In this document: one piece after another, positions 1 through 64,000 of the stretch | Layout of the letters: every line of letters starts with the position of its first letter | Numbering within the stretch: position 1 is the stretch's first letter | Position numbers and translations under genes: made by a program | Notes under the pieces: generated by a model | What the model was told of the DNA's origin: nothing | Seen by the model: only the letters and a program-made list of their open reading frames with translations | Databases searched by the model: none | Assembly: GCA_016288635.1 (NCBI GenBank) | Contig: JAEEKZ010000046.1 | Span: forward strand, 49,751-113,750 | Length of the DNA: 64,000 nucleotides | Source: Bacillales bacterium | GTDB lineage: Bacteria > Bacillota_I > Bacilli_A > RF39 > UBA660 | Direction of reading: 5' to 3'

Positions 1-93
1 AACAATCTTTAAAATGTTTAAAAGTGTACCGATAATTGCCCATAAATCCTTTGTCTTATTACAAAACTCTGCAGTATCAAGTAAATACATTTT
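1..93 (-). CDS. N-terminal fragment of an unidentified protein that continues past the window edge. The reverse complement reads MYLLDTAEFCNKTKDLWAIIGTLLNILKIV...
   Basis: ATG at 91-93 on the minus strand is preceded by a strong RBS (AGGAGAG, complement of 96-104). The frame stays open to the window edge. Confidence 0.3.
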
Positions 94-251
94 ATCTCTC
101 CTTCTTTCTAATTTTCGGCTTTTCTTGTCATTAAACAAGAGCAACCCATTTCATAAACTAATTTTACCTTAACAAAATAAAATAGTCAATAATATATCGT
201 AAATATATGTGTAAATAAAAAAGAAAATTTGTTTCCAAACTTTCTTCAAGA

Positions 252-593
252 TTAATTTCTTTCTTTAACTTTATATTCTTTACGCATACCTTTAACAAAG
301 TTAAGTTTAGCTCTTCTAACAAGACCTTTTTTAATAACTACTATTTTGTCAATTGTTGGAGCGTTAATTGGGAATATTCTTTCTACACCAATTGATCCAG
401 ATTTTTTACGAACTGTAAAAGTTGCAGAAACACTTCCTTCGTGTTTAGCAGTAACTAAACCTTCGAATGATTGAATTCTTTCCTTTTTACCTTCTTTTAC
501 CCAAACATCAACTCTTACTGTATCTCCTACTCTAAATTCAGGGATATCTTTACGAATATGCTTTTCATTAATCTTATCAACTAAATTAGCCAT
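252..593 (-). CDS. rplS: 50S ribosomal protein L19
   Basis: 113 aa with the typical L19 motifs (FRVGDTVRV, KEGKKERIQSFEG) and typical length. Confidence 0.9.
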   Translation of the reverse strand: MANLVDKINEKHIRKDIPEFRVGDTVRVDVWVKEGKKERIQSFEGLVTAKHEGSVSATFTVRKKSGSIGVERIFPINAPTIDKIVVIKKGLVRRAKLNFVKGMRKEYKVKERN

Positions 594-724
594 ATTTTCC
601 TTCCTTTCACTATATATTAACCAACAATCATGATATTAAATTCTTAATTCAGCGGATTATTTTTTCTTGGGCCAAAGGTATTATAGCAAATGTATATTTA
701 TATTTCAACACTTTTTTTATTGCT

Positions 725-2584
725 TTACTTAGATAAATACTCACAAATAATATTGCTTATTTCTGTTGGATTATCAATTGATAATCCTTCAATTAATCTA
801 GCTTGAGCATATAACACTTTTGTATACTTCTCTAAACCTTCTTTATCATTTTCATATAAGTCTTTTAATTTGCTTGCTATTTCATGTGATTCATTAATCT
901 CTAAAACCTTTGTAGCTTTAATAGAATCAGCATTAGGCATAAGCTTCATAGCCTTTTCCATTTCAATAGAAACGGCACCTTTTGTCGTTAATACTACTGG
1001 GTGATTCTTTAGGTTATTTGTAAATTTAATTTCACTTACTTCCGGAATTGCCTTTAACATTTCATCAAACAAGCCTTTAGCTTCTTCATTATTCTTCTTT
1101 AATTCTTCTTTTTCTTCTTCTGGCTCAACATCTTCAGTAGCAATGTTTGCAAATTCCATCTTTTCATATTCTCTTAATGTTAATAAAGCAAATTCATCAA
1201 TATACTCTGTACAATATAGTATTTCATATTTTTCTTTTAAAGATTCAACCTTTGGCATCTTATCAATCATTTCAATTGAATCGCCGCATGCATAATATAT
1301 TTTTGTTTGTCCATCTTTTTTTCTATCAACGTATTCTTTTAATGAAACTTGTTTTAAATCGTTAGATGAATTAAATAATATCAAATCTTTAATCTTGTCT
1401 TTATTTAAACCATATTCATTATAGATTCCAAACTTTAGTTGTAAAGCAAAGTCTTTATAGAACATTTCATACTTTTCTCTATCTTCTTTAAGAATTCTTT
1501 CTAATTCTTTGATAATCTTGTTCTCGATAGAATTAGCAATTGTTTTTAATACTCTATTTTGTTGTAAAGTTTCTCTTGAAATATTAAGTGACAAATCAGG
1601 AGAATCAACAACACCCTTAACAAAGCTTAAGTAATCAGGAAGTAAATCAGCACATTTTTCCATGATTAGTACACCATTTGAATATAGTTGTAATCCTTTT
1701 TCATAATCTTTTGAATAATAATTAAATGGTGCATGTGATGGAATATATAATAATGAATTATATTCAATCGTTCCCTCAGCAGAAGTATGAATATGACTTA
1801 TTGGTGATTCATAATCAAAGAATTTATCCTTATAGAATGTATCATATTCTTCATCTGTAATTTCATTTTTTCTTCTCTTCCAAAGTGGAACTAGTGAATT
1901 TAAAGTCTTAACTTCTCTTTCTTCTTTTTTCTCTTTAGATTCTTTATCCTCAACTTCTCTAACTTCTTCCATCTTAATTGGATAAGTAATGTAATCGCTA
2001 TATTTCTTAATTAAGCGTTCTATAGTGTTATATTCTAAATATTGATCATAGTCTTCATCATCATTTTCTTTAATAGTTAATTCTATTGTAGTTCCATAAT
2101 CATCTCTTTCAGCCTTTTTAATTGTATAACCTTCAATACCTTTACTTAACCATTCGTTAGCTTCATCAGATCCATATGCTTTAGATACAACTCTAACTTG
2201 ACTAGCAACCATAAATGCAGAATAAAAACCTACACCAAATTGGCCAATTATATCAATATCCTCTTTTTTCTCATTATTATTTTTAAAGTCTTGAGATCCA
2301 CTTTTAGCAATTGTTCCTAAGTTAGACTCCAATTCTTCTTTAGTCATACCTATTCCATTATCGGTAATGGATAATAATCTTTTATCTTTATCAATAGAAA
2401 TATTAATTTCTAACTTATCTTTATCAATCTTTATCTTCTTATCAGTTAACGATTTATAATGCAATTTATCAATTGCATCAGATGCATTAGATATTATCTC
2501 TCTTAAAAATATTTCCTTATTTGTATATATCGAATTTATCATCAAATCCATTAATTTCTTCGATTCTGTTTTAAATTCTTTCAT
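725..2584 (-). CDS. htpG: Molecular chaperone HtpG (Hsp90 family)
   Basis: Carries the Hsp90 N-terminal ATPase signature (IFLREIISNASDAIDKL) and is about 620 aa. I place the start at the ATG at 2584 (MKEFKTESKKLMDLMINSIYTNKE), which follows the RBS GGAGAGAGG. The ORF-track TTG extension to 2647 is probably not real. Confidence 0.9.
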   Translation of the reverse strand: MKEFKTESKKLMDLMINSIYTNKEIFLREIISNASDAIDKLHYKSLTDKKIKIDKDKLEINISIDKDKRLLSITDNGIGMTKEELESNLGTIAKSGSQDFKNNNEKKEDIDIIGQFGVGFYSAFMVASQVRVVSKAYGSDEANEWLSKGIEGYTIKKAERDDYGTTIELTIKENDDEDYDQYLEYNTIERLIKKYSDYITYPIKMEEVREVEDKESKEKKEEREVKTLNSLVPLWKRRKNEITDEEYDTFYKDKFFDYESPISHIHTSAEGTIEYNSLLYIPSHAPFNYYSKDYEKGLQLYSNGVLIMEKCADLLPDYLSFVKGVVDSPDLSLNISRETLQQNRVLKTIANSIENKIIKELERILKEDREKYEMFYKDFALQLKFGIYNEYGLNKDKIKDLILFNSSNDLKQVSLKEYVDRKKDGQTKIYYACGDSIEMIDKMPKVESLKEKYEILYCTEYIDEFALLTLREYEKMEFANIATEDVEPEEEKEELKKNNEEAKGLFDEMLKAIPEVSEIKFTNNLKNHPVVLTTKGAVSIEMEKAMKLMPNADSIKATKVLEINESHEIASKLKDLYENDKEGLEKYTKVLYAQARLIEGLSIDNPTEISNIICEYLSK

Positions 2585-2633
2585 ATTTCCTCTCTCCTTG
2601 TACTTGTGTACTAGAATTAATGTAGCACTATTT

Positions 2634-2660
2634 TTAGCACTTGTCAATCATAAGTGCTAA
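2634..2660. promoter_or_regulatory. CIRCE-like inverted repeat (HrcA operator) upstream of htpG
   Basis: TTAGCACTT-GTCAATCAT-AAGTGCTAA fits the CIRCE consensus TTAGCACTC-N9-GAGTGCTAA, with one change per arm. It lies about 50 nt upstream of the htpG start. Confidence 0.6.
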
Positions 2661-2671
2661 TTATTACTTGA

Positions 2672-2705
2672 AATAAAAAAAGTGCTATTTCTAGCACTTA
2701 TTTTA
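2672..2705 (-). terminator. Rho-independent terminator downstream of the fused giant ORF; appears bidirectional
   Basis: Hairpin AAGTGCTA-tttc-TAGCACTT with an A-run on one side and a T-run on the other. It sits immediately after the stop codon at 2703. Confidence 0.5.
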
Positions 2706-5700
2706 TTTCCAAGATGGTCCACCAAATTCTTTTTGTGAACCTATTTTTTCAACATCTATTTCATAACTAGCAACATTAATAAATGTATGCCAGTAATTGT
2801 TTTGTGAATTATTTACTTGTGTAGAAGCATGCTCTCTTTGTTCTTTATCTGAACTATTAATACGAGATGTACTAATATAATCAAAATCAGACTCAAACTT
2901 ATCAATAAATTCACTATAACAGAATATGTTTTCAAATGTTCTATCTTGAATCTTGTAGTCATAGCATTTTAATGAATTATCACTAAATCCACCTTTGCTA
3001 TTTTGATCTCTATTATAATCTCTAATCTTAGAAGCAAGACTTGGAGTCATAACAACTTTTAACACTTTTTGATAAGATCCAATTTCTTCAATCTCAGAAG
3101 TTATATAATCTTCTTTATCCATATAAATTAATTCACCATATTCAGATATTTCCCTAATCGTAGCTTTTGCTTTCTTAGCAATTATTTCATATTCTGAATT
3201 AACATTCCAGTTATATGGAGCCGATGTTTTATCACACCCTAAGATATTGCATTCTTGTTCAGGTGAACCTAAATCGCCTGAATTATTAGCTGTAGCTGTC
3301 TTATCAGGTGGAATTACCGTAATTGGTTTAAAGTTAAATTGTAAATCTCCATCATCGTAAATACATCCAATACAGCATTCCTCGCATTCTACTGTACAAA
3401 CTGGACAATGTGGAGTTATTGTACATAATTCTTCAGACTCACATGAAACATCACACATAGGACAATTAATAATGTATTGACATACATATTCACCATTAAA
3501 TAATACTTTATCAGAATTATTTAACAATTTATTAACCACTGTATTAGCATTTTCAACGGTATTATTAATAATTCTTCCTTTATCATGTTCATCAATTTCT
3601 GTTAAATATTTGTTATCGTACAATTCTCCAATTTTATCGACTTTATATTTAAAATCAAAAATACCGGTTGGAACTTTTATTTGAATTGGTAAGCCTTCAA
3701 TGATTGTTGAGTTTGTCGTCTCTTCATCTGTTACTACGCCAGATGGGAATGTGTTATAAACTACATTCTTAGTTGCATATTTATACGTATCAACATATTT
3801 TATTGAACGGTATCTTGTATTATATACTGTATACTTCTGACCGGATTCTTTTAAATTAGATCCGTCCCATTCATATTTATGAATCGCTGAACTTAAACTT
3901 ACAGGATTACTTCCACACTCTTCATAAGAATTATCTTTCAAACTTCCCGTACATCCCTCAACTGGGTATGATTTTTCTTCGGTTACGCTCGAAACATTAA
4001 AGACATTTCTATCTCCTTTATTAAAGAATCTTTCAAAATAAATATCTGCATATTCAAACTTGATTGTTAAAGGATCTAATCCTTTAACATCCCAACCATT
4101 ACATTCATTAATTTCAGAAACTTCTAAATCAATATTTGAAATCAATTTTCCAATTTGTTCTTCAGCATCTTTATATTTTTGTTCATAATCACTTCTGCTT
4201 TCATTAAATTTATCTTCAGCAGTTTTACTAATTGAATTTGAACCAGTACATTGATTAATTTGTTTATCGTATGTTGCTAGAATATAAGAATCCTCAAATG
4301 ATAATGAAGATGTTCTTTCTTCTCTATTAACTACTATTTGATAATCAACATAATTTCCTTGTTTAGTTCCCTCAACTAATTTATAAACATTATATTTTAT
4401 TCCACTCTTTTCACCAGGAACTCTTATTTCCGTAATATTTAATTCTCCCGCGCAAGAAGAAATTTTTCTATTACTTGTAGAAGAATTAACCAGTGCTTCA
4501 AAATAAGCTTTATTCTCAGCATAAACATTTAATTGTTTTACTAATTTTTTATAATATCTACCTACAATTTCATTAAATCCTTCAATATTTACGCCATCAG
4601 GTTCTGTTCTATTAGTATTATCGTTATATGTTCCCCTTCCTAAGTAGCATGTCTTTGTACCTTTTGAATCAGCTTTTAAAGTAATATATCTACCACTAAA
4701 TGTTTCTTGTCTTCCAGAGAATTTTAAATAATCATAATCTTCTTTACAATAAACTGCACAATACTTATTACCAGTTTTAGGAATAGTCATTGAATCAGGT
4801 TCATGATCTCCAGCCAACTTATAAGTATTTCCCGCAATATCTTTATTATTTAAAACACATTTAACAATATTATCATTTGCTACTTCTTTAAAGTCAAAGA
4901 CGTTTATCATATTGTCTTCGTCAGGTTCAAGATTAACACACGATTTAGATCCATTTATTTCTGGACCACAACACTTTTTACTAAACTCTTCAAATGTTAC
5001 AGGTTTACCATCATCTCCACGATAATCATCGCCCGGTAAAACAACACATGAACATTCTTCTTTAAATCCAGGATCAGATGAAGATGTGTAATGACTAAAA
5101 TTCCCATCAGATCCCATTGATCCATAGAACACCCCATTATTGGCTTCTGTACAAGAACAAGAATTAATATATTCTGATTTTAATTTAGTACGTGTTCCAT
5201 CAGCTAAATAGTAATATCCAGATTCAGCATCATATTCACAATAATGCTTTGTAGGATTATCACAATAATCAATATATTCTTCCTCTGTTACTCTAATTCC
5301 ATCATAATAGTAATCAGTATCATTTTCTATACAACATCCAGTTTGATATATACAACTACTAGGATTACATAATTGCTTATATTCTTCCATAGATACTGGT
5401 TTTCCATCATAGTAAGTAACATCACCATCTATACAGCATCCAGGCTCTGTTGTACAATCATTTTCTCCGGAATCACATACTTTTTTCCATTGTTCATAAT
5501 TACTTTCATCAGAACCTAAATCAATTAAATTCCCATCATTATCATAATATAAATGAGGAGTCACTTCAGTAACAATTCTACAACCACATAAATCCTTAAA
5601 TTTTTGAATTATTTCTTCTAAACTTGAGCCTGTTATTTTGTTATAATCCCAATCGTAATAATTACCCTCTTCATCTATTTGGCATCTATATTTTGGGCAA

Positions 5701-7373
5701 TCTATATTTGGATTATTTGTTACTTTTTTAATCTCTAAATCGCTTGATTCATCATAAAAAATATATTTTTGAGTACTTGCAGCTGTTGATGCTTTTGTAC
5801 TTAGATAACTAATTGTTTTATTATTTTTCTTATACTCATAAGAAATTGTATATTTTGTTTTAGAATTACTACATGATTCCCCAATATATTTTAATCTTAT
5901 ATATGCTTCATTACTTGTGCACTTTAATTTCTTAATATCTGTTTTAGACTTATTAAATGATTTATTACAAGAATAATCAACAATATAATTATCATTATCT
6001 ACTGCAATTTTTGTAATTCTTTTATAATTATTTATTTTATGAATTACTATTCTTTTATCAACTTCTCCGGCTTCAATAGATATTTCGCTTTCATCTATTT
6101 GTTCAGTTGCATATTTTCCTGCTTTATATATCTTACATGCATCAATATCAAATGCTTCGCGACAATCTTCACTGGCGGCATCATATGCAGTTTTAACACC
6201 ATTAAATGCTCCTGTAGAAAGTGTTCTTATTGCTTGAGCAAGAGAAACATATTGATCATTTGATAAATTATTTAGATTATATCCTAACGTTGATTCTGCA
6301 TATGAAAACATTTCTATAATGCTATTATTATATGTAGCATAAAATTCTGATGTACGAGAATCATTTGCGGGATCCGCTACTTTATAAACTTGTTTTACTG
6401 AATGCAATCCTGGATTAATACAAACAGCAAAACGAGTTTTTCCTTCACCAGTAGCATCATATTTTAATATATTTCTTAATCTTTTTTCACCAGTATATCC
6501 CCCTAAGTGATATGAAGAATATGTAGTATGCATAACAGTACCATATATTGTGTATTGTTGTTCTTCAGCATGAGCAGTAAATGGTAATAATACTAATATT
6601 AATAATAACAAAAATAGTTTTTTCTTTTTATGTCCTTTTTTAGACGGCTTTCTGCTTTGATAAATAGCAATAACTATTCCTAAAGCAATAATTGCTCCAC
6701 CTACAAAATATAATCCTAGCTTTATTGAGGAAGCAACTTTCTCTTGAAAATCTTTCTCCTCTTTTTTTGTTTCCTCTTTCTTTTCTCCATTTAAATAACT
6801 AGTTAATTCTTTTTGAAAAGTTTTATATGATATTTCACTCATCGTTGTAAATGTTTGACAAAAACTAAATTCAGGATGATCGATACATGCCTCATTATAA
6901 GAATAATGATTAAATCTAGGCAAAACCAATTTAAGTAATTTGATAGTTTCGCCATAACATGATGTGTTATTAGATGCCTTTACTGCAATATTTAAATTAC
7001 GAATATAATCAACATCATTAACTCCATATTCTTTTACATATTTTCCGTTTGTACTAGTACTATAATCAGCATAAACTACTTCAGGACTTATATCATCAGT
7101 TATTTCAGCATATAAATTCTCGGTTAAATTTAAAATATTTAATTTTAAACCATAACCAGTAATTAAACCTGTTTCATCTTCAAACTCTTGAATAACACCA
7201 TCAATGTTGTCATCAGTTTCAATTTCAACCACTTCGTATTTTGCTTCAACTAAATTTGCTTCTCTATTTAATTTTGCTTTTTCTTCATAATTGCAATTTG
7301 CTGCCTTAACAGGAAATATTATTATTAAAAGAAAACTTATCAACAATAAAAAACAACCTTTTTTAAGATTCAT
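2703..7373 (-). CDS. Module 1, in-frame fusion of a small membrane-anchored protein and a giant Cys-rich secreted protein. Paralogous to the gene pairs 58238-59023/53815-58245 and 63072-63872/59125-63075
   Basis: The layout reads: signal peptide, about 210-aa domain, TM helix (GLYFVGGAIIALGIVIAIY), basic tail KKGHKKKK, a second signal-peptide-like hydrophobic segment (LFLLLLILVLLPFTAHA), then a 1300-aa Cys-rich region. Both parts align with the separate small and large proteins of the other two modules. Confidence 0.6.
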   Translation of the reverse strand: MNLKKGCFLLLISFLLIIIFPVKAANCNYEEKAKLNREANLVEAKYEVVEIETDDNIDGVIQEFEDETGLITGYGLKLNILNLTENLYAEITDDISPEVVYADYSTSTNGKYVKEYGVNDVDYIRNLNIAVKASNNTSCYGETIKLLKLVLPRFNHYSYNEACIDHPEFSFCQTFTTMSEISYKTFQKELTSYLNGEKKEETKKEEKDFQEKVASSIKLGLYFVGGAIIALGIVIAIYQSRKPSKKGHKKKKLFLLLLILVLLPFTAHAEEQQYTIYGTVMHTTYSSYHLGGYTGEKRLRNILKYDATGEGKTRFAVCINPGLHSVKQVYKVADPANDSRTSEFYATYNNSIIEMFSYAESTLGYNLNNLSNDQYVSLAQAIRTLSTGAFNGVKTAYDAASEDCREAFDIDACKIYKAGKYATEQIDESEISIEAGEVDKRIVIHKINNYKRITKIAVDNDNYIVDYSCNKSFNKSKTDIKKLKCTSNEAYIRLKYIGESCSNSKTKYTISYEYKKNNKTISYLSTKASTAASTQKYIFYDESSDLEIKKVTNNPNIDCPKYRCQIDEEGNYYDWDYNKITGSSLEEIIQKFKDLCGCRIVTEVTPHLYYDNDGNLIDLGSDESNYEQWKKVCDSGENDCTTEPGCCIDGDVTYYDGKPVSMEEYKQLCNPSSCIYQTGCCIENDTDYYYDGIRVTEEEYIDYCDNPTKHYCEYDAESGYYYLADGTRTKLKSEYINSCSCTEANNGVFYGSMGSDGNFSHYTSSSDPGFKEECSCVVLPGDDYRGDDGKPVTFEEFSKKCCGPEINGSKSCVNLEPDEDNMINVFDFKEVANDNIVKCVLNNKDIAGNTYKLAGDHEPDSMTIPKTGNKYCAVYCKEDYDYLKFSGRQETFSGRYITLKADSKGTKTCYLGRGTYNDNTNRTEPDGVNIEGFNEIVGRYYKKLVKQLNVYAENKAYFEALVNSSTSNRKISSCAGELNITEIRVPGEKSGIKYNVYKLVEGTKQGNYVDYQIVVNREERTSSLSFEDSYILATYDKQINQCTGSNSISKTAEDKFNESRSDYEQKYKDAEEQIGKLISNIDLEVSEINECNGWDVKGLDPLTIKFEYADIYFERFFNKGDRNVFNVSSVTEEKSYPVEGCTGSLKDNSYEECGSNPVSLSSAIHKYEWDGSNLKESGQKYTVYNTRYRSIKYVDTYKYATKNVVYNTFPSGVVTDEETTNSTIIEGLPIQIKVPTGIFDFKYKVDKIGELYDNKYLTEIDEHDKGRIINNTVENANTVVNKLLNNSDKVLFNGEYVCQYIINCPMCDVSCESEELCTITPHCPVCTVECEECCIGCIYDDGDLQFNFKPITVIPPDKTATANNSGDLGSPEQECNILGCDKTSAPYNWNVNSEYEIIAKKAKATIREISEYGELIYMDKEDYITSEIEEIGSYQKVLKVVMTPSLASKIRDYNRDQNSKGGFSDNSLKCYDYKIQDRTFENIFCYSEFIDKFESDFDYISTSRINSSDKEQREHASTQVNNSQNNYWHTFINVASYEIDVEKIGSQKEFGGPSWK

Positions 7374-7429
7374 ATCATATCACCCTACTATTTTTAGTTT
7401 ACCATAATTGCCCATATAACACAAACAAA

Positions 7430-7462
7430 ATAACTAAAAAAACAGCTTATTCTTAAGCTGTT
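7430..7462 (-). terminator. Rho-independent terminator at the end of divIB/ftsQ
   Basis: Hairpin AACAGCTTA-ttc-TTAAGCTGTT followed by a T-run on the minus strand. It overlaps the stop codon. Confidence 0.5.
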
Positions 7463-8177
7463 ATTTTCCTTTTTCATAAATATAATTTGAACTATTACTA
7501 TCCAAATACAAAGTACCATTATTACCAATTTTTTCATATATTTTTAAATATTCATTCAATTTTCTAATATTTGGCGTATTTATATAAACATCATTTCCAT
7601 CATTCATTCTTAACAAAAAACGATATTCATCATAAACGACTTCATTCTTTATATCAGGATTATATTCTATTTCACTAATAGATCTAATTATTTCATCATC
7701 AATTTTATTTAACCCTTTTATTAATTCTTTATAGACTCCATCTTCAGTAACATAATTAATTAATGTTGGAAGCCCAATATATTTATTTGAATTTTTAACT
7801 TCTTTACTATTTGCTAAGACAACGTTACCCGTTATCATATTAACAAATAAAGGTTTACTCTCTTTAACAGAAATAGTTACTTTGCCACTTAAACTAAGTT
7901 TAATATTTGCTTCTTCAACATAACCAGTCTTAATTAAATTATCTTTAATTTTTAGTATATCAACACTTATTATTTTAGAATAATTACTTATTCCCGATAA
8001 ATCAATTATTTCATTATCAGTTAAATACTTGGCATTTTCAACAACAATATTTTTTACACGCATATTTAATATCCCTTTAATAGCAAAAAACAATACTACT
8101 AAAAGGATTATTAGAAATAAAATGCCTTTATAATTTATTCTAAGTTTCCTCTTCACTTTCTTCTTTTCTTTTTCCAT
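7461..8177 (-). CDS. ftsQ: Cell division protein DivIB/FtsQ
   Basis: Short basic N-terminus, one TM helix, then a POTRA-like extracellular domain. It follows murG-murB, the conserved dcw-cluster position. Confidence 0.7.
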   Translation of the reverse strand: MEKEKKKVKRKLRINYKGILFLIILLVVLFFAIKGILNMRVKNIVVENAKYLTDNEIIDLSGISNYSKIISVDILKIKDNLIKTGYVEEANIKLSLSGKVTISVKESKPLFVNMITGNVVLANSKEVKNSNKYIGLPTLINYVTEDGVYKELIKGLNKIDDEIIRSISEIEYNPDIKNEVVYDEYRFLLRMNDGNDVYINTPNIRKLNEYLKIYEKIGNNGTLYLDSNSSNYIYEKGK

Positions 8178-8178
8178 T

Positions 8179-9060
8179 TTAATTCCATCTAACTATCTTT
8201 TGCTCTAATTCTAATTCGATTTTATAATTATCATATACTTCTTTTTGAATATATTTAATCAATTCTTTTATATCTTTAGATGTAGCATTTCCACCATTAA
8301 CAATAAAGTTTGCATGAACTTCACTAACCATTGCACCACCAATACTATAGCCCTTTAAACCTAAAGAATCTATTAACCTGCCAGCTGCATCTCCCTCTGG
8401 ATTTTTAAAAACAGATCCTGCATTTGGCATACTAAGTGGCTGTGATTTCATTCTTTTTAATGCTTGCTCTTTAATTAATTCTCTTGCTTCATCAACATCG
8501 CCTTTTTCAACTTTAAACTTTGCGCCTAAAACAATACATTTATTTAAATTAGAACGTCTATAACCATATTCAATTTCATCTTTTTTTAATTTAATTAAAT
8601 CACCATTTTTATCAATTACTGTAACACTAACTAAATACTCAAATATTTCATGATTATATGCTCCTGCATTTCCTACAAGAGCTCCACCAAGAGTTCCCGG
8701 AATAGAATTAGCCCAGTAAAAATTTACATATTCATTTTTTAATAAAGTCTCATTTAAAACTCCAAGCGTTACTCCTGCTTCAACTTCGATTTCATCTTTA
8801 TCTTTATTAATTTCAATATTATTAAGTAAATCAAATACTATAATATTACCATTATAATCTTCATCAGGAAGAATTACATTTGATCCATTGCCCAAAATAT
8901 AATAACTCTCATCTGCTTTTTTTATTTCATCTAAAACTTTTTTTACATCTTTAAGAGAATAAGGATGAATAATTCTTTTAGCATATCCACCAATTTTATA
9001 TGTATTATATTTTTTTAAATCTGCATTTTCTTCAACTTCCGCAATTTTATCTAGTTTCAT
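8179..9060 (-). CDS. murB: UDP-N-acetylenolpyruvoylglucosamine reductase MurB
   Basis: FAD-binding N-terminus (KYNTYKIGG...LGNGSNVI), about 290 aa, and adjacent to murG. Confidence 0.9.
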   Translation of the reverse strand: MKLDKIAEVEENADLKKYNTYKIGGYAKRIIHPYSLKDVKKVLDEIKKADESYYILGNGSNVILPDEDYNGNIIVFDLLNNIEINKDKDEIEVEAGVTLGVLNETLLKNEYVNFYWANSIPGTLGGALVGNAGAYNHEIFEYLVSVTVIDKNGDLIKLKKDEIEYGYRRSNLNKCIVLGAKFKVEKGDVDEARELIKEQALKRMKSQPLSMPNAGSVFKNPEGDAAGRLIDSLGLKGYSIGGAMVSEVHANFIVNGGNATSKDIKELIKYIQKEVYDNYKIELELEQKIVRWN

Positions 9061-10130
9061 AATATCTCCTTAATTGATTTATAGATTATATCTCCAGATG
9101 ATTCTTTACTAATTTTATCAAGATTTTTCTTCAAATCTTTTATTTTATTTTGCATTACATCTCTATATTCAATCAATAATTTTTCAGGATTCAATTCTTT
9201 TTCTTCCATTAAAACAGAAACTTTCATATTACTTAAATCTAATGCATTGTAATATTGATGATTATTGGCAACATTTGGACTTGGTATCATTATACTTGGC
9301 ACCTTAAGAGCTAATATTTCGCTTATTGTAGAAGCCCCAGCACGAGATATTATTAAATCAACATCTTTCATTAATCCAGCCATATTATCAATATATGGAA
9401 CTATATGAACATTCTTTGGAAATTCTGCTCCTTCAATAAAATCATCATAATGCGATTTACCTGTTACAAATATAAATTCATATGGGTCATCTCCCACTAA
9501 AGATAAAAACACTTTCATTATTTCGTTAAGACTACCACTACCTAAAGATCCAGCAACAACTAAAATTGTTTTAGAATCCTTTTTAACACCAAAATTCGTC
9601 TTAGATATTTTAGGAATAGTTAAAGCATTACTTCCGCATGGATTACCAGTGTATACTACTTTTTTAGCATTTCTAAAATATTGCTTACTATTACTAAATG
9701 ATACGCCAATTAAATCAATACCTTTAGATATAAATCTATTTGCTTTACCAGGAATACTATTTTGCTCATGTATAAAAGTTTTAACTCCTAACTTCTTTGC
9801 CGCCCACATAACTGGATATGTAACATATCCACCTACTCCCACAACAATATCGGGTTTAAACTCTTTAATAACTTCTAAGCATTTCTTTTTTGCTTTATTT
9901 ATCAAAAAAATATTCTTAACATTTCTTATCATGTTGGTTTTACTTAAACCATATATCTCAATTGGGACATACTTAATACCTGCCTCAGGAACAATATCCT
10001 TCTCCATTCTATTATGTGTTCCAATATAAATAACTTCAAAGTCTTTTTCTTTCTCTTGAAATTTTTTTATGATGGCTAAAGCCGGATAAATATGACCTCC
10101 GGTTCCCCCTGCTGAAATAATCATTCTCAT
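9057..10130 (-). CDS. murG: Undecaprenyldiphospho-muramoylpentapeptide beta-N-acetylglucosaminyltransferase MurG
   Basis: N-terminal glycine motif ISAGGTGGHIYPALAI. The ATG at 10130 (MRMIIS...) follows the RBS GAGGGTGA. The ORF-track TTG at 10145 is probably too far upstream. Confidence 0.9.
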   Translation of the reverse strand: MRMIISAGGTGGHIYPALAIIKKFQEKEKDFEVIYIGTHNRMEKDIVPEAGIKYVPIEIYGLSKTNMIRNVKNIFLINKAKKKCLEVIKEFKPDIVVGVGGYVTYPVMWAAKKLGVKTFIHEQNSIPGKANRFISKGIDLIGVSFSNSKQYFRNAKKVVYTGNPCGSNALTIPKISKTNFGVKKDSKTILVVAGSLGSGSLNEIMKVFLSLVGDDPYEFIFVTGKSHYDDFIEGAEFPKNVHIVPYIDNMAGLMKDVDLIISRAGASTISEILALKVPSIMIPSPNVANNHQYYNALDLSNMKVSVLMEEKELNPEKLLIEYRDVMQNKIKDLKKNLDKISKESSGDIIYKSIKEIL

Positions 10131-10240
10131 TTCAATCACCCTCAATATAATTATACTATATATACATGTTGATTTCTAACTATTTTTTGTTTCTATGTAA
10201 ATGAAAAAGGAACTTCAATGAAGTTCCTTATTTGCTTAAT

Positions 10241-10317
10241 TGGTGGAGAATGTGGGATTCGAACCCGCGACCCTCTGCGTGCAGGGCAGATGCTCTAGCC
10301 AGCTGAGCTAATTCCCC
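10241..10317 (-). tRNA. tRNA-Cys (anticodon GCA)
   Basis: The reverse complement folds as a cloverleaf: 7-bp acceptor stem, D-arm GCTC/GAGC, anticodon stem TCTGC/GCAGA with loop CCTGCAC, T-loop TTCGAAT, and an encoded 3' CCA. The T-stem has one C-A mismatch. Confidence 0.8.
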
Positions 10318-10409
10318 AAAAGCAAAGTAATTGTACCATATAAATTAAGTGATGACAACATTTTTTTAACAAAAAAAGCAATTTTACTACGAAATTGCCT
10401 AATTTCTTA

Positions 10410-10622
10410 CTATTCTTCTGTTTTTTCCACTACTTTAACATAGCCTTTTTCTATTTCCTCAAGTGCTCTTCCAAGTTCCTTTTTATTAACATATTCTTTT
10501 TCTTTCATTTGAAAATGATGATTTTCTAACATTTGTTTACTTCTTTTTGAACTTACATGCACTAATTTATATTTAGAATCGACTAACATTAATAATTTGT
10601 CTATTGACGGATATAACATCAA
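10410..10622 (-). CDS. rpoZ: DNA-directed RNA polymerase subunit omega
   Basis: 70 aa with the RpoZ N-terminal motif MLYPSIDKLL...SKYKLVHVSSKRSKQM. Confidence 0.75.
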   Translation of the reverse strand: MMLYPSIDKLLMLVDSKYKLVHVSSKRSKQMLENHHFQMKEKEYVNKKELGRALEEIEKGYVKVVEKTEE

Positions 10623-10701
10623 ACCACTCCTTACACTCTAATAGTACACCAAAAAATGTAAAGAATACACAAAAAGAAGCAAAAGTTTACATAACTTGAC
10701 G

Positions 10702-11073
10702 TTATGATTTAACTTTTGCTTCAATCTTATTATTTTTCTTTGTGATAATTATTTTTAAATTATTTAATTTTTTATTAATATCTCTGGGATCTTCCAAATC
10801 ACCATTTTCGTTTGCAGCCAAATAGCCACTTTTTATTAAATCTTTTACATAAATAGTTACTGATCTTTTTCCCTCTGCAAAAATTGTTTCTTCGTTATCA
10901 TTAGCATATTGCTTTGCAACTGCTTCTATTATAAGTATTTTATTATTATATGAATCATTTTGATTGTTGCTTGGAATTGAATGAGAAACATAAATCATAC
11001 CAATTAAATAAACAACCGTAAATGCTACAATAACAATAAGCATTTCTAAAATAGTGCTTCCTTTTTTGTTCAT
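10702..11073 (-). CDS. Type IV pilin or pseudopilin-like protein with a class III (prepilin) signal
   Basis: The N-terminus MNKKG/STILEMLIVIVAFTV matches the G/xTLxE prepilin cleavage motif, with Glu at +5 and a hydrophobic helix. Confidence 0.7.
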   Translation of the reverse strand: MNKKGSTILEMLIVIVAFTVVYLIGMIYVSHSIPSNNQNDSYNNKILIIEAVAKQYANDNEETIFAEGKRSVTIYVKDLIKSGYLAANENGDLEDPRDINKKLNNLKIIITKKNNKIEAKVKS

Positions 11074-11082
11074 AACACTCCC

Positions 11083-12006
11083 CTACTTCCAAGATATCTC
11101 AGCCTTGGCCACCTCAAATATTTTCTTTATAAGATTATTATATAACTTATCATTATTAAATTCAAATTTTTCTTTTAAGTTAATTTCCAAGAATCTCATG
11201 GCATTTTCCTCATTCATCTTATAATAATCTATCGTAGGAGATAGTATCTCATTCTTAAATGTATTTAATGCATTATCAGTAAACCTGTACTTACTCTTAA
11301 TATATCTTATTAAACTATTATATTTGGTATTAAATTTAAAATCTCTTTTACCATAAGAATATATTAATCTTTCTTTATATATTTTATTATTTTCTTTTAA
11401 TAATGCACTTGCTTCTTTACTATTCTTTATTGTTCTCTTATATATAATATTATCTGTTAATTTAACTTCATTATACAAAACAATAAATCTTTCAATTAAT
11501 TCCATATAATTCTTTAAAGGTTTTGATAACGATGTATTGTATATTCTTGTAAATTCATCCATGGTTAATGCACCATAAATATTCATTATTCCAGACACAT
11601 AAGCATATTCTTTATCTATAATTTTGCTCTTTTTTAATAAAAGTTTACTTTTTAAATGATGAATCATATTATTTCTAACATCATCATAAAAATAATATTT
11701 TTCTCCTTCTTTATAAATAAATTCATACTTAATTAATTGATTTAATACAAATAATCTATGATACGTAAGATCCTTTTTATTTATACCTCTTTTTAATTTT
11801 AATAATTTATTTAATTCCTTAAGATCATTATATTTTAAACACTTTATAAACTTAAGCGTTATATTATCTAGTTCACTTATAAAATCTGATGCCTTTTTAC
11901 CAAAATCAACAGGTTTATCTATATACAAAACTTTATATTTGTCCGTAAATTTAGTTAATTTATCTTTTTTTAAGGTTAAAACATAATTGCTAATTAACTT
12001 TTCCAT
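11083..12006 (-). CDS. Hypothetical Lys-rich cytoplasmic protein
   Basis: 307-aa ORF with no recognisable motifs. Confidence 0.4.
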   Translation of the reverse strand: MEKLISNYVLTLKKDKLTKFTDKYKVLYIDKPVDFGKKASDFISELDNITLKFIKCLKYNDLKELNKLLKLKRGINKKDLTYHRLFVLNQLIKYEFIYKEGEKYYFYDDVRNNMIHHLKSKLLLKKSKIIDKEYAYVSGIMNIYGALTMDEFTRIYNTSLSKPLKNYMELIERFIVLYNEVKLTDNIIYKRTIKNSKEASALLKENNKIYKERLIYSYGKRDFKFNTKYNSLIRYIKSKYRFTDNALNTFKNEILSPTIDYYKMNEENAMRFLEINLKEKFEFNNDKLYNNLIKKIFEVAKAEISWK

Positions 12007-12035
12007 ATCACACCACGATAAAATTATAATAAGTT

Positions 12036-12067
12036 TTTAAAATAAAAACAAGTGCCTAAGCACCTGT
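12036..12067 (-). terminator. Rho-independent terminator after the 12232-13463 gene pair
   Basis: Hairpin ACAAGTGC-ctaa-GCACCTGT with one mismatch, followed by a T-run on the minus strand. Confidence 0.4.
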
Positions 12068-12231
12068 TTACAATGTTACTTTTATCTTACTCTTTAAACA
12101 GATTTAAACTTTGCATTCTGAGGAATTATCTCATATCTATATGCAGCGCGTCTTAATCCAGCAGCAAATATGCTATAGATATCGCTTGATAATTCAGATT
12201 CTCTAATAGCATTATATACTACACACAATTT

Positions 12232-12471
12232 TCAAAAAAGTGAACTTTTTTTTGACTTTTTTATTAATCTATTAAATTTTTTAAGAATTTCAGCCCTTTT
12301 ATCACTATATTCCTTACTATTTTCTACGTATTTGTCATCTTTATACTCTAATATCATTCCATCATAAGGAATACCATCAATTAGTTCTTTATTAATGGTT
12401 TTTGTTTCTTTACTTTCTAGATCAATTATTACAACTTTGTCATCAATTATTTCATCTACTGCATATTTCAT
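12232..12471 (-). CDS. Small conserved hypothetical protein, translationally coupled to the upstream MBL-fold gene
   Basis: 79-aa ORF overlapping the preceding gene by 4 nt. This class of small protein is often found next to ComEC-like MBL genes. Confidence 0.4.
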   Translation of the reverse strand: MKYAVDEIIDDKVVIIDLESKETKTINKELIDGIPYDGMILEYKDDKYVENSKEYSDKRAEILKKFNRLIKKSKKSSLF

Positions 12472-13463
12472 TTACCATCAGTCTCCGTTTTTTCACTTTT
12501 AATATTAATTTTATTTCCATCAGTCGTTAATATTATTGTTCCTAATTTATCAGTCCTATACACCTCAATACCCCTCTTTTTTAATTTTTTTAATATTGGT
12601 TCATGAGGATGTCCATAGTCATTATCTTTCCCCACACTAATTATGGCATACTGAGGATTAACCTTGTCCAAAAATTTATCTATAGTACTATATCGTGATC
12701 CATGATGAGCTACCTTTAATATATTTGCCCTAATATTCTTATCTAAGATTTCATTTTCAACATTACCTGTTGCATCACCTGTAAATAAAGCCCTAACCTT
12801 ATCATATTCAAGCAATAAGATTATTGATGAATCATTCAAATCTTCAGGATTATCCTTTGTATATATAACTGTTAATTCAGCGTTACCAACTTTTAACTTT
12901 TGGCCAATTTCAGGAACATTATAAACATATCCTTTCTTATCTAATTCATCCAATACAGATTCAAAAGATGGCGTTGTTGTAATTGCATCAGGCATATAAA
13001 ATTGGCCAATTTTAAATCTTCTTATAACATTGTCCATACCACCAATATGATCTTCATGGGCATGTGTACCAACTACATATTTAAAATCATTAATGCCCAA
13101 ATTAGATAAGTAATTAACTAATAGTTTTCCATCTTCATTATTGCCAGCATCAATTAGCATATTATCTTTACCGGATCTAATTAATATTGCATCAGCTTGT
13201 CCAACATCTATGAATTGTATTTCTAATCCATCAAGACTTTCATCACTTGTTTTAAGTTTATAATATAGTTTATTATAAATTGTACTAAAGAAATCTTCTT
13301 TAACATATTCTCCAATTTCTTTTATCTTCTTTATATCAGATTCCTTTGGAGTATATGAAAAAGAATATCCCATTTGAACAGCAATACTATATAACAAATA
13401 TCCCATTAAAAGTAAAAATATAAACACTTTACCAGAACTATTCTTCTTTTTTCTTTTACTCAT
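12468..13463 (-). CDS. Membrane-anchored MBL-fold metallo-hydrolase, resembling the ComEC C-terminal domain
   Basis: N-terminal TM helix. Beta-lactamase-fold motifs: IDVGQADAILI ... GTHAHEDHIGG ... AHHGS. Confidence 0.75.
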   Translation of the reverse strand: MSKRKKKNSSGKVFIFLLLMGYLLYSIAVQMGYSFSYTPKESDIKKIKEIGEYVKEDFFSTIYNKLYYKLKTSDESLDGLEIQFIDVGQADAILIRSGKDNMLIDAGNNEDGKLLVNYLSNLGINDFKYVVGTHAHEDHIGGMDNVIRRFKIGQFYMPDAITTTPSFESVLDELDKKGYVYNVPEIGQKLKVGNAELTVIYTKDNPEDLNDSSIILLLEYDKVRALFTGDATGNVENEILDKNIRANILKVAHHGSRYSTIDKFLDKVNPQYAIISVGKDNDYGHPHEPILKKLKKRGIEVYRTDKLGTIILTTDGNKINIKSEKTETDGK

Positions 13464-13512
13464 GTTAACTCCTAAAATGAAAAAATCTAGATTACTCTAG
13501 ACTTTTAAATTA

Positions 13513-14232
13513 CTATTTAACCAAATTTTGACAATTTGAAACATCTAGTATAATGTCACCGCCAAATGTAGCTCCTTGGTGATTTGCTTCAATACAAGCA
13601 CCACCACTATAATGATTTGAATCGCAGTCTTGGTTAATTCCTAAATTATAGAATCTAACGTTTGTATTATATGCCACTTTACCAGATGACCCTCCAGGAA
13701 TTATAAATGTACCACCAAGAATTACAGTTTCAGATGAGACGCCTGTAATATCGTAACGATAAACTTTTCCATCTAATGTAGCATTATTGGTAGTCTTATT
13801 AATTGTTGCTGAGCCTTCTATTACTTCTTCGAAACTAATTTCTAATTCTGTAATATTTTCAGTATTCTCAGCAGATTTTTTATAAACAGCTGTAGGAATA
13901 TATTTTAATGCAAAATCGCAAGAAAAGTCATTAGCTGCACTTGAATTATCAGCATACGCACTTACTTGTTGAGCTGCACTAGCATTTTCTGAATAAACTG
14001 ATTTATCATTATTTCCAATTTCTTGAATCATATTTTCAGATGATACAGTCAACGCAATTTTATTCTCTGCATTAACTATAATTGGTGTTAATACTTGTGT
14101 TTTAACTTCAACAGCAGATCTTCCCATTCCTCCATTAACAGCAGAAAAGTATGCAAATGTCGCTCCTACTACTGCTACTAATAATGTTGCTATAGCTATA
14201 ACAGTTAATAATATAGTATTTTTTCTATCCAT
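13513..14232 (-). CDS. TasA/camelysin-like secreted protein with a SipW-cognate class signal peptide
   Basis: The N-terminus LLTVIAIATLLVAVVGATFAYFSA matches the GTxAxF(S/D) SipW-cognate motif of TasA and CalY. The mature domain is about 200 aa. Confidence 0.55.
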   Translation of the reverse strand: MDRKNTILLTVIAIATLLVAVVGATFAYFSAVNGGMGRSAVEVKTQVLTPIIVNAENKIALTVSSENMIQEIGNNDKSVYSENASAAQQVSAYADNSSAANDFSCDFALKYIPTAVYKKSAENTENITELEISFEEVIEGSATINKTTNNATLDGKVYRYDITGVSSETVILGGTFIIPGGSSGKVAYNTNVRFYNLGINQDCDSNHYSGGACIEANHQGATFGGDIILDVSNCQNLVK

Positions 14233-14344
14233 TTCTTAACTCCTCCTATATTTTAAGAATATCATAGTGAGCACTTAAAATCAAGAATATTTATGTTATT
14301 TTTCTAGATAAAACCAATAAAAAAAGTGCTTTTAACAAGCACTT

Positions 14345-14959
14345 TTAATCTATTACTTTTATACTGTTTATTACTGGTTGATTTTCAGGTAAAACTGTTC
14401 CATTATTATCTTCAACAATTGCATCTTTAGCAATCTTATCGACAATTTCCATTCCCTCAGTTACCTTACCAAAAGCAGCATATTCGCCATCTAAATGTGG
14501 TGAATCGACTTGGCAAATAAAGAACTGACTTGAAGCACTATTTCTTGTTTCATCCGTATCAGGAATAGATCCAGCTCTAGCCATAGATATAACACCTCGT
14601 AGATGCTTAATATTATTAGATACACCATTGGATTCAAATTCGCCTTTTATATTTTTATCTGATCCACCATTTCCAGTTCCAGTTGGATCTCCACCTTGAA
14701 TCATAAAACCATCTATTATGCGATGAAAAGTTAGCCCATCATAGAATCCTTTTTTTGCTAAATCAATAAAATTAGCAACTGTTATAGGAGCTTCATCGGC
14801 ATTTAGCTCAACCTTAATTACACCATAATCTTTAACATCGATTTCAATATGATGCAAGCCTTTTATTTTTCCGTCTTTTACTTTGCATCCCGTTAGACAT
14901 ATACCCAAAAATATAATTGCAATAATACTTAATATTTTTTTCATTTTATAACTCCCCAA
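14345..14959 (-). CDS. ppiB: Peptidyl-prolyl cis-trans isomerase, cyclophilin type, lipoprotein
   Basis: Lipobox LTGC and the cyclophilin core FHRIIDGFMIQGGDPTGTGNGG. Confidence 0.85.
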   Translation of the reverse strand: MGSYKMKKILSIIAIIFLGICLTGCKVKDGKIKGLHHIEIDVKDYGVIKVELNADEAPITVANFIDLAKKGFYDGLTFHRIIDGFMIQGGDPTGTGNGGSDKNIKGEFESNGVSNNIKHLRGVISMARAGSIPDTDETRNSASSQFFICQVDSPHLDGEYAAFGKVTEGMEIVDKIAKDAIVEDNNGTVLPENQPVINSIKVID

Positions 14960-16014
14960 ATATCATTAAATGTTACAAAAATCATTAATAACATTAATAA
15001 TACAAAACCAATTGTATGACATACATTTTCAAATTTTGAATTTACTGGACTACCCTTAATTTTCTCAACTAATATAAAGAATACTCTGCCACCATCAAAT
15101 GCTGGGAATGGTAATATATTCATAATACCAACATTGAGTGACAAATACGCTGTAATATATAATACAAAATTAAAAGCTGCCCCAGCTTTATAACTAAATG
15201 TACTGCCTATTACCTGATATATTCCAACAGGACCTGATAAGTTAGATAAAGCTATCTTTCCAGTAAATAATCCTCCCAGCGTATACCATAATGTAACAAC
15301 TAGAGTACTAAATTTAGTAAAAGCATATTTTATATGTCCCCAAAGTGTTTTCGAAACAGATTGTTTTATTGCTATGCCAAATACAGGACTTTCTTTTTTA
15401 GTTTCTTTATCCATTACCATATTTGGTTTAATATGATATTCTTCTATTTTTCCATCTTTATGTTTAACAGAAAAATCATAAACACCATCTTTATCTTTCA
15501 TGATTAGTAGTATTTGACCAACTTCCCATGAACTAACTTTTTTACCATTTATTTTTAGAATTCTATCTCCTGCAACTAAACCAACTTGTTCTGCCGCTGA
15601 ATCTTTCTGAACTTCCGCAATAATTGGCTTATATGTTGCGCCTCCCCAAATACATGCAATTGTAAATAATAATACTAATGCTAAAACAAAGTTATTAAAT
15701 ACACCGGCACATAAGATTATTAATCTCTGCCACCAAGGTCTATTGCACATAAATCTATCTTTTGGAATTTTCTCATTACTATCATCTTCATATACTTCCC
15801 CAGCCATTGATACATATCCACCAATGGGAAGTGCTCTGAAATTATAGTCTATTCCGTCTTTTCCCTTATGTGAAAAAACAATTGGACCCATTCCAATCGA
15901 AAATTCATAAATGAACACGTTAAACATTTTTGCGCAAATAAAATGGCCAAATTCATGAACTAGTACTATTAGACTTAATACTACAAAAAACAATAATAAT
16001 TTTAGTAAAAACAT
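14941..16014 (-). CDS. rseP: RIP metalloprotease RseP/RasP (site-2 protease)
   Basis: HEFGHF zinc motif in TM1, a central PDZ-like region and the typical position after cdsA. Confidence 0.85.
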   Translation of the reverse strand: MFLLKLLLFFVVLSLIVLVHEFGHFICAKMFNVFIYEFSIGMGPIVFSHKGKDGIDYNFRALPIGGYVSMAGEVYEDDSNEKIPKDRFMCNRPWWQRLIILCAGVFNNFVLALVLLFTIACIWGGATYKPIIAEVQKDSAAEQVGLVAGDRILKINGKKVSSWEVGQILLIMKDKDGVYDFSVKHKDGKIEEYHIKPNMVMDKETKKESPVFGIAIKQSVSKTLWGHIKYAFTKFSTLVVTLWYTLGGLFTGKIALSNLSGPVGIYQVIGSTFSYKAGAAFNFVLYITAYLSLNVGIMNILPFPAFDGGRVFFILVEKIKGSPVNSKFENVCHTIGFVLLMLLMIFVTFNDIWGVIK

Positions 16015-16035
16015 GTTCTTCCTTTCTAGTATTTA

Positions 16036-16830
16036 TTATAAATTAGAAATCAATAACATAAATGTCATAATTACAAAGAATAAACTATCAAGTCTATCTA
16101 ACATTCCACCATGACCAGGGAAAATGTTTGAATAATCCTTAACTTCACATTCTCTTTTAAACTTACTAAATACCAAATCACCAATTTGTGATGCTACACA
16201 TAAAATTAATACACATATTACGGTTCTAAAATCAATTGGTCTACCACAATAAAAATGATAAATCAAAAGTGAAATTGCCATTCCAAATACACCGCCAACA
16301 ATAGATCCCTCGATTGTTTTTTTAGGGCTTACTGTAGGCATAAGTTTATGTTTACCTATTAAACGTCCACCTAAAAGGGCGAAGATATCATTAAATGTAG
16401 CTATAGATACCAAGAATACAAAAATAGGTAAACTAGCATTTCTAACATTAATAAATAAATTGAAACCCAATCCTAAGAAGAAAGCAACTCCAAATAAATA
16501 AAAAGCTTGCTTTGCTGTATATTTATTATCTTTATAAAATAATACAGGCAATACTGTTAATAATAATGCTGCTATCATCCTTTGATACGTTATTTGTGTA
16601 TAACTAATGCCAAAGCCTTTATCGTTATACAAAAATATTAGCATACTTATTGCACCTAATACTTTCATCAAATTAGGTATCTTTCCGTAGTTTTTCTTTA
16701 AATCTAACATCTCCTTATAAGACATAAGTGCAATTAATAATACTACTGTTGCAAAAGTATATCCTCCAAAATAAATAATTGGTACTGCAACAAGTAACAT
16801 AATCAATCCCGTAATAATTCTTTTTTTCAT
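16036..16830 (-). CDS. cdsA: Phosphatidate cytidylyltransferase
   Basis: 264-aa polytopic membrane protein with the CdsA C-terminal signature (FSKFKRECEVKDYSNIFPGHGGMLDRLDS). Confidence 0.85.
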   Translation of the reverse strand: MKKRIITGLIMLLVAVPIIYFGGYTFATVVLLIALMSYKEMLDLKKNYGKIPNLMKVLGAISMLIFLYNDKGFGISYTQITYQRMIAALLLTVLPVLFYKDNKYTAKQAFYLFGVAFFLGLGFNLFINVRNASLPIFVFLVSIATFNDIFALLGGRLIGKHKLMPTVSPKKTIEGSIVGGVFGMAISLLIYHFYCGRPIDFRTVICVLILCVASQIGDLVFSKFKRECEVKDYSNIFPGHGGMLDRLDSLFFVIMTFMLLISNL

Positions 16831-16894
16831 AAAACAATCCTCCTTATGTATTATATCATTTTATTTAAAAAAAACTATGCTTTAAAAGCATAAT

Positions 16895-17323
16895 TTATAA
16901 TGTTTCATCAATTTTATCTAACTCGTCGAGATTTTCTTCTAATAAATCCTTAAATCTTTTTTTATAAGAAGCAACTTTTCTTCTTAAAGATTCATTATCA
17001 CGTTCAAGACTTTCCGCTCTAAGTAATGCAGAATTAACAATTCTTGATGCATTCTTTTTTGCATCATCTACGATAACTCTTGACTCATCGTAAGCGGATT
17101 TTCTTATATTATTTGTTGTTTCTTCAGCAAGCATAATTGCTCTATTTAAACTACTTTCTAATTGTTTGTAATGAACAAGTTCAGCTTCTAAACTTTGAAC
17201 TTTTTCATCGCTTTCTTTTAGCTTATTTAATAAACTTTCATACTCTGCTGTTACATCAGCAACAAATTTATTAACGTCTTCTTTATTATAACCAGATAAA
17301 CCAACCCTGAATTTCTCGACCAT
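16895..17323 (-). CDS. DivIVA-domain protein
   Basis: N-terminal DivIVA motif (FRVGLSGYNKEDVNKFVADV) followed by coiled coil. Adjacent to sepF. Confidence 0.7.
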   Translation of the reverse strand: MVEKFRVGLSGYNKEDVNKFVADVTAEYESLLNKLKESDEKVQSLEAELVHYKQLESSLNRAIMLAEETTNNIRKSAYDESRVIVDDAKKNASRIVNSALLRAESLERDNESLRRKVASYKKRFKDLLEENLDELDKIDETL

Positions 17324-17338
17324 GACTTAGATCACCAA

Positions 17339-17761
17339 TTACCAATCTAATTCATCATTAGTATTTTTCTTTGAAGTTGTTTCCTTTGCTTCAGCGTTTT
17401 CTTCAGTGATTTTACCCTGAACACTTACATTCTTAGGCGTACATAGATAAATACCTACACCAATCTTTTGCATTGATCCACCAATTGCATAAATAACACC
17501 GCTTAAGAAATCATAAATTCTTTTTGCTTGTTCACTTGTAACTCTTTTTAAGTTAACAACAACGCTGTTTCTATTTTTTAAATATTCAGCGATTTGTTGC
17601 GATTCAGAATATGCACGTGGTTCTAACAAAATCATTTTATTTCCAGTTTTATCAGCATCTTTTAATGCATCACCTTTCGAAACTGTATAAAATTCATCTT
17701 CATTAACTTGTTCGTCGTTATCATTGTCGCCCATTATTTTATTAAAAAATCCAAGAGCCAT
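17339..17761 (-). CDS. sepF: Cell division protein SepF
   Basis: SepF core: VVVNLKRVTSEQAKRIYDFLSGVIYAIGGSMQKIG. The start is the ATG at 17761 (MALGFF...), which follows the RBS AGGAGGG. Confidence 0.8.
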   Translation of the reverse strand: MALGFFNKIMGDNDNDEQVNEDEFYTVSKGDALKDADKTGNKMILLEPRAYSESQQIAEYLKNRNSVVVNLKRVTSEQAKRIYDFLSGVIYAIGGSMQKIGVGIYLCTPKNVSVQGKITEENAEAKETTSKKNTNDELDW

Positions 17762-17951
17762 TATATTCCCTCCTATTTTCAAAATAATTTTAGCAAAATT
17801 AACAACAAAATTCAACACTTTTAATACTAATTAAAATGAATTAATTCCTATTAAAGCACATTTGTGTAAATTAGTCTACATTTTATATTTAACTTTTAAT
17901 ATTTTTTTGTTTTTATTTATGGTACAATGATGTAGAAAGGATAAAATATAT

Positions 17952-18356
17952 ATGAAAGCATTTCGCCTTTATTTACCCGCCTTTATAAGTATGGTTTTAA
18001 TTCTTTTACTTGGAATCATTTGTGTTAAAGAAACTTTTTCTAAAAAAGAAACACAAACGAATACCATAGATATTAAAATAATTAAAACAAAAGAATCAGC
18101 TTTACATACATATTATAGTAATGTTAATCTCTATAATATTGATGACGTTATGATTAACGATATAAACTTAAAAGACTACTTAAAAGCCAATTCAATAAAA
18201 AATCTTATAAAATCATTTGAAAAATATAGCGAAGATGAGTACAAGACAATACATAAATATAAAGATAATATAGATATAGTATTAGTAAAATGTAAAAATG
18301 AATCTTATATTTTAGGGGATAAAGAATTATTAAATGTAAATGATATATGTTTATAA
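17952..18356 (+). CDS. Hypothetical secreted or membrane-anchored protein
   Basis: N-terminal signal/TM segment. Preceded by an extended -10 (TGGTACAAT) and a good RBS. Confidence 0.4.
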   Translation: MKAFRLYLPAFISMVLILLLGIICVKETFSKKETQTNTIDIKIIKTKESALHTYYSNVNLYNIDDVMINDINLKDYLKANSIKNLIKSFEKYSEDEYKTIHKYKDNIDIVLVKCKNESYILGDKELLNVNDICL

Positions 18357-18375
18357 AGAATAAAAGGAGATAAAA

Positions 18376-19734
18376 ATGAAAGAATCAATATTTAGAGAAT
18401 ATGATATACGTGGGGTATATCCAACAGACATAAACGAGGAAACAGCTTACACAATAGGAAAAAGTTATGGTTCAATATTACAAGAGAAATATAATCAATC
18501 TACATGTGTTGTTTCTCATGATAATCGTTTATCAAGCGAACCATTAAGCCAAAATTTAATTAAAGGTATTCTTGATAGTGGCTGTAATGTAATTGACTAC
18601 GGACTATCAACAACTCCAATGAATTATTATGCAAGATATTTAAATAATTTATTTGGAATAATGGTAACTGCATCCCATAATCCAAAAGATGATAATGGAT
18701 TTAAGTTTTCATTTGATCACCTAGCAAATGCTAGAGGAGAACAAATTAAGGAATTTAAAGAATATACTCTTGCAGGAAAATTTAAATCTGGTGTTGGAAC
18801 ACTACAAAATGGAAGCCTAAAGGCTCAATACCTAGACTATATGAAAAAAGGAATTAATCTAGGACCTAGACGTATTAGAGCGGTTATTGACTGCGGAAAT
18901 GGTGTTACTTGTTCGGTAGCAAGATCAATCTTCCAACAATTTAATATTGATTATACAATTATTAACGAGGAAAATGATGGTACCTTCCCTAACCACCACC
19001 CAGACCCAGCTGTTAAAGAAAATATGAAACAATTACAACAAGCTGTATTAGATTATAAAGCTGATATAGGTGTTGCTTATGATGGTGATGGTGATAGAAT
19101 CGGATTTGTTAAAAATGATGGTACATTAATGTCAACTGAAGAATTTATGATTATCATCATTAGAGATATTATTAATAAAGTAGATAATAAGAAATTCTTA
19201 TATGATGTTAAATGTTCTAAAGCACTAGAAGATGAAATAATTAAACTTGGCGGAACACCATTTATGTATAGAACTGGAGCAAGTTATACTCAAGCCAAGG
19301 TAAAAGAAGACTCTCTTGCCTTTGGTGGAGAATTATCAGGACATGTATTTTTTAGAGATAAAGTAGCAGATATGGGTTCAGGCATATATGCCTCACTAAG
19401 AATGATTGAAATATTATCAAATACTGAAAAAAACGCCGTTCAATTATGCGAAGGAATTAACAAATACTATGCTACTGAAGAAACTAAAATACCAACAAGC
19501 GATGATGTTAAATTTATGGTAATTGAAAATATTAAAGAGTTCTGTAAAAAACAAAATTTCCAAATAAATGATATAGATGGAATTAGATTAACATTTAAAA
19601 CTGGTTGGGTATTAATGAGAGCAAGCAATACTGGTCCTAACTTAATCTTTAGAGCGGAAGCTGATAATGAAGCAGATCTAAAGCAATTAGAAACATACTT
19701 CAATGAAGTTATAGATCATTATAATGATTATTAA
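18376..19734 (+). CDS. glmM: Phosphohexomutase, probably phosphoglucosamine mutase GlmM
   Basis: Active-site Ser loop TASHNPKDDNGFKF, metal-binding DGDGDR and a GlmM-like size of 452 aa. Confidence 0.7.
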   Translation: MKESIFREYDIRGVYPTDINEETAYTIGKSYGSILQEKYNQSTCVVSHDNRLSSEPLSQNLIKGILDSGCNVIDYGLSTTPMNYYARYLNNLFGIMVTASHNPKDDNGFKFSFDHLANARGEQIKEFKEYTLAGKFKSGVGTLQNGSLKAQYLDYMKKGINLGPRRIRAVIDCGNGVTCSVARSIFQQFNIDYTIINEENDGTFPNHHPDPAVKENMKQLQQAVLDYKADIGVAYDGDGDRIGFVKNDGTLMSTEEFMIIIIRDIINKVDNKKFLYDVKCSKALEDEIIKLGGTPFMYRTGASYTQAKVKEDSLAFGGELSGHVFFRDKVADMGSGIYASLRMIEILSNTEKNAVQLCEGINKYYATEETKIPTSDDVKFMVIENIKEFCKKQNFQINDIDGIRLTFKTGWVLMRASNTGPNLIFRAEADNEADLKQLETYFNEVIDHYNDY

Positions 19735-19737
19735 AAG

Positions 19738-19768
19738 CACTTAAAAATAAGTGCTTTTTTATTGATAT
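19738..19768 (+). terminator. Rho-independent terminator after the glmM-like gene
   Basis: Hairpin AAGCACTT-aaaaat-AAGTGCTT followed by TTTTTT. Confidence 0.5.
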
Positions 19769-19772
19769 TTTT

Positions 19773-19801
19773 TTGCAAATATAAGCATTTTAGAGTATAA
19801 T
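19773..19801 (+). promoter_or_regulatory. Sigma-A type promoter for ftsK
   Basis: TTGCAA, 17-nt spacer, TATAAT, ending 17 nt upstream of the ftsK ATG. Confidence 0.5.
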
Positions 19802-19817
19802 TATATTGGTGAATAAT

Positions 19818-22136
19818 ATGGCAAGAAGGAAAAAAACAAGACAAAATAAAAGTTCTCATAACTTTAGTATAGATTTAACAAGCCTAATCTTAATACTTAT
19901 TGGTGTTATCGGCTTTGGATTTGGCCCAGCGGGAATGTATTTTAAAAAAGGTGCAATGTTCCTTTTAGGCGAAGGATGGATGTTTTTATTAATTGGCCTA
20001 ATTTATGTTGGGCTATATATGCTTATTAAAAGAAAGGCTCCTAACCTTTTCACAATAAAACTAATAGGTATTTATTTATTAGTATTTGTTATTTTATCAG
20101 TTATGCATTTAGCTTTCTTAAAACATGAAACAACTGTTACTGGAATTATTCAAATGACAAAAGATAATTGCTTAGCTAGAGTAAATACTTTTGATGCAAG
20201 TACCGCACTTACATCGACCGGAGATCGTACTATATTAATTGGTGGAGGTATGGTGGGTGCTCTAGGTGTTTCATTACTATCAAACCTTTTCTCTACGTTA
20301 GGTGCTAAAATAGTTCTTGCCGTATTAGGTATATTCTCATTAGTACTAATATTCAATATGAATATTGCTCAATTATTTGAAAAAATATTTGGTGGTTTAA
20401 AAGATATTCCTATTGATGATGGAAAACCTGAAGACTCTAAGAAGAAACACTTAATAATTAATGAAGACGGTATTGTTTATGATAATAATAATGAAACAAA
20501 GGATGCTAAATTAGAACAAACGCTTACATTAGCTTCTGAAGTTGAAGAAATAAAAGAAAAAGAAGAAGTTAAGCCAACAATCATTCACAGTATTGATGAA
20601 ATAAAGAATTTACGTAACAATGAACCCGCTCCTGCTAAAGAGGAAAAGGAACCTGTTATCATTGATAATTACTCTGGAGACTATAAACTTCCACCATTAT
20701 CATTACTTGACCCAGTTAAGGTAAAACATGATAACAATATGGTTGAAGAAGTTAAACAAAACAAAGAAGTATTACAACGAGTATTAAAAGACTTTGGTAT
20801 CGATGCTACAGTTGTAGAAATACATATTGGTCCAGCTGTAACAGAATATGAGATTACTGTTCCTGCTGGAACAAAAGTTAGTAGAATACTTGGTATAAAT
20901 AAAGAAATTGCCCTTGCGCTAGGAGCGAAAGATGTTAGAATTCAAGCCCCTATTCCGGGTAAGAAAGCTATTGGTATTGAATTACCAAACTCTACTATTG
21001 CTGCTGTACAAATTAAAGAAATATTTGATGCTAGCAAGAACTTAAAAACAGCTGGTAAGATTCAAGTATGTTTAGGTAAGAATATCGTAGGAGAAGCAAT
21101 AAATGCTGATATTTCTAAAATGCCTCACCTACTTGTTGCTGGTTCTACTGGATCTGGTAAATCAGTATGTATTAATTCAATGATTTGTTCAATTTTAATG
21201 CGTTACAAACCAAGTGAAGTTAAATTGGTTTTAGTAGACCCAAAGAAAGTTGAACTATCAAATTATAATTTAGTACCTCATCTACTTTGTCCGGTTGTAA
21301 CTAATCCAAAGAAAGCTTCAATAACACTACAAAAGATAGTTGAAGAAATGGAAAGAAGATTCCAACTATTTGCAGACAAAGAATTCAAAAATATCGCAGG
21401 ATATAATGAATGGGTTGAAAAATATAACAAAGAAAACCCAGATAATGAAATAGCTAAAATGCCATTCATTGTAGTAATTATCGACGAATTAGCAGACCTT
21501 ATGATGGTTGCTTCTAAAGAAGTTGAAGATTCAATTACAAGAATAACACAATTAGCTCGTGCTGCTGGTATTCATTTAATTGTAGCAACACAAAGACCAT
21601 CTACAGATGTCATTACTGGTTTAGTTAAAAATAACATTCCATCAAGAATTTCTTTCGCTGTATCAAGTCAAATTGACTCAAGAACAATTCTTGACCAAGC
21701 CGGTGCTGAAAAACTACTAGGACGAGGAGATATGTTATATTTCCCTATGGGAGAAAGTGCTCCTGTCAGAGTTCAAGGATGTTATATATCAGATGATGAA
21801 ATAGAAAGATTAATTGAATATTGTAAAAATCAATCTACTGCACAGTATGATAAAACATTCGAACAAATTCAAGAAATGTCAGAAAGTTCCCTTAGTGGCG
21901 AGGGTTTTGCAGGAGATGATAATTCGGATGACGCAATGTATGATGAAGTATTAGAATTTGCAATCCAAACTGGAAAAATAAGTACATCATTAATTCAAAG
22001 AAGATTTAGATTTGGATACACTAGAGCAGCTAGAATGATGGATTTATTAGAGCAACGTGGTATAGTTGGACCTCAAAATGGATCTAAACCAAGAGACGTT
22101 TTAATTAAAATGGAAGAAAATAACGAAGAAGTATAG
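19818..22136 (+). CDS. ftsK: DNA translocase FtsK/SpoIIIE
   Basis: N-terminal TM helices, linker, and a motor domain with Walker A (GSTGSGKSVCIN) and Walker B (IVVIIDELADLMMV). The C-terminus has a winged-helix gamma domain. Confidence 0.9.
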   Translation: MARRKKTRQNKSSHNFSIDLTSLILILIGVIGFGFGPAGMYFKKGAMFLLGEGWMFLLIGLIYVGLYMLIKRKAPNLFTIKLIGIYLLVFVILSVMHLAFLKHETTVTGIIQMTKDNCLARVNTFDASTALTSTGDRTILIGGGMVGALGVSLLSNLFSTLGAKIVLAVLGIFSLVLIFNMNIAQLFEKIFGGLKDIPIDDGKPEDSKKKHLIINEDGIVYDNNNETKDAKLEQTLTLASEVEEIKEKEEVKPTIIHSIDEIKNLRNNEPAPAKEEKEPVIIDNYSGDYKLPPLSLLDPVKVKHDNNMVEEVKQNKEVLQRVLKDFGIDATVVEIHIGPAVTEYEITVPAGTKVSRILGINKEIALALGAKDVRIQAPIPGKKAIGIELPNSTIAAVQIKEIFDASKNLKTAGKIQVCLGKNIVGEAINADISKMPHLLVAGSTGSGKSVCINSMICSILMRYKPSEVKLVLVDPKKVELSNYNLVPHLLCPVVTNPKKASITLQKIVEEMERRFQLFADKEFKNIAGYNEWVEKYNKENPDNEIAKMPFIVVIIDELADLMMVASKEVEDSITRITQLARAAGIHLIVATQRPSTDVITGLVKNNIPSRISFAVSSQIDSRTILDQAGAEKLLGRGDMLYFPMGESAPVRVQGCYISDDEIERLIEYCKNQSTAQYDKTFEQIQEMSESSLSGEGFAGDDNSDDAMYDEVLEFAIQTGKISTSLIQRRFRFGYTRAARMMDLLEQRGIVGPQNGSKPRDVLIKMEENNEEV

Positions 22137-22193
22137 AATCAATAAATTATTTTTGATATAATATGACATAGTATATGTTAAGGAGAATAAAAT

Positions 22194-22727
22194 ATGGCTA
22201 AAGAAAAAAACAAGTCAACAATTATAACAAATACAATTAAGGCTATTTTAGTGCTTATATTAATCGTTGGACTAGGTCTATACTATAAAGAATGGAAAAG
22301 AGTTAAAAACGAAGAAAAATACTTAAATAGTTATTTAATTGAAACAAAGACTGTTAACTTACAATTAAATTCATTAAAGGAATATTCTCAAATAAAAGAA
22401 GATATGCCTAGCGAATATTTCATTCTAATTAGTTATACTAAAGATAAAAATGTCAATAAGTTAGAAACAAAATTAAAAACAATAATAGATGGTTATTCAT
22501 TACAAAATATATTCTATTATTTAAATGCAACTGACTTATTAACAGAAGACTATTATAAAGAATTAAATAAAGTATTTGGAACAGAAGATATTAAGAAAGC
22601 TCCTGCACTAATATATGTTAAAGATTACAAATTAGAAAAAGTAATTAGCAGCAATAATGATAAATTATTTAATGTTAATGACTTTGAAAAATTATTAAAA
22701 GATAATGAGTATGAAAAAGCTGAATAA
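22194..22727 (+). CDS. Hypothetical membrane-anchored protein
   Basis: 177 aa with a single N-terminal TM helix. No assignable motifs. Confidence 0.4.
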   Translation: MAKEKNKSTIITNTIKAILVLILIVGLGLYYKEWKRVKNEEKYLNSYLIETKTVNLQLNSLKEYSQIKEDMPSEYFILISYTKDKNVNKLETKLKTIIDGYSLQNIFYYLNATDLLTEDYYKELNKVFGTEDIKKAPALIYVKDYKLEKVISSNNDKLFNVNDFEKLLKDNEYEKAE

Positions 22728-22763
22728 AGCTTTTTTTACTTGGCACAAGAAAGAGATGATAAA

Positions 22764-23282
22764 ATGATAAATATAGTGTTATTTGAACCAGAAATACCCC
22801 AAAATACGGGAAACATAATGAGGACCTGTGTAGCAACAAACTCCGTTCTTCATTTAATTAAACCATTAGGATTCAGTCTAGACGAAAAATATATTAAAAG
22901 ATCAGGCGTTAATTACATAGATAATTGTGTTTATCACGTATATGAAAACATTGAAGATTTCTACGAAAAAAATCCTGAAGGAGAATTTTATTATCTAACT
23001 AGATACGGACATAAACCACATACAGTATTTGATTATAGTGACCCAAATAAGAATTATTATTTTATCTTTGGTAAAGAAAGTACTGGTATTCCTAAAAAGT
23101 ATCTTAAACCCCATATAGAACATTGTATGCGCATGCCAATGACCGATAAGGTTAGAGCGTTAAATCTATCTAATACAGTTGCTATAATGACTTATGAGGC
23201 TCTTAGACAACAAAACTATCCCAATTTATTATTTGATGAACCCCATAAAACTAAAACAGAAATTGAAGATTGTGAAGAATAA
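22764..23282 (+). CDS. trmL: tRNA (cytidine/uridine-2'-O)-methyltransferase TrmL (SpoU/TrmH family)
   Basis: N-terminus MINIVLFEPEIPQNTGNIMRTC. I place the start at ATG 22764. The ORF-track start at 22740 is a TTG extension. Confidence 0.8.
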   Translation: MINIVLFEPEIPQNTGNIMRTCVATNSVLHLIKPLGFSLDEKYIKRSGVNYIDNCVYHVYENIEDFYEKNPEGEFYYLTRYGHKPHTVFDYSDPNKNYYFIFGKESTGIPKKYLKPHIEHCMRMPMTDKVRALNLSNTVAIMTYEALRQQNYPNLLFDEPHKTKTEIEDCEE

Positions 23283-23316
23283 AAAAACATCAGTTTACTC
23301 TGATGTTTTTATTTCA
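23281..23316. terminator. Bidirectional terminator between convergent trmL and the 23295-24395 gene
   Basis: Hairpin AAACATCAG-tttactc-CTGATGTTT flanked by an A-run and a T-run. It overlaps the stop of the minus-strand gene. Confidence 0.4.
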
Positions 23317-24395
23317 TTTTGAGTACATTCATATCCCTTTTTATTAATATATGTATCAATAAATTCTTTTTTAGTTGTCTCTTTTATTACTTCTTCAACT
23401 GTATATCTAATAACATAAGGCTTACTTTTCTTTCCACTATAATATACATCATCTGAAGATATTACTTTTTCTGCAACGATAGCTCTAACTTTGCCTTCTT
23501 CGTCATCGTAATACTTTGGATAATTGGTTTGATAAGCATACTCATACTTTATTTTTCCAGCAATTTTTTCAACATTATTAAATTGGACAGTAATTTTTTC
23601 GCTTGTAGCTGAATCATTCAAGGAATCAGTTGATTGTTTTGTGCATACATATGATTCAATTATTTTAGGAATCTTTTTGAATCTTATTGTATCACTTTCA
23701 ACACACTGATCTGTTGAACCCTTTTCACATGTTTTAAGTTTAATGTTTGTTTCTAACTCTACATTAGCGTTAATATCTACTCCCTCATCAACAATAAATT
23801 CACTTTCACATTCCTTATATTTACATTTAACAATAAATTTCTCTGGAATAACACTTTCGCCAACATATAATGTAACTTCTTCTTTATAAATAACTTTTCC
23901 ACCCTCGACACGAGCACGGCCATTATATTTATTTTGTCCACATGTAATTACAAAATCATATGTTCCTTCTTTTGATGTATCAATTTTTGATATATCTACA
24001 ACACAGTTTTCCGATTTAATACCACTAAAAGTAGCATAGAATGTTGGATTCTTAGAAGGACTTGTCTTTAATGAAATTACAACGTTCTTAGGATTAACTG
24101 TATATTCCACTTTTTCTTCTGCTCTTCTTAAAATTAAGAATAACCCAACCGCAATTGCTAATATTAATACTGATATTATAACTAAGAAGAAAGTCTTTTC
24201 TCCTTTTGACATTTCTTTTTTCTTTTCTTTTTTTGGTGGCATAAAGCCAATTTCTTCAGCACTACGTCTAAGTTTAAATTCAGCATATTTATTTGTTTCT
24301 TGAACTGGTTGTTGAGGAGTAGATAACTGCTCTATTTCTTCAGCATTTTCTACCTGACTACCATTATTCATATTGTCCTGATTTGGCATATACAC
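23295..24395 (-). CDS. Hypothetical bitopic membrane protein with a Pro/Gln-rich cytoplasmic N-terminus
   Basis: N-terminal 75 aa are low complexity (PQQPVQ), followed by one TM helix and an extracellular domain rich in beta residues. Confidence 0.4.
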   Translation of the reverse strand: MYMPNQDNMNNGSQVENAEEIEQLSTPQQPVQETNKYAEFKLRRSAEEIGFMPPKKEKKKEMSKGEKTFFLVIISVLILAIAVGLFLILRRAEEKVEYTVNPKNVVISLKTSPSKNPTFYATFSGIKSENCVVDISKIDTSKEGTYDFVITCGQNKYNGRARVEGGKVIYKEEVTLYVGESVIPEKFIVKCKYKECESEFIVDEGVDINANVELETNIKLKTCEKGSTDQCVESDTIRFKKIPKIIESYVCTKQSTDSLNDSATSEKITVQFNNVEKIAGKIKYEYAYQTNYPKYYDDEEGKVRAIVAEKVISSDDVYYSGKKSKPYVIRYTVEEVIKETTKKEFIDTYINKKGYECTQNEIKTSE

Positions 24396-24430
24396 CCTCC
24401 CTATTCTATTTATTATTATAAAACTTTATA

Positions 24431-25753
24431 TTATTCTTGCCAAGACTTAATTATATTCTTAAATTCATCTCCACGGTCTTCAAATTTCTTATAAAAGTCT
24501 TGAGAAGCACTAGCGGTAGATAATAAAACTATATCTCCCGGCTTTACATTTTCTTTAATTTTATCCATTGCATTTTTCAAATATTTACATTCATAACATT
24601 TCTTGCCAATTCCAGCTGCATATTCACAAACTCTTTGTGTAGTTGTACCCACAGCATATATAGTTCCAACATATTTCATATAATCATTTAAATCATTAAA
24701 ATCTTGAAATCTTTCTTGTCCACCAAGAATTAAATGAATATTGCTTTTAAATGTCTTTAAAGCGGTTATAGTAGCCTCTGGATTAGTTGCTTTAGAATCA
24801 TTATAGTATTTAACACCATTTAATTCTGTTACATATTCTAAACGATGTTCAACTCCTCCAAAGTTTTTTAATACTCTTTTAACTGTATCAATATCTAAAT
24901 TGAATTCTTTCATAACTAATAAAGCACATAGTATATTTTCATAATTATGATTTCCTAATAGTTTAATTTCATCTAATCTAATTACTAATTTCTTATCGAT
25001 ATAAATACCTTTATCATCAAAATAATTATTATTATCATTAAAATATTCAACTTTAGATTTAATACCTTGAGAAACTTCCATAGCATCGTTATTAGCTTTA
25101 TTAATAATTGCCAAGCAATTCTCATCATGATTATTAAATATTCTTCCCTTAGTTTGTTTATAATGCTCATAAGAGCCATGATAATCTAAATGAGTTGGAC
25201 TAATATTAGTTAAAACACTTATATCAGTTTTAAAATCACGGAAATCCACTAGTTGATGATCACTAATTTCTAGTAACAAAATAGAATTTTCTTCGATATC
25301 TTTTACAAAACTACATAATGCCGTACCAATATTTCCACCAAGATATACTTTTCTTCCTAAATCTTTAATTAATTCATAAATAATAGTTGACGTAGTTGTC
25401 TTACCATTAGAACCTGTTACACCAATTATTGTAGTACTCTTAGGTAAAAAATGATAAGCAAGTTCTAATTCATTAATCACTTTTAAATTTAATTCTAAAC
25501 ACTTTTGATATACTTTACTAACATATGGTATTGCGGGATTCTTAATAATTAAATCCCAAGAATCATCAATAATATCTTCTTGGTGATCAGAAATGATTAT
25601 TTTTACTCCAAGACTTTCTAACTCTTTTCTATCCTCTTCATTTAATTCTTTCATATCGCACAAAGTAACATCATTGCCTTCGCAAATTAGTTTTGCTGCG
25701 GAAATACCACTTCTTGCTCCACCTAATAATAATATTTTTAAATCCTTATACAT
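24431..25753 (-). CDS. murD: UDP-N-acetylmuramoylalanine--D-glutamate ligase MurD
   Basis: Mur ligase P-loop GVTGSNGKTTT and a MurD-like N-terminal Rossmann motif (LGGARSG). Confidence 0.85.
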   Translation of the reverse strand: MYKDLKILLLGGARSGISAAKLICEGNDVTLCDMKELNEEDRKELESLGVKIIISDHQEDIIDDSWDLIIKNPAIPYVSKVYQKCLELNLKVINELELAYHFLPKSTTIIGVTGSNGKTTTSTIIYELIKDLGRKVYLGGNIGTALCSFVKDIEENSILLLEISDHQLVDFRDFKTDISVLTNISPTHLDYHGSYEHYKQTKGRIFNNHDENCLAIINKANNDAMEVSQGIKSKVEYFNDNNNYFDDKGIYIDKKLVIRLDEIKLLGNHNYENILCALLVMKEFNLDIDTVKRVLKNFGGVEHRLEYVTELNGVKYYNDSKATNPEATITALKTFKSNIHLILGGQERFQDFNDLNDYMKYVGTIYAVGTTTQRVCEYAAGIGKKCYECKYLKNAMDKIKENVKPGDIVLLSTASASQDFYKKFEDRGDEFKNIIKSWQE

Positions 25754-25762
25754 ATATCCTCC

Positions 25763-26944
25763 CTATTTAACCATAACATCTAAATCAACATCGCCTTTTA
25801 TTCCTGGAATTCTTCCTGTTGATGAAAACTGCCACATCTTATATCCTTTATAGCCTGTATCAGTAACATAATGAGCTAGCCAAATATTTTCTATTTGATC
25901 ATCATCCCAATAATTAACCAGATTATTTCTACTACCATAAAGCATTCCTTTATATCCAGCATCTTCAACTGTTTTAATATATGTTTTAGCCATTTCATTT
26001 AATTCATGTAAACTCAAATGATATGTACTCCAGCCATCCCATATTTCCCAGTCAAATACTATTGGTAAATCTAATTTTTCTCCATCTAAAGCATTTAATA
26101 CCCATTCTGCTTCATGCTTTGCCTCATTTACACTTAATGCCTTGCTATATAAATAAACGCCAACTTTTAATCCTGCTGCTTTAGCATTTTTTATATTTTG
26201 TAAATAGTATGAATCCATGACCGGTTCATCACCTGATTTTAACTTTACTCCAATACGCATCATTACAAATGTTGCTCCGGCATCTCGTACCTTTTCAAAA
26301 TCTACATCAGCTTGCCACTTTGAAACATCTATACCCATTTCTGTATTATCATTTTTATACTTTGCATAAGCATCCGCAAATTGAACCGTAGGCATTCTTG
26401 AGGACGAAGTTGTTTTAGATATTTTTTCAACAACTTTAACTTCAAGCGGATGATCTACTTTATTACCTGATGAATCAGTTATATATAAATTAACATTATA
26501 CGTTCCTAGTTTAGTAGTATCATATTCTCCTTCAACTACACATATTGGCGTACTATCATAATAATCTGCAATACGAACTGAATTACATAAATCACCACTA
26601 TAATTTAGTTCCACTGTTTTTGATGATGATCCATGTACTAATGGCGGAGTTGTATCTACAACATTAACTGCAGTTCTCGTAACATACTTTTTATTTTTAT
26701 ATACATAATGAATAGATACATTTTGAATTCCAACATTATTTGTATCTATTACTTCATTCTTATAATCATCAACATTTGTTTCTTTAATCAAATCTTTAAT
26801 TTCTATATGAGAATATACCTCAGGATTAACCGCATTTAATTCCAAAACAACTTCTTGTGGTTGCACTTCTATTTCTTTTCCCTCTTCTTTACAAGCACAT
26901 AAGAATAACAAACACATAAAAATTAATAATAATTTCTTTTTCAT
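25763..26944 (-). CDS. Lipoprotein with a C-terminal GH25 muramidase (lysozyme) domain
   Basis: Lipobox LLFLCAC. N-terminal Ig-like region. GH25 motif GIDVSKWQADVDFEKVRDAGATFVMMRIG. Confidence 0.7.
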   Translation of the reverse strand: MKKKLLLIFMCLLFLCACKEEGKEIEVQPQEVVLELNAVNPEVYSHIEIKDLIKETNVDDYKNEVIDTNNVGIQNVSIHYVYKNKKYVTRTAVNVVDTTPPLVHGSSSKTVELNYSGDLCNSVRIADYYDSTPICVVEGEYDTTKLGTYNVNLYITDSSGNKVDHPLEVKVVEKISKTTSSSRMPTVQFADAYAKYKNDNTEMGIDVSKWQADVDFEKVRDAGATFVMMRIGVKLKSGDEPVMDSYYLQNIKNAKAAGLKVGVYLYSKALSVNEAKHEAEWVLNALDGEKLDLPIVFDWEIWDGWSTYHLSLHELNEMAKTYIKTVEDAGYKGMLYGSRNNLVNYWDDDQIENIWLAHYVTDTGYKGYKMWQFSSTGRIPGIKGDVDLDVMVK

Positions 26945-26994
26945 TTATATCACTAGTTTATTTTATCATTTTTATACTAATTTAAAAAGATAAA

Positions 26995-27027
26995 GAATAT
27001 AAAAAACATCTTATTTACTAAGATGTT
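26995..27027 (-). terminator. Rho-independent terminator at the end of the SipW/TasA-like operon
   Basis: Hairpin AACATCTTA-tttac-TAAGATGTT followed by a T-run on the minus strand. Confidence 0.5.
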
Positions 27028-27732
27028 TTATCTATTTTGAGTAACTATTAATTTAACATTAACAACTATACATTCTTGAGTAGGATGGGCTTGTTGGAAA
27101 CTATATGCTAGATTACCCCAATAAGTATCTGTAGCATCATCACCCGACTCAAAAGGCCATGTAATTTCCATGGAGTATGAACCCGTTTCCCCAACACCCA
27201 AATTAGTTCTATCAGTTAAAAATGTTATTGAAAACGGATAATTTGATTCTAAAAAGTCTTCTAATTCATCACTCGTCATATCATCTTCATTTGGAGTTTG
27301 TCCTCGGTCTAATCTTCCATCAACAGAAACATATTCTGTACCAAGTATATTTGCACTCATAATTTTATATTCCATAGAAGCTGCCATTTCTCCGTCATTT
27401 ATGATATTAATAGAGTCATAGGCATCAGCCATTCCCGGATATACTTCATCTATATCAAACTGTACATATTGAACATTTTGATTATCATCAGTTTTGAAAT
27501 TAATCTGCCAAGATCTAACATGTACATTGATATCGTTGGATACTTCACTGGCATAAATAAACCACGCTAAAGTATTAGCAGTTATCAATACAACTACCAA
27601 TAATAACTGCCATATTTTAACTTTTTTAAATAAGATTTTAAGAATAAACTTAAATTTATTTATTTTAGGCTTATTATTCCTTTTCTTCTCCTCCATTTGA
27701 ATCATCCTCATCGTCTTCTTCATCTTCTTCAT
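27028..27732 (-). CDS. TasA/camelysin-like secreted protein with a SipW-cognate type signal; last gene of the operon
   Basis: Basic N-region, hydrophobic core, then TLAWFIYAS, which fits [TS]-x-A-[YWF]-F. The ORF-track start overlaps the upstream SipW gene by 59 nt, so the true start is probably an internal Met. Confidence 0.5.
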   Translation of the reverse strand: MKKMKKTMRMIQMEEKKRNNKPKINKFKFILKILFKKVKIWQLLLVVVLITANTLAWFIYASEVSNDINVHVRSWQINFKTDDNQNVQYVQFDIDEVYPGMADAYDSINIINDGEMAASMEYKIMSANILGTEYVSVDGRLDRGQTPNEDDMTSDELEDFLESNYPFSITFLTDRTNLGVGETGSYSMEITWPFESGDDATDTYWGNLAYSFQQAHPTQECIVVNVKLIVTQNR

Positions 27733-28303
27733 CTATTTCACTAAACTTTTCAGCTACTATTTGAAGAGATAAAGATACACCAATTATTAACACTATAATA
27801 AAGTATGTAACTATATTATTTGTTAACTTACTTATAAAACTAAGTAAAACTGATTTATATATTACTTTTCCATATATTTGTGATTGAGTTATTTCCTCAT
27901 CTTCAATTGCATTAGCAACACCCTTTGTAATAAAGTGATATTGCTTATCTTCTTCATCAAATTTTTTATCAATTACACGGTGAGTTATTGTAAATCCTTC
28001 ATACTGAATTTTCTCAGTATCAAATGTAACATCATCACCAATTTTTATATCTTTACCTTCAGTCTTTTTAATAAATATAATATCGCCAACTTTATATACC
28101 GGTTCCATTGATCCAGTAGCAACATTATAAATCCTAATACCAAACACAGATATATTCTTACTGCTAGGTATTTTTTGAACTAAAATAATAACTAATAAAC
28201 AAAGTAATATAAAGAATGCAATTCCTTTTCCAATTCCTATAATTAATTTGATTATCTTATTATTATCTATTGCTTCCTTTAATTTAATTATTTTTTTAAT
28301 CAT
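27674..28303 (-). CDS. sipW: Signal peptidase I of the SipW (ER/archaeal) type
   Basis: N-terminal TM helix. Catalytic Ser motif ATGSMEP and His motif ITHRVI. It also has a C-terminal TM helix and an acidic tail. Confidence 0.8.
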   Translation of the reverse strand: MIKKIIKLKEAIDNNKIIKLIIGIGKGIAFFILLCLLVIILVQKIPSSKNISVFGIRIYNVATGSMEPVYKVGDIIFIKKTEGKDIKIGDDVTFDTEKIQYEGFTITHRVIDKKFDEEDKQYHFITKGVANAIEDEEITQSQIYGKVIYKSVLLSFISKLTNNIVTYFIIVLIIGVSLSLQIVAEKFSEIDEEDEEDDEDDSNGGEEKE

Positions 28304-29435
28304 TTTGCCCTCTTAATTTGAAATTAATAATTTTACTAATTGCACTTTGAATCTTACTATTTAACTTAGTTTGAACTTCCTCAATAGAAGCTTCTTTTTT
28401 ATTCTTAATAATAGCAATCTTATCACCAATCTTTTGAGTAATCTCTTCAACTGGCAATTCAGAATTTATTTCAACAATTTTATTAATCATACCATTAGTC
28501 AAGTTTTCAACTTGATCTCTAGTTAATTCTAATTGTTCTATCTTATTTGAAGTTAAACTATCCATAACTAAATAGTTAAGTAAGAATAATTCATCAAATT
28601 TACCCTTAGCTTCAATATCATCTTTATATTCTTTATTCGTTTTATTTTTTGTACTACCATCCTCAAGATTATTCTGCAAAAAATCCCATAACTTCATTGC
28701 ATATTGGAAGTTAGTATTTTTTAAAATTAAGTTTGTCTTCTTAATCGGTGGAATAACTCTAGATACGTGAGCTCTCATTAATGTTTTATAAACAGTTGTA
28801 TTAGTTAAGTCAGTAATTCTCATCTCTAACTTTTCTATTCTCTCTGGAATAGTTAAACCACTATTGTTCTTGCCTTTCCATTCTTTAGATACATTGGCAG
28901 ACGCATCCATAGTGACATTAATAGAAACATTTTCTGTTCCCATTTTAGCTTGTCCACAATACATACTTTGTCTATGATTCTTAGAAAATGATTTAGTAAC
29001 CAATTTTGACTTTTTAAAATCTATAAAAGTTCTCATATTTTGAATTAGAGTATATATTACTCTATTTTCATATGTATCATAACTTTCATCTTTATTAATA
29101 TTTAATATTTTAGATGGTTTAACATCTCCATTTGCTTCGATTTCTTGAATAAAACTTGTGTGTTTTGCCAAATGTTTAATACTTTCAACAGTAATTCTTC
29201 TTGCTTGTTCAACTTTAACTATTTCTTCTTCGTTTATGATAAATCTATTTGGATTTCTTAAAATATTATCAAGATATCTTACTGTATCTTCCATTAATTC
29301 TAACCACTCAAAAGAAACATCAAGACTCTCAATGTTTTCTTTTATATTATAAGAAGATTTTATTGAACTTTCGAAGGATACAACTGATTTTTTATCAGCA
29401 TGTTCATATGTATCAAATACTCTTAAACTACTCAT
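28296..29435 (-). CDS. Hypothetical partner of the McrB-family GTPase (McrC-like position); no nuclease motif seen
   Basis: 379 aa and translationally coupled: it starts 9 nt after the McrB-like gene and ends inside sipW. Contains a DTYENRVIYTLIQNM segment. I could not find a clear PD-(D/E)xK motif. Confidence 0.35.
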   Translation of the reverse strand: MSSLRVFDTYEHADKKSVVSFESSIKSSYNIKENIESLDVSFEWLELMEDTVRYLDNILRNPNRFIINEEEIVKVEQARRITVESIKHLAKHTSFIQEIEANGDVKPSKILNINKDESYDTYENRVIYTLIQNMRTFIDFKKSKLVTKSFSKNHRQSMYCGQAKMGTENVSINVTMDASANVSKEWKGKNNSGLTIPERIEKLEMRITDLTNTTVYKTLMRAHVSRVIPPIKKTNLILKNTNFQYAMKLWDFLQNNLEDGSTKNKTNKEYKDDIEAKGKFDELFLLNYLVMDSLTSNKIEQLELTRDQVENLTNGMINKIVEINSELPVEEITQKIGDKIAIIKNKKEASIEEVQTKLNSKIQSAISKIINFKLRGQND

Positions 29436-29443
29436 ATTAACAC

Positions 29444-30973
29444 CTATGACATCTTCTTAAGCCTTAATACATATTCAATACATTCAGCCATTTTATCTTT
29501 ACCAAATGTTTTATCTAAATATTCTACGAAACCATCAATTTCATCACGAATATATGAAATATTTAACTGTTCAAATTTTCTTAAAATCTTACGAGCAATG
29601 AAATAATCTACTCCAGCAATTTCATCTCCACCACAGGCAACAAATACTGGAACAAACTTTTTCATATGTGCCATAATACGGTTACCAAAAGCTATACGGA
29701 AATGTTTAATAACATAGTCATCCATTTCCTCAATCTTTTTAAGTGTTTCATCTGAAATAGGATTATCATCTATTGCATCAGTAAATAACTTATCTAAGTA
29801 ACTGAAATTAATATCTTGAGCTTGAACATTCTCTGCATCAAACACTTGACCTTTTGTATTAATATCTATTGGCATAGCACGGTCGTAAACCTTATCTGTA
29901 ACCATAAATGTTGAGTCATCGTTATTGATTGTTCCTATATACCAACAATTTGGTGGAATCTTTAATTTACCACTTATTAAATGTTTAGGGTCACTTGCCC
30001 ATGCTGAAGAAACAACTTCAACAATCCATTCATCTTTATTAGGCATTTCTAGAATTGATAACATCTCGGCAAAATAATATTCGACACGAGAGATGTTCAT
30101 TTCATCTAGGATGATTGTATAAACATCATCTGTATATCCTGCTTCATATAATGTTTTTAAAATATCAGTCTCATTAAACTTCTTAGTAAATTCGTTGAAG
30201 TATCCAAATAACTCTGATCTATCACGCCATGATGGCTGAACAGATGCAACACATGAGTCATGCTTTAAGAATTTTCCCCAAGCATATGCTAGGGAAGTTT
30301 TACCTGTTCCAGAAATACCTTGTAAAATTACAATCTTAGTACTTGCTAAACCAGATATAAATATACGAATCATATCAGATGTATAATATAAACCTAACTG
30401 ACTAGCTGCAAAATTTCTAAATAATTCAATTAACTCTGGTAAAGTAAATGAATTGTTATAATTTTGAATCTTATAATCTTTATATTGTATATCAACATCA
30501 TGTAATTTAGAGAATCTAATTGCAGTATTTTGATCAATTTCTTCCCCTTCACCATTTTCATCAGGGTTAACAATATTATCCTCACCTGGTTGTAAACCTA
30601 GTTGGGAAACTTTCATTGCAAGAATTGATTCTCTTTCTTTCATTAAAGATGAAACTTTAGAATTTAATGTAGAAATTTCCTCTAACATTGATTCTTGTTC
30701 CACAATTGTCTTCCTAAATCTAATATATTTTCTAATTAAATAAACGATTAATAAAACTATACCAGCAATAAAAGCTAATAGAATTAATAAACCTATGCCA
30801 AATAATACCCATTCACCTGGCGAAAGATCTGCTTTATAACGGGCTATTATCTTAATATATTGAGGGACATTTAAAGTTTGAACTACACCTTTAAAAATGC
30901 CTATAACGCCTAATTTTAAACCACCAAAAAACTGTGATAATACTTCATAAAACAATTTTAAAAATGTCTTCAA
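29444..30973 (-). CDS. Membrane-anchored McrB-family AAA+ GTPase
   Basis: Walker A (ILQGISGTGKTSL), McrB-type Walker B (TIILDEMNISRVEYYFAEMLSILE), the McrB signature IGTINNDDS...DRAMPI, and an N-terminal TM helix plus coiled coil where a DNA-binding domain would normally sit. Confidence 0.6.
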   Translation of the reverse strand: MKTFLKLFYEVLSQFFGGLKLGVIGIFKGVVQTLNVPQYIKIIARYKADLSPGEWVLFGIGLLILLAFIAGIVLLIVYLIRKYIRFRKTIVEQESMLEEISTLNSKVSSLMKERESILAMKVSQLGLQPGEDNIVNPDENGEGEEIDQNTAIRFSKLHDVDIQYKDYKIQNYNNSFTLPELIELFRNFAASQLGLYYTSDMIRIFISGLASTKIVILQGISGTGKTSLAYAWGKFLKHDSCVASVQPSWRDRSELFGYFNEFTKKFNETDILKTLYEAGYTDDVYTIILDEMNISRVEYYFAEMLSILEMPNKDEWIVEVVSSAWASDPKHLISGKLKIPPNCWYIGTINNDDSTFMVTDKVYDRAMPIDINTKGQVFDAENVQAQDINFSYLDKLFTDAIDDNPISDETLKKIEEMDDYVIKHFRIAFGNRIMAHMKKFVPVFVACGGDEIAGVDYFIARKILRKFEQLNISYIRDEIDGFVEYLDKTFGKDKMAECIEYVLRLKKMS

Positions 30974-30995
30974 TCTCTCTCACCCTTTTCTCTTA

Positions 30996-31979
30996 TTAAA
31001 GTGTTACAACTATATCCTTTAATATTTTATCTTCACTATCCATTATAATATCATAATATTCATATTTTTCATATACGAAAACGTTCTTAAATAATATTAA
31101 ACAATCAAAATCATTATCAAATGTCTCATCTAATAATAATGATATCTTATATCCCAAATTAATTAATTTATTTATTTTTTCTTTATTATTAACATAATCT
31201 TTATATGAATATCTAATTGATATTTTATTCTTAACTATAGAACTATCTAATATTCTTAGATATCTTTTTATTTTCTTTTCTTTACCTAAAAGTGATATAG
31301 GTAATTCAACAACATATGTTTTATCAAAATTTAGTGATATAACATCAGTTAAAATCTTCTCAGTTAGAAGATAATACAACAAATAATATTTGTTTTCTTC
31401 AACAACTCCTGAATTAAACGCTTTTTCAATAGCATAATCACTATATAATTTTGAAACATTACAATGTTGAGCCATATGAACATATTGTAAATTTCTTTTT
31501 AATCTTCTAAATTTTAATTCAAAATCTTCACATTCAAATATCTTGAAAAAATCTTTTTTCTTCTTGTTAAAATCTTTTATTAGATTTCGATATTCTTCTT
31601 TTGCTTCATCAGTATATTCTAGTTTAATATTAGTATCTTTTAATAATGCATTATTTAACTTAACAATATTATCGATTTCTACACAATCATCTAAATATAA
31701 TACGTAGCCCATCAAAGCAAAAGCGTTTTTTACGGTTTCTTTTTTATCTGAATACTGCTTAATTAATTCATCAGCAACATCTCTAAGTTCCTTATTTATT
31801 CTTTCAATAAAACTCTTTGCATTTGGATAATTAGTAACATTATAATAACGAACATTTACATATTTATCGATAAATGATTTTACAATTTTCTCATCATATG
31901 TATCGCCCAATAATGTCTGATAAAACTTAATCAAAAAATCTATAACAAATTGTATATATTCCTCGATAATATTTTCCAT
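30996..31979 (-). CDS. Hypothetical cytoplasmic protein
   Basis: 327-aa ORF inside the operon with no recognisable motifs. Confidence 0.4.
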   Translation of the reverse strand: MENIIEEYIQFVIDFLIKFYQTLLGDTYDEKIVKSFIDKYVNVRYYNVTNYPNAKSFIERINKELRDVADELIKQYSDKKETVKNAFALMGYVLYLDDCVEIDNIVKLNNALLKDTNIKLEYTDEAKEEYRNLIKDFNKKKKDFFKIFECEDFELKFRRLKRNLQYVHMAQHCNVSKLYSDYAIEKAFNSGVVEENKYYLLYYLLTEKILTDVISLNFDKTYVVELPISLLGKEKKIKRYLRILDSSIVKNKISIRYSYKDYVNNKEKINKLINLGYKISLLLDETFDNDFDCLILFKNVFVYEKYEYYDIIMDSEDKILKDIVVTL

Positions 31980-31998
31980 TTTCTCCCTCTATTCTTTT

Positions 31999-32922
31999 TT
32001 ATATTTGTGCTGTAAATGTTATTACAGAATTTTGATTTACAAAAGGATATGTGTAATTCTGTGAAACATTCTTTTTATAAAACCTCACTTCTGTACTACT
32101 TTGAGAATCAACCTTAAATGTTAATGAGCTAATATAATTTACGCCATTAATCATTGTATGCTGAAATGTTGCACTCGCCATAATATCACTGGTAGTATCT
32201 AGAATAACTACATTTGGATCAAACGATAATGTAATCATCGCAGATGCAAAATTTTCTCTTTCTTCAGGAGTTAAATTTCTATATACATCAGTTAAAATTA
32301 CATCTCCAACATTATATGAACCAGTTGGTCTAATTGCTTTATATTCATCTGCTGCATTAGTTATAATAAAATTTAAATATGTGTTTCCAACAGAATCCGT
32401 TATTTCATACGAAATACCTTTTTTACCCACTTTAATTATGAAATGAGCTGATAATGTTTCTTCATATGGCGAAATACTTGATGCGGTCACATTTACTTCA
32501 ACTTCTTCATCAGTATCAAATACTCGAGTAGGAATAACTGTTAAAACAATATTATCAGTTTTCTCATCAACATATATTGTTCCTGATGTTGCACTCAAAT
32601 TACAAATAACATCTTGACTGCAACTTGCATTTAATTGGTATGCAATATCAGTATCACTTGTAAGAATATTATTTTTATGATTATTTAGGTCAAATTGAAT
32701 TGTAAAATTACTAACCCCTGACCAGTTATTAACACGATATAATTCGTTATTTTTTGTTAACTTGTCACTGTTAAAAAAGAAATTATTAGATTCAATAATA
32801 TAGTTTTTAACAAAGTTATATACATATCTTGAAAATGTTATAGTAAGCGGTAATATGATAGCAATACCTAATAAGATAATAACTAATTTTAATTTCTTAT
32901 TTCTTATTTTTATCTTTTTCAT
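31999..32922 (-). CDS. Secreted protein with a SipW-cognate-like signal; TasA-like fibre candidate
   Basis: Basic N-terminus, hydrophobic core, then TITFSRYVY. Mature region is beta-rich. Confidence 0.4.
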   Translation of the reverse strand: MKKIKIRNKKLKLVIILLGIAIILPLTITFSRYVYNFVKNYIIESNNFFFNSDKLTKNNELYRVNNWSGVSNFTIQFDLNNHKNNILTSDTDIAYQLNASCSQDVICNLSATSGTIYVDEKTDNIVLTVIPTRVFDTDEEVEVNVTASSISPYEETLSAHFIIKVGKKGISYEITDSVGNTYLNFIITNAADEYKAIRPTGSYNVGDVILTDVYRNLTPEERENFASAMITLSFDPNVVILDTTSDIMASATFQHTMINGVNYISSLTFKVDSQSSTEVRFYKKNVSQNYTYPFVNQNSVITFTAQI

Positions 32923-32947
32923 ATTAACTCCTTTCTATAATATTTTA

Positions 32948-33577
32948 TTAACCCTCATATTCTCCTTTAACAAAAGTAATATCAGTATCTATTTCATTAC
33001 TAGCATTTTTATTTATATTTACTGCTGAATCACTAACTATTATTTCTATTTCCCAGGTATGGACCGTTTCTTTTCCTTTATCTGCACTAATTTCGTAATT
33101 ATTTGCAAATTTAAATACACCTGTTTTATTAGTAATATCAAACACATTATTTTCTACATTAAAATTCAAACCGTTAATTGAATTTACATAGGTTCCATCA
33201 GGCTTCTTAATTTTCAAATTTATTGCTTCCGAATTATCCTCAGAGCGAACGATGTTATTATTTTTAATATTTATATAACCATTATAAGTAGTAGAACCAT
33301 TATTTTTTGAATCGGCAGTATAAACCACTACAGGTCTTGTAATAGCCCTATGAGTATTATCTTCTGTCTCTATTAATTGATTAATAGTTTCTCCTTTTAA
33401 GAAAAGTAAAGTTTCTCCTTTGGCGGAACTTGCTGACATACTTCCCACAGAAGCTTCATTAACATTTGAAGAAAGATATGAATATGTTATTGTAATAGTA
33501 ATCATAAACAATAAAACGAAAGACAAAGTACATATTGCTATAGTTTCTTTTCTAATTTTCTTTCTTACATTATCCAT
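32948..33577 (-). CDS. Secreted protein with a SipW-cognate-like signal; TasA-like fibre candidate
   Basis: Signal ...ITITYSYLSS, followed by a 170-aa beta-rich mature region. Confidence 0.4.
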   Translation of the reverse strand: MDNVRKKIRKETIAICTLSFVLLFMITITITYSYLSSNVNEASVGSMSASSAKGETLLFLKGETINQLIETEDNTHRAITRPVVVYTADSKNNGSTTYNGYINIKNNNIVRSEDNSEAINLKIKKPDGTYVNSINGLNFNVENNVFDITNKTGVFKFANNYEISADKGKETVHTWEIEIIVSDSAVNINKNASNEIDTDITFVKGEYEG

Positions 33578-33594
33578 ATTCTTCTCCTTTCTTT

Positions 33595-34200
33595 TTAATT
33601 TTCAATATCCTGTTCAGCATGAATAGTAAATGTTACTAAATCAATTAATCCTTGATATTTATTTGCATCTGTTTTATATTGCGACGGGAAATTAACTATT
33701 ATCGAATATTGATCTATTTGATTAGAACTAATTGTAAATGCATACTCATCATTATCAACAAACTCGTTATAATACATTCCATCATCATCTGATATAACGC
33801 TATCTGCATCAATTATATTTGTTGCTGCAGAAGAATAAGTTTCATTCCTAATCACCTGATACTGAAGTGGTAAATTAGTTGTTGTTTTTAAACTTATACT
33901 ATAATGCAAATTAACATCACATCTTTTATTATCATCATAATTATACACGTTTATTGTAAATATATATGGATCATCACTTGGTTCTAAGCCATCAAGTGTA
34001 ATTGTTCTTGACTGTGTACCTTGATCAACTATGAAATATGCAACATTAGCTTCTGTGTAAACATTGGCATTTGATTCATATCTTGAATAAGCAACCCCAA
34101 TCACATTTGCGGCTAATACTAAAAAAAGAAATAATAAAATTATTTTGAAATTAAACTTAAACTTTTTTTTATCAAATAATTCATTAAGATTCTTTTTCAA
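33595..34200 (-). CDS. Secreted protein with a SipW-cognate-like signal; TasA-like fibre candidate
   Basis: Signal ...ANVIGVAYSRYES. Size is about 200 aa. Confidence 0.45.
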   Translation of the reverse strand: MKKNLNELFDKKKFKFNFKIILLFLFLVLAANVIGVAYSRYESNANVYTEANVAYFIVDQGTQSRTITLDGLEPSDDPYIFTINVYNYDDNKRCDVNLHYSISLKTTTNLPLQYQVIRNETYSSAATNIIDADSVISDDDGMYYNEFVDNDEYAFTISSNQIDQYSIIVNFPSQYKTDANKYQGLIDLVTFTIHAEQDIEN

Positions 34201-34203
34201 GTT

Positions 34204-34938
34204 TTAATCCTCCTTGTCTATATTTTCCTTTATTTCCTTACTAATTTCACTTAAATCCAATCTAATTGTATATTCGTCTTTCTCTTCTTCCTTAGCAGGA
34301 ATTTCACCATCTATTTTTTCTTCTTTTTTCTTTAACTTAGGAAGTACCATTGTTTTATCAAAATCATCATATAATGTCATTGGCTCTTCTATTTCACAAT
34401 TTTCTTTCTCTATAAGTTTATTAGACTTAGTTTTCTTTTCTTCATTCTTATCTTTGTAAGATAAAGCAAAATCAAAAGCAAGAAGAGTAATAAAAATAGT
34501 AATATATATTTCTTTAGTGGTTAATATTTTTTGCCATATTCCACCATGTTCAATAATCTTGATAACTCTACCAATAACAACTCCCCTTTTAATTGGAGCA
34601 TCAGTTGTATTATTAGCATCACCCTTAGCAATTATGCCTGATTTATTAATCTCTACAATTCTATGAGTTATATAACTATTATTCTTTTCATAAGTTATTA
34701 TATCTCCAACTTTATAACTCTTTTGTTTTTTAACAAGAATAATATCATTCTCATGAATAGTGGGTTCCATACTACCAGTTGCAATATTAAAAATAGAGTA
34801 GCCAAAAAAATCTAGATAATTCTTTTTATTAGCTAGTGTCATTACTTTTAATATTATTATAAGTAGCAATATTACTATTGCTACACTTAATAATACATTT
34901 ACCAAAATATTAAGTACTTTTAAAACTGTTTTTGGCAC
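34204..34938 (-). CDS. sipW: Signal peptidase I of the SipW (ER/archaeal) type
   Basis: Catalytic Ser motif ATGSMEPT and His motif ITHRIV. It has N- and C-terminal TM helices and an acidic/Lys-rich C-terminal tail. Confidence 0.8.
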   Translation of the reverse strand: MPKTVLKVLNILVNVLLSVAIVILLLIIILKVMTLANKKNYLDFFGYSIFNIATGSMEPTIHENDIILVKKQKSYKVGDIITYEKNNSYITHRIVEINKSGIIAKGDANNTTDAPIKRGVVIGRVIKIIEHGGIWQKILTTKEIYITIFITLLAFDFALSYKDKNEEKKTKSNKLIEKENCEIEEPMTLYDDFDKTMVLPKLKKKEEKIDGEIPAKEEEKDEYTIRLDLSEISKEIKENIDKED

Positions 34939-34961
34939 GTATACAACCTCTTTTTCCTTTT

Positions 34962-35540
34962 TTATTCTCCTAAGTATTGAATTAATTTTATATTAATTGG
35001 AATAACAATTTTATTATTCAACACTATTCCTAGTTGAGTATCTGAATCATTTAATGTCTCGTCGTTAACCCAACTAACATGTACTCTAAGTGATATTGTT
35101 TCACCTTCATCAATATCATCTAATGTAATTACTCCTATATAAGTGTTTTCATCTACTTGTGTAGCGCTATCACCACTTAGCATATCGACACTATAAGTTA
35201 TATTATCTTCATATGCGTCATCTAAGTTAAATGTGATTTCATATTGAATTGCTACATCAGTACCACTAGGATCAAGAATTAAATCAAAATATCCTGATCT
35301 CCCCGGTGCTATATAACCATTATTTATTGTTGTAGAGTCTTCATAAACAAACTCATCAACATTTATATCTGTCTCTCCTGTTTCAGAGATTAAGATATCA
35401 TTTAAGTTTATTGTCCAACCACCAACAGGATTTTCTTCCAATGCAGTAGCATTATTCTCAAATAAACCATATGAATTATATATAACAAGCAGCAAGACAA
35501 CAAATAGAAGAATACTTACTGTCCATAGCTTTGCTCTCAT
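34962..35540 (-). CDS. Secreted protein with a SipW-cognate-like signal; TasA-like fibre candidate
   Basis: Signal ...LLVIYNSYGLFENNAT. Mature region is beta-rich. Confidence 0.4.
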   Translation of the reverse strand: MRAKLWTVSILLFVVLLLVIYNSYGLFENNATALEENPVGGWTINLNDILISETGETDINVDEFVYEDSTTINNGYIAPGRSGYFDLILDPSGTDVAIQYEITFNLDDAYEDNITYSVDMLSGDSATQVDENTYIGVITLDDIDEGETISLRVHVSWVNDETLNDSDTQLGIVLNNKIVIPINIKLIQYLGE

Positions 35541-36196
35541 TATTCCTCGCTTGATACAAAAAGTGGTTTTTCTTTTTCTTCTTCAAGAATAGGTTTATCT
35601 TCAGGATCTTTTTTCTTACCTTCTGATTGCATATTCTTCATTTCTTTTTGATATTCTCTTTTAACTACAACTACAATTCTATATATTTCATATACCACCA
35701 AATAAATAGTCGGTAAAATTATAAGAAATAAGAATCCCCATCTTGAACTTATAATGTTATATATGAATCCAATTCCACCAAGTTTCATTGCACCATTTGC
35801 TGCACCAATTATGTTACCATAAGAAACAACAACATCTCCAAAATAATAATTATCTTGAGTATTCTTTAACACATCAATTGAAGTTATTTCTGCTAAATTA
35901 ACATAACTTCCAATATCCCTATTATTGTAGTAGAAGAACACTAAATCTCCTTTTTTATAAGTATCTTCAGGTTGTTTAGAAACAAAAACCATATCATATT
36001 TGTTAAATCCATATTTTGATATTGATTTATTATCTACTACAAACATAGAAGTATCTCCAAATTCACTTACTCTATGCTCATTTAAAAATAATAAACAAAT
36101 CGTTGATGCAATTGCTATTACTATCCATATTGTAAGTAATATTCCTTTTAACGTATCTTTTACCACTTTCATATTATTTATCACCATTATTATCAT
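35540..36196 (-). CDS. SipW-like protein, probably a catalytically degenerate signal-peptidase paralog
   Basis: Same architecture and length as the two SipW genes, with N- and C-terminal TM helices and GD boxes. The Ser box reads GDTSMFVV instead of SGSMEP, and no HR motif is present. Confidence 0.5.
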   Translation of the reverse strand: MIIMVINNMKVVKDTLKGILLTIWIVIAIASTICLLFLNEHRVSEFGDTSMFVVDNKSISKYGFNKYDMVFVSKQPEDTYKKGDLVFFYYNNRDIGSYVNLAEITSIDVLKNTQDNYYFGDVVVSYGNIIGAANGAMKLGGIGFIYNIISSRWGFLFLIILPTIYLVVYEIYRIVVVVKREYQKEMKNMQSEGKKKDPEDKPILEEEKEKPLFVSSEE

Positions 36197-36239
36197 ACCA
36201 TTATTTACTTATTTATTAAAGACTTTATTTACTTATTTA

Positions 36240-36270
36240 AACAAAAAAGCAAGGTAAATCTTGCTTTAAT
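36240..36270 (-). terminator. Rho-independent terminator after thiI
   Basis: Hairpin AAGCAAG-gtaaat-CTTGCTT followed by a T-run on the minus strand. Confidence 0.5.
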
Positions 36271-36273
36271 TTT

Positions 36274-37461
36274 CTATAATAAATCTTGATATTTTCCTTC
36301 AATTGAACTAAGTTTTATAACCTCATGGTTTCTAACAGTTTCCCTAATATATTCTTCATATGGAATTAGTTTTTCATACTCTTCACATAATTCTGCACTC
36401 GGGTTAATTACGGGATGCTTAGGTACAAATATTGTACAACAGTCCTCGAATGGTCTAATAGAGATTTCATAAGTACCTATTTTCTTAGATATATCAATTA
36501 TTTCTAACTTATCTAAACATGCAACAGGTCTTATCACGGGCATTTTAACCACTCTATTAATAGCATTCATACTAGTTAAAGTTTGACTTGCAACTTGTCC
36601 TATTGATTCCCCATTTACAATTATTTTAGCATTAACTTTTCTAGATATTTCTTCAGAAATACGATACATCATTCTTCTCATAATTGTTATTAAATACTCA
36701 TGTGGTATATTTTTAAGTATTTCCTCTTGTATCTTTGTAAAATTAATAATATGTACTTTAATATCGTTGTTATATTTTGATAGTACTTTAGCTAAATCCA
36801 TTACTTTTTCTTTTGCCGCTTCACTTGTATGAGGAGGAGATTCAAAATATAAACATTCTAACTTAACTCCTCTTTTCATAGCAAGATAACCTGCAACAGG
36901 AGAATCAATCCCACCACTAAGCATTAGTAAGCCTTTACCTAAGGTAGAAACTGGATATCCTCCACATCCAGGAATTCCTTTTAAATACATAAGAGTTTCA
37001 GTTAGTCTTATTTCCACATTAACAACTATTTCAGGTTCATGAACGTCTACACTTACTATCTTTTTCTTCTTTAAAATAACAGCACCGAGTTGTTTTGATA
37101 TTTCTGGACTTGTTAAAGGATAATCTTTATTAACTCTTTTTGTTTCAACTTTAAAAGTACTAAATTCCTCTTCATCAACAAGTATTTCTAAATTAGCTTT
37201 TATTTCATCAAAATCAGTCGTATCAATAATATAACCAATAACTATTTCATGAATACCAAATACTTTCTTTAAAACGTCTACACTAGTTTCTAAGTCACTT
37301 TCAGCTACATCAATATACATTCTTCCATGATCGTACTTAATTTCGTGATTAATGTTTTTTAAAGCATAATCAATATTGTTTTTTAGTGTCTTTAAAAAGA
37401 AATTAATATTATCTTTTTTTGTTGATAACTCGCCATACTTAATAACAATTAACTTTTTCAT
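36274..37461 (-). CDS. thiI: tRNA 4-thiouridine synthase ThiI
   Basis: THUMP domain N-terminus and PP-loop SGGIDSPVA. About 395 aa. Confidence 0.85.
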   Translation of the reverse strand: MKKLIVIKYGELSTKKDNINFFLKTLKNNIDYALKNINHEIKYDHGRMYIDVAESDLETSVDVLKKVFGIHEIVIGYIIDTTDFDEIKANLEILVDEEEFSTFKVETKRVNKDYPLTSPEISKQLGAVILKKKKIVSVDVHEPEIVVNVEIRLTETLMYLKGIPGCGGYPVSTLGKGLLMLSGGIDSPVAGYLAMKRGVKLECLYFESPPHTSEAAKEKVMDLAKVLSKYNNDIKVHIINFTKIQEEILKNIPHEYLITIMRRMMYRISEEISRKVNAKIIVNGESIGQVASQTLTSMNAINRVVKMPVIRPVACLDKLEIIDISKKIGTYEISIRPFEDCCTIFVPKHPVINPSAELCEEYEKLIPYEEYIRETVRNHEVIKLSSIEGKYQDLL

Positions 37462-37541
37462 ATTAACGCCCTTTCTTACGTAGGTAGTATACTTTATTTT
37501 TTTATACCTTGCAATAAATTAGAAAAAAATAACCATTTTGG

Positions 37542-38174
37542 TTATTTTTCTTTATTCTTTTTTTCTTGTTCTCTTAAGTTTTCACGCATTAAGTCACCAA
37601 TAACTTTTTCTAACTTTTTATTGGCAGTTTCTAAATCCATGTCATCTACTTTAAACGGTTTGCCAAAACGAACAGTTAAATCTTTTGATCTAAACTTGTA
37701 ATCACCAGTTACACCAAAAGGTACTAGTGTAGCTCCTGTTTTTTTAGCCATAGACACAGCACCGAATTTGAATGGTAATAGGAATTCTTTTGTTTTATTT
37801 CTAGTTCCTTCAGGAAATAATCCAATTGCTCCACCATCTTCTAGCACCTCTAAAGCAAGTGACTTAGCTGTTTCATCATGTATACTTCTATTAACAGAAA
37901 TACAACCTGCAGCTTTAAAGAACCATGCCATTTTACCATCAAAATATTCTTTTTTTGCCATATAATGAACTGGTCTTTTTGTAGATATAATAACAGAGCA
38001 TTGATCCATGACATGCTTATGATTACCCACTATTAAGATAGGTCCATCTTTAGGAATTACTTCTTTATTAATAATTCTTGGATGGTAATATAATCTATAA
38101 ATAGGCCCTAATATAGTTCTAAAAAAATGCAAACCAAAATTAGGTAATTTACTTTTCTTTTCTGTCTTTTTCAT
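37542..38174 (-). CDS. plsC: 1-acyl-sn-glycerol-3-phosphate acyltransferase
   Basis: Acyltransferase HX4D motif (VGNHKHVMD) and FPEGTRN. Confidence 0.75.
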   Translation of the reverse strand: MKKTEKKSKLPNFGLHFFRTILGPIYRLYYHPRIINKEVIPKDGPILIVGNHKHVMDQCSVIISTKRPVHYMAKKEYFDGKMAWFFKAAGCISVNRSIHDETAKSLALEVLEDGGAIGLFPEGTRNKTKEFLLPFKFGAVSMAKKTGATLVPFGVTGDYKFRSKDLTVRFGKPFKVDDMDLETANKKLEKVIGDLMRENLREQEKKNKEK

Positions 38175-39903
38175 TTTGATTCTCCATTTCTAACTTTTTA
38201 TAATCAATTTTATTATACAAAGTCTTAGGTAGTGAATCAACAAATGCGTATTCTTTTGGTTGAGAATAAGCAGCTAAATCTTTCTTACACATTTGTTTTA
38301 ATTCATATTTTGTTTTAGATTCTAACTTTTTGTTTTTTAAAACTACATACGCCTTTGCAACATGCATCTTATATTGATGAGGTATGCCAATTACACAACA
38401 CTTATCAACATTTGGATGTTGTTCAATTGTCTCTTCAATAACACTTGGATAGACATTAAATCCACTAGATATAATAACTCTTTTAATTCTTTGGGTAAAA
38501 TAAATAACTCCATTTAAAGATATATAACCAGCATCACCTGTATGCAACCAAGTTTTACCATCTTTATGTTTTCTTAAAACTAAAGCTGTTTCTTCAGGAT
38601 TCTTATGGTATCCCATCATAATTGTAGGACCATATACACATATTTCTCCTTCTTCACCTAAAGGAAGTTCCTCAACAGTATCGGGTTTACAAATACAAAA
38701 TGAATTTCCTATCATAGGTATACCGATTGATCCTGGTTCATTTGTTCCATCAAATGTGTATGATGTTGCAGCAACAGATTCAGTCATACCATAACCCTTA
38801 GAAATATTAATCTTAGCATTATGAGTATGTAACCAATTATTCATCTTTTGTTCCATAGGAATAGTCATATAATCCCCACCGGAAATAACATATTTTAAAC
38901 TTGATAAATCAACTCCATCATAGTTGTTGTTAGACATCATACCTTCCCACAATGTTGGAACACCAGCCAAGATATTTGGATTATATTTTTTAATAGCTTG
39001 TAAGAATCTTCCAGCATTATATTCAGGCATTAATATAACTTCCACTTTTAACGATAAAGGGCAATGTAAACAAACCCCTAATCCAAATCCATGGAATATT
39101 GGTAATATAGTTACAATCTTATCTTTTGGTCTAGTTCCACTTACGTTAACTCCGCCTTGCTGAGCCAGTGCATTAAAACTATAGTTAGATATCATTATTC
39201 CTTTTGGAGTACCCGTTGTACCACCACTATGAAGAATAATAGCTAAATCGTCTTTCTTCATAGGATAAGCCGTCTCTTTATGATAAGAATACCCTAAATT
39301 ATAAAATTCATTCCATGTTAAATATTCATGGTCTCTAAATCCTGGCCTTTTTAATTTAAATATTCTTGATAATTTGTACATTCTACCCAATAAAGGTGGC
39401 ATAGATTGTGCAACTGAAGCAAGAATAACTTTATATACTTGAGTATCATCTAAAATAGACATAATTTTTTCATAGTTATCTTCATACAACAATAAAATTC
39501 TTGATTCAGATTGTTCCAAATATTTTTTAATCTCAGCTTGTCCAGATAGTGGATGAATCATATCCGCTACGGCACCAATCTTATTTATAGCATAGAAAGT
39601 TTCTACCGCTTCAGGAGTATTAGGCATACAAATAGTTACTATATCTTGTTTCTTTACTCCCAGTGATTTTAATGATCTTGCTATCATATCAATTTTATGA
39701 AACATAGTTTCATACGTAATACGATTATTAAAATAGTTTAAAGCATAATAATCTGTATGAACCCCTACTCCTTCAAGTAAGTATTCATAAATAGTTTTCT
39801 CTGTAAATTTAATTTTTCTTTCTTTTTTTGAATAATACTCTAACCATTTATCGTCTACATCTTTTTTGAATAGTTTTCTGTATAATCTCTTTAAAAATCC
39901 CAT
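38149..39903 (-). CDS. AMP-dependent synthetase/ligase (long-chain fatty-acid--CoA ligase-like)
   Basis: AMP-binding motif ILHSGGTTGTPKGIM and the adenylate-forming core (GYGMTE...GD). 584 aa. Confidence 0.8.
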   Translation of the reverse strand: MGFLKRLYRKLFKKDVDDKWLEYYSKKERKIKFTEKTIYEYLLEGVGVHTDYYALNYFNNRITYETMFHKIDMIARSLKSLGVKKQDIVTICMPNTPEAVETFYAINKIGAVADMIHPLSGQAEIKKYLEQSESRILLLYEDNYEKIMSILDDTQVYKVILASVAQSMPPLLGRMYKLSRIFKLKRPGFRDHEYLTWNEFYNLGYSYHKETAYPMKKDDLAIILHSGGTTGTPKGIMISNYSFNALAQQGGVNVSGTRPKDKIVTILPIFHGFGLGVCLHCPLSLKVEVILMPEYNAGRFLQAIKKYNPNILAGVPTLWEGMMSNNNYDGVDLSSLKYVISGGDYMTIPMEQKMNNWLHTHNAKINISKGYGMTESVAATSYTFDGTNEPGSIGIPMIGNSFCICKPDTVEELPLGEEGEICVYGPTIMMGYHKNPEETALVLRKHKDGKTWLHTGDAGYISLNGVIYFTQRIKRVIISSGFNVYPSVIEETIEQHPNVDKCCVIGIPHQYKMHVAKAYVVLKNKKLESKTKYELKQMCKKDLAAYSQPKEYAFVDSLPKTLYNKIDYKKLEMENQNEKDRKEK

Positions 39904-39904
39904 G

Positions 39905-40477
39905 TTACTTAACCTCCATTAAAGATACAACCTTTTTCATTAATTCATTATTACTTTTTTCAATATCATCATTTGTATAATATGGTTGTCCGAATTTTAT
40001 TTTTAATTTTCCACCAAAAACTTTATATTTGCCTGTAATAGCAAATGGAATAATTGGTACCTTTGTATCGTTTGCCATTTTAACGGCACCATACTTAAAA
40101 GGCATAATCGGATCTTTAGTTTTATTAATTGTTCCCTCAGGAAATATTCCAATTATATTTCCTTCTCTTAGTACTTCTCTTGAAAGATCCATAATCTCCG
40201 GATTCTTTCTTGATCTATCTACAGGAATAACTCCCATCATTTTCATAAACGGTTTTGTAATTCCCTTAAATAATGAACTTTTTGCTAAAAAATGAACTTG
40301 TCTTTTATTAGCCGCTATCAACATAAAACAATCTAAATTATTTGTGTGTGTACCCGCCAAAACATATCCACCTTTATCAGGCAAGTTCTCCTTTCCTTCA
40401 TATTTTGGATGAAATATTACGAATGACAAGAACTTAATTATTGGTTTTGCAAATTTATAAAATAAATTATCTTTCAT
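39905..40477 (-). CDS. Lysophospholipid acyltransferase (second PlsC-family gene)
   Basis: Motifs AGTHTNNLD and FPEGTINKT. Confidence 0.7.
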   Translation of the reverse strand: MKDNLFYKFAKPIIKFLSFVIFHPKYEGKENLPDKGGYVLAGTHTNNLDCFMLIAANKRQVHFLAKSSLFKGITKPFMKMMGVIPVDRSRKNPEIMDLSREVLREGNIIGIFPEGTINKTKDPIMPFKYGAVKMANDTKVPIIPFAITGKYKVFGGKLKIKFGQPYYTNDDIEKSNNELMKKVVSLMEVK

Positions 40478-41999
40478 TTTTAACTATTAGTGATGAACCA
40501 TCCATTTCATCAGGAATCTTTATACCTAGTAATTCGCACATAGTTGGAGCAACATCAGCTAACTTACCTTCTTCAACTAATGTTAATCCTTCTTTTGTAA
40601 TAATACAAGGGACAGGATTAGTTGTATGACTAGTAACAGGATTATGATTTTCATCCCACATCATGTCACAATTACCATGATCCGCAATAATAATTAATAC
40701 TGCACCCAGTTCATTAACAACCTTGTTATATATCTTTTCGATACATTTATCCATGTCTTCAACAGCTTCAACTGCAGCATCATAATTACCAGTATGACCA
40801 ACCATATCACCATTAGCTAAATTCATAATGGTAACATCATAATTACCTACTTCTTCTAAGAATGTATCAGTAACTTTATAGGCACTCATTTCTGGTTGTA
40901 AATCATATGTTGCTACTTTTGGTGATGGTATTAATATCTTTTTCATATCTGGATATTCAACTTCCCTACCGCCATCAAAGAAGAAAGTTACATGCGCATA
41001 TTTTTCAGTTTCTGCAATTCTAAATTGACTTAAGCCACAATCATGCAAATAGTCCACTAAAATATTTTTCATGTCTAAATCATTAAATGCATGTGGAGCT
41101 TTAACTGTTTCAACAACAGGGAACATTGTTAATACTTTTAAATTATCAAATGTTTTAACTTCTATTCCTTTTTCTTCTGCTTTTTCTCTATATGCATCTG
41201 GATTAGATAATAATGTAAACATTTCTCTTAATCTATCTTTTCTGAAATTAAAAGCAATTATTGCATCAGAATCACTAAGTGGTGCATTATCAATTAAGCC
41301 AGGAATTAAAAATTCATCATATACTCCCTTTTGATAATTCTCCTCAATCATTTCATTATAATTACTATATTTAGGACCTTTTCCATAAACAATTGCATCA
41401 TATGATAATTTTAATCTATCAAAATTATCATCTCTATCCATTCCATAATATCTACCAGATATTGTAGAAATATGACCAAATCCTAATTCTTTAATTTTAT
41501 TATTCAACATATCCAAATATGTTAATGCACTCTTTTCATAGGTATCTCTACCATCAGTACAAACATCTATATAAACATTTGTAACATTATTCTCTTTACA
41601 AATATCTAATAATCCCAATAATTGATTAATATGAGAATGTACTCCACCATCAGATAATAATCCAAAAATATGTAAATTTGAATTATTTTCTTTAACATGT
41701 TTAAATACTTTTAATAATTCCTCATTATTATATAAAGACTTATCATCTAATGCAGCATTAATAGCCTCCAAAGGTTGAAGAGCAACTCTTCCACTTCCAA
41801 TATTCATGTGCCCTACTTCACTAGTTCCCATTTGTCCTTCTGGAAGTCCCACTGCTTTTCCACTTGCTTGTAAAATAGTATGCGGATACTTATTAACTAA
41901 CATATCAAATGTTGGTTTTTTTGCGTTCTTAAACGCATTTCCATCTGAATTATCTCTTAATCCACATCCATCTAAAATACATAATACTAACTTTGTCAT
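40467..41999 (-). CDS. gpmI: 2,3-bisphosphoglycerate-independent phosphoglycerate mutase
   Basis: N-terminus VLCILDGCGLRD and the iPGM metal-binding motifs (ADHGN). 510 aa. Confidence 0.85.
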   Translation of the reverse strand: MTKLVLCILDGCGLRDNSDGNAFKNAKKPTFDMLVNKYPHTILQASGKAVGLPEGQMGTSEVGHMNIGSGRVALQPLEAINAALDDKSLYNNEELLKVFKHVKENNSNLHIFGLLSDGGVHSHINQLLGLLDICKENNVTNVYIDVCTDGRDTYEKSALTYLDMLNNKIKELGFGHISTISGRYYGMDRDDNFDRLKLSYDAIVYGKGPKYSNYNEMIEENYQKGVYDEFLIPGLIDNAPLSDSDAIIAFNFRKDRLREMFTLLSNPDAYREKAEEKGIEVKTFDNLKVLTMFPVVETVKAPHAFNDLDMKNILVDYLHDCGLSQFRIAETEKYAHVTFFFDGGREVEYPDMKKILIPSPKVATYDLQPEMSAYKVTDTFLEEVGNYDVTIMNLANGDMVGHTGNYDAAVEAVEDMDKCIEKIYNKVVNELGAVLIIIADHGNCDMMWDENHNPVTSHTTNPVPCIITKEGLTLVEEGKLADVAPTMCELLGIKIPDEMDGSSLIVKNER

Positions 42000-42011
42000 A
42001 ATTTCCTCCTG

Positions 42012-43145
42012 TTATTTATTTGTTAAATCATTTAACTTATTATACTCCTCTTTAAATATCTCTATAAACTTATTTATCTCATCATTAGTAGTTAATGATG
42101 ACAAACTAACTCTAATCGTATGAGAAGCTCTTTTTTCATCATTATATAACGCCATAACGCTTGAAGAAGAATCTCCACTTGAACATGCTGTTGTAGTACT
42201 TAAGTATATTTCATGTTCATCCATAGCATGTATAAACGTTTCCGGCCTAATATTAAGTAGACTTATATTAAGCATATTAGGAATAGAATATTCCGTATTA
42301 TTAACGGTTACTCCTTCAAGTTCATTAAAGAAATTAACTAACTTTTTATTTAATTTCTCAATATAACTATATTTTCTATCTAAATCTTCAGTAGCTAAAC
42401 GAATAGCCTTTGATGATCCCACTATTAAAGGTAATGCAGGCGTACCTGGATGTAAAAAATTACTCTTTCCAGATCCATACAACAAAGGGCTAACTTTAAC
42501 ATTATTTGCTTTATAAAATATACCAATTCCTTTAGGTCCATATATTTTATGAATAGACATACTCGCCATATCAACATCCTTTAAAGAAATATTTACTTTT
42601 CCTAAAGCCTGAGTCATATCACTATGAAAATATGTTTTAGGATTAGCTTTCTTAATTATCTGTCTAATCATTTTAAGCGGCTGTCTAATTCCTAATTCAG
42701 AATTAACAGCAACAATACTTACTAAAATAGTACTTGGCTTAATTAATTTTTTTAAATCTTCAAAATCAACTAAACCATCTTCATTATTCTTAACATAACT
42801 TATTTCAAACCCTAACGTTTTTAAATAATCACATATTGCATAAATACTTGGATGTTCTAATTTAGAAACAATAATATGCTTTCCCCTTTTTTTATTTGCC
42901 AAGCATGTTCCTATTAAAGCAAGATTATTCGATTCCGTAGCACCAGATGTATAAGTTATTTCTTTTTCATCACACAAAAAAATTTTGGCAATTTGCTCAG
43001 TAGCGCTTTTCATTAATTCACTTGATTTTTGCCCTAATGAATTTAATGAATTCGCGTTGCCAATAAATTCTCTTGTGACTTTGTTAATTGTGTCTTGTAC
43101 TTCAAGCGACAACGGAGTTGTTGCTGAATAATCTAAATATATCAT
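42012..43145 (-). CDS. Cysteine desulfurase (NifS/IscS-like class V aminotransferase)
   Basis: PLP-lysine region SIHKIYGPKGIG. About 380 aa. Lies next to thiI and ezrA, as in the Bacillus nifZ-thiI neighbourhood. Confidence 0.8.
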   Translation of the reverse strand: MIYLDYSATTPLSLEVQDTINKVTREFIGNANSLNSLGQKSSELMKSATEQIAKIFLCDEKEITYTSGATESNNLALIGTCLANKKRGKHIIVSKLEHPSIYAICDYLKTLGFEISYVKNNEDGLVDFEDLKKLIKPSTILVSIVAVNSELGIRQPLKMIRQIIKKANPKTYFHSDMTQALGKVNISLKDVDMASMSIHKIYGPKGIGIFYKANNVKVSPLLYGSGKSNFLHPGTPALPLIVGSSKAIRLATEDLDRKYSYIEKLNKKLVNFFNELEGVTVNNTEYSIPNMLNISLLNIRPETFIHAMDEHEIYLSTTTACSSGDSSSSVMALYNDEKRASHTIRVSLSSLTTNDEINKFIEIFKEEYNKLNDLTNK

Positions 43146-44860
43146 TACTTATAGTCCTCCAATAATTTATTATGGATTCCCGGTTCAATTATATTAATAG
43201 CATTTATTGCGTATTCAATACTATTCTTAAAGTTTCCTTTATAGAATGCATTCTCCGCTCTAACAAGTCCCATGTCAATTTCCTTATTTGTCACACGATA
43301 CTTGTTACCATATACAATAGCAACTTCTGCCATTTTAGCTAACTTAATTGTTTCATTAATTGTATTATATACTTTTAAAGCTAAATCTCTAGCAGTATCC
43401 ACTCTTGTATTTAATGTTTTAATTGATATAGGTCTCTTTTCTAATTCTTCACTAATATTGCTAATAGCCTCAATAGCTTCATCCAATTCAACATAATAAT
43501 TCTTTGGTGTACTTGGAAGTTTAAAACTTCTTTGTTTCTTTTTTGTATTAGCAAGTATCTTCTTAATTTCTACTAATTGCTCTCTTGCTCTATTTTCATC
43601 TTCTTTTAATCCACCTAATGTTTTAAGAGCTAAGTTAAGTTTTTCTTCAGCATCTAACAATCTAGTGTTTAAAGAACTCATTTCTTTAGTTAGTTTAGTA
43701 TATGCTAGAGCCTTTCTTCTAAATAAATCGATTATTTTATCATATTCCATTCGAATCTCGCTTAGAGTGTCTCTTAACTCATAAATAACAACTATATCTT
43801 CATCAGCCAAATCATAACTATATTTAATATCATCAATTTTCTTCAATAATTCATTATTAACCTTTTCTAATCTAGTAGTTTTAATAAGAATACTTCTCAT
43901 ATAATCATCAAATTTATGTCTAGCCACTTTTTCAGCATCAAAATCTGCATATAATGAGTCAAAATAATCATAAATAGTTGTTAGTTCAAATAGTGAATCC
44001 TCAACATTTAACACATTTAATCTTTGGAAAATATCCTGAATCTTCTTCTCTGATTCATTCTTATTATATTCAACATTTAAATATTCAAGATTATATCCAT
44101 CAGAAGTCATACGATCTTTAATATTCATAATGTCTTCAATACGTTTAGGTATTAAATTCTTACCTAAGTTAACAATAGGCTTAGTTTCATCAATAATAAC
44201 TTTTAAATTACTAATAATATCATCCAATGCTCTAACAATTCTACCAACTTCTGTATAAGCATTTCTCTCCATTGATGATTCAAAAGCTTGGAATAACTTC
44301 TCAACATTTTCAAACTGTAATTTTAAAGGGGTCTCAATTATTTGATATCCCTCTTGATCTTCTTCGTATCTATCAGTTATTTCACGATATTCGCTTTTTA
44401 ATTTTATTATTACTTCTCTATTTCTTTCTTCGCTTAATGTTATATCTTTTATCTCATTAAAAAGATAATCTGCCTTTGTTTTAAGCATATTTAAATCTAA
44501 TTCAGCACTTAATATTGAAGAATTTAAATCTTTATATTTACCCTCAACAAAAAGAGTCTCAATCTCATTTATTTCGTCAGTTATTTTAGACATATCAACT
44601 TCTTTGATAGTCTTAAATCTCTCTTTCCATAGTTCATATTTTTCTTTAAGTTCCTCATTGTTAGCTAAAGCTTCAACCTTATTTAATTCAGTAACCATAT
44701 TGGCATTTACAACAAGATTTTTCTCTCTTTCAAGTTTTTCTATTTGCTTCTTGTATTTATCCTTTGTAAGCTTATTAATTAGGTTTAAAGCAACAACAAT
44801 TAAAACAATCCCAAATAAATATAATCCACCTGCCATAAGCATGAATGTCTCTTTATTCAT
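43145..44860 (-). CDS. ezrA: Septation ring formation regulator EzrA
   Basis: Single N-terminal TM helix followed by about 540 aa of coiled coil. Size and the adjacent nifS/thiI context match ezrA. Confidence 0.65.
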   Translation of the reverse strand: MNKETFMLMAGGLYLFGIVLIVVALNLINKLTKDKYKKQIEKLEREKNLVVNANMVTELNKVEALANNEELKEKYELWKERFKTIKEVDMSKITDEINEIETLFVEGKYKDLNSSILSAELDLNMLKTKADYLFNEIKDITLSEERNREVIIKLKSEYREITDRYEEDQEGYQIIETPLKLQFENVEKLFQAFESSMERNAYTEVGRIVRALDDIISNLKVIIDETKPIVNLGKNLIPKRIEDIMNIKDRMTSDGYNLEYLNVEYNKNESEKKIQDIFQRLNVLNVEDSLFELTTIYDYFDSLYADFDAEKVARHKFDDYMRSILIKTTRLEKVNNELLKKIDDIKYSYDLADEDIVVIYELRDTLSEIRMEYDKIIDLFRRKALAYTKLTKEMSSLNTRLLDAEEKLNLALKTLGGLKEDENRAREQLVEIKKILANTKKKQRSFKLPSTPKNYYVELDEAIEAISNISEELEKRPISIKTLNTRVDTARDLALKVYNTINETIKLAKMAEVAIVYGNKYRVTNKEIDMGLVRAENAFYKGNFKNSIEYAINAINIIEPGIHNKLLEDYK

Positions 44861-44907
44861 ATAATCACTAACCTATAGAAATATTTTATCACAAAACAAC
44901 TATCTTT

Positions 44908-44940
44908 TAAATAAAAAAATATAAGTCTTTCGACTTATAT
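44908..44940 (-). terminator. Rho-independent terminator ending the Tad-like locus
   Basis: Hairpin ATAAGTC-tttc-GACTTAT followed by a T-run on the minus strand. Confidence 0.5.
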
Positions 44941-45953
44941 TAAAATATACTTGGGAACCCACTTTTTACTGAATTACCTAATCTTGAGAAGCCTAAACCA
45001 TTCAAGAATTTAGTTAATTCTTCAACATTTGCATCCTTATCATCCATTGATGGCATATTATAGAAAATATGTACACCTAGATCTTTTTCTAACTCAGAAA
45101 TACCTTTTGCATTAATTGTACTTTGATTAATTACAACTTTCTTTCCAGATAAGTTTTTAAATGTCTCAGGATTCATTTTTATTGCCTTATTTAATTTGAC
45201 AATACTCGTTTCCATTAGATAGACAACATCATTACATAATGATTCATTACCTGATTCATTTAAATCTACGATAATAACATTCATATCTTGCATATTGCCA
45301 ATTGCCGTCTGCAATTCATTAGCATGAACACTAACATATTCTTTCGGATTTTCTCTATCTCTAAAAAAATCAAAATCTGTTTTATCAACTTCTATACATT
45401 TAACTTTATAACATTTATCAAGACATTTCTTTAACATATAAGCTAAAGTTGTAGCTCCAGCTCCATCAGTTAAATTCTTAATTCCCAACACTTTTTGAGC
45501 CATCTCTCCATTTAAATAACTATCAGCAGCTTCCTCTGATTTATCGTTAAATGGATTAATATTTATACCACCAAAATTTTGATATTGTTCAACATCAGCA
45601 TAAGAATTTGGATGATCTATTAAATATGGAATATTATTGACTTCTCTTGTAAAATTATAAATACCCATATTAACTAAATTGCTTAAGAATTCTCTTGAAT
45701 TTGTTTTTCTAGAATCATCTAATAAAAGAATTATCTTACTTGCATCAAAGTTTCTTGAAAGGCCCCTAAGTGTCTCAGAGTTTTCATAGTTCTTTAAAGC
45801 AGTTACATCTATTATCATTTTATTAAAAAATTGTCCATTTCCAAATTTACTAACAATTTCACTAACGGAATAAACTCCATTTAAAACATTATCAGACACA
45901 ATATCCAAACTTGATAATAATTGTTGATATTTATTCGAAATAATTATATTCAT
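44940..45953 (-). CDS. TadZ/CpaE-like pilus-assembly protein with a degenerate ParA/MinD fold
   Basis: N-terminal receiver-like region. Atypical P-loop GIKNLTDGAGATTLAYMLK in place of KGGxGKTT. Positioned as in other tad loci. Confidence 0.45.
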   Translation of the reverse strand: MNIIISNKYQQLLSSLDIVSDNVLNGVYSVSEIVSKFGNGQFFNKMIIDVTALKNYENSETLRGLSRNFDASKIILLLDDSRKTNSREFLSNLVNMGIYNFTREVNNIPYLIDHPNSYADVEQYQNFGGININPFNDKSEEAADSYLNGEMAQKVLGIKNLTDGAGATTLAYMLKKCLDKCYKVKCIEVDKTDFDFFRDRENPKEYVSVHANELQTAIGNMQDMNVIIVDLNESGNESLCNDVVYLMETSIVKLNKAIKMNPETFKNLSGKKVVINQSTINAKGISELEKDLGVHIFYNMPSMDDKDANVEELTKFLNGLGFSRLGNSVKSGFPSIF

Positions 45954-46024
45954 TTGAACCTCCTAATTAACATTTTACATTTATATCATACTTTTTTATT
46001 TATTTATAGTCAATCAAATTTAAA

Positions 46025-46056
46025 TAAAAAACAAGACTTTACAAATCTTGTTCATT
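46025..46056 (-). terminator. Intra-locus terminator or attenuator between the 166-aa gene and the tadZ-like gene
   Basis: Hairpin AACAAGA-ctttacaaa-TCTTGTT followed by a T-run on the minus strand. Confidence 0.4.
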
Positions 46057-46065
46057 TTATTTTAT

Positions 46066-46566
46066 TTATGGATTTTGTACCCACATATCAGGCAAACTTT
46101 GATCGTATAAAATATTTGTTGTTCCATTTACTCTAAATGTGCCAAATAAATTAAAAATTGGCAAATCTATAATATGGAAAAACATAATTCTATAATACAT
46201 TTTAGTTTGTCCTTCTTCTGTAGTTATTGTAATTCTCTTTAGGCAATAATTATATGTAGTAGTATTGTCAGCCAAAACAGGTTTCTCACCATAATTGACA
46301 CCATACCAGCCACCATATTCAGAATCACCGTTATCATGATAGCATGAACCTCTATTACTATAATTCTGCGTTTGAAAATAAGAATCCATTATTCCTTTAG
46401 ATATTTCGGTATAACCATTATATTTTTCAAGAATATTTAAAGCCTCATTTTTAAGTCTATATACCCTTTGATATGACATAGTTAAAGCAAGGAAACTTGA
46501 AAACAATATAATAAATAAAATTACTGCCAAAAATGCATACGCAGACATACTACTTTCTTTTATCAT
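46066..46566 (-). CDS. Small membrane-anchored protein (pseudopilin or TadE/F-like candidate)
   Basis: The MIKESS... N-terminus followed by a hydrophobic helix. 166 aa. Sits in the Tad-like locus. Confidence 0.3.
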   Translation of the reverse strand: MIKESSMSAYAFLAVILFIILFSSFLALTMSYQRVYRLKNEALNILEKYNGYTEISKGIMDSYFQTQNYSNRGSCYHDNGDSEYGGWYGVNYGEKPVLADNTTTYNYCLKRITITTEEGQTKMYYRIMFFHIIDLPIFNLFGTFRVNGTTNILYDQSLPDMWVQNP

Positions 46567-46593
46567 ACTTCAACCTCTTTAACTATTTAGGAC

Positions 46594-47073
46594 CTAACTA
46601 CAATTATAAACAATTGGAGTCTGTCCCGTAACTTTCATACTCCATACAGAAGAAACCATTGGAATATAAAAACTATAAAACAATTGAACCATATAATAGC
46701 AACCATGTTGTTTATCTGGATCAGCTAGTATTTCTTTTCCTTCTCCAAATTCATTGACAGCTTCAACCATTTTAACGCATAGAACTGCAGTTGAATTATC
46801 AACATTAGTTCCTGATCTATCATATCCGTCATAGCCATTACTACATTTACCTGTTGAATAATGATTAGATTCCTTAATTGTTTTTAACAATTCATCGTCT
46901 ATACCATCACTATCACGGAATTTACCACGATAGTTTTTTATATATTGTACAACGTCATTCTTAACGCCAGAAGCATTTGCTCTATTTAACGTTGTACTCA
47001 TTATACCAACAAATAATAGTATAAAAAATACTACTATTAATAATATTGGCCCACCAGTTAAACCTTCCTTCAT
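46594..47073 (-). CDS. Small membrane-anchored protein (pseudopilin or TadE/F-like candidate)
   Basis: The MKEGLTGGPILLIVVFFILLF N-terminus. 159 aa. Sits in the Tad-like locus. Confidence 0.3.
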   Translation of the reverse strand: MKEGLTGGPILLIVVFFILLFVGIMSTTLNRANASGVKNDVVQYIKNYRGKFRDSDGIDDELLKTIKESNHYSTGKCSNGYDGYDRSGTNVDNSTAVLCVKMVEAVNEFGEGKEILADPDKQHGCYYMVQLFYSFYIPMVSSVWSMKVTGQTPIVYNCS

Positions 47074-47081
47074 TAAAACAC

Positions 47082-47324
47082 CTATCCTTTATATGGACAT
47101 TGTATATCATGCTTTTTATAACAACACCAAATCATACCATCAGATACGTCGTTATTTACAACCCCATCACACTTTCTGCCGCAAATTGCTTTATCACAAC
47201 TTGATTGGCTTTCAAAATTTGAGTGCAATGCAGGCCATATAACAGTTAAAAAAAAGGCTATTAGCATGCCAATTAAAATAACAACAACTAACATACTTGA
47301 TAGTTCTTCAGTAGCCTCTTTCAT
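47082..47324 (-). CDS. Cys-rich mini-pilin candidate (non-canonical Flp-like)
   Basis: 80 aa: MKEATEELSS leader, one hydrophobic helix, and a C-terminal 40 aa with 7 Cys. Confidence 0.4.
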   Translation of the reverse strand: MKEATEELSSMLVVVILIGMLIAFFLTVIWPALHSNFESQSSCDKAICGRKCDGVVNNDVSDGMIWCCYKKHDIQCPYKG

Positions 47325-47342
47325 TTTTATATTATCCTTTTA

Positions 47343-47606
47343 TTATCTATCGCCATTTTTATTAGGACATTGAATTTTGTTTTCAGATAATATAGAGTGA
47401 CCTTCTTCGTCTTCCTCATAATACTGACATTCACATGTATTAGAACCCTCAGCACACTCACAGTTTACTGCAGCAGCACAATGTATACCTGCATCAATTT
47501 GTGTTCTTATCATTGGAAGTACAATTGTAGCAAATAATGTTGCAATTAAACCGATTGCAACTACGGCAATAACTGTTGTACTTAATTCACCTGTAGCTTC
47601 TTTCAT
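47343..47606 (-). CDS. Cys-rich mini-pilin candidate (non-canonical Flp-like)
   Basis: 87 aa: MKEATGELST leader, one hydrophobic helix, and a C-terminus with 7 Cys. Paralog of 47082-47324. Confidence 0.4.
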   Translation of the reverse strand: MKEATGELSTTVIAVVAIGLIATLFATIVLPMIRTQIDAGIHCAAAVNCECAEGSNTCECQYYEEDEEGHSILSENKIQCPNKNGDR

Positions 47607-47695
47607 TAATTTATTCCTCCTTTATCTTAATTTTAGTATACAATAATATATTTTTTTTATCAATATTTCTTGACATTTACACTGTAAAGCATTTT

Positions 47696-48487
47696 TTATG
47701 ATGATCCCATCATCTGCATTACAGATAACAACAATAGTATCATTAATCCAACACCGGTTGATACAAGCATTTGCATAGTTTTGTTTTCCATCTTTTCAAG
47801 ACGATTAGCATATCTAGTTTCTCTTGCTTTTTGTTGCAATGACGAAATAGTTCTTGAAAACATTACTAATTGTTCCTGTTTTCTTTCCTGTCTTCCTAAT
47901 GATAATCTATATAACAATCTCATCATACGCATTGAATCTCTAACAGGATATCTTTTAGCAAAGTTCATATATGGGGTAATTGTATCATCACCTGAATTGA
48001 TTTCATCAATCATAATCTTTAAACCATCTTTAAATATCTCTGGTGAGTCAGTAATAGACTTACCTATTGCAACAGGAACAGTATAGTGTTGAATTAATAT
48101 TTCTAATCCTTTCAAGTATTGAGGTAATAATGAGTCAATTTGCATCATATGATCTTTATAATACTTACTTAAATTGATATATCCCATCTTAAATACCCCA
48201 AATCCAATTGCAATTGAGATACAAATTGTTAACACAGATATTTTAGTAATCATTGCTAGCAATGCAAGTGTAGATACTATCATCCAATACTTAATTCTCT
48301 GATTAAAAAGTACGTTTGGATTAACTGATTCTCCATACCTTGCTTTTACATAGAAATCATAATCCTCTTCTTTTAATTTTCTAAAAAGCATTTCATTATC
48401 TGTAACAAGTTGATTTAGGCTTATCTGACCAGATGAAACCATTACAACAAATATTATTACAGTTAATATAAGCATTTCTATTTGCAT
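47696..48487 (-). CDS. tadC: TadC-like inner-membrane platform protein (T2SS-F domain)
   Basis: Polytopic membrane protein with a GspF-like domain, next to the tadB-like gene and tadA. Confidence 0.6.
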   Translation of the reverse strand: MQIEMLILTVIIFVVMVSSGQISLNQLVTDNEMLFRKLKEEDYDFYVKARYGESVNPNVLFNQRIKYWMIVSTLALLAMITKISVLTICISIAIGFGVFKMGYINLSKYYKDHMMQIDSLLPQYLKGLEILIQHYTVPVAIGKSITDSPEIFKDGLKIMIDEINSGDDTITPYMNFAKRYPVRDSMRMMRLLYRLSLGRQERKQEQLVMFSRTISSLQQKARETRYANRLEKMENKTMQMLVSTGVGLMILLLLSVMQMMGSS

Positions 48488-49413
48488 TATTCTACCCCCA
48501 CATCTTCATTAAAGAATGTTTCTCCTTTTAGCATAAAGAAACCATTTATAATTATAATTGCATGTAGAATTACTTGAACATACCATAAATTTAATAACTT
48601 GGTTTGATATGAATCCATGCCAAGCATAAACTGGAATGCAACTGGTAAAAAGAACAAAGCTCCACCAAATGTTAAGAATTTTCTATGAGATGCTTTTCTA
48701 TCCATTTGGTCACGATATACACCTTCAACTAGTGAGTCAATATCCATTGACATGTTTTCCAATGCTTGCCCAGAATCTTTTGCACCTTCTTTTGTAATTT
48801 GCAAAAACAACTGGTGCATATTTTTTACCATATAAAATGGATATCTATTATTGAAATATGCTATAGATTCATCTATCGTACCATTTTGATATGACATATC
48901 AATCATAACTTTAATATCTGATTTAATTGGATCTTCAATAATTCCAGATTCATAAACTCCCTCAAGAGATTTAACAAAACTTTGTGTAGTATTAAACTCC
49001 ATAATGACGTTCGTAGTATATGTTTGAATTTGTTCAAAAATAAAATCAGAATATTTCTTTTTACTTTGTAAATAAGCCAAAAATGGAACGAATGTAATAG
49101 CAATTCCACAATAAATTATTGCCCAAATTATAGAAATAAAATATAAATACCCGATAATGGCAGCAAAGCCACCAATTAAGGTACACTGAACAATATATTG
49201 TTTAGATGTATAATTATATCCAAATTCTTGCATTTTCTTTTTAACTTCAGCAAAAGAATATGCTGCATATTTTTGCTGCAAATTATTAATATTTTTGTTT
49301 AAAGAATCAATTCCATTGCCAGTTTTTGCATTAGAATTATCTTTTGATTTAACAAAAATAATCAAAAGAGCAAGTCCTAACAGAATTGCTAATTCCAAAA
49401 AAGTTTCAGTCAT
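48487..49413 (-). CDS. tadB: TadB-like inner-membrane platform protein (T2SS-F domain)
   Basis: 308-aa membrane protein with a GspF-like architecture. It is translationally coupled (ATGA overlap) to the tadC-like gene. Confidence 0.6.
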   Translation of the reverse strand: MTETFLELAILLGLALLIIFVKSKDNSNAKTGNGIDSLNKNINNLQQKYAAYSFAEVKKKMQEFGYNYTSKQYIVQCTLIGGFAAIIGYLYFISIIWAIIYCGIAITFVPFLAYLQSKKKYSDFIFEQIQTYTTNVIMEFNTTQSFVKSLEGVYESGIIEDPIKSDIKVMIDMSYQNGTIDESIAYFNNRYPFYMVKNMHQLFLQITKEGAKDSGQALENMSMDIDSLVEGVYRDQMDRKASHRKFLTFGGALFFLPVAFQFMLGMDSYQTKLLNLWYVQVILHAIIIINGFFMLKGETFFNEDVGVE

Positions 49414-49430
49414 ATATTATTACCACCCTT

Positions 49431-50816
49431 CTAAGCCGTTCCTATCGGTACAGCCGGAATTTGTGGTTGTACTTGCGCATTAATTACTTGTCCTTGAGCT
49501 TGAACTTGAGGCATTTGTTGTGGCGCTTGTGCAGCCTGCATAGTAGGCATTGGAGCTGGTTGTGCAGTCACAACCGGTTGAGGATTTACAACAGGTTGTT
49601 GTGTCTGTACAGGAGCCTGTGCTACCTGCTGAGGAACTGCTTGAGGTTGACTAGGAACAGTTGGTGCAGGTTCAGAAATAGGTTGAACCGGATTTTGTTC
49701 CACAGTTTCTTTAACTTCCTCATTTTCTCCCTCAGGAGGATTATTTGCAATTTCAGCATCAAAAAGATTTGGCTGAAGAATAACCCCTTGGCTTCCCAAA
49801 TAATCATATAAATGATGAGTAGGATTGTGATAACAAATTCTACCATCTAAATTTCTTTTAAAAATTGTATTAACTGCAGGTTCATTATTATCATCAACAT
49901 AAAATTGAGATACTTCTACAATCTCACGTTTAAACTTTCCAATAGTGTTATCCATAAAACCTTTAACATGAACTCCAAGTTGTACATATCTATGAATTGA
50001 GTTTAAGAATTGTTGTACGTCTTGACTTGATTCCATTAAGGAATAAAGACGCATTGGTATATTTGCAGCACTATCTGAGTGAATTGTTGAAATAATATTG
50101 TGACCTGATGAAATAGAGTTACGTACAGCAGTAACAGCTTCAGCGGAACGAACCTCGGAAAGTAGAATCCATTTAGGGTTCTGTCTCATACATGTAACCA
50201 ATACTTCTGTATAACTTGCAATATTATTTGTTTTCATTGCAACTATATCTCTATGTGGATAAATTTTATCCAAGTGAAGTTCTAGTGTATCCTCAATTGT
50301 AATGATCTTTTCATTTTCAGCAGTATTACTTGCCAAGTACTTAACAAGCTCTGTTTTACCTGAACCAGTTTCACCACTAACCATAATATTGCAGTGTCCA
50401 TGTACACAAGTAATTAAAAAGTCTAATACGCTCTCAGAAATATAATCTTCATTTAGTAACTTTTCGCGATTTAATCTTATCTTAGCTGGGGTCTTACGTA
50501 TAACACATGCTATTCCATTTGTCGCAATAGATTCATGTACAAAGTTAAGACGCAACTCCGAACTTTCGGCATCAAGAAATGGTGAAGCCATATTGAAAGT
50601 TTTACCCATTACATTCGAACATTGAAACGCCAATTTTTCAAACAAAGCATTATTTATATCAGGTCTATCAACACGATATATACCTTTATCTAATGTTTTA
50701 AGCCAAACTTGTCCTCCATTTGAATATGAAACGTCGGTAACATTATCATCATTTAGAAATTCCTTTAAAGGCCCAAAATCTAACTGTGAAAATATAGCCT
50801 CATTCATTTTTATCAA
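49431..50816 (-). CDS. tadA: CpaF/TadA secretion ATPase (VirB11/T2SS-E superfamily)
   Basis: Walker A VSGETGSGKTE, Asp box ITIEDTLEL and a His box. The C-terminal 95 aa are Pro/Gln/Ala/Val low complexity. Confidence 0.85.
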   Translation of the reverse strand: MIKMNEAIFSQLDFGPLKEFLNDDNVTDVSYSNGGQVWLKTLDKGIYRVDRPDINNALFEKLAFQCSNVMGKTFNMASPFLDAESSELRLNFVHESIATNGIACVIRKTPAKIRLNREKLLNEDYISESVLDFLITCVHGHCNIMVSGETGSGKTELVKYLASNTAENEKIITIEDTLELHLDKIYPHRDIVAMKTNNIASYTEVLVTCMRQNPKWILLSEVRSAEAVTAVRNSISSGHNIISTIHSDSAANIPMRLYSLMESSQDVQQFLNSIHRYVQLGVHVKGFMDNTIGKFKREIVEVSQFYVDDNNEPAVNTIFKRNLDGRICYHNPTHHLYDYLGSQGVILQPNLFDAEIANNPPEGENEEVKETVEQNPVQPISEPAPTVPSQPQAVPQQVAQAPVQTQQPVVNPQPVVTAQPAPMPTMQAAQAPQQMPQVQAQGQVINAQVQPQIPAVPIGTA

Positions 50817-50830
50817 CCCTTTCTATTTAT

Positions 50831-51664
50831 TTATTCATCTGCTACATATGTATAATCAGTATTCATCATTGAAACAGAATCAACATATTGCTTTAATCTA
50901 CTGAATTCTTCAGATTTAATATTTTCCCCTTCATTTTGAAATTTTTCTGAATAACTTGCTCCTCTTGGAATAGGGACTAGTCTAAAACCATATCCGCTTA
51001 GTTTTTCAATTGATTTTAAAACTTCCCAATCCTCTTTAACAACTTTAAACCACAAATGTGTAGGAATATCATATGGATCTTGAGCAAATACATCTTTACC
51101 TTTATTCATTACTTTATAAACTTTTATATGTTTAATAAAATTCTGAAAAACCATTCTATTGTTGCCCGCTCTTGAATTTGCTTCTATTCTTAAATATAAA
51201 TCAATATATGATCCTGGTAAAATAGAATTACCATAAGAAAGCGTATTATTAACGCTAAGATGATAAATATAATAAGTTCCATCAAACTCTTCATCTTCAT
51301 ATAAATTATTACAATTTTCAGAAGTAAGAGCATCTAAATAAACTAAACCATTGTTAGGGATGGAATATCCTTCCTTAATACAGTAATCGCCAGAAACGAT
51401 TTTTCCGTAATCACCTTGCTTAACAACATCCAACTTACTTAAAAATTTTTTACTAACATTTGCACGTCCAATACTTTCTGCTGTAATAATATCTCCTGGA
51501 TATAGCGCTTTCTTTGCAATATAAACTGTTCCTGGATTCTTACCTGTTGATACTAAGTTGTTATATACGACCCATATTACTATAGTAACTACTATAATAA
51601 TAAGCCCTCCAAGAGCTTTTTTATTACTAGCTATTGATCTTAAGTAATTAACGAATTGTGTCAT
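50831..51664 (-). CDS. CpaB/RcpC-like pilus-assembly protein (paralog 1 of 3)
   Basis: N-terminal TM helix, a SAF-like start (VYIAKKALYPGDIITAESI) and the conserved motif YGNSILPGSYIDLYL. Confidence 0.6.
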   Translation of the reverse strand: MTQFVNYLRSIASNKKALGGLIIIVVTIVIWVVYNNLVSTGKNPGTVYIAKKALYPGDIITAESIGRANVSKKFLSKLDVVKQGDYGKIVSGDYCIKEGYSIPNNGLVYLDALTSENCNNLYEDEEFDGTYYIYHLSVNNTLSYGNSILPGSYIDLYLRIEANSRAGNNRMVFQNFIKHIKVYKVMNKGKDVFAQDPYDIPTHLWFKVVKEDWEVLKSIEKLSGYGFRLVPIPRGASYSEKFQNEGENIKSEEFSRLKQYVDSVSMMNTDYTYVADE

Positions 51665-51666
51665 TT

Positions 51667-52452
51667 CTAGTTCCCCACATTACCATTATATCTTTGAATA
51701 ATAGCTGATAATTCATTTGAAACTTTTTTCGTTTCGCCATCATTTTGTCCATATTCAATTCCTCTTGGTACCGGAACTAAAGTCCAATCACCGCCCAATT
51801 CACGAATAAATGTTAATTCTTCGAATAAATCATTTTCAATAGCAAATAACATTAAACTTGGTTTAGTTGGAGTATCTTGAGCAAATACGTTTTTTCCGCT
51901 TCCGTCTCTAACTTCTAAAACCTGGATTTTTTCTACATACTTTTGGAATATCCTTCCGCCAGTATCAGGATTTTTTCCCTTTAAATATAAGTCAATATAA
52001 CTTCCAGGCGTAATAGAATTTCCATATGTAGATTTATCATCAACTGACATATAAAAAATACCATAGTTCTCATCTAATCCTTGCCAAATAGAATTTTGAA
52101 CTTCTTCTTTTTTTACAATTTGATTTCTATCTTTATAAAAAAAGCCAGATTTAGGGACAGTAACATTAACATTTGTATATAAATCATTTAAATTGTCTTT
52201 CGTATAAAAAATATTTAATTTTTTTGCAAGTGTTTCACTAATCTTTACTCTTACAAGCATAGTACTATCAATTTTAGTAACGGGTTTTATTGTTGCTCCT
52301 GCTGCCCAAACTTCAACAGATTTTGTTGACTGGCCAACTCTATAACTATAACCAACCCATAAAACAACAATACCAACAAGAACAGCAAATATTGTAACAG
52401 TATTTTTGTTCATTGCAAATCGCTTTATTCCAGCAATAATACCATTTCCCAT
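51667..52452 (-). CDS. CpaB/RcpC-like pilus-assembly protein (paralog 2 of 3)
   Basis: N-terminal TM helix and the shared motif YGNSITPGSYIDLYLKG. C-terminus (LVPVPRG) matches paralog 1. Confidence 0.6.
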   Translation of the reverse strand: MGNGIIAGIKRFAMNKNTVTIFAVLVGIVVLWVGYSYRVGQSTKSVEVWAAGATIKPVTKIDSTMLVRVKISETLAKKLNIFYTKDNLNDLYTNVNVTVPKSGFFYKDRNQIVKKEEVQNSIWQGLDENYGIFYMSVDDKSTYGNSITPGSYIDLYLKGKNPDTGGRIFQKYVEKIQVLEVRDGSGKNVFAQDTPTKPSLMLFAIENDLFEELTFIRELGGDWTLVPVPRGIEYGQNDGETKKVSNELSAIIQRYNGNVGN

Positions 52453-52469
52453 TTTTAATTCTCCTTTTT

Positions 52470-53249
52470 TTAATCAAGTGTACTTGAGTATAATTTACGC
52501 TTAATAAATTCTTCTGTAACTCTACCATCACAGGTGGTTTCTTCTTTCATATTACCAATTGGAACTGGATAAAAAGTTACTCCAGAAGTTGACCCTACTG
52601 TCAAATATTGATAATAATGATTTGAAACAATAAAATACATTATTGCAGGAGTACCATTATAACCTTTTTGACTAACATCCTTTAAAGATTTATCTCTAAC
52701 AGAATATACCTTTATACTACCAATATAGCACTCTTGCATTAACGTGCCTACTTCATCAACATATTTTGAATATATAGCCACATTTTGACCAGGCTTAATA
52801 GAATTGAAATCAGTATCAATAGAAGTAACATCTAACATATAAATTGTTTGATCATCTTCTACCTCACGCCAAATATCGTCTGGCATTTCCTCTTCACTTA
52901 CAATGACATCTTTATAAAATAAGCCCTTTTTAGGTATTGTAGCTGATATTTTAACATATTTACCAATAAGGTTATTTGCTTCAGATGCCTTGTAAATCAT
53001 CGAATCAGTTCTGCCAGATGCCTTATTTAAAGCTTTAAGATCAGCACTATTCATTTTCATTCTAATAAACATAGTAGCGTCAATTTGCGTTTTACCATTA
53101 ATAGTATCTTTAGCAACTAAAACCTCAACAGGACCAGTCAATATTTGAGTCCTATAATAATACCCGCCAACAATAACCGCTATTCCAGCAATAACGCCAA
53201 ATAACACAATAGTCTTTTTGTTTATAAAAAACTTTAATAACCCTTTCAT
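52470..53249 (-). CDS. CpaB/RcpC-like pilus-assembly protein (paralog 3 of 3, most diverged)
   Basis: Same size and topology as the other two. Motif SIKPGQNVAIYSKY and C-terminal FYPVPIGN. Confidence 0.55.
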   Translation of the reverse strand: MKGLLKFFINKKTIVLFGVIAGIAVIVGGYYYRTQILTGPVEVLVAKDTINGKTQIDATMFIRMKMNSADLKALNKASGRTDSMIYKASEANNLIGKYVKISATIPKKGLFYKDVIVSEEEMPDDIWREVEDDQTIYMLDVTSIDTDFNSIKPGQNVAIYSKYVDEVGTLMQECYIGSIKVYSVRDKSLKDVSQKGYNGTPAIMYFIVSNHYYQYLTVGSTSGVTFYPVPIGNMKEETTCDGRVTEEFIKRKLYSSTLD

Positions 53250-53268
53250 TATTGTTCACTTTCTATAA

Positions 53269-53685
53269 TTAATTAGCTTTTACGTATTTACCCGCAATAA
53301 TAGCATCAATATTATTTGTAATGTCGTATACAGCTTTATCTCCGTCAATATTAAAACTTGCTGATTTTGTAGAAATCCTAACACTAACCTTAGGTGGTGC
53401 TTCATAAATTGCTACAAACTCAATAGTATATGTTTGCGTTAAAGATGTTTCTTCAGCCATTCTTCTTATAAAGTTTTCCATAAATTTTTCTTTGTTAATC
53501 TTTAACTCACCATATGTTCTATAGTAACCTTTATCAACAGCATCAACCATAGATGCTTCAGCGATAGAATTTATTAAATATCTATCCTCAGTACTAGTTG
53601 TTGTAATACTTTGAACAAGTAGCATAATAACCACAACAAAAATACCTAATAAAATTAACCAATATCCCCACATTGCATTTCTCAT
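53269..53685 (-). CDS. Small membrane-anchored protein; first gene of the Tad-like operon
   Basis: 138 aa with one N-terminal TM helix. Preceded by an intergenic region containing the terminator of the upstream module. Confidence 0.35.
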   Translation of the reverse strand: MRNAMWGYWLILLGIFVVVIMLLVQSITTTSTEDRYLINSIAEASMVDAVDKGYYRTYGELKINKEKFMENFIRRMAEETSLTQTYTIEFVAIYEAPPKVSVRISTKSASFNIDGDKAVYDITNNIDAIIAGKYVKAN

Positions 53686-53779
53686 AAAAACACTCTCCTT
53701 ATAGGGTATAACTTCCCTACCCTTACTATTTAAAATTTTACCATATCTAATTTATAAATACAAGTTTACAAAACGTTAA

Positions 53780-53814
53780 TTTTATAAAAAAAACATGAAA
53801 TTTTCATTTCATGT
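53780..53814 (-). terminator. Rho-independent terminator after giant gene 2
   Basis: Hairpin ACATGAAAT-tttc-ATTTCATGT followed by a T-run on the minus strand, placed directly after the stop at 53815. Confidence 0.5.
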
Positions 53815-56800
53815 TTATCTCCAAGAAGGTCCTCCAATTTGGCTCATTTCTCCTTCAACAATCTTATTAATCTTCTCAGCATATTGACCGCAACTACTGC
53901 CGCCACAATCAGGTTGATCAATAAATGTTTGCCAATAGCCATTTTGATTATTAGTTGTACTTCTTGAATTATCATCACTTAATCTACCAGAATAGAAAGT
54001 GAAATTAGGATTATCTCTATACTCATCTAAGAATGAACTATAGCAGAATATCTTTTCGAATTTATAAGTATCATAAGTGTAATCATAACACATTAATGTT
54101 TGATCAGTAAAACTCTTATCATCATTATAATTTCTTATTTTTTGAGCAAGACTTGGCGTCATGACAACTTTCAACACACCAAAGTCTGTTGGAGAACTTA
54201 TACCCTCGATTGAAGGTTGTCCTTCATAAACATCATCAGTTCCCAATTCTTTAGAAACATATATCAATTCTCCGTATGTTTGAATTTCATTAATTGTTAA
54301 TTTTGCTTTATCACTAATGATTTTATATCTATCTCCATATTCCTCAGAAACTGACCATGCATTCCAGTTATATGGAACGTATTCAGATCCAGGAGGACTA
54401 ACTACAGATATAACCTCATTTGGATCATTAGGATTGCCTTGAGGCACACGCAATGGTATTGGCGTAACATCAAGATGGAATTCTTTCTTAGAATAAATAC
54501 AATCTACACATTCGATGTCACAAACAGGGCAGCAATTCTCTCCTTTACATTCCTCTACTGTGGTTTCACATCCGTCTTCATCACATCCAGGAATACATGT
54601 AGGACAATTTCCTTGATTTACTCTATAGTAACATAAATACTCATACTCTGAATCATCATTAAATATTGGTTTCTCAGCACTATTATATTTACCCAAAACA
54701 GTATTTTCATCTTTGTGATTCTTAGCATTTAAAACTCTGCCTTCACCTTCATGATCGAAATATTCTCCAATATCACTGAATGTAAATGTAAATTTATGAA
54801 GTCCGCTCTCAGTTTCTAATTGAACTGGTAAGTCACCAAAATCAACTTTCATTCTTTGATTTTCATTATCTTCAAAATTTGAATCACTTCTTAAAACTAC
54901 AACACCACTTGGATATAAAGTAGCAAATAAGTTTGGAGAAGCATATTCATAATGAACTTCAATATTCTTTTTTGTAAATGTTTTATTACTCATATCTTGA
55001 GGATCAGATTCTAAAACATAATAACCGCTTCCTAAATTCATTTTTACATAATTAACAGATTCTTCTTGGAGAGATGCTGTAACACAACCGTTATTTCTAT
55101 TACCTGAATACTCATCATTTACACATGGATCTGTATTACTTCTCTCATCATCATATTTAATTGTGCTTCCACTTAACTCTTTTTTTATTTTACTTTTATC
55201 AATTTTAGTTGCCTTCAATGTAGTATCAGTTGCTGAACTTGACCAATCATCAGCACCATCAATATTAGAGATTTCTTCTTTTTCACCTCTAACAAGTGGA
55301 ACAGCATCGATACTCGGATCTTTTATCATATCAAAATAACCATAATCATAGTTTTTACTTTCATCATCTTGATATCCATATTTGAAGTTAATATCAGGTT
55401 CCGTATTATACTTCATATCATTATACCAACTAGTACAACGATTAATTTGGTCAATATAATTATTTATATTTTTGAATGCTGTATCTATTGCTGTTTTAGC
55501 GCTATCATATTCAGTCTGATATTCTGAAATCAATTCATTTAATTGCTCAGTAGCAGTTTTTCTTTCAACAATACAATTCTCGTAATCATATACTAAAATA
55601 TCTTTTTTCTTAGTAGCGGGATTATACTCATAATGAAAACCAGATGATTGTGCAGATTGTTCTGTAGCTGTCTCTGTTTCAAAATATTTTTGAACAGTTG
55701 AATCTAATGGCTTTCCTTCTTCGACTATATAACTGATATGATAATCAGTCGTTTTATCTTTATCTATTCGAATTTTATACTCAATTGGTTTTACAGGGCC
55801 TTCGACTTCATATGTAATAGTTTCAATTGAATAAGTTTTAGCTTGTGTACATTCATCAGGATTCTTCTCATTTTCTGGATTATATACACTAGCTGGTCTA
55901 TTTTTCTGTAAATATTGAAGTCTAACATAAGCCAAATTCATTTTATTAATATTATCATTAATAATTTCAATTTCCTTATTTACTTGTTCATTAAATAAAT
56001 CTAGATCTATTTCACGTCTATTATTATCTTCTGCAGAACTTGAATAACATGTTTTCTTGGCATTGTAAGCTGCAGACAATTTAAAGTATCTACCACTATT
56101 AGCATCTTGCATACCCGCAACAGAATAACCATATTTATATTTTTGATCTTCTAATAGGTTTCCATCTTTATCAAATTTACCGAAATCTTCTTTACATAAT
56201 ACTTTGCAATAATTATTTCCATAAACTATCTTTGTTTCTAATGAGTTACCAGCATAGTCTTCTTTTTTCTCAAGAACACATTTAACAATGTTATTATCTT
56301 CAATTTCTTTATATGTTAAATAGTTAACACTCTCTTTATCTTCATTAGATGTTTTAGTTAAATCACCAACTTGCTCACCATCAGAAAATGATATTTCTTC
56401 TGTTTCTTCAGGATTTTCACATGTATTGTGATATGAAACAAATGGTTTACATTTAGAACACTTTGCCTTATCAACTTTAACACCATCGATATAATATTTA
56501 TTATTTATAACACAACAGTCTTCATATTTAGTACCACAACATTTTTCGTTCCATTCATCAGAACCTGACAATACCTCACCAGCAGGTCCATAATATTTGC
56601 CACCAAACAATTCACACTTGTGTTCGCCAACATTAGAACACTCTTCATCATATTGTTGTTTTAAAATAACAGTAAATGGATCAAGGCCATAATAAATTGT
56701 ATTTCCGCTTCCATCGGTTTCAATACGACATTTACATTTATCTCTATAAGCTTCTTCAGATTCTAAAGGGGTTCCATCAGGCCCATAATAAGTGCCATTT

Positions 56801-58245
56801 TCATATTTACACAAATTTTTACTTTCACACTTTTCTTCAAAATCTTCTTTAGACTCTAACACTTCCGCACTAGGTCCATAATATATAGTATTACCATTAC
56901 TATCTTCTTCTTTACGACATCCACATGACTTTTTGTATGCTTCCTCAGAATCAACAGGTTTTCCGTCTACTCCGTAATAAGTATTACCTACTTTTTTACA
57001 TTTGTTTTTACACTGTTCGTTCCATTCATCTTCAGTCTGAAGAATATTATCTGGTGGATTTGGTGGAATTGGTCCATAATATCTAATAGAACCATCTATT
57101 TCTAATTTTACGCAAGAACAATCTTTTTTAAATTCCTCTTCTGTTACTTCTGTACCATCTTTTCCATAATAAATCCCATTTTCATGTTTACAAACATTCT
57201 CAGATTTACATTGTGCAATTTGATCACTTTCAGATCCAACTGTTGTTGGAGGATTTGGTCCATAATATATAGTAGGCTTTCCATCTAAATCAAAAGTTCT
57301 ACATTTACACTTGTCTTTATATTCATCAAATGACACAACATCTTGCTTTGTTTTATTACTATCTAAAACATAATATGTAAGTGGAGTCGTAGAATCATCT
57401 ACATTACAATCACAATAATATATAAATTCTTGCTCTGAATCAGCTGTTTTTCCATCAGGCAAAAACCAATATTTATACTCCGGTTGTTGAGTACAAGCAC
57501 ATTGATCTAAAAATACTTTTTTATCTTCAACAACTTTGCCATCAATGTAATATACAGCAGGTGTTTTTGATTCATCTACGCAACAACCTTCAACATCTTT
57601 ACAATTATTTTCTTCAATAGTTATATCATCACAATCAGCAATATACATTGGTTGTCTATTAGCTATTTTATACATTTGACTTTCTTTATGAAAATAATAT
57701 GGGTGTGCTTCATAAATTTTACAAGATTTGCCTTCTTCTATATTTTTTTCTATTTCACCGCATAGATCATGTGTGCATGAACCAGATCGAGAAAGATCAC
57801 GAATAGCATAATAGTATCTTTTTCCGCCATATTTCTCATCTATCCCCGCTAATTTTTGCAAGCATGCATAATCATCGTTACTGCAATTTGCCGCTTTACG
57901 AGCCGCATACCAGTATTTTCCTAGTGTTTTGCATAGTTCACTATTACATTCAACAGCATTATAGCGATCATTTGCTTTAAAGTGTAATCCGCCTTTCCCA
58001 CAAACAGCATCATGACCAACCAAATTAGTTAATTCGCATTTTTCGCCACGAACCTTAAATCTTGAATAAGTCGCTTGTAAATATTCATTTTCACCAACTT
58101 GTTTTCCTCTACCATATATATCCATAAATCCCAAGTTAGGATTTGAAAGATATTCTTCCGGTTCCGCAAAAACATTGCTAGGTATTAACAATAATAAAAA
58201 TATAAACGATAATAATAAACAATTTATTTTTTTCATATTAATCAC
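53815..58245 (-). CDS. Giant Cys-rich secreted protein (module 2 large subunit), candidate surface adhesin
   Basis: Signal peptide LLLIPSNVFA. 1476 aa with more than 100 Cys. Repeated CxxENGTYYGPDGTxxxSEEAYxxxCxC units, a central conserved domain, and a C-terminus VLKVVMTPSLAQKIRNYN...IGGPSWR shared with 2703-7373 and 59125-63075. Confidence 0.6.
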   Translation of the reverse strand: MINMKKINCLLLSFIFLLLLIPSNVFAEPEEYLSNPNLGFMDIYGRGKQVGENEYLQATYSRFKVRGEKCELTNLVGHDAVCGKGGLHFKANDRYNAVECNSELCKTLGKYWYAARKAANCSNDDYACLQKLAGIDEKYGGKRYYYAIRDLSRSGSCTHDLCGEIEKNIEEGKSCKIYEAHPYYFHKESQMYKIANRQPMYIADCDDITIEENNCKDVEGCCVDESKTPAVYYIDGKVVEDKKVFLDQCACTQQPEYKYWFLPDGKTADSEQEFIYYCDCNVDDSTTPLTYYVLDSNKTKQDVVSFDEYKDKCKCRTFDLDGKPTIYYGPNPPTTVGSESDQIAQCKSENVCKHENGIYYGKDGTEVTEEEFKKDCSCVKLEIDGSIRYYGPIPPNPPDNILQTEDEWNEQCKNKCKKVGNTYYGVDGKPVDSEEAYKKSCGCRKEEDSNGNTIYYGPSAEVLESKEDFEEKCESKNLCKYENGTYYGPDGTPLESEEAYRDKCKCRIETDGSGNTIYYGLDPFTVILKQQYDEECSNVGEHKCELFGGKYYGPAGEVLSGSDEWNEKCCGTKYEDCCVINNKYYIDGVKVDKAKCSKCKPFVSYHNTCENPEETEEISFSDGEQVGDLTKTSNEDKESVNYLTYKEIEDNNIVKCVLEKKEDYAGNSLETKIVYGNNYCKVLCKEDFGKFDKDGNLLEDQKYKYGYSVAGMQDANSGRYFKLSAAYNAKKTCYSSSAEDNNRREIDLDLFNEQVNKEIEIINDNINKMNLAYVRLQYLQKNRPASVYNPENEKNPDECTQAKTYSIETITYEVEGPVKPIEYKIRIDKDKTTDYHISYIVEEGKPLDSTVQKYFETETATEQSAQSSGFHYEYNPATKKKDILVYDYENCIVERKTATEQLNELISEYQTEYDSAKTAIDTAFKNINNYIDQINRCTSWYNDMKYNTEPDINFKYGYQDDESKNYDYGYFDMIKDPSIDAVPLVRGEKEEISNIDGADDWSSSATDTTLKATKIDKSKIKKELSGSTIKYDDERSNTDPCVNDEYSGNRNNGCVTASLQEESVNYVKMNLGSGYYVLESDPQDMSNKTFTKKNIEVHYEYASPNLFATLYPSGVVVLRSDSNFEDNENQRMKVDFGDLPVQLETESGLHKFTFTFSDIGEYFDHEGEGRVLNAKNHKDENTVLGKYNSAEKPIFNDDSEYEYLCYYRVNQGNCPTCIPGCDEDGCETTVEECKGENCCPVCDIECVDCIYSKKEFHLDVTPIPLRVPQGNPNDPNEVISVVSPPGSEYVPYNWNAWSVSEEYGDRYKIISDKAKLTINEIQTYGELIYVSKELGTDDVYEGQPSIEGISSPTDFGVLKVVMTPSLAQKIRNYNDDKSFTDQTLMCYDYTYDTYKFEKIFCYSSFLDEYRDNPNFTFYSGRLSDDNSRSTTNNQNGYWQTFIDQPDCGGSSCGQYAEKINKIVEGEMSQIGGPSWR

Positions 58246-59023
58246 GTTTTTTTCCTTTCATTACAATTACACTAGCCACAATAATAGTCGCCCCGCCAAT
58301 CATAATCATAACTGGCGCTAATAATGAATTCTCTTCTTTTGCATTATTTTTAGTAGGCTTTCCTTCCTTTTCTATTCCCCTTTTTACCTTTTCTTCACGT
58401 ATTTCTGTCGAATAAGATAACAAATCTAGTTTTGTATCAAATGAACTAACAAATGGCTGGCACAAATAATATTCCTCAATATCCTTACACTCTACATAGC
58501 TATAATAAGGATTAGTTCGAGGTAACGTTAAATCAACTACTCTCAAAATTTCGTTGTAACATCCACTTTTTTCTGTACCTACAATCGTAAAAACAAACTT
58601 ATCAGTTTTAAAGGAAGTATCATACCTAAAACTATACTTTCCATTTTTTGTATCTTCATAATTTATCGATGTTGGAATCTCGTTATAAGATGTATTAGCA
58701 TGACTTACATTCACCTTGAAATTTTCGCTTATATTTAATAATTCCACAGTCAAATATTTATCTTCAACAATAGGATAATATTCTCCAGGGCTATCAAAAA
58801 AAGCCTCTTCTTCGCCGCCTTCCCTATATTTATCATAACAGGCATCTTCTACTTCACACACCTCGATGTGCGGCGTATAAATTGCTTTTACGTTGTTTGC
58901 TTCCCTTATCAACGCTCCTTTTTTATCAGCATCACATGTAGCAGCTTTAACTCTAGAACAACCTAGAAACAAAATACTAACTACCAATAAAAAAGATAAT
59001 ATTTTCATAATCTTACTTTTCAT
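58238..59023 (-). CDS. Small type-I membrane protein (module 2 small subunit)
   Basis: Signal peptide, about 210-aa ectodomain with conserved Cys (ATCDADKKGALIREANN ... YLCQPF), a C-terminal TM helix and a basic tail KGKKRD. The stop overlaps the large-gene start by 8 nt. Confidence 0.55.
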   Translation of the reverse strand: MKSKIMKILSFLLVVSILFLGCSRVKAATCDADKKGALIREANNVKAIYTPHIEVCEVEDACYDKYREGGEEEAFFDSPGEYYPIVEDKYLTVELLNISENFKVNVSHANTSYNEIPTSINYEDTKNGKYSFRYDTSFKTDKFVFTIVGTEKSGCYNEILRVVDLTLPRTNPYYSYVECKDIEEYYLCQPFVSSFDTKLDLLSYSTEIREEKVKRGIEKEGKPTKNNAKEENSLLAPVMIMIGGATIIVASVIVMKGKKRD

Positions 59024-59048
59024 TTTCTTGTCCTACCTTACTAAATTA

Positions 59049-59076
59049 ATTTTATCATAATTTTTAATTTATGCAA
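59049..59076 (-). promoter_or_regulatory. Putative promoter of module 2 (TTGCAT, 16-nt spacer, TAAAAT); duplicated upstream of module 3
   Basis: On the minus strand: TTGCAT aaattaaaaattatga TAAAAT, followed by the RBS AAGGTAGGA and ATG. An almost identical 40-nt block lies at 63880-63926. Confidence 0.35.
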
Positions 59077-59091
59077 CTTTATTATAGCAAA

Positions 59092-59124
59092 ATAAAAGAA
59101 AAAACATGAATAAATAATTCATGT
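59092..59124 (-). terminator. Rho-independent terminator after giant gene 3
   Basis: Hairpin ACATGAAT-aaata-ATTCATGT followed by a T-run on the minus strand, placed directly after the stop at 59125. Confidence 0.5.
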
Positions 59125-62100
59125 TTATTTCCAAGCTGGTCCACCTATTTTTTCCATATCTCCATCTTTAATTTTAACTATTGCACTACCATATTTTTCA
59201 CCAAATCTTTCTCCACTCGAAGATGACTGAGAAAGGAATGTTGTCCAATAATCTCCATTTGCAGTATTATCTCTAGCATTTATATCTTGAATTCTGCTAT
59301 GACTAAATGTGAAATTCGGATCATCCACATATTCATCTAAAAATGAGCTGTAGCAGAATATTTTTTCAAAAACGGTTGAACCATATACATAATCGTAACA
59401 AGTTAGAGTTGAATTGGTGTAAGATTTTTCTCTACTATTATAATCCCTGATTTTTTGAGCTAAACTAGGAGTCATAACAACTTTTAATACACCAAAATCC
59501 TTTGAAGAAGAACCAATTCCTTCAATTACAGGACTACCTTCAAAATCATTATTTGTTCCTAAATCTTTGGATACATATATTAATTCACCATACGTTTGAA
59601 TTTCATCAATAGTTAATTTTGCTTTTTCATTTAAAATAATATATTTTTGACCATAATCATCATAGGTTGCCCACGTATTCCAATTCCAATTGTATGGAAC
59701 AAATTCAATACCATTTGGATTAACAACACTTATAACATTATAGGTTGGATTTCCGCCAGGTCCTGGTGATGGTGAAGTACCAGATGGTATGCTTGTTGTA
59801 TGTACCGGTATTGGAGATACATCTAACTGATACTCTTTTGAAGTATAAATACAATCAACACACACAGGATTACAATATTGGCAGCAATCTTCTCCTAGGC
59901 ATTCTTCTTCTGTAGTCGACGTACATTCATCATCATCACACGTCGGTTCACAAGTTTTACAAGTTGTTTGATTTACTCTATAATAGCAAACATAATTATA
60001 ATCTTTTTGCTCTAATGGGAAAATAGAGTATTTTTCATTATATTTACCCAGAACAGTTTCAACATTTGTGTTTTGCTCTGCATCATAAATTCTACCAGTA
60101 GAATCCTCTCTATCAAAGTATTCTCCGATATTACTAAAATTAAATGTGAATTTATGAGGGCCATTTGACGTCTCTATTTGAACAGGTAATCCATTAAATT
60201 CAACATATTCTTCTTTTTCAAAATCACCACCATAATTTTCTCTTAAAATAACTGCTCCACTTGGATACAATGTTGCAAATATATTTGGAGATGTAAACTT
60301 ATATGTTTGTTCTATACTCTTTTTCATATATGTATAATTAACAAAATGCTGGGGGTTGGTTGTTACAGAATGATAGTGTCCTTTCTGAGGAATATCTGTA
60401 ATATAAGTAACAGAATCATCTGTACCATCTTCATCATAACATTTAATTCCGCTTCTATCATCTGAATACTTATCATCAACACAAGGTAGTATTTGAGGAT
60501 TTGTACTTATATACCACTCCCAAGAGCCATCATCATTATATGTTGTCGTTTTAGCCGTCCATTTTTCTTCTTCTGATATTGGAGCCAAATCTTGTCTTTC
60601 CATTTTAGTATATTTGCCTTCATCTAAATCTCTAATTGCATCATAATATGCCCCATCATTATTGCCATTCTCAGCATAACCATATTTATACGTAATTATA
60701 GATTCCGGTTTATAATTAAATTCGTTTGGCCAATTAATCGTACAATCCTCTATTTCTTGAATATAAGCTTGAATCTGCTTGAGAGCGTTCTCAATATTCC
60801 TATTACTAGTATCATAAGTGGATTGTATATCAGCAACATAATCTGTATAATCCTCATATGCATCGTAATTACTGCCATAACAATCTAATGTATCTTGACA
60901 TGGATAAGATTCCTCTCCAATATAATTCCATTGAGCATCATATTTAGGTCTCCAACAAGTAGTATCATAAGGTTTAGAATCAAATGTATACGTAGTATCA
61001 GTCCACGATGTTGTTGGAGAAGGAGTTAATTCACCCTTTTCTTCCACTTTAAAACTTAAATGATGTTCAGTTGATGTATCATTATCCAAACTAATTTCAT
61101 ATTTAGGATATTTGTATTTAGAAAGATTAGCTATAGCGGACGCAGTATAATAATACGAATTAATTATATAATCCTTTGGAGAACACAAATCTGTCCCATT
61201 CGACAACTCATTCTGATCGTGTTTAAACTCTTCAGTTTTTAACCACGTTAACGTTGCTAGCGCATCATTCATTGTATTAATATTATCGTTAATTATTTTA
61301 ACTTGGGTATATACATCTTCGTTAAATTTATCCAAATTAATTTCCCTTGTTTCTTTATCATCATCATTAGAAGTTGTATAACAAGTTCTCTTGGATGTAA
61401 ATTCTGCATTTAATCTAAAATATCTGCCACTATTAGCTTCTTGCATTCCTGATACAGAATATCCAAAAGGAAAAGGATCTGATCTCAATGTTCCATCATC
61501 CTCAAATTTTCCGACATCGTCTTTACAGAATACCTTACAATATCTATTATTAGGATCTATTACCTTAATATTTTGTAATGTATTCTCTGCATAATCGGTT
61601 TGTTTTGTAAGAACACATTTTATAATATCATCGTCATCTACTTCTTTATAAGTAATAAAGTTAATGCTTTCTTTATTTTCGAATTTTGTTTTTAATAACT
61701 CTCCCTTAGTTTCTCCACCATCATAACCTTCTATATCACACATTGGATCTAAATCTTTAAGCTGACATGAAGAATGGTATGAAACGGCTGGTTCACATGA
61801 AAGACACTTCTTTTTATCATCTACTTTTGTGCCCTCAGGGTCTAAATAATACTGACCATCCAAAACACAACATTTATCATAATGTTCTTCACAACAATTA
61901 GCAATATATGTTGCTATATTTACTGGAGACCTATTCCAATAATAAGTATTTCCGCTTTTACAGCATCCATCCTGATCGCATGGACAAGATTTTTTATATT
62001 CGGTTTCGCCTACTTCTCCGCCACCAACATAAAAATGGCCTTCATATTTACAACAAGTAGTTGTAGACTTACACGGGTTATTACATTTTAAATTAAAATC

Positions 62101-63075
62101 CGCTTCTGAAGACAATTCTTCTCCATTTGGGCCATAATAAGTATTGCCTACTTTTTCGCACTTATGTGCTCCTGGACATTTTTGATTAAATTCTGCCTCA
62201 GAATTTAGTACTTCGCCATTTGGACCATAATAAGTATTGCCTACTTTTTCACACTTATGTGCACCAGAACATTTTTGATTAAACTCGGCCTCAGAATTTA
62301 GCACTTCGCCATTTGGGCCATAATAAGTATTGCCTACTTTTTCACACTTATGTGCTCCTGGACATTTTTGATTAAACTCTGCTTCAGAGTTTAGTACTTC
62401 TCCGTTTGGACCATAATAAGTATTACCTACCTTTTCACACTTATGTGCTCCTGGACATTTTTGATTAAACTCTGCTTCAGAGTTTAGTACTTCTCCGTTT
62501 GGACCATAATAAGTATTACCTACCTTTTCACACTTATGCTCCTCTGTTGTAGGAACTAATGTACAATCTACAGCGTACATATTTTGAGCATCATTACGTT
62601 CAACACATATACCCAATTTATTGTCATTATATCGAGCTTTACCATAATATACAGTACATTTATTGTTGTTCATCTCATCTTTTATAGTTTTACACGGTTC
62701 TCCAGAACAACTGCCAGTTCTTGCAACTTGTCTAATTGCCGAATATACATCCCAAGTATTATAAATACCAGAACCATATTTAGCATATGCAGAATATACA
62801 AATTTAGCAAAATAATCATCAGATGTTTCTGTTAAATAATAATAATAGGGCTCACCTTTACTGTTTTTTATTTTGGCACCCTCATTAAGACACCAAGCAT
62901 ATTTACCATCAATTATAAATTTTGTAGAATTTCCAGAACCATTCATTTTAAGTTGAACACCGCAATCAGCTGCACCCAAAGCATCAACTTTAACTGGAAA
63001 CACCAGTATGAAAGCAAAGCATATTATTAATAAAAATATACATTTTATATTTTTTCTCATCTTCATTATAATCAC
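59125..63075 (-). CDS. Giant Cys-rich secreted protein (module 3 large subunit), candidate surface adhesin
   Basis: Signal peptide ...FPVKVDA. 1316 aa. Five tandem 31-aa repeats KCEKVGNTYYGPNGEVLNSEAEFNQKCPGAH. Central and C-terminal domains are homologous to the other two giants and end GGPAWK. Confidence 0.6.
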   Translation of the reverse strand: MIIMKMRKNIKCIFLLIICFAFILVFPVKVDALGAADCGVQLKMNGSGNSTKFIIDGKYAWCLNEGAKIKNSKGEPYYYYLTETSDDYFAKFVYSAYAKYGSGIYNTWDVYSAIRQVARTGSCSGEPCKTIKDEMNNNKCTVYYGKARYNDNKLGICVERNDAQNMYAVDCTLVPTTEEHKCEKVGNTYYGPNGEVLNSEAEFNQKCPGAHKCEKVGNTYYGPNGEVLNSEAEFNQKCPGAHKCEKVGNTYYGPNGEVLNSEAEFNQKCSGAHKCEKVGNTYYGPNGEVLNSEAEFNQKCPGAHKCEKVGNTYYGPNGEELSSEADFNLKCNNPCKSTTTCCKYEGHFYVGGGEVGETEYKKSCPCDQDGCCKSGNTYYWNRSPVNIATYIANCCEEHYDKCCVLDGQYYLDPEGTKVDDKKKCLSCEPAVSYHSSCQLKDLDPMCDIEGYDGGETKGELLKTKFENKESINFITYKEVDDDDIIKCVLTKQTDYAENTLQNIKVIDPNNRYCKVFCKDDVGKFEDDGTLRSDPFPFGYSVSGMQEANSGRYFRLNAEFTSKRTCYTTSNDDDKETREINLDKFNEDVYTQVKIINDNINTMNDALATLTWLKTEEFKHDQNELSNGTDLCSPKDYIINSYYYTASAIANLSKYKYPKYEISLDNDTSTEHHLSFKVEEKGELTPSPTTSWTDTTYTFDSKPYDTTCWRPKYDAQWNYIGEESYPCQDTLDCYGSNYDAYEDYTDYVADIQSTYDTSNRNIENALKQIQAYIQEIEDCTINWPNEFNYKPESIITYKYGYAENGNNDGAYYDAIRDLDEGKYTKMERQDLAPISEEEKWTAKTTTYNDDGSWEWYISTNPQILPCVDDKYSDDRSGIKCYDEDGTDDSVTYITDIPQKGHYHSVTTNPQHFVNYTYMKKSIEQTYKFTSPNIFATLYPSGAVILRENYGGDFEKEEYVEFNGLPVQIETSNGPHKFTFNFSNIGEYFDREDSTGRIYDAEQNTNVETVLGKYNEKYSIFPLEQKDYNYVCYYRVNQTTCKTCEPTCDDDECTSTTEEECLGEDCCQYCNPVCVDCIYTSKEYQLDVSPIPVHTTSIPSGTSPSPGPGGNPTYNVISVVNPNGIEFVPYNWNWNTWATYDDYGQKYIILNEKAKLTIDEIQTYGELIYVSKDLGTNNDFEGSPVIEGIGSSSKDFGVLKVVMTPSLAQKIRDYNSREKSYTNSTLTCYDYVYGSTVFEKIFCYSSFLDEYVDDPNFTFSHSRIQDINARDNTANGDYWTTFLSQSSSSGERFGEKYGSAIVKIKDGDMEKIGGPAWK
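62070..62537 (-). repeat. Five tandem 93-bp coding repeats inside giant gene 3 (the two most 3' copies identical over 93 bp)
   Basis: Direct DNA repeats with a 93-nt period seen in the sequence at 62101-62555. They encode four near-identical and one diverged 31-aa unit. Confidence 0.8.
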
Positions 63076-63872
63076 CTGTATTTCCTTTTAAGAATAATTA
63101 TGCCAGCGCCAATCAACCCCATTCCGCAAGCTGTAGCGGCAAATATATAAACATATTCGATTTTATTATCTTTATTTTTATTTTCACTATTGCTTTTATT
63201 ATTGATTCTTGTCGTTTTTTCATTTTCAACCATTTGCCACACTTCAGCTGCATTTAAATGACTAACATCAGTATTAATAAATGGCTGACACAAAAAATAG
63301 TCTTCTAATCCCTCACACCTACTAACTTGATAAAATTCATTACCTTTAGGATGAGTAAGAGTTAACTCTCTAATATGTACTCCTTCACATCCTGATTCAG
63401 CGGAACCATATATATTAATACTAAACTTTCCAACTTTATCTATAGCATCCCATTCAAAAGAATATTTATTATTTTTAAAATCACTATATACTATTTTTTG
63501 GGAATATGCAGACGATCTATTATGTTTAACTACAGCATAAAAATTTTGGGAAACATTATAAATATCTATTTCAAGATATAAATCATTAACATATGGTAAA
63601 TATCCCTCTTCTCCAGATGAAGTTGTACCATATGGAGCATCGCCATGCATTTCACCATCTTCACCTAAAAAACTATTTATTGCATCTTCATGGCATTTTT
63701 CTCCTGGATAACATATTTCAACATGAGGAACATATGAAACCCTAATATTTTGTGCTTCTCTAATCAAAGCCGCTTTTTCATCAGCAGTACATTCTGCATA
63801 TACATTTGTTGCAAACAAAGCAACAAAAACAGTTAATATAATTAATAAAAATTTCTTAGATAATTTAGTCAT
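63072..63872 (-). CDS. Small type-I membrane protein (module 3 small subunit)
   Basis: Signal peptide, ectodomain with ECTADEKAALIREAQN ... YFLCQPF, a C-terminal TM helix and a KRKYR tail. The stop overlaps the large-gene start (ATGA). Confidence 0.55.
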   Translation of the reverse strand: MTKLSKKFLLIILTVFVALFATNVYAECTADEKAALIREAQNIRVSYVPHVEICYPGEKCHEDAINSFLGEDGEMHGDAPYGTTSSGEEGYLPYVNDLYLEIDIYNVSQNFYAVVKHNRSSAYSQKIVYSDFKNNKYSFEWDAIDKVGKFSINIYGSAESGCEGVHIRELTLTHPKGNEFYQVSRCEGLEDYFLCQPFINTDVSHLNAAEVWQMVENEKTTRINNKSNSENKNKDNKIEYVYIFAATACGMGLIGAGIIILKRKYR

Positions 63873-63898
63873 AATTTATACCTTACCTTACTAAATTA

Positions 63899-63926
63899 AT
63901 TTTATCATAATTTTTAATTAATGCAA
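63899..63926 (-). promoter_or_regulatory. Putative promoter of module 3 (TTGCAT, 16-nt spacer, TAAAAT)
   Basis: Same sequence block as at 59049-59076. It is followed by the RBS AAGGTAAGGTA and the ATG at 63872. Confidence 0.35.
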
Positions 63927-64000
63927 TGTTCTCAATACTATTTTTATTGGATTTCCTGGCATAAAAAAATCCCATATATAATATGGAATTTATAAAATTT

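Follow-up and report, generated by a model that had tools for sequence, protein, structure and literature searches.

Tad/Flp systems, as described in Caulobacter (Cpa), Aggregatibacter (Tad) and Bifidobacterium breve (Tad), comprise a T2SSE ATPase with two polytopic membrane proteins encoded directly 3' of it, a membrane-anchored CpaB/RcpC protein, a TadZ/CpaE-type two-domain ParA/MinD protein, very small pilins and two larger pilin-like proteins. Monoderm Tad systems have no secretin, RcpC is listed as missing from them in a 2019 review, and in B. breve the prepilin peptidase is encoded away from the Tad locus. In the Clostridia, a Tad-like cluster of TANB77 was described in which CpaB, TadZ/CpaE, TadA and TadB/C are recognised mainly by structural homology (PMC11680825), and a putative DUF5411 secretion operon of Roseburia, Ruminococcus and Eubacterium, a class defined by computational description only, was flagged as uncharacterised (Miller et al. 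2022, PMC9523054). Lastly, the VirB11/CpaF block of conjugative plasmids (pAW63, pXO2, pBT9727 and those of Listeria and Paraclostridium) runs from a large surface protein (of 1416 aa in pAW63, and in Paraclostridium a thioester protein of 783 aa) through a small TM protein and the ATPase to membrane proteins of ~275 and ~245 aa and, last, small TM proteins.

The locus analysed here, in a window of 64,000 nucleotides (the whole stretch of DNA studied), is a genuine operon, strongly conserved among uncultured gut Bacilli, and unites a putative, very diverged Tad-type pilus machine with giant cysteine-rich surface proteins (Table 1); related modules are those of pXO2/pAW63-type conjugative plasmids and the Clostridial DUF5411 operon flagged in 2022. 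A previous sequence-only reading had described the gene order, all on the minus strand, a start about 130 nt after the terminator of giant 2 and a second terminator before the TadZ-like gene; every ORF was found in its place, and both intergenic regions hold a hairpin with a U-run, terminator-like after giant 2. A hairpin similar to that of giant 2 sits 3' of giant 1 (59024-59124), the partner 1 gene runs up to or into the beginning of giant 1, and the genes of the two platform-like membrane proteins overlap by 1 nt in their coordinates. The ATPase family was found in at least 580 species-level genomes, exclusively uncultured Bacilli/"Tenericutes" MAGs, most of which are syntenic for the order partner, giant, DUF5411, one or two CpaB, ATPase, two membrane proteins, pilins, p159, p166 and TadZ-like protein; since some 80 species-level loci repeat this order, the arrangement is not due to chance. 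The neighbours of the inspected loci are housekeeping genes (ezrA, nifS-like, uvrA), which vary by species, with ezrA here and uvrA or addAB elsewhere. The window also holds murB, murG and ftsQ as well as ezrA, which indicates a cell wall in the host. A canonical prepilin-like ORF was noticed by eye elsewhere in the window (10702-11073).

Table 1. Features of the pilus-type locus and of the giant-protein modules, with positions in the window.
Feature	Position	Strand	Remarks
Partner 1, 266 aa	63072..63872	-	Signal peptide, 7-Cys extracytoplasmic domain, C-terminal TM anchor, basic tail
Giant 1, 1316 aa, 58 Cys	59125..63075	-	Sec signal peptide
Partner 2, 261 aa, paralog of partner 1	58238..59023	-	
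Giant 2, 1476 aa, 65 Cys	53815..58245	-	Sec signal peptide
Gap between giant 2 and DUF5411 gene, 129 nt	53686..53814	-	AT-rich hairpin and U-run at its opening; z -2.4 and -3.7, the hairpin 3' of giant 1 included
DUF5411 small TM protein, 138 aa	53269..53685	-	Pfam DUF5411 5e-51
CpaB/RcpC-like paralog 1, 259 aa, N-terminal TM	52470..53249	-	35% identity to paralog 2
CpaB/RcpC-like paralog 2, 261 aa	51667..52452	-	Pfam RcpC 1.2e-4
CpaB/RcpC-like paralog 3, 277 aa	50831..51664	-	RcpC 4.9e-3
Secretion/pilus ATPase, 461 aa	49431..50816	-	Pfam T2SSE 1.2e-27, 96.9 bits
Platform-like polytopic membrane protein 1 ("TadB-like"), 308 aa	48487..49413	-	
Platform-like polytopic membrane protein 2 ("TadC-like"), 263 aa	47696..48487	-	
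Pilin-like protein 1, 87 aa, 6 Cys	47343..47606	-	N-terminus MKEATGELSTTV, then TM helix
Pilin-like protein 2, 80 aa, 6 Cys	47082..47324	-	N-terminus MKEATEELSSML, then TM helix
p159, 159 aa, candidate minor/pseudo-pilin	46594..47073	-	N-terminal consensus, then TM segment
p166, 166 aa, paralog of p159	46066..46566	-	hhalign 100% to p159
Intergenic hairpin and U-run 3' of p166	45954..46065	-	
p337, TadZ/CpaE-like, 337 aa	44940..45953	-	Fold
Remote third module, 1556-aa ORF	2703..7373	-	Partner-like N-part fused to giant, C-terminus FGGPSWK

The ATPase has a short, VirB11-sized core with the Walker A motif GETGSGKTE and, beyond the core, ~110 aa of P/Q-rich tail. Its earlier naming as CpaF/TadA stands as far as the T2SSE family (PF00437, against a cutoff of 24.9 bits). 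Within it, all NCBIfam subfamily models stay under their cutoffs, VirB11 (112 bits) and TadA-family (108 bits) both by far; the PDB profile matches are CpaF (6e-17), VirB11-like (2.6e-16), archaeal GspE (8e-16) and FlaI (7e-15). A Com pilus was considered and rejected, as ComGA scores 79.6 bits against a cutoff of 300, no T2SSF was found where ComGB has two such domains, and the pilin N-termini differ from the G/FTLxE of ComGC-type pilins. The three CpaB-like proteins are true paralogs, with identities of 35% (paralogs 1 and 2, E 1e-37), 33% (paralogs 3 and 2, E 3e-27) and 29% (E 6e-10). Taken singly, paralog 1 has no direct Pfam match, and the RcpC and TIGR03177 matches of paralog 2 (TIGR03177 1e-5, residues 19-214) and paralog 3 (TIGR03177 6e-5) lie under the curated Pfam and TIGRFAM cutoffs. 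The assignment holds at the level of the family: 76 of its 83 members match RcpC (PF16976) at E<=0.01 (best 1.4e-8), 22 match SAF, and the family aligns to Ralstonia CpaB (hhalign 90.8%, E 1.2e-6), so that the SAF and RcpC domains and the N-terminal TM segment of Tad RcpC/CpaB proteins are all represented. Three copies are indeed unusual, other loci carrying one (56 loci) or two (18 loci) and none three, and the three-copy set is confined to the lineage of the window. Moreover, p337 combines an N-terminal receiver-like domain with a ParA/MinD-fold domain in the two-domain architecture of TadZ/CpaE, an assignment that holds by fold only; its Walker A is degenerate (GxKNxTxxAGxTT), with the lysine missing.

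The remaining machine parts are more diverged. None of the sequence methods detected T2SSF in the two platform-like proteins, Foldseek gave no match, and the TadC-like protein matches nothing in Pfam or PDB; HMM searches, on which the sequence-only reading had staked both its CpaB and its TadB/TadC assignments, bear out the former and fail for the latter, leaving for TadB/TadC one weak structural hint from a model with a pLDDT of 61. The TadC-like protein aligns (hhalign 93.6%, E 2e-7) to the second membrane protein that pXO2 and the Paraclostridium plasmid encode 3' of their VirB11/CpaF ATPase. The pilin-like N-terminus MKEATGELNMTV recurs in ~100 orthologs with no E-Y at +5/+6, hence with neither the Flp motif G/XXXXEY nor the +5 Glu; no Flp_Fap, TadE or N_methyl model matches the pilins, Flp_Fap is absent among 129 members, and the commonest family that these match, weakly, is archaeal Pilin_N (5 members, best E 0.009). 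The small proteins once taken for Flp mini-pilins are thus not Flp. As for the 159- and 166-aa proteins, read before as TadE/F, TadE/F is not detectable, PF07811 being absent from the window proteins and from the 25 families most frequently matched by the 129 members, and the alignment to Ralstonia TadE staying below 1% in hhalign. The p159 family has the N-terminal consensus M-[KR]-E-x-[IT]-G (here MKEGLTGG), some orthologs in other species end in a Peptidase_M15 domain, and the 29-aa N-terminus of p166 aligns to the pilins (hhalign 72%). The pilin, p159 and p166 families have in common a short N-terminal motif ending in Gly and followed by a TM helix, and it is this motif, together with gene position, that suggests a pseudopilin role for the p159/p166 pair. 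No secretin domain was found in the locus proteins and no TadV in the window, both as previously noted: screening the window ORFs of 100 aa or more for TM segments gave no polytopic candidate for a prepilin peptidase, the only 7-TM protein of ~260 aa being CdsA, and none was found among the recurrent gene families of 80 genome loci (61 metagenome loci were screened for the locus families only). A peptidase missing at the locus is not decisive, because B. breve encodes its own elsewhere.

The DUF5411 protein has an N-terminal TM anchor and an extracytoplasmic domain of ~100 aa and aligns (hhalign 83.8%) to a protein of 119/129 aa that pXO2 and the Paraclostridium plasmid encode upstream of their ATPase. 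In other species the DUF5411 module is joined to peptidoglycan-hydrolase domains, its fusions involving Peptidase_M15, C39_2, SH3_3 and Big_2; for DUF5411 and p159 taken together the fusion partners include Peptidase_M15, C39_2 and SH3_3. The giants have no membrane anchor of their own, no pilin-like segment, no vWA module and no similarity to anything known in sequence or fold. Their N-parts are variable, Cys-rich and with a 31-aa repeat in giant 1, and their C-parts are conserved, spanning ~600-700 aa in giant 2 and ending in KIGGPAWK (giant 1) or QIGGPSWR (giant 2); the two are 42% identical over ~1130 aa (giant 1 residues 179-1316). The third-module ORF, 46 kb away from the locus, matches partner 2 (p261; 3.6e-16), giant 1 (1.3e-55) and giant 2 (2.2e-49). 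Partner 1 has no match in Pfam or PDB, and in most related loci the giant is immediately preceded by a partner ortholog of ~250 aa. Of 55 ATPase-anchored loci, 52 have an upstream ORF of 800 aa or more, with the C-terminus GP[SA][WY][KR] in 45 of the 55; the giant is absent from three, and some loci are split. In the opposite direction, DUF5411 lies downstream of the giant in all 42 evaluable giant-anchored metagenome loci, 37 of which also have the ATPase block, and in split loci it remains with the giants. Because of this adjacency the giants are part of the system. The sequence-only reading had left a dedicated apparatus and a shared genomic island side by side; the coupling holds both ways, and a merely shared island is therefore all but ruled out.

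Compared with the systems described above, the locus shares with Tad/Flp a T2SSE ATPase, with CpaF as its best PDB match, two polytopic membrane proteins encoded straight after it, membrane-anchored CpaB/RcpC, a two-domain TadZ/CpaE-type protein, and very small pilins with two larger pilin-like proteins, and it resembles monoderm Tad systems in having no secretin. It departs from Tad/Flp in its platform-like proteins without T2SSF signal, its pilins without G/XXXXEY or any Flp or TadE model match, the lack of tadV in the locus, an ATPase without the N-terminal extension of CpaF and the conserved extra parts DUF5411, partner and giant; it has one to three CpaB copies, unlike the monoderm systems of the 2019 review. 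The DUF5411 operon of Miller et al. (PMC9523054), likened here by description, also belongs to gut Firmicutes and shares the CpaF-type ATPase, membrane platform, DUF5411 protein and large surface protein, found here as a T2SSE ATPase, two membrane proteins, DUF5411 and giants in conserved order; its host is from the Clostridia and not the Bacilli, its platform protein is a recognisable PilC/GspF and its large protein internalin-like, and CpaB, TadZ-like protein, partner and GGPSWK giants are not reported there. The TANB77 cluster (PMC11680825), again from gut Firmicutes, has several small unannotated pilin-like proteins after the machine genes, whereas its TadB and TadC are fused and no DUF5411 or giant module is reported. 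The plasmid blocks have the same gene order and homologous TadC-like and DUF5411-like proteins (hhalign), but lie within transfer regions with VirD4, VirB4 and VirB2-like genes, have no annotated CpaB or TadZ-like gene, and carry surface proteins unrelated to the giants.

From the component identities, synteny and domain fusions, the locus may encode a type IV filament machine, Tad-like (type IVc-like) but strongly diverged, which gut Bacilli with a wall and a single membrane would build with the giants as one conserved system, a reading in which our confidence is evenly balanced. Specifically, a hexameric T2SSE ATPase would be placed on the two polytopic platform proteins, organised by the TadZ-like ParA/MinD-fold scaffold, and would power the assembly of the small, Cys-rich, pilin-like subunits, with the p159/p166 pair as primer; the membrane-anchored CpaB/RcpC proteins, one to three in number, would form an extracytoplasmic alignment cage, and DUF5411 would be an anchored extracytoplasmic adaptor that elsewhere bears the cell-wall hydrolase opening the peptidoglycan. 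The giants, exported by Sec and each paired 1:1 with its membrane-anchored partner, would dock via the conserved C-terminal region ending in GGPSWK and be carried out by the fibre, their variable Cys-rich N-parts acting as adhesins comparable to PilY1-type tip proteins. Filament formation, pilin processing and docking of the giants on the filament are predictions from the genes. Counting against the reading are the platform-like proteins without T2SSF signal, pilins unlike Flp, the prepilin peptidase found neither in the window nor in related loci, the lysine missing from the Walker A of p337, giants that have no pilin-like segment and match nothing known, and the loci that are split or have no giant, together with the remote giant of this window. 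Proteins of the PilY1 kind are large and Sec-exported or located at the tip; their outward part varies, and a conserved part docks on the minor-pilin complex. The likeness to PilY1/PilC tips of type IVa pili and to Tad tip complexes (CpaL/TadG, Myxococcus Kil tips) is one of logic only, including the possibility of several interchangeable versions per genome; the giants have no sequence or fold similarity to these proteins, and their docking is putative.

Alternatively, the same component set and synteny could belong to a T2SS-like piston, in which a short pseudopilus drives the giants, once exported by Sec, across the thick wall as substrates that are released or passed to the wall. Giants with Sec signal peptides and no anchor would suit such a device, the wall-hydrolase fusions point to wall crossing as the key step, and the related Clostridial DUF5411 operon was placed as secretion-related (Miller et al. 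2022, PMC9523054). However, TadZ and CpaB are hallmarks of Tad and not parts of a T2SS, and a partner anchored in the membrane would fit retention of the giants better than their release. To our knowledge, T2SS substrates share no common domain, and the giants, with their conserved docking-type C-terminal region of ~600 aa and invariant C-terminal motif, are unlike those known; the piston appears unlikely.

Less probable still is a domesticated mating or DNA-transfer module, with its origin in the VirB11/CpaF block that conjugative plasmids of Firmicutes carry, and making cell-to-cell contact for DNA exchange or uptake, not for host adhesion. The best plasmid match of the ATPase (35.5% identity) sits in a conjugative-type region of the Paraclostridium plasmid, with weaker matches (~28-31%) on pXO2 and Listeria plasmids, and the plasmids share the gene order, from a large surface protein and small TM proteins through the ATPase and two membrane proteins to small proteins and a VirB2-like pilin. 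The alignments of the TadC-like and DUF5411 proteins to plasmid proteins, noted above, also favour this origin. Yet at least 80 species have the locus at a fixed place in the chromosome, with an ATPase 70-80% identical among them, which indicates vertical inheritance; the neighbours are housekeeping genes, and neither VirB4 nor VirD4 nor a relaxase could be recognised, whether in the window (Pfam and NCBIfam covering 37 of its 59 ORFs of at least 100 aa) or in the inspected loci (precomputed Pfam calls for loci L001-L004, the others labelled by blast/HMM to the locus proteins of the window). Within this coverage, a Gram-positive conjugative T4SS of the pAW63/pXO2/pLS20 type, which has these three and a VirB2-like pilin beside the VirB11-like ATPase, was rejected. 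Two ~120-aa proteins do follow p337 in 54 loci with weak T4SS_pilin matches, but these are sub-cutoff (1e-3), and the locus of the window has no such genes next to it; no CpaB or TadZ-like annotation occurs in the inspected plasmid modules, whose genes are mostly "hypothetical protein". Lastly, it is very improbable that pilus genes and giants are uncoupled neighbours, kept adjacent as conserved order in a slowly rearranging small genome. The two-way adjacency persists despite differing flanking genes, DUF5411 accompanies the giants in split loci, and the pAW63 module and the Paraclostridium plasmid also have a large surface protein upstream of their ATPase, as the Clostridial DUF5411 operons have one among their genes, against which stand the terminator-like hairpins between the giants and the DUF5411-to-p166 block, the very occurrence of split loci and the remote third giant.

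The interest of this operon of the uncultured gut Bacilli is that almost all of its parts are without annotation, and that its pilins and its cargo break the known rules of Tad systems.

The twelve consecutive minus-strand ORFs that the sequence-only reading had placed at 44940-53685, in a window of about 28-31% GC, are all present exactly as listed, and the locus that they form is most likely a Tad-like filament machine carrying the giants, the Cys-rich surface proteins encoded upstream. Each giant is preceded by the gene of a partner, a protein with a signal peptide and a C-terminal TM anchor, which abuts or overlaps the giant start codon. The interval between giant 2 and the first gene of the locus measures 129 nt, in line with the spacing previously noted, and opens with an AT-rich hairpin and a U-run. 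A near-identical AT-rich hairpin (ACAUGAA..UUCAUGUUUUUU) follows both giants, at 53786-53814 and 59099-59124 (-), which suggests that the modules arose by a duplication including the terminator; another hairpin lies 3' of the 166-aa gene, and a scan for promoter and terminator consensus sequences was uninformative in this AT-rich DNA. Elsewhere, the window encodes HtpG, L19, MurB, MurG, and FtsQ/DivIB, the last three of which indicate that the organism makes a cell wall.

Features of the locus, its surroundings, and related domain fusions in other loci (L numbers denote related genome or metagenome contigs)
Feature	Position	Strand	Basis or remark
Module 1: ~260-aa protein, then giant 1	63072-63872; 59125-63075	-	Upstream of the locus
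Module 2: ~260-aa protein, then giant 2	58238-59023; 53815-58245	-	Upstream of the locus
Small TM protein	53269-53685	-	Pfam DUF5411, 5e-51, firm
CpaB-like proteins (three)	50831-53249	-	RcpC and SAF matches at family level, hhalign to Ralstonia CpaB
ATPase	49431-50816	-	T2SSE, 96.9 bits against a 24.9-bit cutoff
Mini-pilins	47082-47606	-	Non-canonical N-terminus common to both
p159 and p166	46066-47073	-	Paralogs with a common N-terminal motif
p337 (337 aa)	44940-45953	-	TadZ/CpaE architecture by fold
ezrA	Downstream of the locus		Pfam 1.8e-91
Cysteine-desulfurase-like gene	Downstream of the locus		With ezrA
Wall-hydrolase fusions (DUF5411 and p159 orthologs)	L054:7378-9189; L070:2564-4249; L025:7934-9082; L001:13484-15007		

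By sequence, the ATPase is a firm member of the T2SSE superfamily, whose subfamily is fixed neither by the NCBIfam models (VirB11, TadA-family, TrbB, ComGA, and FlaI all score well below cutoff for the window protein) nor by the comparison of the family profile with the PDB, in which CpaF, VirB11-like, archaeal GspE, and FlaI entries rank nearly equal (6e-17 to 7e-15). The enzyme is short and VirB11-sized, since its match starts at about residue 139 of Caulobacter CpaF. The window copy bears a Pro/Gln-rich C-terminal tail of ~110 aa (49431-49760 (-)) that is missing from most orthologs (360-390 aa), and an exact-protein lookup of the window ATPase returned no match. The three CpaB-like proteins are true paralogs (35, 33, and 29% identity), and their proposed assignment to CpaB/RcpC is accepted at the family level: RcpC and TIGR03177 matches are sub-threshold and occur in only two of the three window proteins; among the 83 family members, RcpC is matched at E<=0.01 in 76 (best 1.4e-8) and SAF in 22, and the family profile aligns with Ralstonia CpaB at 90.8% probability (hhalign). 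Three copies are indeed unusual, being restricted to the window and its near relative L004, with one copy in 56 loci and two in 18. The TadZ-like call for p337 is upheld on structure only; hhalign gives no link from p337 to TadZ, and searches of PDB sequences with the p337, CpaB, and DUF5411 family profiles yield no meaningful match.

The weak point of the case lies in the two polytopic membrane proteins encoded after the ATPase, tadB-like (308 aa) and tadC-like (263 aa), whose assignment as TadB and TadC is not supported by sequence. Specifically, the T2SSF signal is absent from both window proteins and from 15 distant relatives in a narrow family of 286 matches; the 120 close relatives are all annotated as 'hypothetical' and none has a Pfam domain; both profiles lack a meaningful match among PDB sequences; hhalign connects the two families neither with each other nor with Ralstonia TadB/TadC; and a Foldseek search of the PDB with the tadB-like model found nothing. 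The mini-pilins (87 and 80 aa) and the p159/p166 pair are pilin-like in form only and fit the definition of neither Flp nor TadE, the earlier TadE/F-like call for p159/p166 not being supported: none of the 129 pilin-like family members matches Flp_Fap, TadE, or N_methyl, and hhalign links neither the pilins to Flp nor p159/p166 to TadE/TadG. The commonest family match among these 129 members is archaeal Pilin_N, weak and limited to five of them. In the mini-pilins, a nearly invariant N-terminus, MKEATGELNMTV, leads into a TM helix and a short tail that contains 4-6 Cys; the paralogs p159 and p166 (hhalign 100%) share the motif M-[KR]-E-x-[IT]-G ahead of a TM segment.

As for pilin processing, no support was found for either of two candidate enzymes, namely the SipW-like signal peptidases encoded at 27-36 kb and an Rce1-like CPBP intramembrane protease (L051:3724-4443, Pfam 2.6e-12), which is encoded next to the partner gene, upstream of it and on the other strand, in 28 related loci. 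The genes from 27-36 kb that adjoin the pilus genes in some species are homologs of 28296-30973, not the SipW-like genes, and look like conserved neighbours; in the species locus L060, for example, they adjoin the tadC-like gene. The regions 27028-36196 (-) and 13513-14232 (-) hold a series of genes for single-TM proteins together with two or three for signal peptidase I of the SipW/archaeal type (34204-34938 matches TIGR02228 at 2.3e-22), accompanied by a 239-aa protein with a TasA-like N-terminus, and may constitute a separate TasA-like fibre system. Lastly, a 123-aa protein at 10702-11073 (-) has a canonical prepilin-type N-terminus, MNKKG/STILEMLIVIVAF, recognised by eye and matched by no HMM, which hints at a classical prepilin peptidase elsewhere in the genome.

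Giants and partners have no match in Pfam, NCBIfam, or the PDB. Every giant carries a Sec signal peptide, a variable Cys-rich N-part, and a conserved C-terminal region of about 600-700 aa that contains a Cys cluster and ends in an invariant ..GGP(S/A)WK. The N-part of giant 1 includes a 93-bp tandem repeat (62118-62538, 4.5 copies, 93% matches) that encodes a 31-aa Cys-containing unit and could be a length-variable region. A third giant module, at 2703-7373 (-) between htpG and ftsQ/murB/murG, 46 kb from the pilus locus, consists of a single 1556-aa ORF in which an N-part resembling the partner, with signal peptide, Cys domain, TM, and basic stretch, is fused to a giant that has a separate signal peptide and ends in FGGPSWK. 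The DUF5411 proteins of other species can carry an additional Peptidase_M15/VanY, Peptidase_C39_2, SH3_3, or Big_2 domain, and p159 orthologs can bear Peptidase_M15, fusions that tie both families to peptidoglycan cleavage or binding.

The ATPase family counts thousands of members, the best 120 of which share at least 63% identity with the window protein, and a scan of one genome per species gave at least 580 confirmed relatives. Those kept are essentially all MAGs of uncultured Bacilli or 'Tenericutes' from animal and human guts, including Clostridium sp. CAG:609, Ca. Onthocola, and Ca. Ventrenecus, with contigs from human-gut metagenomes and Hadza, rabbit, chicken, goat, and buffalo samples, and no cultured representative among the matches listed. 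The ATPase is 70-80% identical across genomes with the locus, and almost every locus protein is annotated as 'hypothetical'. The 80 loci kept share the order partner, giant, DUF5411, one or two CpaB, ATPase, tadB-like, tadC-like, one to three pilins, p159, p166, and p337, the pilin-to-p337 part being detached in about a fifth of them. Two paralogous ~120-aa two-TM proteins with a weak T4SS_pilin (PF18895) match follow p337 in 54 loci (L001:16498-16851 and 16902-17264); the pair is missing after p337 in the window, at whose cut left end (1-69 (-)) tblastn finds a 23-aa fragment (E 0.001). In one metagenome contig with the whole locus (L142:3188-14423), the giant, CpaB, ATPase, and tadB-like genes are fragmented, reflecting either decay or an assembly with frameshift errors.

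Among the 55 loci with 9 kb or more of sequence upstream of the ATPase, 52 have a plus-strand ORF there that is 800 aa or longer, and 45 of these ORFs end in GP[SA][WY][KR]. In the reciprocal test on metagenome contigs anchored on the giant C-terminal domain (10-sequence alignment), DUF5411 lies downstream in all 42 evaluable loci and CpaB and the ATPase also in 37, in a sample that is redundant and biased to relatives of the query. Exceptions are three ATPase loci with neither giant nor DUF5411, some lineages that keep partner, giant, and DUF5411 away from the ATPase, and, in the window itself, the remote fused module at 2703-7373. Despite them, this linkage makes the alternative raised by the sequence-only reading, that giants and pilus genes simply share a genomic island, not tenable, and their mere adjacency unlikely.

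Outside this clade, the ATPase has its best plasmid matches in genes labelled 'CpaF/VirB11 family' on a Paraclostridium plasmid (35.5% identity), on Listeria plasmids, and on pXO2. These plasmid regions share the layout of the locus, with a large surface protein (1416 aa in pAW63), small TM proteins, then the ATPase and a pair of membrane proteins, and lastly small proteins and a VirB2-like pilin; hhalign relates tadC-like (93.6%), DUF5411 (83.8%), and, weakly, tadB-like (9%) to their products. The VirB11/CpaF blocks of the Paraclostridium plasmid (L086, NZ_CP079739) and pXO2 (L090) also contain Flp-sized proteins of 47-49 aa starting MLDQNTDR and a DUF5411-like protein not annotated as such. 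An integrated conjugative element was rejected, given the fixed chromosomal position and the lack of recognised transfer genes in the window and the loci inspected. Among chromosomal systems, an operon of CpaF, PilC/GspF, DUF5411, and a large surface protein in Roseburia, Ruminococcus, and Eubacterium has been flagged as an uncharacterised secretion-related system (Miller et al. 2022, PMC9523054), and a TANB77 cluster has been annotated as Tad-like, mainly by structural homology (PMC11680825).

The main rivals of a filament machine are a piston that would secrete the giants and a domesticated mating or DNA-transfer module. We favour the filament, by analogy with published Tad architecture and tip complexes, because the ATPase, platform-like, TadZ-like, and CpaB proteins jointly correspond to the inner core of the Caulobacter machine, the small pilins and two larger pilin-like proteins are consistent with a fibre that has a priming or tip complex, the anchoring of the partner in the membrane suits a role in holding or loading, and the hydrolase fusions fit wall penetration. 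PilY1-type tip adhesins combine a variable outward-facing part with a conserved docking part, and the giants resemble them in both respects. We infer, rather than observe, filament formation, pilin processing, and giant docking: the small pilins would build the fibre, p159/p166 would prime or tip it, the partner would hold or load the giant, and the hydrolase domains would open the wall. A bolder proposal, which we regard as rather improbable when taken as a whole, is a separate 'DUF5411-type' subclass of type IV filament machines in gut Firmicutes and their conjugative plasmids, whose pilins would be used uncleaved or cut after a short MKEATG leader by a non-classical enzyme, and which would bear its own wall-opening module and be dedicated to loading giant Sec-exported adhesins, through a C-terminal GGPSWK docking region, and carrying them across the thick wall.

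The Tad-like type IV filament is known as a kind, and computational work has already pointed to a related DUF5411 operon. What appears undescribed is the distribution throughout this clade of uncultured Bacilli, the obligatory module of partner and giant with its C-terminal motif, pilin N-termini that are non-canonical and have no peptidase nearby, the multiple CpaB copies in a monoderm, the hydrolase fusions, and the component-level link to pXO2/pAW63-type plasmid blocks. These lineages are known mainly from MAGs, and to our knowledge their attachment to host or other cells is unstudied; the variable giants are candidate adhesins and antigens for the whole clade. Filament assembly in monoderms has been named as a main open question (Pelicic 2019), and the fusion of hydrolase domains to DUF5411 and to a pilin-like protein is relevant to the passage of type IV filaments through a thick wall. 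The link to pXO2/pAW63-type plasmids suggests, in turn, a possible identity for the 'VirB11' block of Gram-positive conjugative plasmids, which has long lacked an explanation.

Follow-up and report, generated by a model that had tools for sequence, protein, structure and literature searches.

The Flp pilins of Tad (type IVc) systems, such as Aggregatibacter Flp1 and Caulobacter PilA (Flp_Fap), are small subunits encoded beside TadB and TadC genes and a CpaF/TadA-type ATPase, with two larger TadE/F proteins next, and they carry a short polar leader that ends in Gly and is followed by a hydrophobic helix. Type IVa pilins (Pseudomonas PilA) have a 6-residue leader ending in Gly, a helix-breaking Pro about 22-25 residues into the mature protein, and an alpha-1 helix plus beta sheet, with a disulfide that ties down the C-terminus. 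Tad pilins are described as having no beta domain (PMC11067988). Divergent Gram-positive tad-like operons of Clostridia, in which tadV is present, have been classed as 'Flp-like' or 'no Flp', their pilins lacking Tyr+6 or showing no recognisable prepilin motif (Imam et al. 2011, PMC3244431). DUF5411 has been tied to a predicted T4P-like operon of gut Clostridia (Roseburia, Ruminococcus and Eubacterium), which combines a CpaF-type ATPase and a recognisable PilC/GspF with otherwise unannotated genes and in which the pilins were left undefined (Miller et al. 2022, PMC9523054). In the Tad-like locus of TANB77, an uncultured gut Firmicutes lineage of the class Clostridia with a reduced genome, CpaB, TadZ, TadA and TadB/C (the latter two fused) were recognised mainly by structure, and the pilin-like genes, encoding 143-237 aa, were unrecognisable by sequence (PMC11680825). 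The Epd-type pilins of Methanococcus maripaludis, which are processed by EppA and glycosylated, are 67-76 aa long; their class III signals span 5-13 aa with Gly as the last residue, +1 is a conserved Gln, and Glu+5 is kept (PMC3875500).

The window analysed here, a single stretch of 64 kb, contains a locus that is comparable to these systems. Its features, all on the minus strand, are as follows.

44940..45953, minus: 337-aa protein at the putative TadZ/CpaE position, present in 79 loci
46066..46566, minus: minor-pilin-like protein 2, 166 aa, starting MIKESSMSAYAF and then a hydrophobic helix
46594..47073, minus: minor-pilin-like protein 1, 159 aa, starting MKEGLTGG and then a hydrophobic helix; Pfam TadE gives no match
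47082..47324, minus: pilin2, a paralogue of pilin1, 80 aa, with Glu6 and a conserved C-terminal motif C-P-Y-K-G
47343..47606, minus: pilin1, the likely major subunit, 87 aa, with proposed leader MKEATG, mature start ELSTTV..., hydrophobic helix, invariant Pro31 and 6-Cys head
47635..47663, minus: promoter-like site TTGATA-17-TATACT (a consensus match only) in the 89-bp gap upstream of pilin1
47696..48487, minus: 263-aa polytopic protein at the TadC position, a candidate platform protein by position and topology
48487..49413, minus: 308-aa polytopic protein at the TadB position, likewise a candidate platform protein
49431..50816, minus: secretion ATPase of the TadA/CpaF type, 461 aa (Pfam T2SSE, 1.2e-27), its C-terminal tail rich in P/Q
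50831..53249, minus: three CpaB/RcpC-like paralogues at a conserved position (277, 261 and 259 aa), with a single N-terminal TM segment apiece
53269..53685, minus: DUF5411 protein, 138 aa (Pfam PF17424, 5e-51), with a pilin-like N-terminus, MRNAMWG then YWLILLGIFVVV
53815..63872, minus: two Cys-rich secreted giants of 1476 and 1316 aa, upstream neighbours of the system; their Cys content is 4.4%, and a Cys-rich protein of 261 or 266 aa precedes each of them

Eighty related loci, all from MAGs of uncultured gut or rumen Bacilli, were examined and have a fixed gene order: DUF5411, CpaB-like, T2SSE ATPase, two polytopic proteins, pilin1, pilin2, minor-pilin-like 1, minor-pilin-like 2 and the 337-aa protein. 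The preliminary description had assigned the two small genes to the pilin positions of a tad locus, and this position is borne out both by their fixed place after the two polytopic genes across the 80 loci and by the ATPase, whose best solved relatives are CpaF (5.9e-18), then FlaI, then VirB11, with scores below the cut-offs of the NCBIfam VirB11/TadA-family models. In Pfam and NCBIfam searches with every protein of the locus, nothing was recognised beyond the ATPase, DUF5411 and, weakly, the CpaB-like paralogues, two of the three giving RcpC and TIGR03177 matches below curated cut-offs. The platform, TadZ and TadE/F assignments are putative ones, read from position and topology only. Neither the 159-aa nor the 166-aa protein had a match in a Pfam scan, and the 337-aa protein had none in Pfam, NCBIfam or PDB; its invariant T-x-x-A-G-x-x-T-L block bears, by eye only, a likeness to a deviant Walker A. 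T2SSF was matched by the 263-aa protein neither with Pfam nor with a PDB profile, and was absent from Pfam scans of 40 polytopic family members. The 308-aa family comprises at least 7401 homologous clusters at 90% identity, none with a Pfam domain, and its profile found no match among PDB sequences; the AF2 model of the 308-aa protein is all-helical and of low confidence (pLDDT 58), and a Foldseek search with it found nothing. Aligning the two polytopic families with each other (hhalign) gave no relationship. DUF5411 had no tblastn match in plasmids.

By gene position the locus has the arrangement given above for Flp pilins, and its small proteins have a proposed leader of that layout. Unlike these, the small proteins (hereafter the MKEATG family) have neither the G/xxxxEY motif nor a Pfam match, their leader is only 6 aa long and near-invariant, +1 is Glu, there is no tadV in the locus, and the head is predicted to be disulfide-rich beta (AF2, three strands after the helix), as against the Tad pilins, described as having no beta domain. 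The loci of Imam et al. are likewise divergent Gram-positive tad-like operons; they belong to Clostridia and contain tadV, whereas those described here belong to uncultured Bacilli, have no tadV nearby and offer a concrete pilin family with a defined leader. The operon of Miller et al. is similar in pairing a CpaF-type ATPase and DUF5411 with unannotated genes in Gram-positive gut bacteria and differs in its host genera, in its recognisable PilC/GspF and in its undefined pilins. TANB77 is again an uncultured, genome-reduced gut lineage, but with larger pilin-like proteins and a TadB-TadC fusion, and neither an MKEATG leader nor a Cys-rich head has been described from it. Likened by description, the Epd-type pilins and the MKEATG family are both very small with a short Gly-ending signal and a polar +1 residue, and Tad ATPases are close to archaeal FlaI; Epd-type pilins keep Glu+5, whereas the MKEATG family has +1 Glu and no acidic +5.

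Two adjacent minus-strand ORFs of 80 and 87 aa lie exactly where they had been placed, and their N-termini (MKEATGELSTTVIAVVAIG... and MKEATEELSSMLVVVILIG...) are nearly identical as claimed, both opening MKEAT(G/E)ELS; the two proteins are paralogues (BLASTP E 4e-12). The count of 7 Cys per protein was in error, as each has 6, at positions 43, 49, 51, 58, 60 and 80 in pilin1 and 43, 48, 52, 67, 68 and 76 in pilin2. Homologues of the genes reach E 1e-47, and 628 clusters (50% identity) match the family profile. Compared with two sister species, dN/dS is 0.14-0.23 across both genes and 0.17-0.18 for pilin2 alone, and the pilin1 head evolves faster than the pilin1 N-terminus. Because of these homologues and profile clusters, the conserved gene order, the dN/dS values, and residues that stay fixed despite synonymous variation, both small genes are real and conserved, and neither chance nor spurious ORFs. 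A strong RBS, AAAGGAGGA, precedes pilin1; promoter-like sites are no more numerous in the region than in shuffles.

The MKEATxELS-type start had been proposed as a pattern to seek in other genomes, and pilin1 begins MKEATGEL[NS], Gly6 included, in 81/81 loci. Position 6 of pilin2 is Gly in 65/74 loci and the small residues Ser or Ala in 6 of the other 9. The contrast between Gly and Glu at this position, which the preliminary description had singled out, is thus no feature of the family; Glu6 in pilin2 is a stable quirk of the source clade and is kept in sister species. Among 226 family representatives, the leader is 6 aa long in about 220, -1 is Gly in about 215, and +1 is Glu in about 219 and Asp in 3. 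None of the representatives has E+5/Y+6; Gly6 is followed by E-L-[SN]-x-T-V, so the acidic position is +1 and not +5, and PF07963 gives no match. The G/xxxxEY and G/FTLIE motifs are indeed missing from both proteins, as had been noted, and no Pfam or NCBIfam pilin model matches them. What is present is the class III-type layout of a short leader, -1 Gly (81/81 pilin1, about 215/226 representatives) and a hydrophobic stretch up to Pro31. Ala4, Thr5, Gly6 and Leu8 are fixed as amino acids while their synonymous codons vary, and therefore it is the protein that is constrained. An RNA or translation signal as the cause of the conserved start was rejected on the same ground, synonymous sites varying freely.

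Pilin1, pilin2, both proteins of about 160 aa and DUF5411 share one N-terminal template, M-[KR]-E-[AS]-x-(x)-G, with a hydrophobic stretch behind it. Orthologues of minor-pilin-like protein 1 start M[KR]E[AS]IG|G.. (G6 in 70/79, S6 in 9/79), those of minor-pilin-like protein 2 start M[RK][EQ][SA]IG|STW (position 6 is G in 47, S in 8, E in 5 and R in 2 of 62), and those of DUF5411 start MKESYWG|YWLI. A non-canonical leader shared with the downstream TadE/F-like genes had been noticed from their starts in the window (MKEGLTGG and MIKESSMS), and this extends family-wide to five proteins per locus. One signal carried by several subunits is a hallmark of substrates of a single prepilin peptidase. 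The suggested new leader class is reasonable when taken as a new sequence variant of the class III prepilin signal (6-aa leader, -1 Gly, acidic +1, no E+5/Y+6), which is what MKEATG followed by Glu looks like.

The AF2 model of pilin1 (pLDDT 77.5) has one long helix (residues 5-44) and three strands, and Pro31 is invariant in the family. The number of ectodomain cysteines is even (4 or 6) in 97.8% of 366 members. The head is thus predicted to be a three-stranded sheet, which two or three disulfides probably hold together. Type IVa pilins are similar to the MKEATG family in the leader length proposed for the family, in the Pro, and in the helix, sheet and C-terminal disulfide that are only predicted for it; unlike type IVa pilins, the family has no F-T-L-I-E N-terminus and no N_methyl match, a much smaller head, and an ATPase of the TadA rather than the PilB type.

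Our preferred reading, to which we give a probability of roughly 0.6, is that a monoderm, highly diverged Tad-like (type IVc-like) machine builds its filament from the products of the two genes and that a class III-type leader is cut after Gly6. The 87-aa protein would be the major pilin, with the 80-aa protein as a second or minor subunit. The precursor would consist of the 6-residue leader M-K-E-A-T-G, a hydrophobic helix of about 25 residues and a small extracellular head, and a prepilin-type peptidase encoded outside the locus would remove the leader after Gly6. The mature pilin would then begin with Glu, which may form a pair with the amine at its own N-terminus or become pyroglutamate by cyclisation, and this N-terminal Glu could substitute for the usual Glu+5. 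The head may be stapled by a CxC...CxC hairpin ladder and a link from Cys43 to the C-terminal Cys, for which C49-C60, C51-C58 and C43-C80 are the predicted pairs. Polymerisation would be the task of the CpaF-like ATPase together with the two polytopic proteins, with the two proteins of about 160 aa and DUF5411, built on the same leader template, acting as minor or priming pilins. No pilin matches the proteins by sequence or by structure.

A canonical Flp gene elsewhere in the locus, named beforehand as evidence that these are not the pilins, was rejected as an alternative, as the whole 64-kb window contains no canonical Flp-type ORF. A look for an archaeal-type or TadV-like peptidase, also suggested in the preliminary description, came out negative: the A24 active-site motif was found neither in the window nor in 10 kb further upstream, and no polytopic ORF with G-x-[GA]-D-x-[KR] lies within 10 kb in the 80 related loci. 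Because no A24 peptidase is encoded in these regions, leader cleavage is a step that we infer. When all polytopic ORFs were clustered, the only recurrent neighbours were CPBP proteins and an Lgt-like cluster, the latter identified by eye, and the upstream regions of split loci held no recurrent peptidase candidate. The source genome encodes a canonical class III protein (at 10702..11073) and a PF07963 protein (L086), and therefore a prepilin peptidase should be present somewhere in the genome.

Alternatively, the subunits may be assembled uncleaved, as the preliminary description had allowed. The N-terminus Met-Lys-Glu-Ala-Thr-Gly-Glu would then be kept, and its balanced charges (the N-terminal amine and Lys2 against Glu3 and Glu7) would form contacts in the filament core or a docking site for the platform. 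K2, E3, A4, T5 and E7 are nearly invariant across the family, which is unusual for prepilin leaders, as these typically vary, and which may point to a retained N-terminus. The lack of a peptidase gene in or near any of the 80 loci points the same way, as does the source clade, where only the major pilin has Gly6 and the other three subunits have Glu (pilin2), Thr-Gly-Gly (minor-pilin-like 1) and Ser (minor-pilin-like 2), stably so in sister species. Against this, Gly6 in 81/81 major pilins and the Ser or Ala in 6/9 of the pilin2 replacements are the pattern expected at -1. Two variants tolerate insertions of 8-9 residues ahead of the Gly and still keep G|ELNTTV or G|QLNTTV, which fits a disposable leader. 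Moreover, we know of no precedent for four charged groups buried in a filament core. Retention of the N-terminus is thus the less likely reading, and we consider it unlikely. Similarly improbable would be a type IV filament system free of A24 peptidase altogether, in which a conserved M-K-E-A-x-G tag on five subunits is read by another intramembrane protease, such as the Rce1-like glutamic protease beside the system, or is kept as a part of the filament. If such a system were real, the universal Gly-1/Glu+5 logic would give way to an N-terminal Glu or to an N-terminus of balanced charge.

Less probable again is removal of the leader by a non-A24 enzyme that reads M-K-E-A-x-G, for which one candidate would be a CPBP intramembrane glutamic protease (Rce1-like) that is found beside the system in many relatives. 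In 13/14 loci with at least 1 kb of upstream sequence, a PF02517 gene (E 4.5e-14) is divergently oriented next to the system's first gene; such a gene lies within 10 kb in 25/80 loci and is directly upstream of pilin1 in two split loci. Conservation on the P side of the leader suggests that recognition extends over these residues. The gene is not adjacent in the source organism, nor in 55/80 loci, and where it is, related species may share the synteny by inheritance. CPBP proteins are also common in Firmicutes, where they are usually tied to bacteriocin immunity or peptide processing. Such an enzyme might instead trim the C-x-[WYF]-K-G tail of pilin2, since relatives of this protein end in exactly four residues after the last Cys in 70/73 loci; CAAX motifs, however, have three residues after Cys and not four.

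A short pseudopilus, serving like those of T2SS/Com as a piston or conduit across the wall that exports or displays the Cys-rich giants, is also very unlikely: in many loci the giants (with signal peptides) and p261/p266 immediately precede the machinery, several components of the system are minor-pilin-like, and the DUF5411 operon of Clostridia was classed as secretion-related (Miller et al., PMC9523054), but the giants are poorly conserved and missing from split loci, which have the pilin sub-operon by itself, the fast-evolving pilin1 head is as expected for an exposed major pilin, and the sequence gives nothing to tell pilus from pseudopilus.

On the preferred reading of cleaved Tad-like subunits, the MKEATG family would supply a concrete pilin candidate for the Gram-positive tad-like loci 'without recognisable pilins', a loose end since 2011 (PMC3244431). 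The family is unannotated: the only Pfam or NCBIfam matches of pilin1 and pilin2 at E<=1 are two from NCBIfam at chance level (E~0.2), neither the family profile against PDB sequences nor the AF2 model against PDB (Foldseek) gave a significant match, and no paper on the motif turned up in a literature search. The system is widespread among gut and rumen Bacilli that are uncultured, have small genomes and probably depend on attachment to hosts or other cells. MKEATG, E-L-[NS] and then Pro31 would serve as a signature for a system abundant in gut and rumen metagenomes, and as an annotation handle for five unannotated gene families, with a role for DUF5411 included. The range of class III signals would be widened by an acidic +1, no Glu+5 and a near-invariant leader, and a minimal disulfide-stapled pilin head would be described in anaerobic Firmicutes.

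Relatives of p261/p266 and of the giants are found upstream of DUF5411 in many loci, and a functional link between the giants and the pilin system may exist. The cysteine theme that had been proposed to join them is apparent as composition only, the pilins having 6.9-7.5% Cys and the giants 4.4% against a background of 0.9%.

The two adjacent small genes of the Tad-like locus are:

47343..47606, minus strand: pilin1, 87 aa, N-terminus MKEATGELSTTVIAVVAIG, 6 Cys
47082..47324, minus strand: pilin2, 80 aa, N-terminus MKEATEELSSMLVVVILIG, 6 Cys

Coordinates and homologues bear out the preliminary description of two neighbouring Cys-rich genes, except that it gave seven cysteines per protein where the count is six in each, all located past residue 42. 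The proteins are paralogues (BLASTP E 4e-12) with no match to any Pfam or NCBIfam family and no sequence match in the PDB, profile search included. A strong Shine-Dalgarno sequence (AAAGGAGGA) precedes the 87-aa gene, and a promoter-like TTGATA-17-TATACT lies within the 89-bp gap 5' of it; G+C of the window is 28.9%. A word-indexed search returned 85 homologues, all annotated 'hypothetical'. The search of other genomes for the leader family, proposed earlier, took the form of an exhaustive profile search and yielded 628 clusters (50% identity) at E<=1e-3, of which 212 reach E<=1e-10. Comparison with two sister species gives both genes a dN/dS of 0.14-0.23; within pilin1, the first 40 residues evolve more slowly (pN 0.03-0.12) than the head (pN 0.22-0.30). 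On these sequence grounds pilin1 and pilin2 are real genes of a large unannotated family. We read them as pilin subunits, with a probability of about 0.85, which would provide a pilin annotation for an abundant and wholly unannotated gut system.

One genome per GTDB species was scanned, giving at least 354 confirmed stretches, and 80 distinct loci were examined. The gene order across these 80 loci is fixed, with the window counterpart at 44940-63872 (minus strand).

Gene order of the locus
First, often a 261/266-aa Cys-rich protein and a Cys-rich giant
Second, DUF5411
Third, one to three CpaB-like proteins
Fourth, T2SSE ATPase
Fifth, a polytopic protein of ~300 aa, then one of ~263 aa
Sixth, pilin1, then pilin2
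Seventh, two single-TM proteins of ~160 aa each (minor1 and minor2)
Eighth, a ~337-aa protein

By homology, the ATPase is the sole machine part firmly assigned: it matches Pfam T2SSE (1.2e-27), and among solved structures CpaF is the closest (5.9e-18), followed by archaeal FlaI and VirB11 in that order. Solved CpaF chains align to query residues 8-260 only; the C-terminal tail of the ATPase (49434-49763, minus strand) comprises ~110 residues rich in Pro, Gln, Val and Ala. The CpaB/RcpC matches of the CpaB-like proteins fall below curated cut-offs. Neither Pfam scans nor profile searches of the PDB, nor hhalign, nor an AF2 model of low confidence, tied the TadB-, TadC- and TadZ-position proteins to their namesakes, and we infer their roles solely from position and topology. 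For the TadB-position protein alone there are at least 7401 homologous clusters (90% identity), and none of them has a Pfam domain, so the system is common yet has escaped annotation. A single short contig (L003), from a metagenome and of the same species, carries an extra 87-aa gene (14-277) and a 248-aa gene 5' of pilin1, in place of the usual 263-aa gene, which may be strain variation or misassembly.

Class III (prepilin) signals are N-terminal signals common to several subunits, with a small residue last and a hydrophobic helix directly after. Five proteins per locus share the template M-[KR]-E-[AS]-x-(x)-G followed by ~22 hydrophobic residues.

Leaders across the loci (position 6 is the proposed -1)
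pilin1: MKEATGEL[NS] in 81/81; position 6 G in 81/81
pilin2: most commonly MKEATGELN (44/74); position 6 G 65, S 5, A/E/K/L 1 each (n=74)
minor1, ~160 aa: M[KR]E[AS]IG, then G-T-W; position 6 G 70, S 9 (n=79)
minor2, ~160 aa: M[RK][EQ][SA]IG, then S-T-W; position 6 G 47, S 8, E 5, R 2 (n=62)
DUF5411: MKESYWG, then Y-W-L-I; Gly is residue 7, Ala in five listed orthologues and Val in one

The leader has six residues in ~220 of 226 family representatives and reads MKEATG in 185; the pre-helix residue is Gly in ~215, and the next is Glu in ~219 and Asp in three. Two variants have 8-9 residues inserted before the Gly with the junction (slash) intact, MNEATKSPSMGAIG/ELNTTV in the family member P0161 and MNEATKNSGMTVATG/QLNTTV at locus L032, which supports a disposable leader. 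Among 126 genes starting MKEATGEL, all four codons are used at Ala4, Thr5 and Gly6, and four at Leu8, so selection for the invariant start acts on the protein. Our preferred reading, held with some reserve, is that the leader represents a novel form of class III signal and is cut after Gly6. By analogy with known signals of this class, the site would be the Gly6-Glu7 bond; the Glu then left at the mature N-terminus could balance the charge of its own amine or might cyclise to pyroglutamate. Such a leader would widen the range of known pilin signals, the mechanism being a familiar theme unless the peptidase proves unusual. Class III signals of Methanococcus pilins have 5-13 residues with Gly last and a conserved +1 Gln, and pilins of Sulfolobus and Haloferax are found without Glu+5 (PMC3875500). 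Our literature search found no paper on the leader motif.

DUF5411 shares the leader template of the pilins and may therefore belong to a minor-pilin family; the copy in the window (53269-53685, minus strand) starts MRNAMWG, its orthologues MKESYWG/YWLI. The proposed mature start E-L-N-x-T (residues 7-11), present in 64/81 pilin1 loci, formally matches the bacterial D/E-x-N-x-S/T N-glycosylation sequon, probably by coincidence because this segment should be buried.

No A24-type peptidase motif was found in any window ORF, in the 10 kb beyond the window end (record L086), or in 80 loci with 10-kb flanks. A 123-aa ORF outside the Tad-like locus (10702..11073, minus strand) has a textbook class III N-terminus, MNKKG/STILEMLIVIV, with Glu+5, and adjoins a 307-aa ORF with no Pfam match. 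L086 also encodes, ~5 kb past the window's high end (4464-5162), a 232-aa protein that matches Pfam N_methyl (PF07963). The presence of these two proteins in the genome suggests that a conventional prepilin peptidase is probably encoded elsewhere in it. Beside the PF07963 protein, just ahead of efp, are encoded a Big_2 protein and an ATPase of DUF87/HerA type; this cluster may derive from a comG-like one, as a remnant or a variant.

That the leader is not cleaved at all is unlikely, yet K2, E3, A4 and T5 are near-invariant, unlike ordinary prepilin leaders, and in the window's clade Gly6 is confined to the major pilin: there pilin2 has Glu6, minor1 starts MKEGLT(G/A)GP and minor2 MIKESSMS, all three stable in two sister species. 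These observations keep alive both this alternative and the decidedly less probable one of cleavage by a non-A24 protease. The candidate for the latter is the product of a CPBP gene (Rce1-like glutamic protease; PF02517, 4.5e-14). Among the 14 loci with 1 kb or more of upstream sequence, this gene is the divergent neighbour of the system's first gene in 13; it occurs within 10 kb in 25/80 loci (e.g. L067 5719-6384, L079 6307-7032, L020 1074-1757) and directly 5' of pilin1 in two split loci. However, no CPBP gene occurs near the window organism's locus, and inherited synteny may explain the adjacency.

In the AF2 model built on the family alignment (pLDDT 77.5), the predicted fold is a helix (5-44) and strands at 47-51, 57-65 and 71-81; Pro31 is invariant in the family. 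Ectodomain Cys number is even in 97.8% of 366 members (four in 153, six in 197), with the first at position 43 in most. Recurring patterns such as C-x-C-x4-6-C-x-C fit a putative ladder of cross-strand disulfides with a further bond tying the helix end to the C-terminus, the pairing being inferred. Pilin2 ends in C-x-[WYF]-K-G (CPYKG in the window), and in 70/73 loci the last Cys is followed by exactly four residues. The 'cysteine theme' earlier proposed as shared with the two neighbouring Cys-rich giants stands as a compositional feature of the locus' exported proteins (pilins 6.9-7.5%, giants 4.4%, rest of window 0.90%).

The closest likeness we propose is the Tad/type IVc pilus of a monoderm, yet most sequence-based tests of membership were negative: the system is without a Flp motif and without Flp, N_methyl, T2SSF or TadE Pfam matches, and TadV was not found in the window locus. 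A canonical Flp gene elsewhere in the locus had been named as grounds for doubting that these are the pilins; no Flp-type G/xxxxEY ORF occurs in the whole window. The predicted beta head also differs from Tad pilins, which, as far as the cited account goes, are without a beta domain (PMC11067988). The system recalls Gram-positive tad-like loci described in 2011 as 'Flp-like' or 'no Flp' (PMC3244431), a predicted T4P/secretion operon with DUF5411 in gut Clostridia (PMC9523054) and the divergent Tad-like pilus of TANB77, an uncultured clade (PMC11680825). In contrast, a cultured member of the Erysipelotrichales has a conventional tad locus, with tadV first and pilins without a beta domain (PMC12786226).

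Hosts of the examined loci are exclusively uncultured MAGs from gut and rumen, labelled Bacilli, Tenericutes, Mollicutes, Mycoplasma sp. or Erysipelotrichaceae; the length of some contigs (1.0-1.26 Mb) points to small genomes. Some TPA MAG records with a Bacilli-type locus (e.g. L006, L013, L042) are labelled Muribaculaceae, Methanobacteriaceae or Merdimonas, probably placeholder or wrong taxonomy.

Elsewhere in the window, 27674-36196 (minus strand) holds a run of proteins with one N-terminal TM segment, and two ORFs are signal-peptidase-like (S26/S24; 34204-34938 and 27674-28303). A 239-aa ORF (13513-14232, minus strand) has an N-terminus, …VVGATFAYFSA, resembling by eye SipW-dependent TasA/camelysin signals; together with the run it may form a second fibre or secretion cluster. 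A third Cys-rich giant (2703-7373, minus strand; 1556 aa, 3.6% Cys, no Pfam match) lies 40 kb away from the locus, adjoining an ftsQ-like gene.

What the first reader, a model, noticed from the sequence alone, without database searches (positions are those of the whole stretch)
53815..63872. Tandem small-membrane-protein plus giant Cys-rich secreted-protein modules of an unrecognised family
Two back-to-back two-gene units each encode a type-I membrane protein of about 260 aa followed by a 1300-1500-aa secreted protein with over 100 cysteines. The small protein has a signal peptide, a Cys-containing ectodomain with ...LCQPF..., a TM helix and a basic tail. The giants share three things: an N-terminal domain with AIRxxxRxGSC, 30-aa CxK.GNTYYGxDGxxVxxEEEFxxxC repeats, and a central domain (KCVLxKxxDYAxN...YCKVxCKxD...YGYSVxGMQxANSGRYFxL). 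Each unit has its own duplicated promoter block and its own terminator, so the two are expressed independently. I cannot match any motif to a known adhesin, toxin or S-layer family.
Basis: seen in the sequence. Interest (0 to 1): 0.85.

Follow-up and report, generated by a model that had tools for sequence, protein, structure and literature searches.

The report
Giant surface protein plus membrane partner
Uncultured gut Bacilli carry an unnamed two-gene unit, a small membrane protein plus a giant cysteine-rich secreted protein that is probably an adhesin, and in this lineage the unit sits at the head of a Tad-like pilus operon, which gives a new handle on how these bacteria attach.

Summary
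Two tandem units on the minus strand each encode a ~260-aa type-I membrane protein (S) and a 1316- or 1476-aa secreted giant (G), and each unit has a duplicated promoter block and its own hairpin terminator. The cysteine count is wrong: the giants have 58 and 65 cysteines, not more than 100. (1) The pair belongs to a larger locus, directly upstream of a divergent Tad/type-IVc-like pilus operon (DUF5411, three CpaB-like genes, TadA ATPase, two membrane proteins, two pilin-like and two pseudopilin-like genes, a TadZ-like gene). (2) A third family member at 2703-7373 is a natural S-G fusion. (3) The family is widespread in gut metagenomes, with at least 221 clusters at 50% identity. Across 96 G genes, S lies immediately upstream in 71 of 72 testable cases, and DUF5411 or another S-G unit lies immediately downstream in 89 of 91. 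No Pfam, NCBIfam, PDB-sequence or fold match exists for S or for the ~900-aa C-terminal region of G. Most family heads, and the fused copy, look like divergent thioester (TED) adhesin domains. The heads of G1 and G2 do not reach significance. My best reading is a membrane-tethered fibrillar adhesin module linked to a Gram-positive Tad-like pilus.

The parts
63072..63872 (-). S1: small type-I membrane partner (266 aa). It has a signal peptide, a ~190-aa ectodomain with 6 Cys, a TM segment and a basic tail.
   Evidence: ORF. Hydropathy and Cys positions. 33% identical to S2. Family alignment A6 with invariant N97, C155, P168, N171, C179, L187, C188 in S2 numbering.
59125..63075 (-). G1: giant secreted protein (1316 aa, 58 Cys). 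It has a small Cys-rich head, 31-aa repeats and a conserved ~900-aa C-terminal region ending in GGPAWK. Its start overlaps the S1 stop by 4 nt.
62118..62538 (-). Tandem 93-nt repeat (4.5 copies, 93% matches) encoding the near-identical 31-aa CEKVGNTYYGPNGEVLNSEAEFNQKC units of G1.
   Evidence: The AF2 model gives each unit as a beta-hairpin plus a short strand plus a helix, pLDDT 70-88.
58238..59023 (-). S2: small type-I membrane partner (261 aa).
53815..58245 (-). G2: giant secreted protein (1476 aa, 65 Cys) ending in GGPSWR. Its start overlaps S2 by 8 nt.
63883..63927 (-). Promoter-like block upstream of S1 (TTGCAT, 16 nt, TG-n-TAAAAT, then the ribosome-binding site). It is duplicated before S2.
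   Evidence: 42/43 identical.
59033..59077 (-). The same promoter-like block upstream of S2.
59090..59126 (-). Intrinsic-terminator-like hairpin plus U-run after G1.
   Evidence: -8.9 kcal/mol, z -6.3.
53783..53816 (-). Intrinsic-terminator-like hairpin plus U-run after G2.
   Evidence: -10.5 kcal/mol, z -4.4.
53269..53685 (-). DUF5411 protein (138 aa, N-terminal TM segment). It is the invariant downstream neighbour of the S-G unit(s).
   Evidence: Pfam PF17424, E 5e-51. Adjacent to G, or to another S-G unit, in 89 of 91 cases.
50831..53249 (-). Three tandem CpaB/RcpC-like genes (259, 261 and 277 aa).
   Evidence: Sub-threshold RcpC and TIGR03177 hits, E 1e-5 to 5e-3. One to three copies at the same position in relatives.
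49431..50816 (-). TadA/VirB11-type secretion ATPase (461 aa).
   Evidence: T2SSE E 1.2e-27. VirB11 and TadA NCBIfam models E ~1e-31, below their curated cut-offs. 34.5% identical to pLS20 TadA.
47696..49413 (-). Two polytopic membrane proteins in the TadB/TadC position (308 and 263 aa).
   Evidence: Position and hydrophobic segments. No Pfam T2SSF hit. The TadC-position HMM hits the pLS20 ORF that follows tadA at E 3.5e-6, within a set of only 12 proteins.
47082..47606 (-). Two small Cys-rich pilin-like genes (87 and 80 aa) with the conserved N-terminus MKEAT(G/E)EL followed by a hydrophobic helix.
   Evidence: N-terminus conserved across loci.
46066..47073 (-). Two pseudopilin-like (TadE/F-position) genes (159 and 166 aa).
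   Evidence: No Pfam hit.
44940..45953 (-). TadZ/CpaE-like gene (337 aa) with a degenerate Walker-A-like motif GAGATT.
   Evidence: Sequence and conserved position. No Pfam hit, so the assignment is an inference from motif and position.
2703..7373 (-). G3: third family member, a natural S-G fusion (1556 aa, 56 Cys). Order: signal peptide, S ectodomain, TM segment (~aa 218-241), basic loop, second signal-like segment ending ...FTAHA|EE, TED-like head, repeats, conserved C-terminal region ending GGPSWK.
   Evidence: Hit by the G HMM. 34% identical to G2 over the C-terminal 409 aa. Sequence and hydropathy. Its ortholog P0006 comes from an independent assembly. Head profile A8 scores 54.8 bits, but the P0006 head is one of the A8 sequences.

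Best explanation
S and G together form a membrane-tethered fibrillar adhesin module that belongs to a divergent Gram-positive Tad/type-IVc-like pilus locus. Both proteins are exported by Sec. S stays in the membrane as a type-I protein. Its Cys-stabilised ectodomain holds the conserved ~900-aa C-terminal 'base' of G, which always ends in GP(S/A)W(K/R). The Cys-bridged 31-aa repeat stalk projects a variable N-terminal head away from the cell to bind a target. In most family members, and in the fused copy G3, the head is a divergent thioester-type (TED-like) domain, which would bind covalently. In G1 and G2 it is a smaller Cys-rich head of uncertain relationship. DUF5411 and the Tad-like machine (CpaB-like proteins, TadA, two platform proteins, Cys-rich pilins) are co-inherited with the module, and in single-copy relatives they are co-transcribed with it. 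They probably present the adhesin or cooperate with it at the cell surface. In this lineage the module was duplicated together with its promoter and terminator, giving two (with G3, three) adhesin variants.

Shown: the gene anatomy, export and topology signals, near-obligate S-G-DUF5411 synteny, the natural fusion, the family size, and the absence of known anchoring motifs.

Inferred: the physical S-G interaction, the adhesin function, any thioester chemistry, and cooperation with the pilus.
For: Topology signals: S has a signal peptide, a TM segment and a basic tail, while G has only a signal peptide.

Coupling of S and G: S is immediately upstream of G in 71 of 72 cases, and the usual overlap is 4 nt. 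The one exception is the fusion gene G3. That gene places S, its TM segment, a basic loop, and then the signal peptide and body of G in one ORF. This topology puts both ectodomains outside the cell. The fusion is seen again in an independent assembly.

Anchoring: G has no LPXTG motif and no wall-binding Pfam domain, so it needs a partner to stay on the cell.

Adhesin-like architecture: the C-terminal region is conserved, while the head and the repeat number vary. 175 of 189 distinct C-termini end in G[PL][SA]W[KR].

Link to the pilus operon: DUF5411 or another S-G unit follows G in 89 of 91 cases. TadA lies within 3.5 kb in 42 of 43 loci that have a short DUF5411.

TED-like head in the family: in 163 distinct N-termini, one Cys is conserved at 99%, one Arg at 100% and one Gln at 95%. 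The motifs YC[LI]DP and xQR[FY] fit the published TED motifs [YFL]C-phi-zeta and phi-Q-zeta-phi-phi (PMC6194298). One of 41 members hits Pfam TED at 7.6e-5 and TIGR03934 at 0.006. The head profile scores 16.6 bits against the pLS20 TED, against a maximum of 10.2 bits in 3000 shuffles, and hhalign gives 88.8% probability. In an unbiased search of 177,635 PDB sequences the top hit is the TED pilus-tip adhesin Cpa (2xi9, E 0.016), with the Cys motif and the helix motif in register.

Precedent: in pLS20 the TED adhesin gene 34, which is needed for conjugation in liquid (PMC8092201), lies just upstream of a DUF5411-like ORF, tadA and TadB/C-position genes.
Against: There is no direct evidence that S binds G or that G adheres to anything.

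The heads of G1 and G2 themselves are not significantly similar to the TED-like head profile (A8 E 0.55 and 2; hhalign probability 0.35%). Their AF2 model is of low confidence.

The TQXX-phi-W motif of TEDs is absent from the family. In its place stands [ST]xxA[LI]R.

The C-terminal model is only of moderate confidence (pLDDT 66) and has no informative fold match, so its role as a 'base' is a guess.

A second clade keeps S-G-DUF5411 but lacks adjacent Tad genes: 18 of 20 loci with a long DUF5411 have no TadA within 3.5 kb. G3 lies 46 kb from the pilus operon. The link to the pilus is therefore not universal.

Firmicutes usually avoid cysteines in exported proteins (my own knowledge), so how 58-65 cysteines are handled is unexplained.
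Confidence: 0.5

Rival explanations
1. G is a structural part of the Tad-like machine rather than an adhesin. It could be a wall-spanning conduit or collar that stands in for the secretin complex that Gram-positive bacteria lack, with S and DUF5411 linking it to the membrane platform.
For: S-G-DUF5411 shows near-obligate synteny with CpaB-TadA-TadB-TadC in the main clade. The C-terminal region is large, conserved and of an unknown fold. G sits next to the CpaB-like genes, and in classical tad loci the secretin gene rcpA follows rcpC/cpaB (my own knowledge).
Against: The head and the repeat number vary greatly between close relatives. The module is duplicated with diverged heads. A fused copy lies 46 kb from the operon. 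A whole clade keeps S-G-DUF5411 without adjacent Tad genes, next to a sortase and a VWA protein. Most heads look TED-like. All of these features are typical of adhesins and not of core machine parts.
Confidence: 0.15
2. G is carried on the Tad-like filament itself as a tip or shaft-associated adhesin, and S acts only as an assembly chaperone or loading factor rather than as the final anchor.
For: The known TED adhesin Cpa is a pilus-tip protein, and it is the top PDB hit of the head profile. The operon is linked to pilin and pseudopilin genes. The near-invariant extreme C-terminus GP(S/A)W(K/R) could be a docking signal.
Against: G has a Sec-type signal peptide, not a prepilin (class III) signal peptide. 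The fusion G3 tethers G to a TM segment unless it is cleaved. Clade 2 lacks adjacent Tad genes. No sortase gene lies next to the locus in the window, where the flanking genes are housekeeping genes.
Confidence: 0.2
3. The locus is a remnant or variant of a conjugation or mating-pair system, and G mediates cell-to-cell contact for DNA transfer, as the TED adhesin of pLS20 does.
For: The layout parallels pLS20 gene 34-...-tadA (PMC8092201). The ATPase scores about equally on the VirB11, TrbB and TadA conjugal-transfer models. A weak T4SS_pilin hit lies downstream in L007.
Against: No VirB4, VirD4 or relaxase gene lies nearby. The locus sits among housekeeping genes (ezrA, lepA, efp, murB, murG, htpG, ftsK) at conserved chromosomal sites in several relatives. 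tblastn finds no homolog of the G C-terminal region in 72,556 plasmids or 50,697 phage records.
Confidence: 0.08
4. G is a secreted toxin or effector and S is its membrane-bound immunity or export partner.
For: G is a large secreted protein encoded next to a small membrane protein, and the genes are translationally coupled.
Against: Polymorphic toxins keep a conserved N-terminal part and vary the C-terminal toxin domain. Here the pattern is reversed. No toxin, RHS/YD or peptidase domain was found by Pfam, NCBIfam or PADLOC-independent fold searches. The natural S-G fusion places both parts outside the same cell.
Confidence: 0.04

Closest known systems
TIE proteins / thioester-domain (TED) adhesins of Gram-positive bacteria (Cpa, SfbI, BaTIE, pLS20 TIE/p34)
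   Same: Both are Sec-exported fibrillar surface proteins with a distal head on a repeat stalk. In most family members and in G3, the head has the Cys motif YC[LI]DP about 70 residues from the start and a late xQR[FY] motif. These match the published TED motifs and align with Cys68 and Gln256 of pLS20 TIE (PMC6194298, PMC8092201). Like class II TEDs, the long heads carry a beta-rich insert before the Gln strand. In pLS20 the TED gene also lies upstream of tadA.
   Different: No window protein reaches Pfam TED or TIGR03934, and only 1 of 41 family members gives even a weak hit. The TQXX-phi-W motif is replaced by [ST]xxA[LI]R. The stalk is built of Cys-bridged 31-aa units and not of CnaB or ester domains. 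There is no LPXTG/sortase anchor. Instead there is a ~900-aa novel C-terminal region and a separate membrane partner. The heads of G1 and G2 are not significantly TED-like.
Tad/Flp (type IVc) pilus systems (Aggregatibacter tad, Caulobacter cpa, Bifidobacterium breve tad)
   Same: The locus has a TadA/CpaF-type ATPase, two polytopic membrane proteins directly after it, CpaB/RcpC-like proteins, small pilin-like genes followed by two pseudopilin-like genes, and a TadZ-like gene.
   Different: Only the ATPase passes a Pfam threshold. The pilins lack the G/XXXXEY Flp motif and carry MKEATGEL instead. The pilins are Cys-rich. No prepilin peptidase gene lies in the operon. DUF5411 and the S-G unit are not parts of classical tad loci.
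Predicted DUF5411-CpaF-PilC secretion-related operon of gut Clostridia (Miller et al. 2022, PMC9523054)
   Same: A DUF5411 protein is encoded next to a CpaF-type ATPase and a platform protein, in Gram-positive gut bacteria, together with a large surface or 'cell-invasion-like' protein.
   Different: That system was described in Roseburia, Ruminococcus and Eubacterium, with an internalin-like protein. S and G were not reported there. Neither system has been studied experimentally.
Fibrillar adhesins in general (stalk plus adhesive domain; PMC9210967)
   Same: G has a variable number of tandem stalk repeats, a variable distal domain and a conserved anchoring end. It evolves quickly and has paralogous copies.
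   Different: The anchoring end and the partner protein belong to no described anchor type (LPXTG, SLH, LysM, choline-binding, lipobox).

Membership tests
Thioester domain (TED) adhesins | Bond-forming Cys in a [YFL]C-phi-zeta motif (PMC6194298) | tested here: inconclusive
   Family: the Cys is 99% conserved, mostly as YC[LIM]D or FC[LR][DN]. Window: G1 has WCLN, G3 has VCIN and G2 has VCGK, so none fits the motif strictly.
Thioester domain (TED) adhesins | [quoted passage not shown] | tested here: inconclusive
   Family: the Gln is 95% conserved, mostly as xQR[FY]phi. Its best site in pLS20 TIE is the published Gln256, but the score is not significant. G1 has AQNMY (fits), G2 has RQPMY and G3 has TQKYI (both fit in part). 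The motif is weak, so a match by chance is possible.
Thioester domain (TED) adhesins | TQXX-phi-W motif on helix alpha2 | tested here: not met
   The aligned position reads [ST]xxA[LI]R, with the Arg 100% conserved and no Gln or Trp. The source paper notes that this Gln and Trp are not essential for bond formation.
Thioester domain (TED) adhesins | Significant match to curated TED models (Pfam PF08341, TIGR03934) or to solved TEDs | tested here: inconclusive
   Window G1, G2 and G3 give no hit. One of 41 family members hits TED at 7.6e-5 and TQXA_dom at 0.006. Head profile A8: the top PDB hit is Cpa (2xi9), E 0.016. Against the pLS20 TED: 16.6 bits, above all 3000 shuffles, and hhalign 88.8%. 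G1 and G2 against A8: not significant.
Thioester domain (TED) adhesins | TED fold (six-stranded beta-barrel plus three-helix bundle) with the Cys and Gln side chains adjacent | tested here: inconclusive
Thioester domain (TED) adhesins | An actual Cys-Gln thioester bond (-17 Da; reacts with amines) | not testable with these tools
   This needs mass spectrometry of recombinant protein.
Sortase-anchored MSCRAMM / LPXTG surface proteins | C-terminal LPXTG-type motif followed by a TM segment and a basic tail | tested here: not met
   G1 and G2 have no LPXTG-like motif and end in GGPAWK and GGPSWR with no TM segment. No Cna, SdrG or similar Pfam domain was found.
RHS/YD-repeat proteins and S-layer (SLH) proteins | RHS/YD repeats or SLH domains detectable by Pfam or NCBIfam | tested here: not met
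   Pfam and NCBIfam give no such hits for G1, G2 or 41 family members.
Tad/Flp type IVc pilus system (the operon context) | TadA/CpaF secretion ATPase | tested here: met
   T2SSE E 1.2e-27. TIGR03819 6.6e-31 and VirB11 1.9e-32, both below their curated equivalog cut-offs.
Tad/Flp type IVc pilus system (the operon context) | TadB/TadC platform proteins with a T2SSF domain | tested here: inconclusive
   Two polytopic proteins sit in the right position, but they give no Pfam T2SSF hit. There is a weak HMM link to the pLS20 ORFs that follow tadA.
Tad/Flp type IVc pilus system (the operon context) | Flp prepilin with the G/XXXXEY processing motif, and a TadV prepilin peptidase | tested here: not met
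   The pilin-like genes start with MKEAT(G/E)EL followed by a hydrophobic helix and have no EY motif. No peptidase gene lies in the operon. The rest of the genome was not searched.
Tad/Flp type IVc pilus system (the operon context) | CpaB/RcpC protein | tested here: inconclusive
   Hits are below threshold: RcpC 1.2e-4 and 4.9e-3, TIGR03177 1e-5 and 6e-5. The third copy gives no hit.

The most novel reading that the evidence does not exclude
S, G and DUF5411 make up a previously undescribed surface-display pathway of wall-bearing, low-GC gut Bacilli. In this reading a giant disulfide-rich adhesin is not attached by sortase. It is captured instead through its near-invariant C-terminal region and its GP(S/A)W(K/R)-COOH tail by a dedicated type-I membrane receptor (S). 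DUF5411, which in one clade is fused to a C39-like cysteine peptidase and sits next to a sortase, would process or load it. A Tad-like filament would push or present the complex through the wall. The C-terminal ~900 residues would then be a new fold, and the tail a new sorting signal.
Probability: 0.25. Interest if true: 0.8.

Novelty: new variant of a known kind. Interest (0 to 1): 0.62.

Why it matters
These genes come from uncultured Bacilli that are common in human and animal gut metagenomes, and nothing is known about how those bacteria attach. The work defines two unnamed protein families (S and G) and links them, with DUF5411, to a very divergent Gram-positive Tad-like pilus. It also supplies a natural gene fusion as genetic evidence that S and G act together. 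If the head domains really form thioesters, these would be covalent adhesins that use a new, sortase-independent anchoring solution. Exported proteins with 20-78 cysteines are unusual for Firmicutes, which raises the question of how disulfides or metal sites are formed outside the cell in these anaerobes. The parallel with the pLS20 conjugation operon (TED adhesin, then a DUF5411-like ORF, then TadA) suggests an ancient shared cassette of 'adhesin plus Tad-like motor' in Gram-positive bacteria.

Tried and rejected
- The word-indexed protein search found only three close relatives with G2 alone, and the same three with an 8-sequence alignment. The exhaustive profile search was needed to find the family.
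- Pfam, NCBIfam and PDB-sequence searches of S, G and most operon proteins found nothing. The only hit was a marginal DUF2963 match in the G1 repeats.
- The afdb50 fold library was not available.
- Whole-length N-terminal profiles missed TEDs in the PDB. Only the trimmed 103-position head profile found Cpa.
- The short heads of G1 and G2 compared with the long TED-like heads by hhalign were not significant, so I do not claim a TED for G1 or G2.
- tblastn of the G C-terminal region found no match in plasmids or phages, so I rejected a mobile-element origin.
- I considered and rejected a lipoprotein reading of S2 (LFLGC), because the paralog and the orthologs lack a lipobox.
- I considered and rejected genetic code 4 (Mollicutes), because all ORFs are intact under table 11.


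Full report
**1. What is at the coordinates**

All genes of the region lie on the minus strand. S1 (63072-63872, 266 aa) overlaps G1 (59125-63075, 1316 aa) by 4 nt. S2 (58238-59023, 261 aa) overlaps G2 (53815-58245, 1476 aa) by 8 nt. Hydropathy analysis shows that S1 and S2 each have an N-terminal signal-like segment, a C-terminal TM segment and a basic tail. G1 and G2 have only the N-terminal signal. G1 and G2 are 41% identical over 1184 aa, and S1 and S2 are 33% identical.

G1 has five near-identical 31-aa repeats. These appear in the DNA as a 93-nt unit in 4.5 copies at 62118-62538. G2 has about eleven degenerate repeats.

A 43-nt block with promoter-like hexamers and a ribosome-binding site is 42/43 identical upstream of S1 and S2. 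G1 and G2 are each followed by a stable AT-rich hairpin and a U-run, at -8.9 and -10.5 kcal/mol, and no shuffle folded as well.

One claim is wrong. The giants have 58 and 65 cysteines, not more than 100.

**2. Surroundings**

Directly downstream on the same strand lie the following genes:
- a DUF5411 protein (Pfam E 5e-51);
- three CpaB/RcpC-like proteins, with sub-threshold hits only;
- a TadA/VirB11-type ATPase (T2SSE E 1e-27);
- two polytopic membrane proteins in the TadB/TadC position;
- two small Cys-rich pilin-like genes;
- two pseudopilin-like genes;
- a TadZ-like gene;
- then ezrA.

The four pilin-like and pseudopilin-like genes share conserved N-termini, MKEATGEL and MKE(S/G)..G, across many loci. 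The rest of the window holds housekeeping genes: htpG, ftsK, glmM, a Mur ligase, a GH25 lysozyme, iPGM and thiI. The locus is therefore chromosomal, in a wall-bearing low-GC organism (GC 29%). Record titles of related loci read 'uncultured Bacilli bacterium', mostly from gut metagenome-assembled genomes.

**3. The family**

The word-indexed search found only three close relatives of G2. An exhaustive profile search with the C-terminal ~900 aa found 221 clusters at 50% identity (148 of them at E<=1e-10). Nearly all are proteins of 950-1550 aa that match through their C-terminal 400-830 residues. Scans of genome and metagenome collections gave 3 and 110 relatives, the latter mostly from human gut. 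Every public copy I looked up is named 'hypothetical protein'.

Family members have 20-78 cysteines, with a median of 39. Of 189 distinct C-termini, 175 end exactly in G[PL][SA]W[KR]. tblastn found no homolog in 72,556 plasmid or 50,697 phage records.

**4. Pairing and synteny**

I built HMMs for S, G, DUF5411, CpaB-like, TadA and the two platform proteins. I searched them against all ORFs of 91 sequences, the window plus 90 fetched loci. Among 96 G genes of at least 800 aa, the results were as follows.
- 71 of the 72 with enough upstream sequence have S immediately upstream. The commonest spacing is a 4-nt overlap.
- 89 of the 91 with enough downstream sequence are followed at once by DUF5411 (83 cases, with 10-21 nt spacers in single-copy loci) or by a further S-G unit (6 cases).
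- The G genes fall into 45 clusters at 90% identity and 22 at 50%, so this is not one clone counted many times.
- TadA lies within 3.5 kb in 42 of 43 loci with a short DUF5411.

A second clade carries a ~390-aa DUF5411 protein fused to a C39-like peptidase domain. It is followed by a sortase, a VWA protein and an ABC exporter, not by Tad genes. The invariant core is therefore S-G-DUF5411. The Tad linkage holds for the clade that includes the window.

**5. A natural fusion**

The single G gene without an upstream S is in the window itself. ORF 2703-7373 (1556 aa), between htpG and ftsQ-like/murB/murG, is hit by the G HMM. It is 34% identical to G2 over the C-terminal 409 aa. Its first ~215 residues are an S ectodomain. 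They are followed by the S TM segment, a basic loop (SRKPSKKGHKKKK), and a second signal-like segment that ends in FTAHA|EE. Then comes a complete G.

The same fusion, P0006, occurs in an independent Logan assembly, and the exact window sequence is also in NCBI and IMG. The topology of the fusion puts both ectodomains outside the cell. This is classical gene-fusion evidence that S and G act together.

**6. Structure**

**7. The head domain**

In an alignment of 163 distinct N-termini, only three positions are essentially invariant:
- a Cys (99%), mostly in YC[LIM]D;
- an Arg (100%), in A[LI]R;
- a late Gln (95%), mostly in xQR[FY].

Published TED definitions name [YFL]C-phi-zeta, phi-Q-zeta-phi-phi and TQXX-phi-W, and state that only the Cys and Gln are universal (PMC6194298).

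Four results support a relationship to TEDs.
- One of 41 family members hits Pfam TED (7.6e-5) and TIGR03934 (0.006).
- A 100-position head profile scores 16.6 bits against the TED of the pLS20 adhesin p34. The maximum over 3000 shuffles was 10.2 bits, and hhalign gives 88.8% probability. The alignment places the family Cys on the functionally essential Cys68 (PMC8092201).
- The same head profile, searched against all 177,635 distinct PDB sequences, returns the streptococcal pilus-tip TED adhesin Cpa (2xi9) as top hit (E 0.016). The Cys motif and the helix motif are in register.
- The best site of the Gln-strand profile in p34 is the published Gln256, although that score is not significant.

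I conclude that most family heads, and that of G3 (54.8 bits to the head profile, which includes the head of its ortholog P0006), are probably divergent TED-like domains.

The heads of G1 and G2 are shorter (~140-190 aa). They keep the Cys, the AIR motif and a Q-x-M-Y motif in the same order. They are not significantly similar to the long heads. For G1 and G2 the TED idea remains only a lead.

**8. A precedent**

In plasmid pLS20 the TED adhesin gene is followed by three small ORFs, tadA and two membrane proteins. The window TadA is 34.5% identical to pLS20 TadA (E 5e-44). The DUF5411 HMM hits the ORF just before pLS20 tadA (E 2.4e-5), and the TadC-position HMM hits the second ORF after it (E 3.5e-6). 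These E-values come from a search of only 12 proteins. A DUF5411-CpaF-PilC operon has also been predicted, but not studied, in gut Clostridia (PMC9523054). The association of an adhesin gene with a Tad-like motor therefore recurs in Gram-positive bacteria.

**9. Interpretation**

The best-supported model is a membrane-tethered fibrillar adhesin. S would be the anchor. The conserved C-terminal region of G and its GP(S/A)W(K/R) tail would be the docking end. The Cys-bridged repeats would form the stalk, and a variable N-terminal domain would form the binding head. The module is co-inherited with DUF5411 and, in this clade, with a Tad-like pilus.

The anatomy, the synteny and the fusion are shown. 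The S-G interaction, the adhesion, any thioester chemistry and cooperation with the pilus are inferred.

The rivals are a machine component, a pilus-borne adhesin, a mating adhesin and a toxin-immunity pair. Each is set out in the Rival explanations section with the test that would separate it from the main model.

**10. Verdict**

It is not an isolated curiosity. It is part of a larger and equally uncharacterised pilus-associated locus, with a third, fused copy in the same window. I rate it a new variant of a known kind (a pilus-associated fibrillar adhesin) with two new protein families, and I give it moderate-to-high interest.

Noticed in passing
window 10702-11073 (-), with neighbour 11083-12006 (-): A 123-aa ORF starts MNKKGSTILEMLIVIVAF. 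This is a classical type-IV prepilin or ComGC-like N-terminus (G|STILE with Glu at +5). It is unrelated in sequence to the MKEATGEL pilins of the Tad-like operon, so the organism probably has a second type-IV filament or competence system.
   Followed up: no
window 47082-47606 (-): The two small pilin-like proteins are themselves Cys-rich (for example HCAAAVNCECAEGSNTCECQYY). Cysteine-rich exported proteins therefore seem to be a feature of the whole locus and not only of the giants.
   Followed up: partly
L063 12691-17285 (and about 18 similar loci, L061-L089): In a second clade the DUF5411 protein is fused to a Peptidase_C39_2 domain (E 1e-5). It is followed by a sortase and an 824-aa VWA-domain protein, not by Tad genes. 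This hints that DUF5411 takes part in processing or attaching surface proteins.
   Followed up: partly
L063 5580-7027 (-); ORFs of similar size and position in L004 6336-7845 (-) and L005 5718-7225 (-); L008 3784-5270 (-): In L063 and L008 a divergently transcribed pair, a Metallophos phosphoesterase and an Rce1-like CPBP intramembrane protease, sits directly upstream of S. L004 and L005 have minus-strand ORFs of matching size in the same place, which I did not scan. The pair is absent from L002, and the window ends before this position.
   Followed up: no
L092 (pLS20, NC_015148) 6477-12586: In the pLS20 conjugation operon the thioester adhesin gene is followed by a DUF5411-like ORF (9446-9826), tadA, and TadB/C-position genes. 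This is the same order as in the window locus.
   Followed up: partly
L005 8048-12219: The G gene of this mouse-gut genome is split by a frameshift. The last 123 aa, ending in GGPAWK, are in a separate ORF. This is either a pseudogene or an assembly error.
   Followed up: no
L010 15153-17629: A PDDEXK_2 transposase-like gene and a 502-aa ORF are inserted between the TadC-position gene and the pilin genes of an otherwise syntenic locus.
   Followed up: no
L004 18891-19265, L005 18889-19248, L007 10939-11298: In relatives a conserved 116-124-aa ORF lies downstream of the TadZ-like gene. It contains ..FC..TA.IWQ..G followed by a hydrophobic stretch and gives a weak T4SS_pilin (PF18895) hit in L007. 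It is missing from the window, where ezrA follows directly.
   Followed up: no
window 17952-23282: This is the only stretch of the window transcribed from the plus strand (glmM, ftsK and others), and the GC skew changes sign there. A single tRNA-Ala gene lies at 10241-10317 (-).
   Followed up: no
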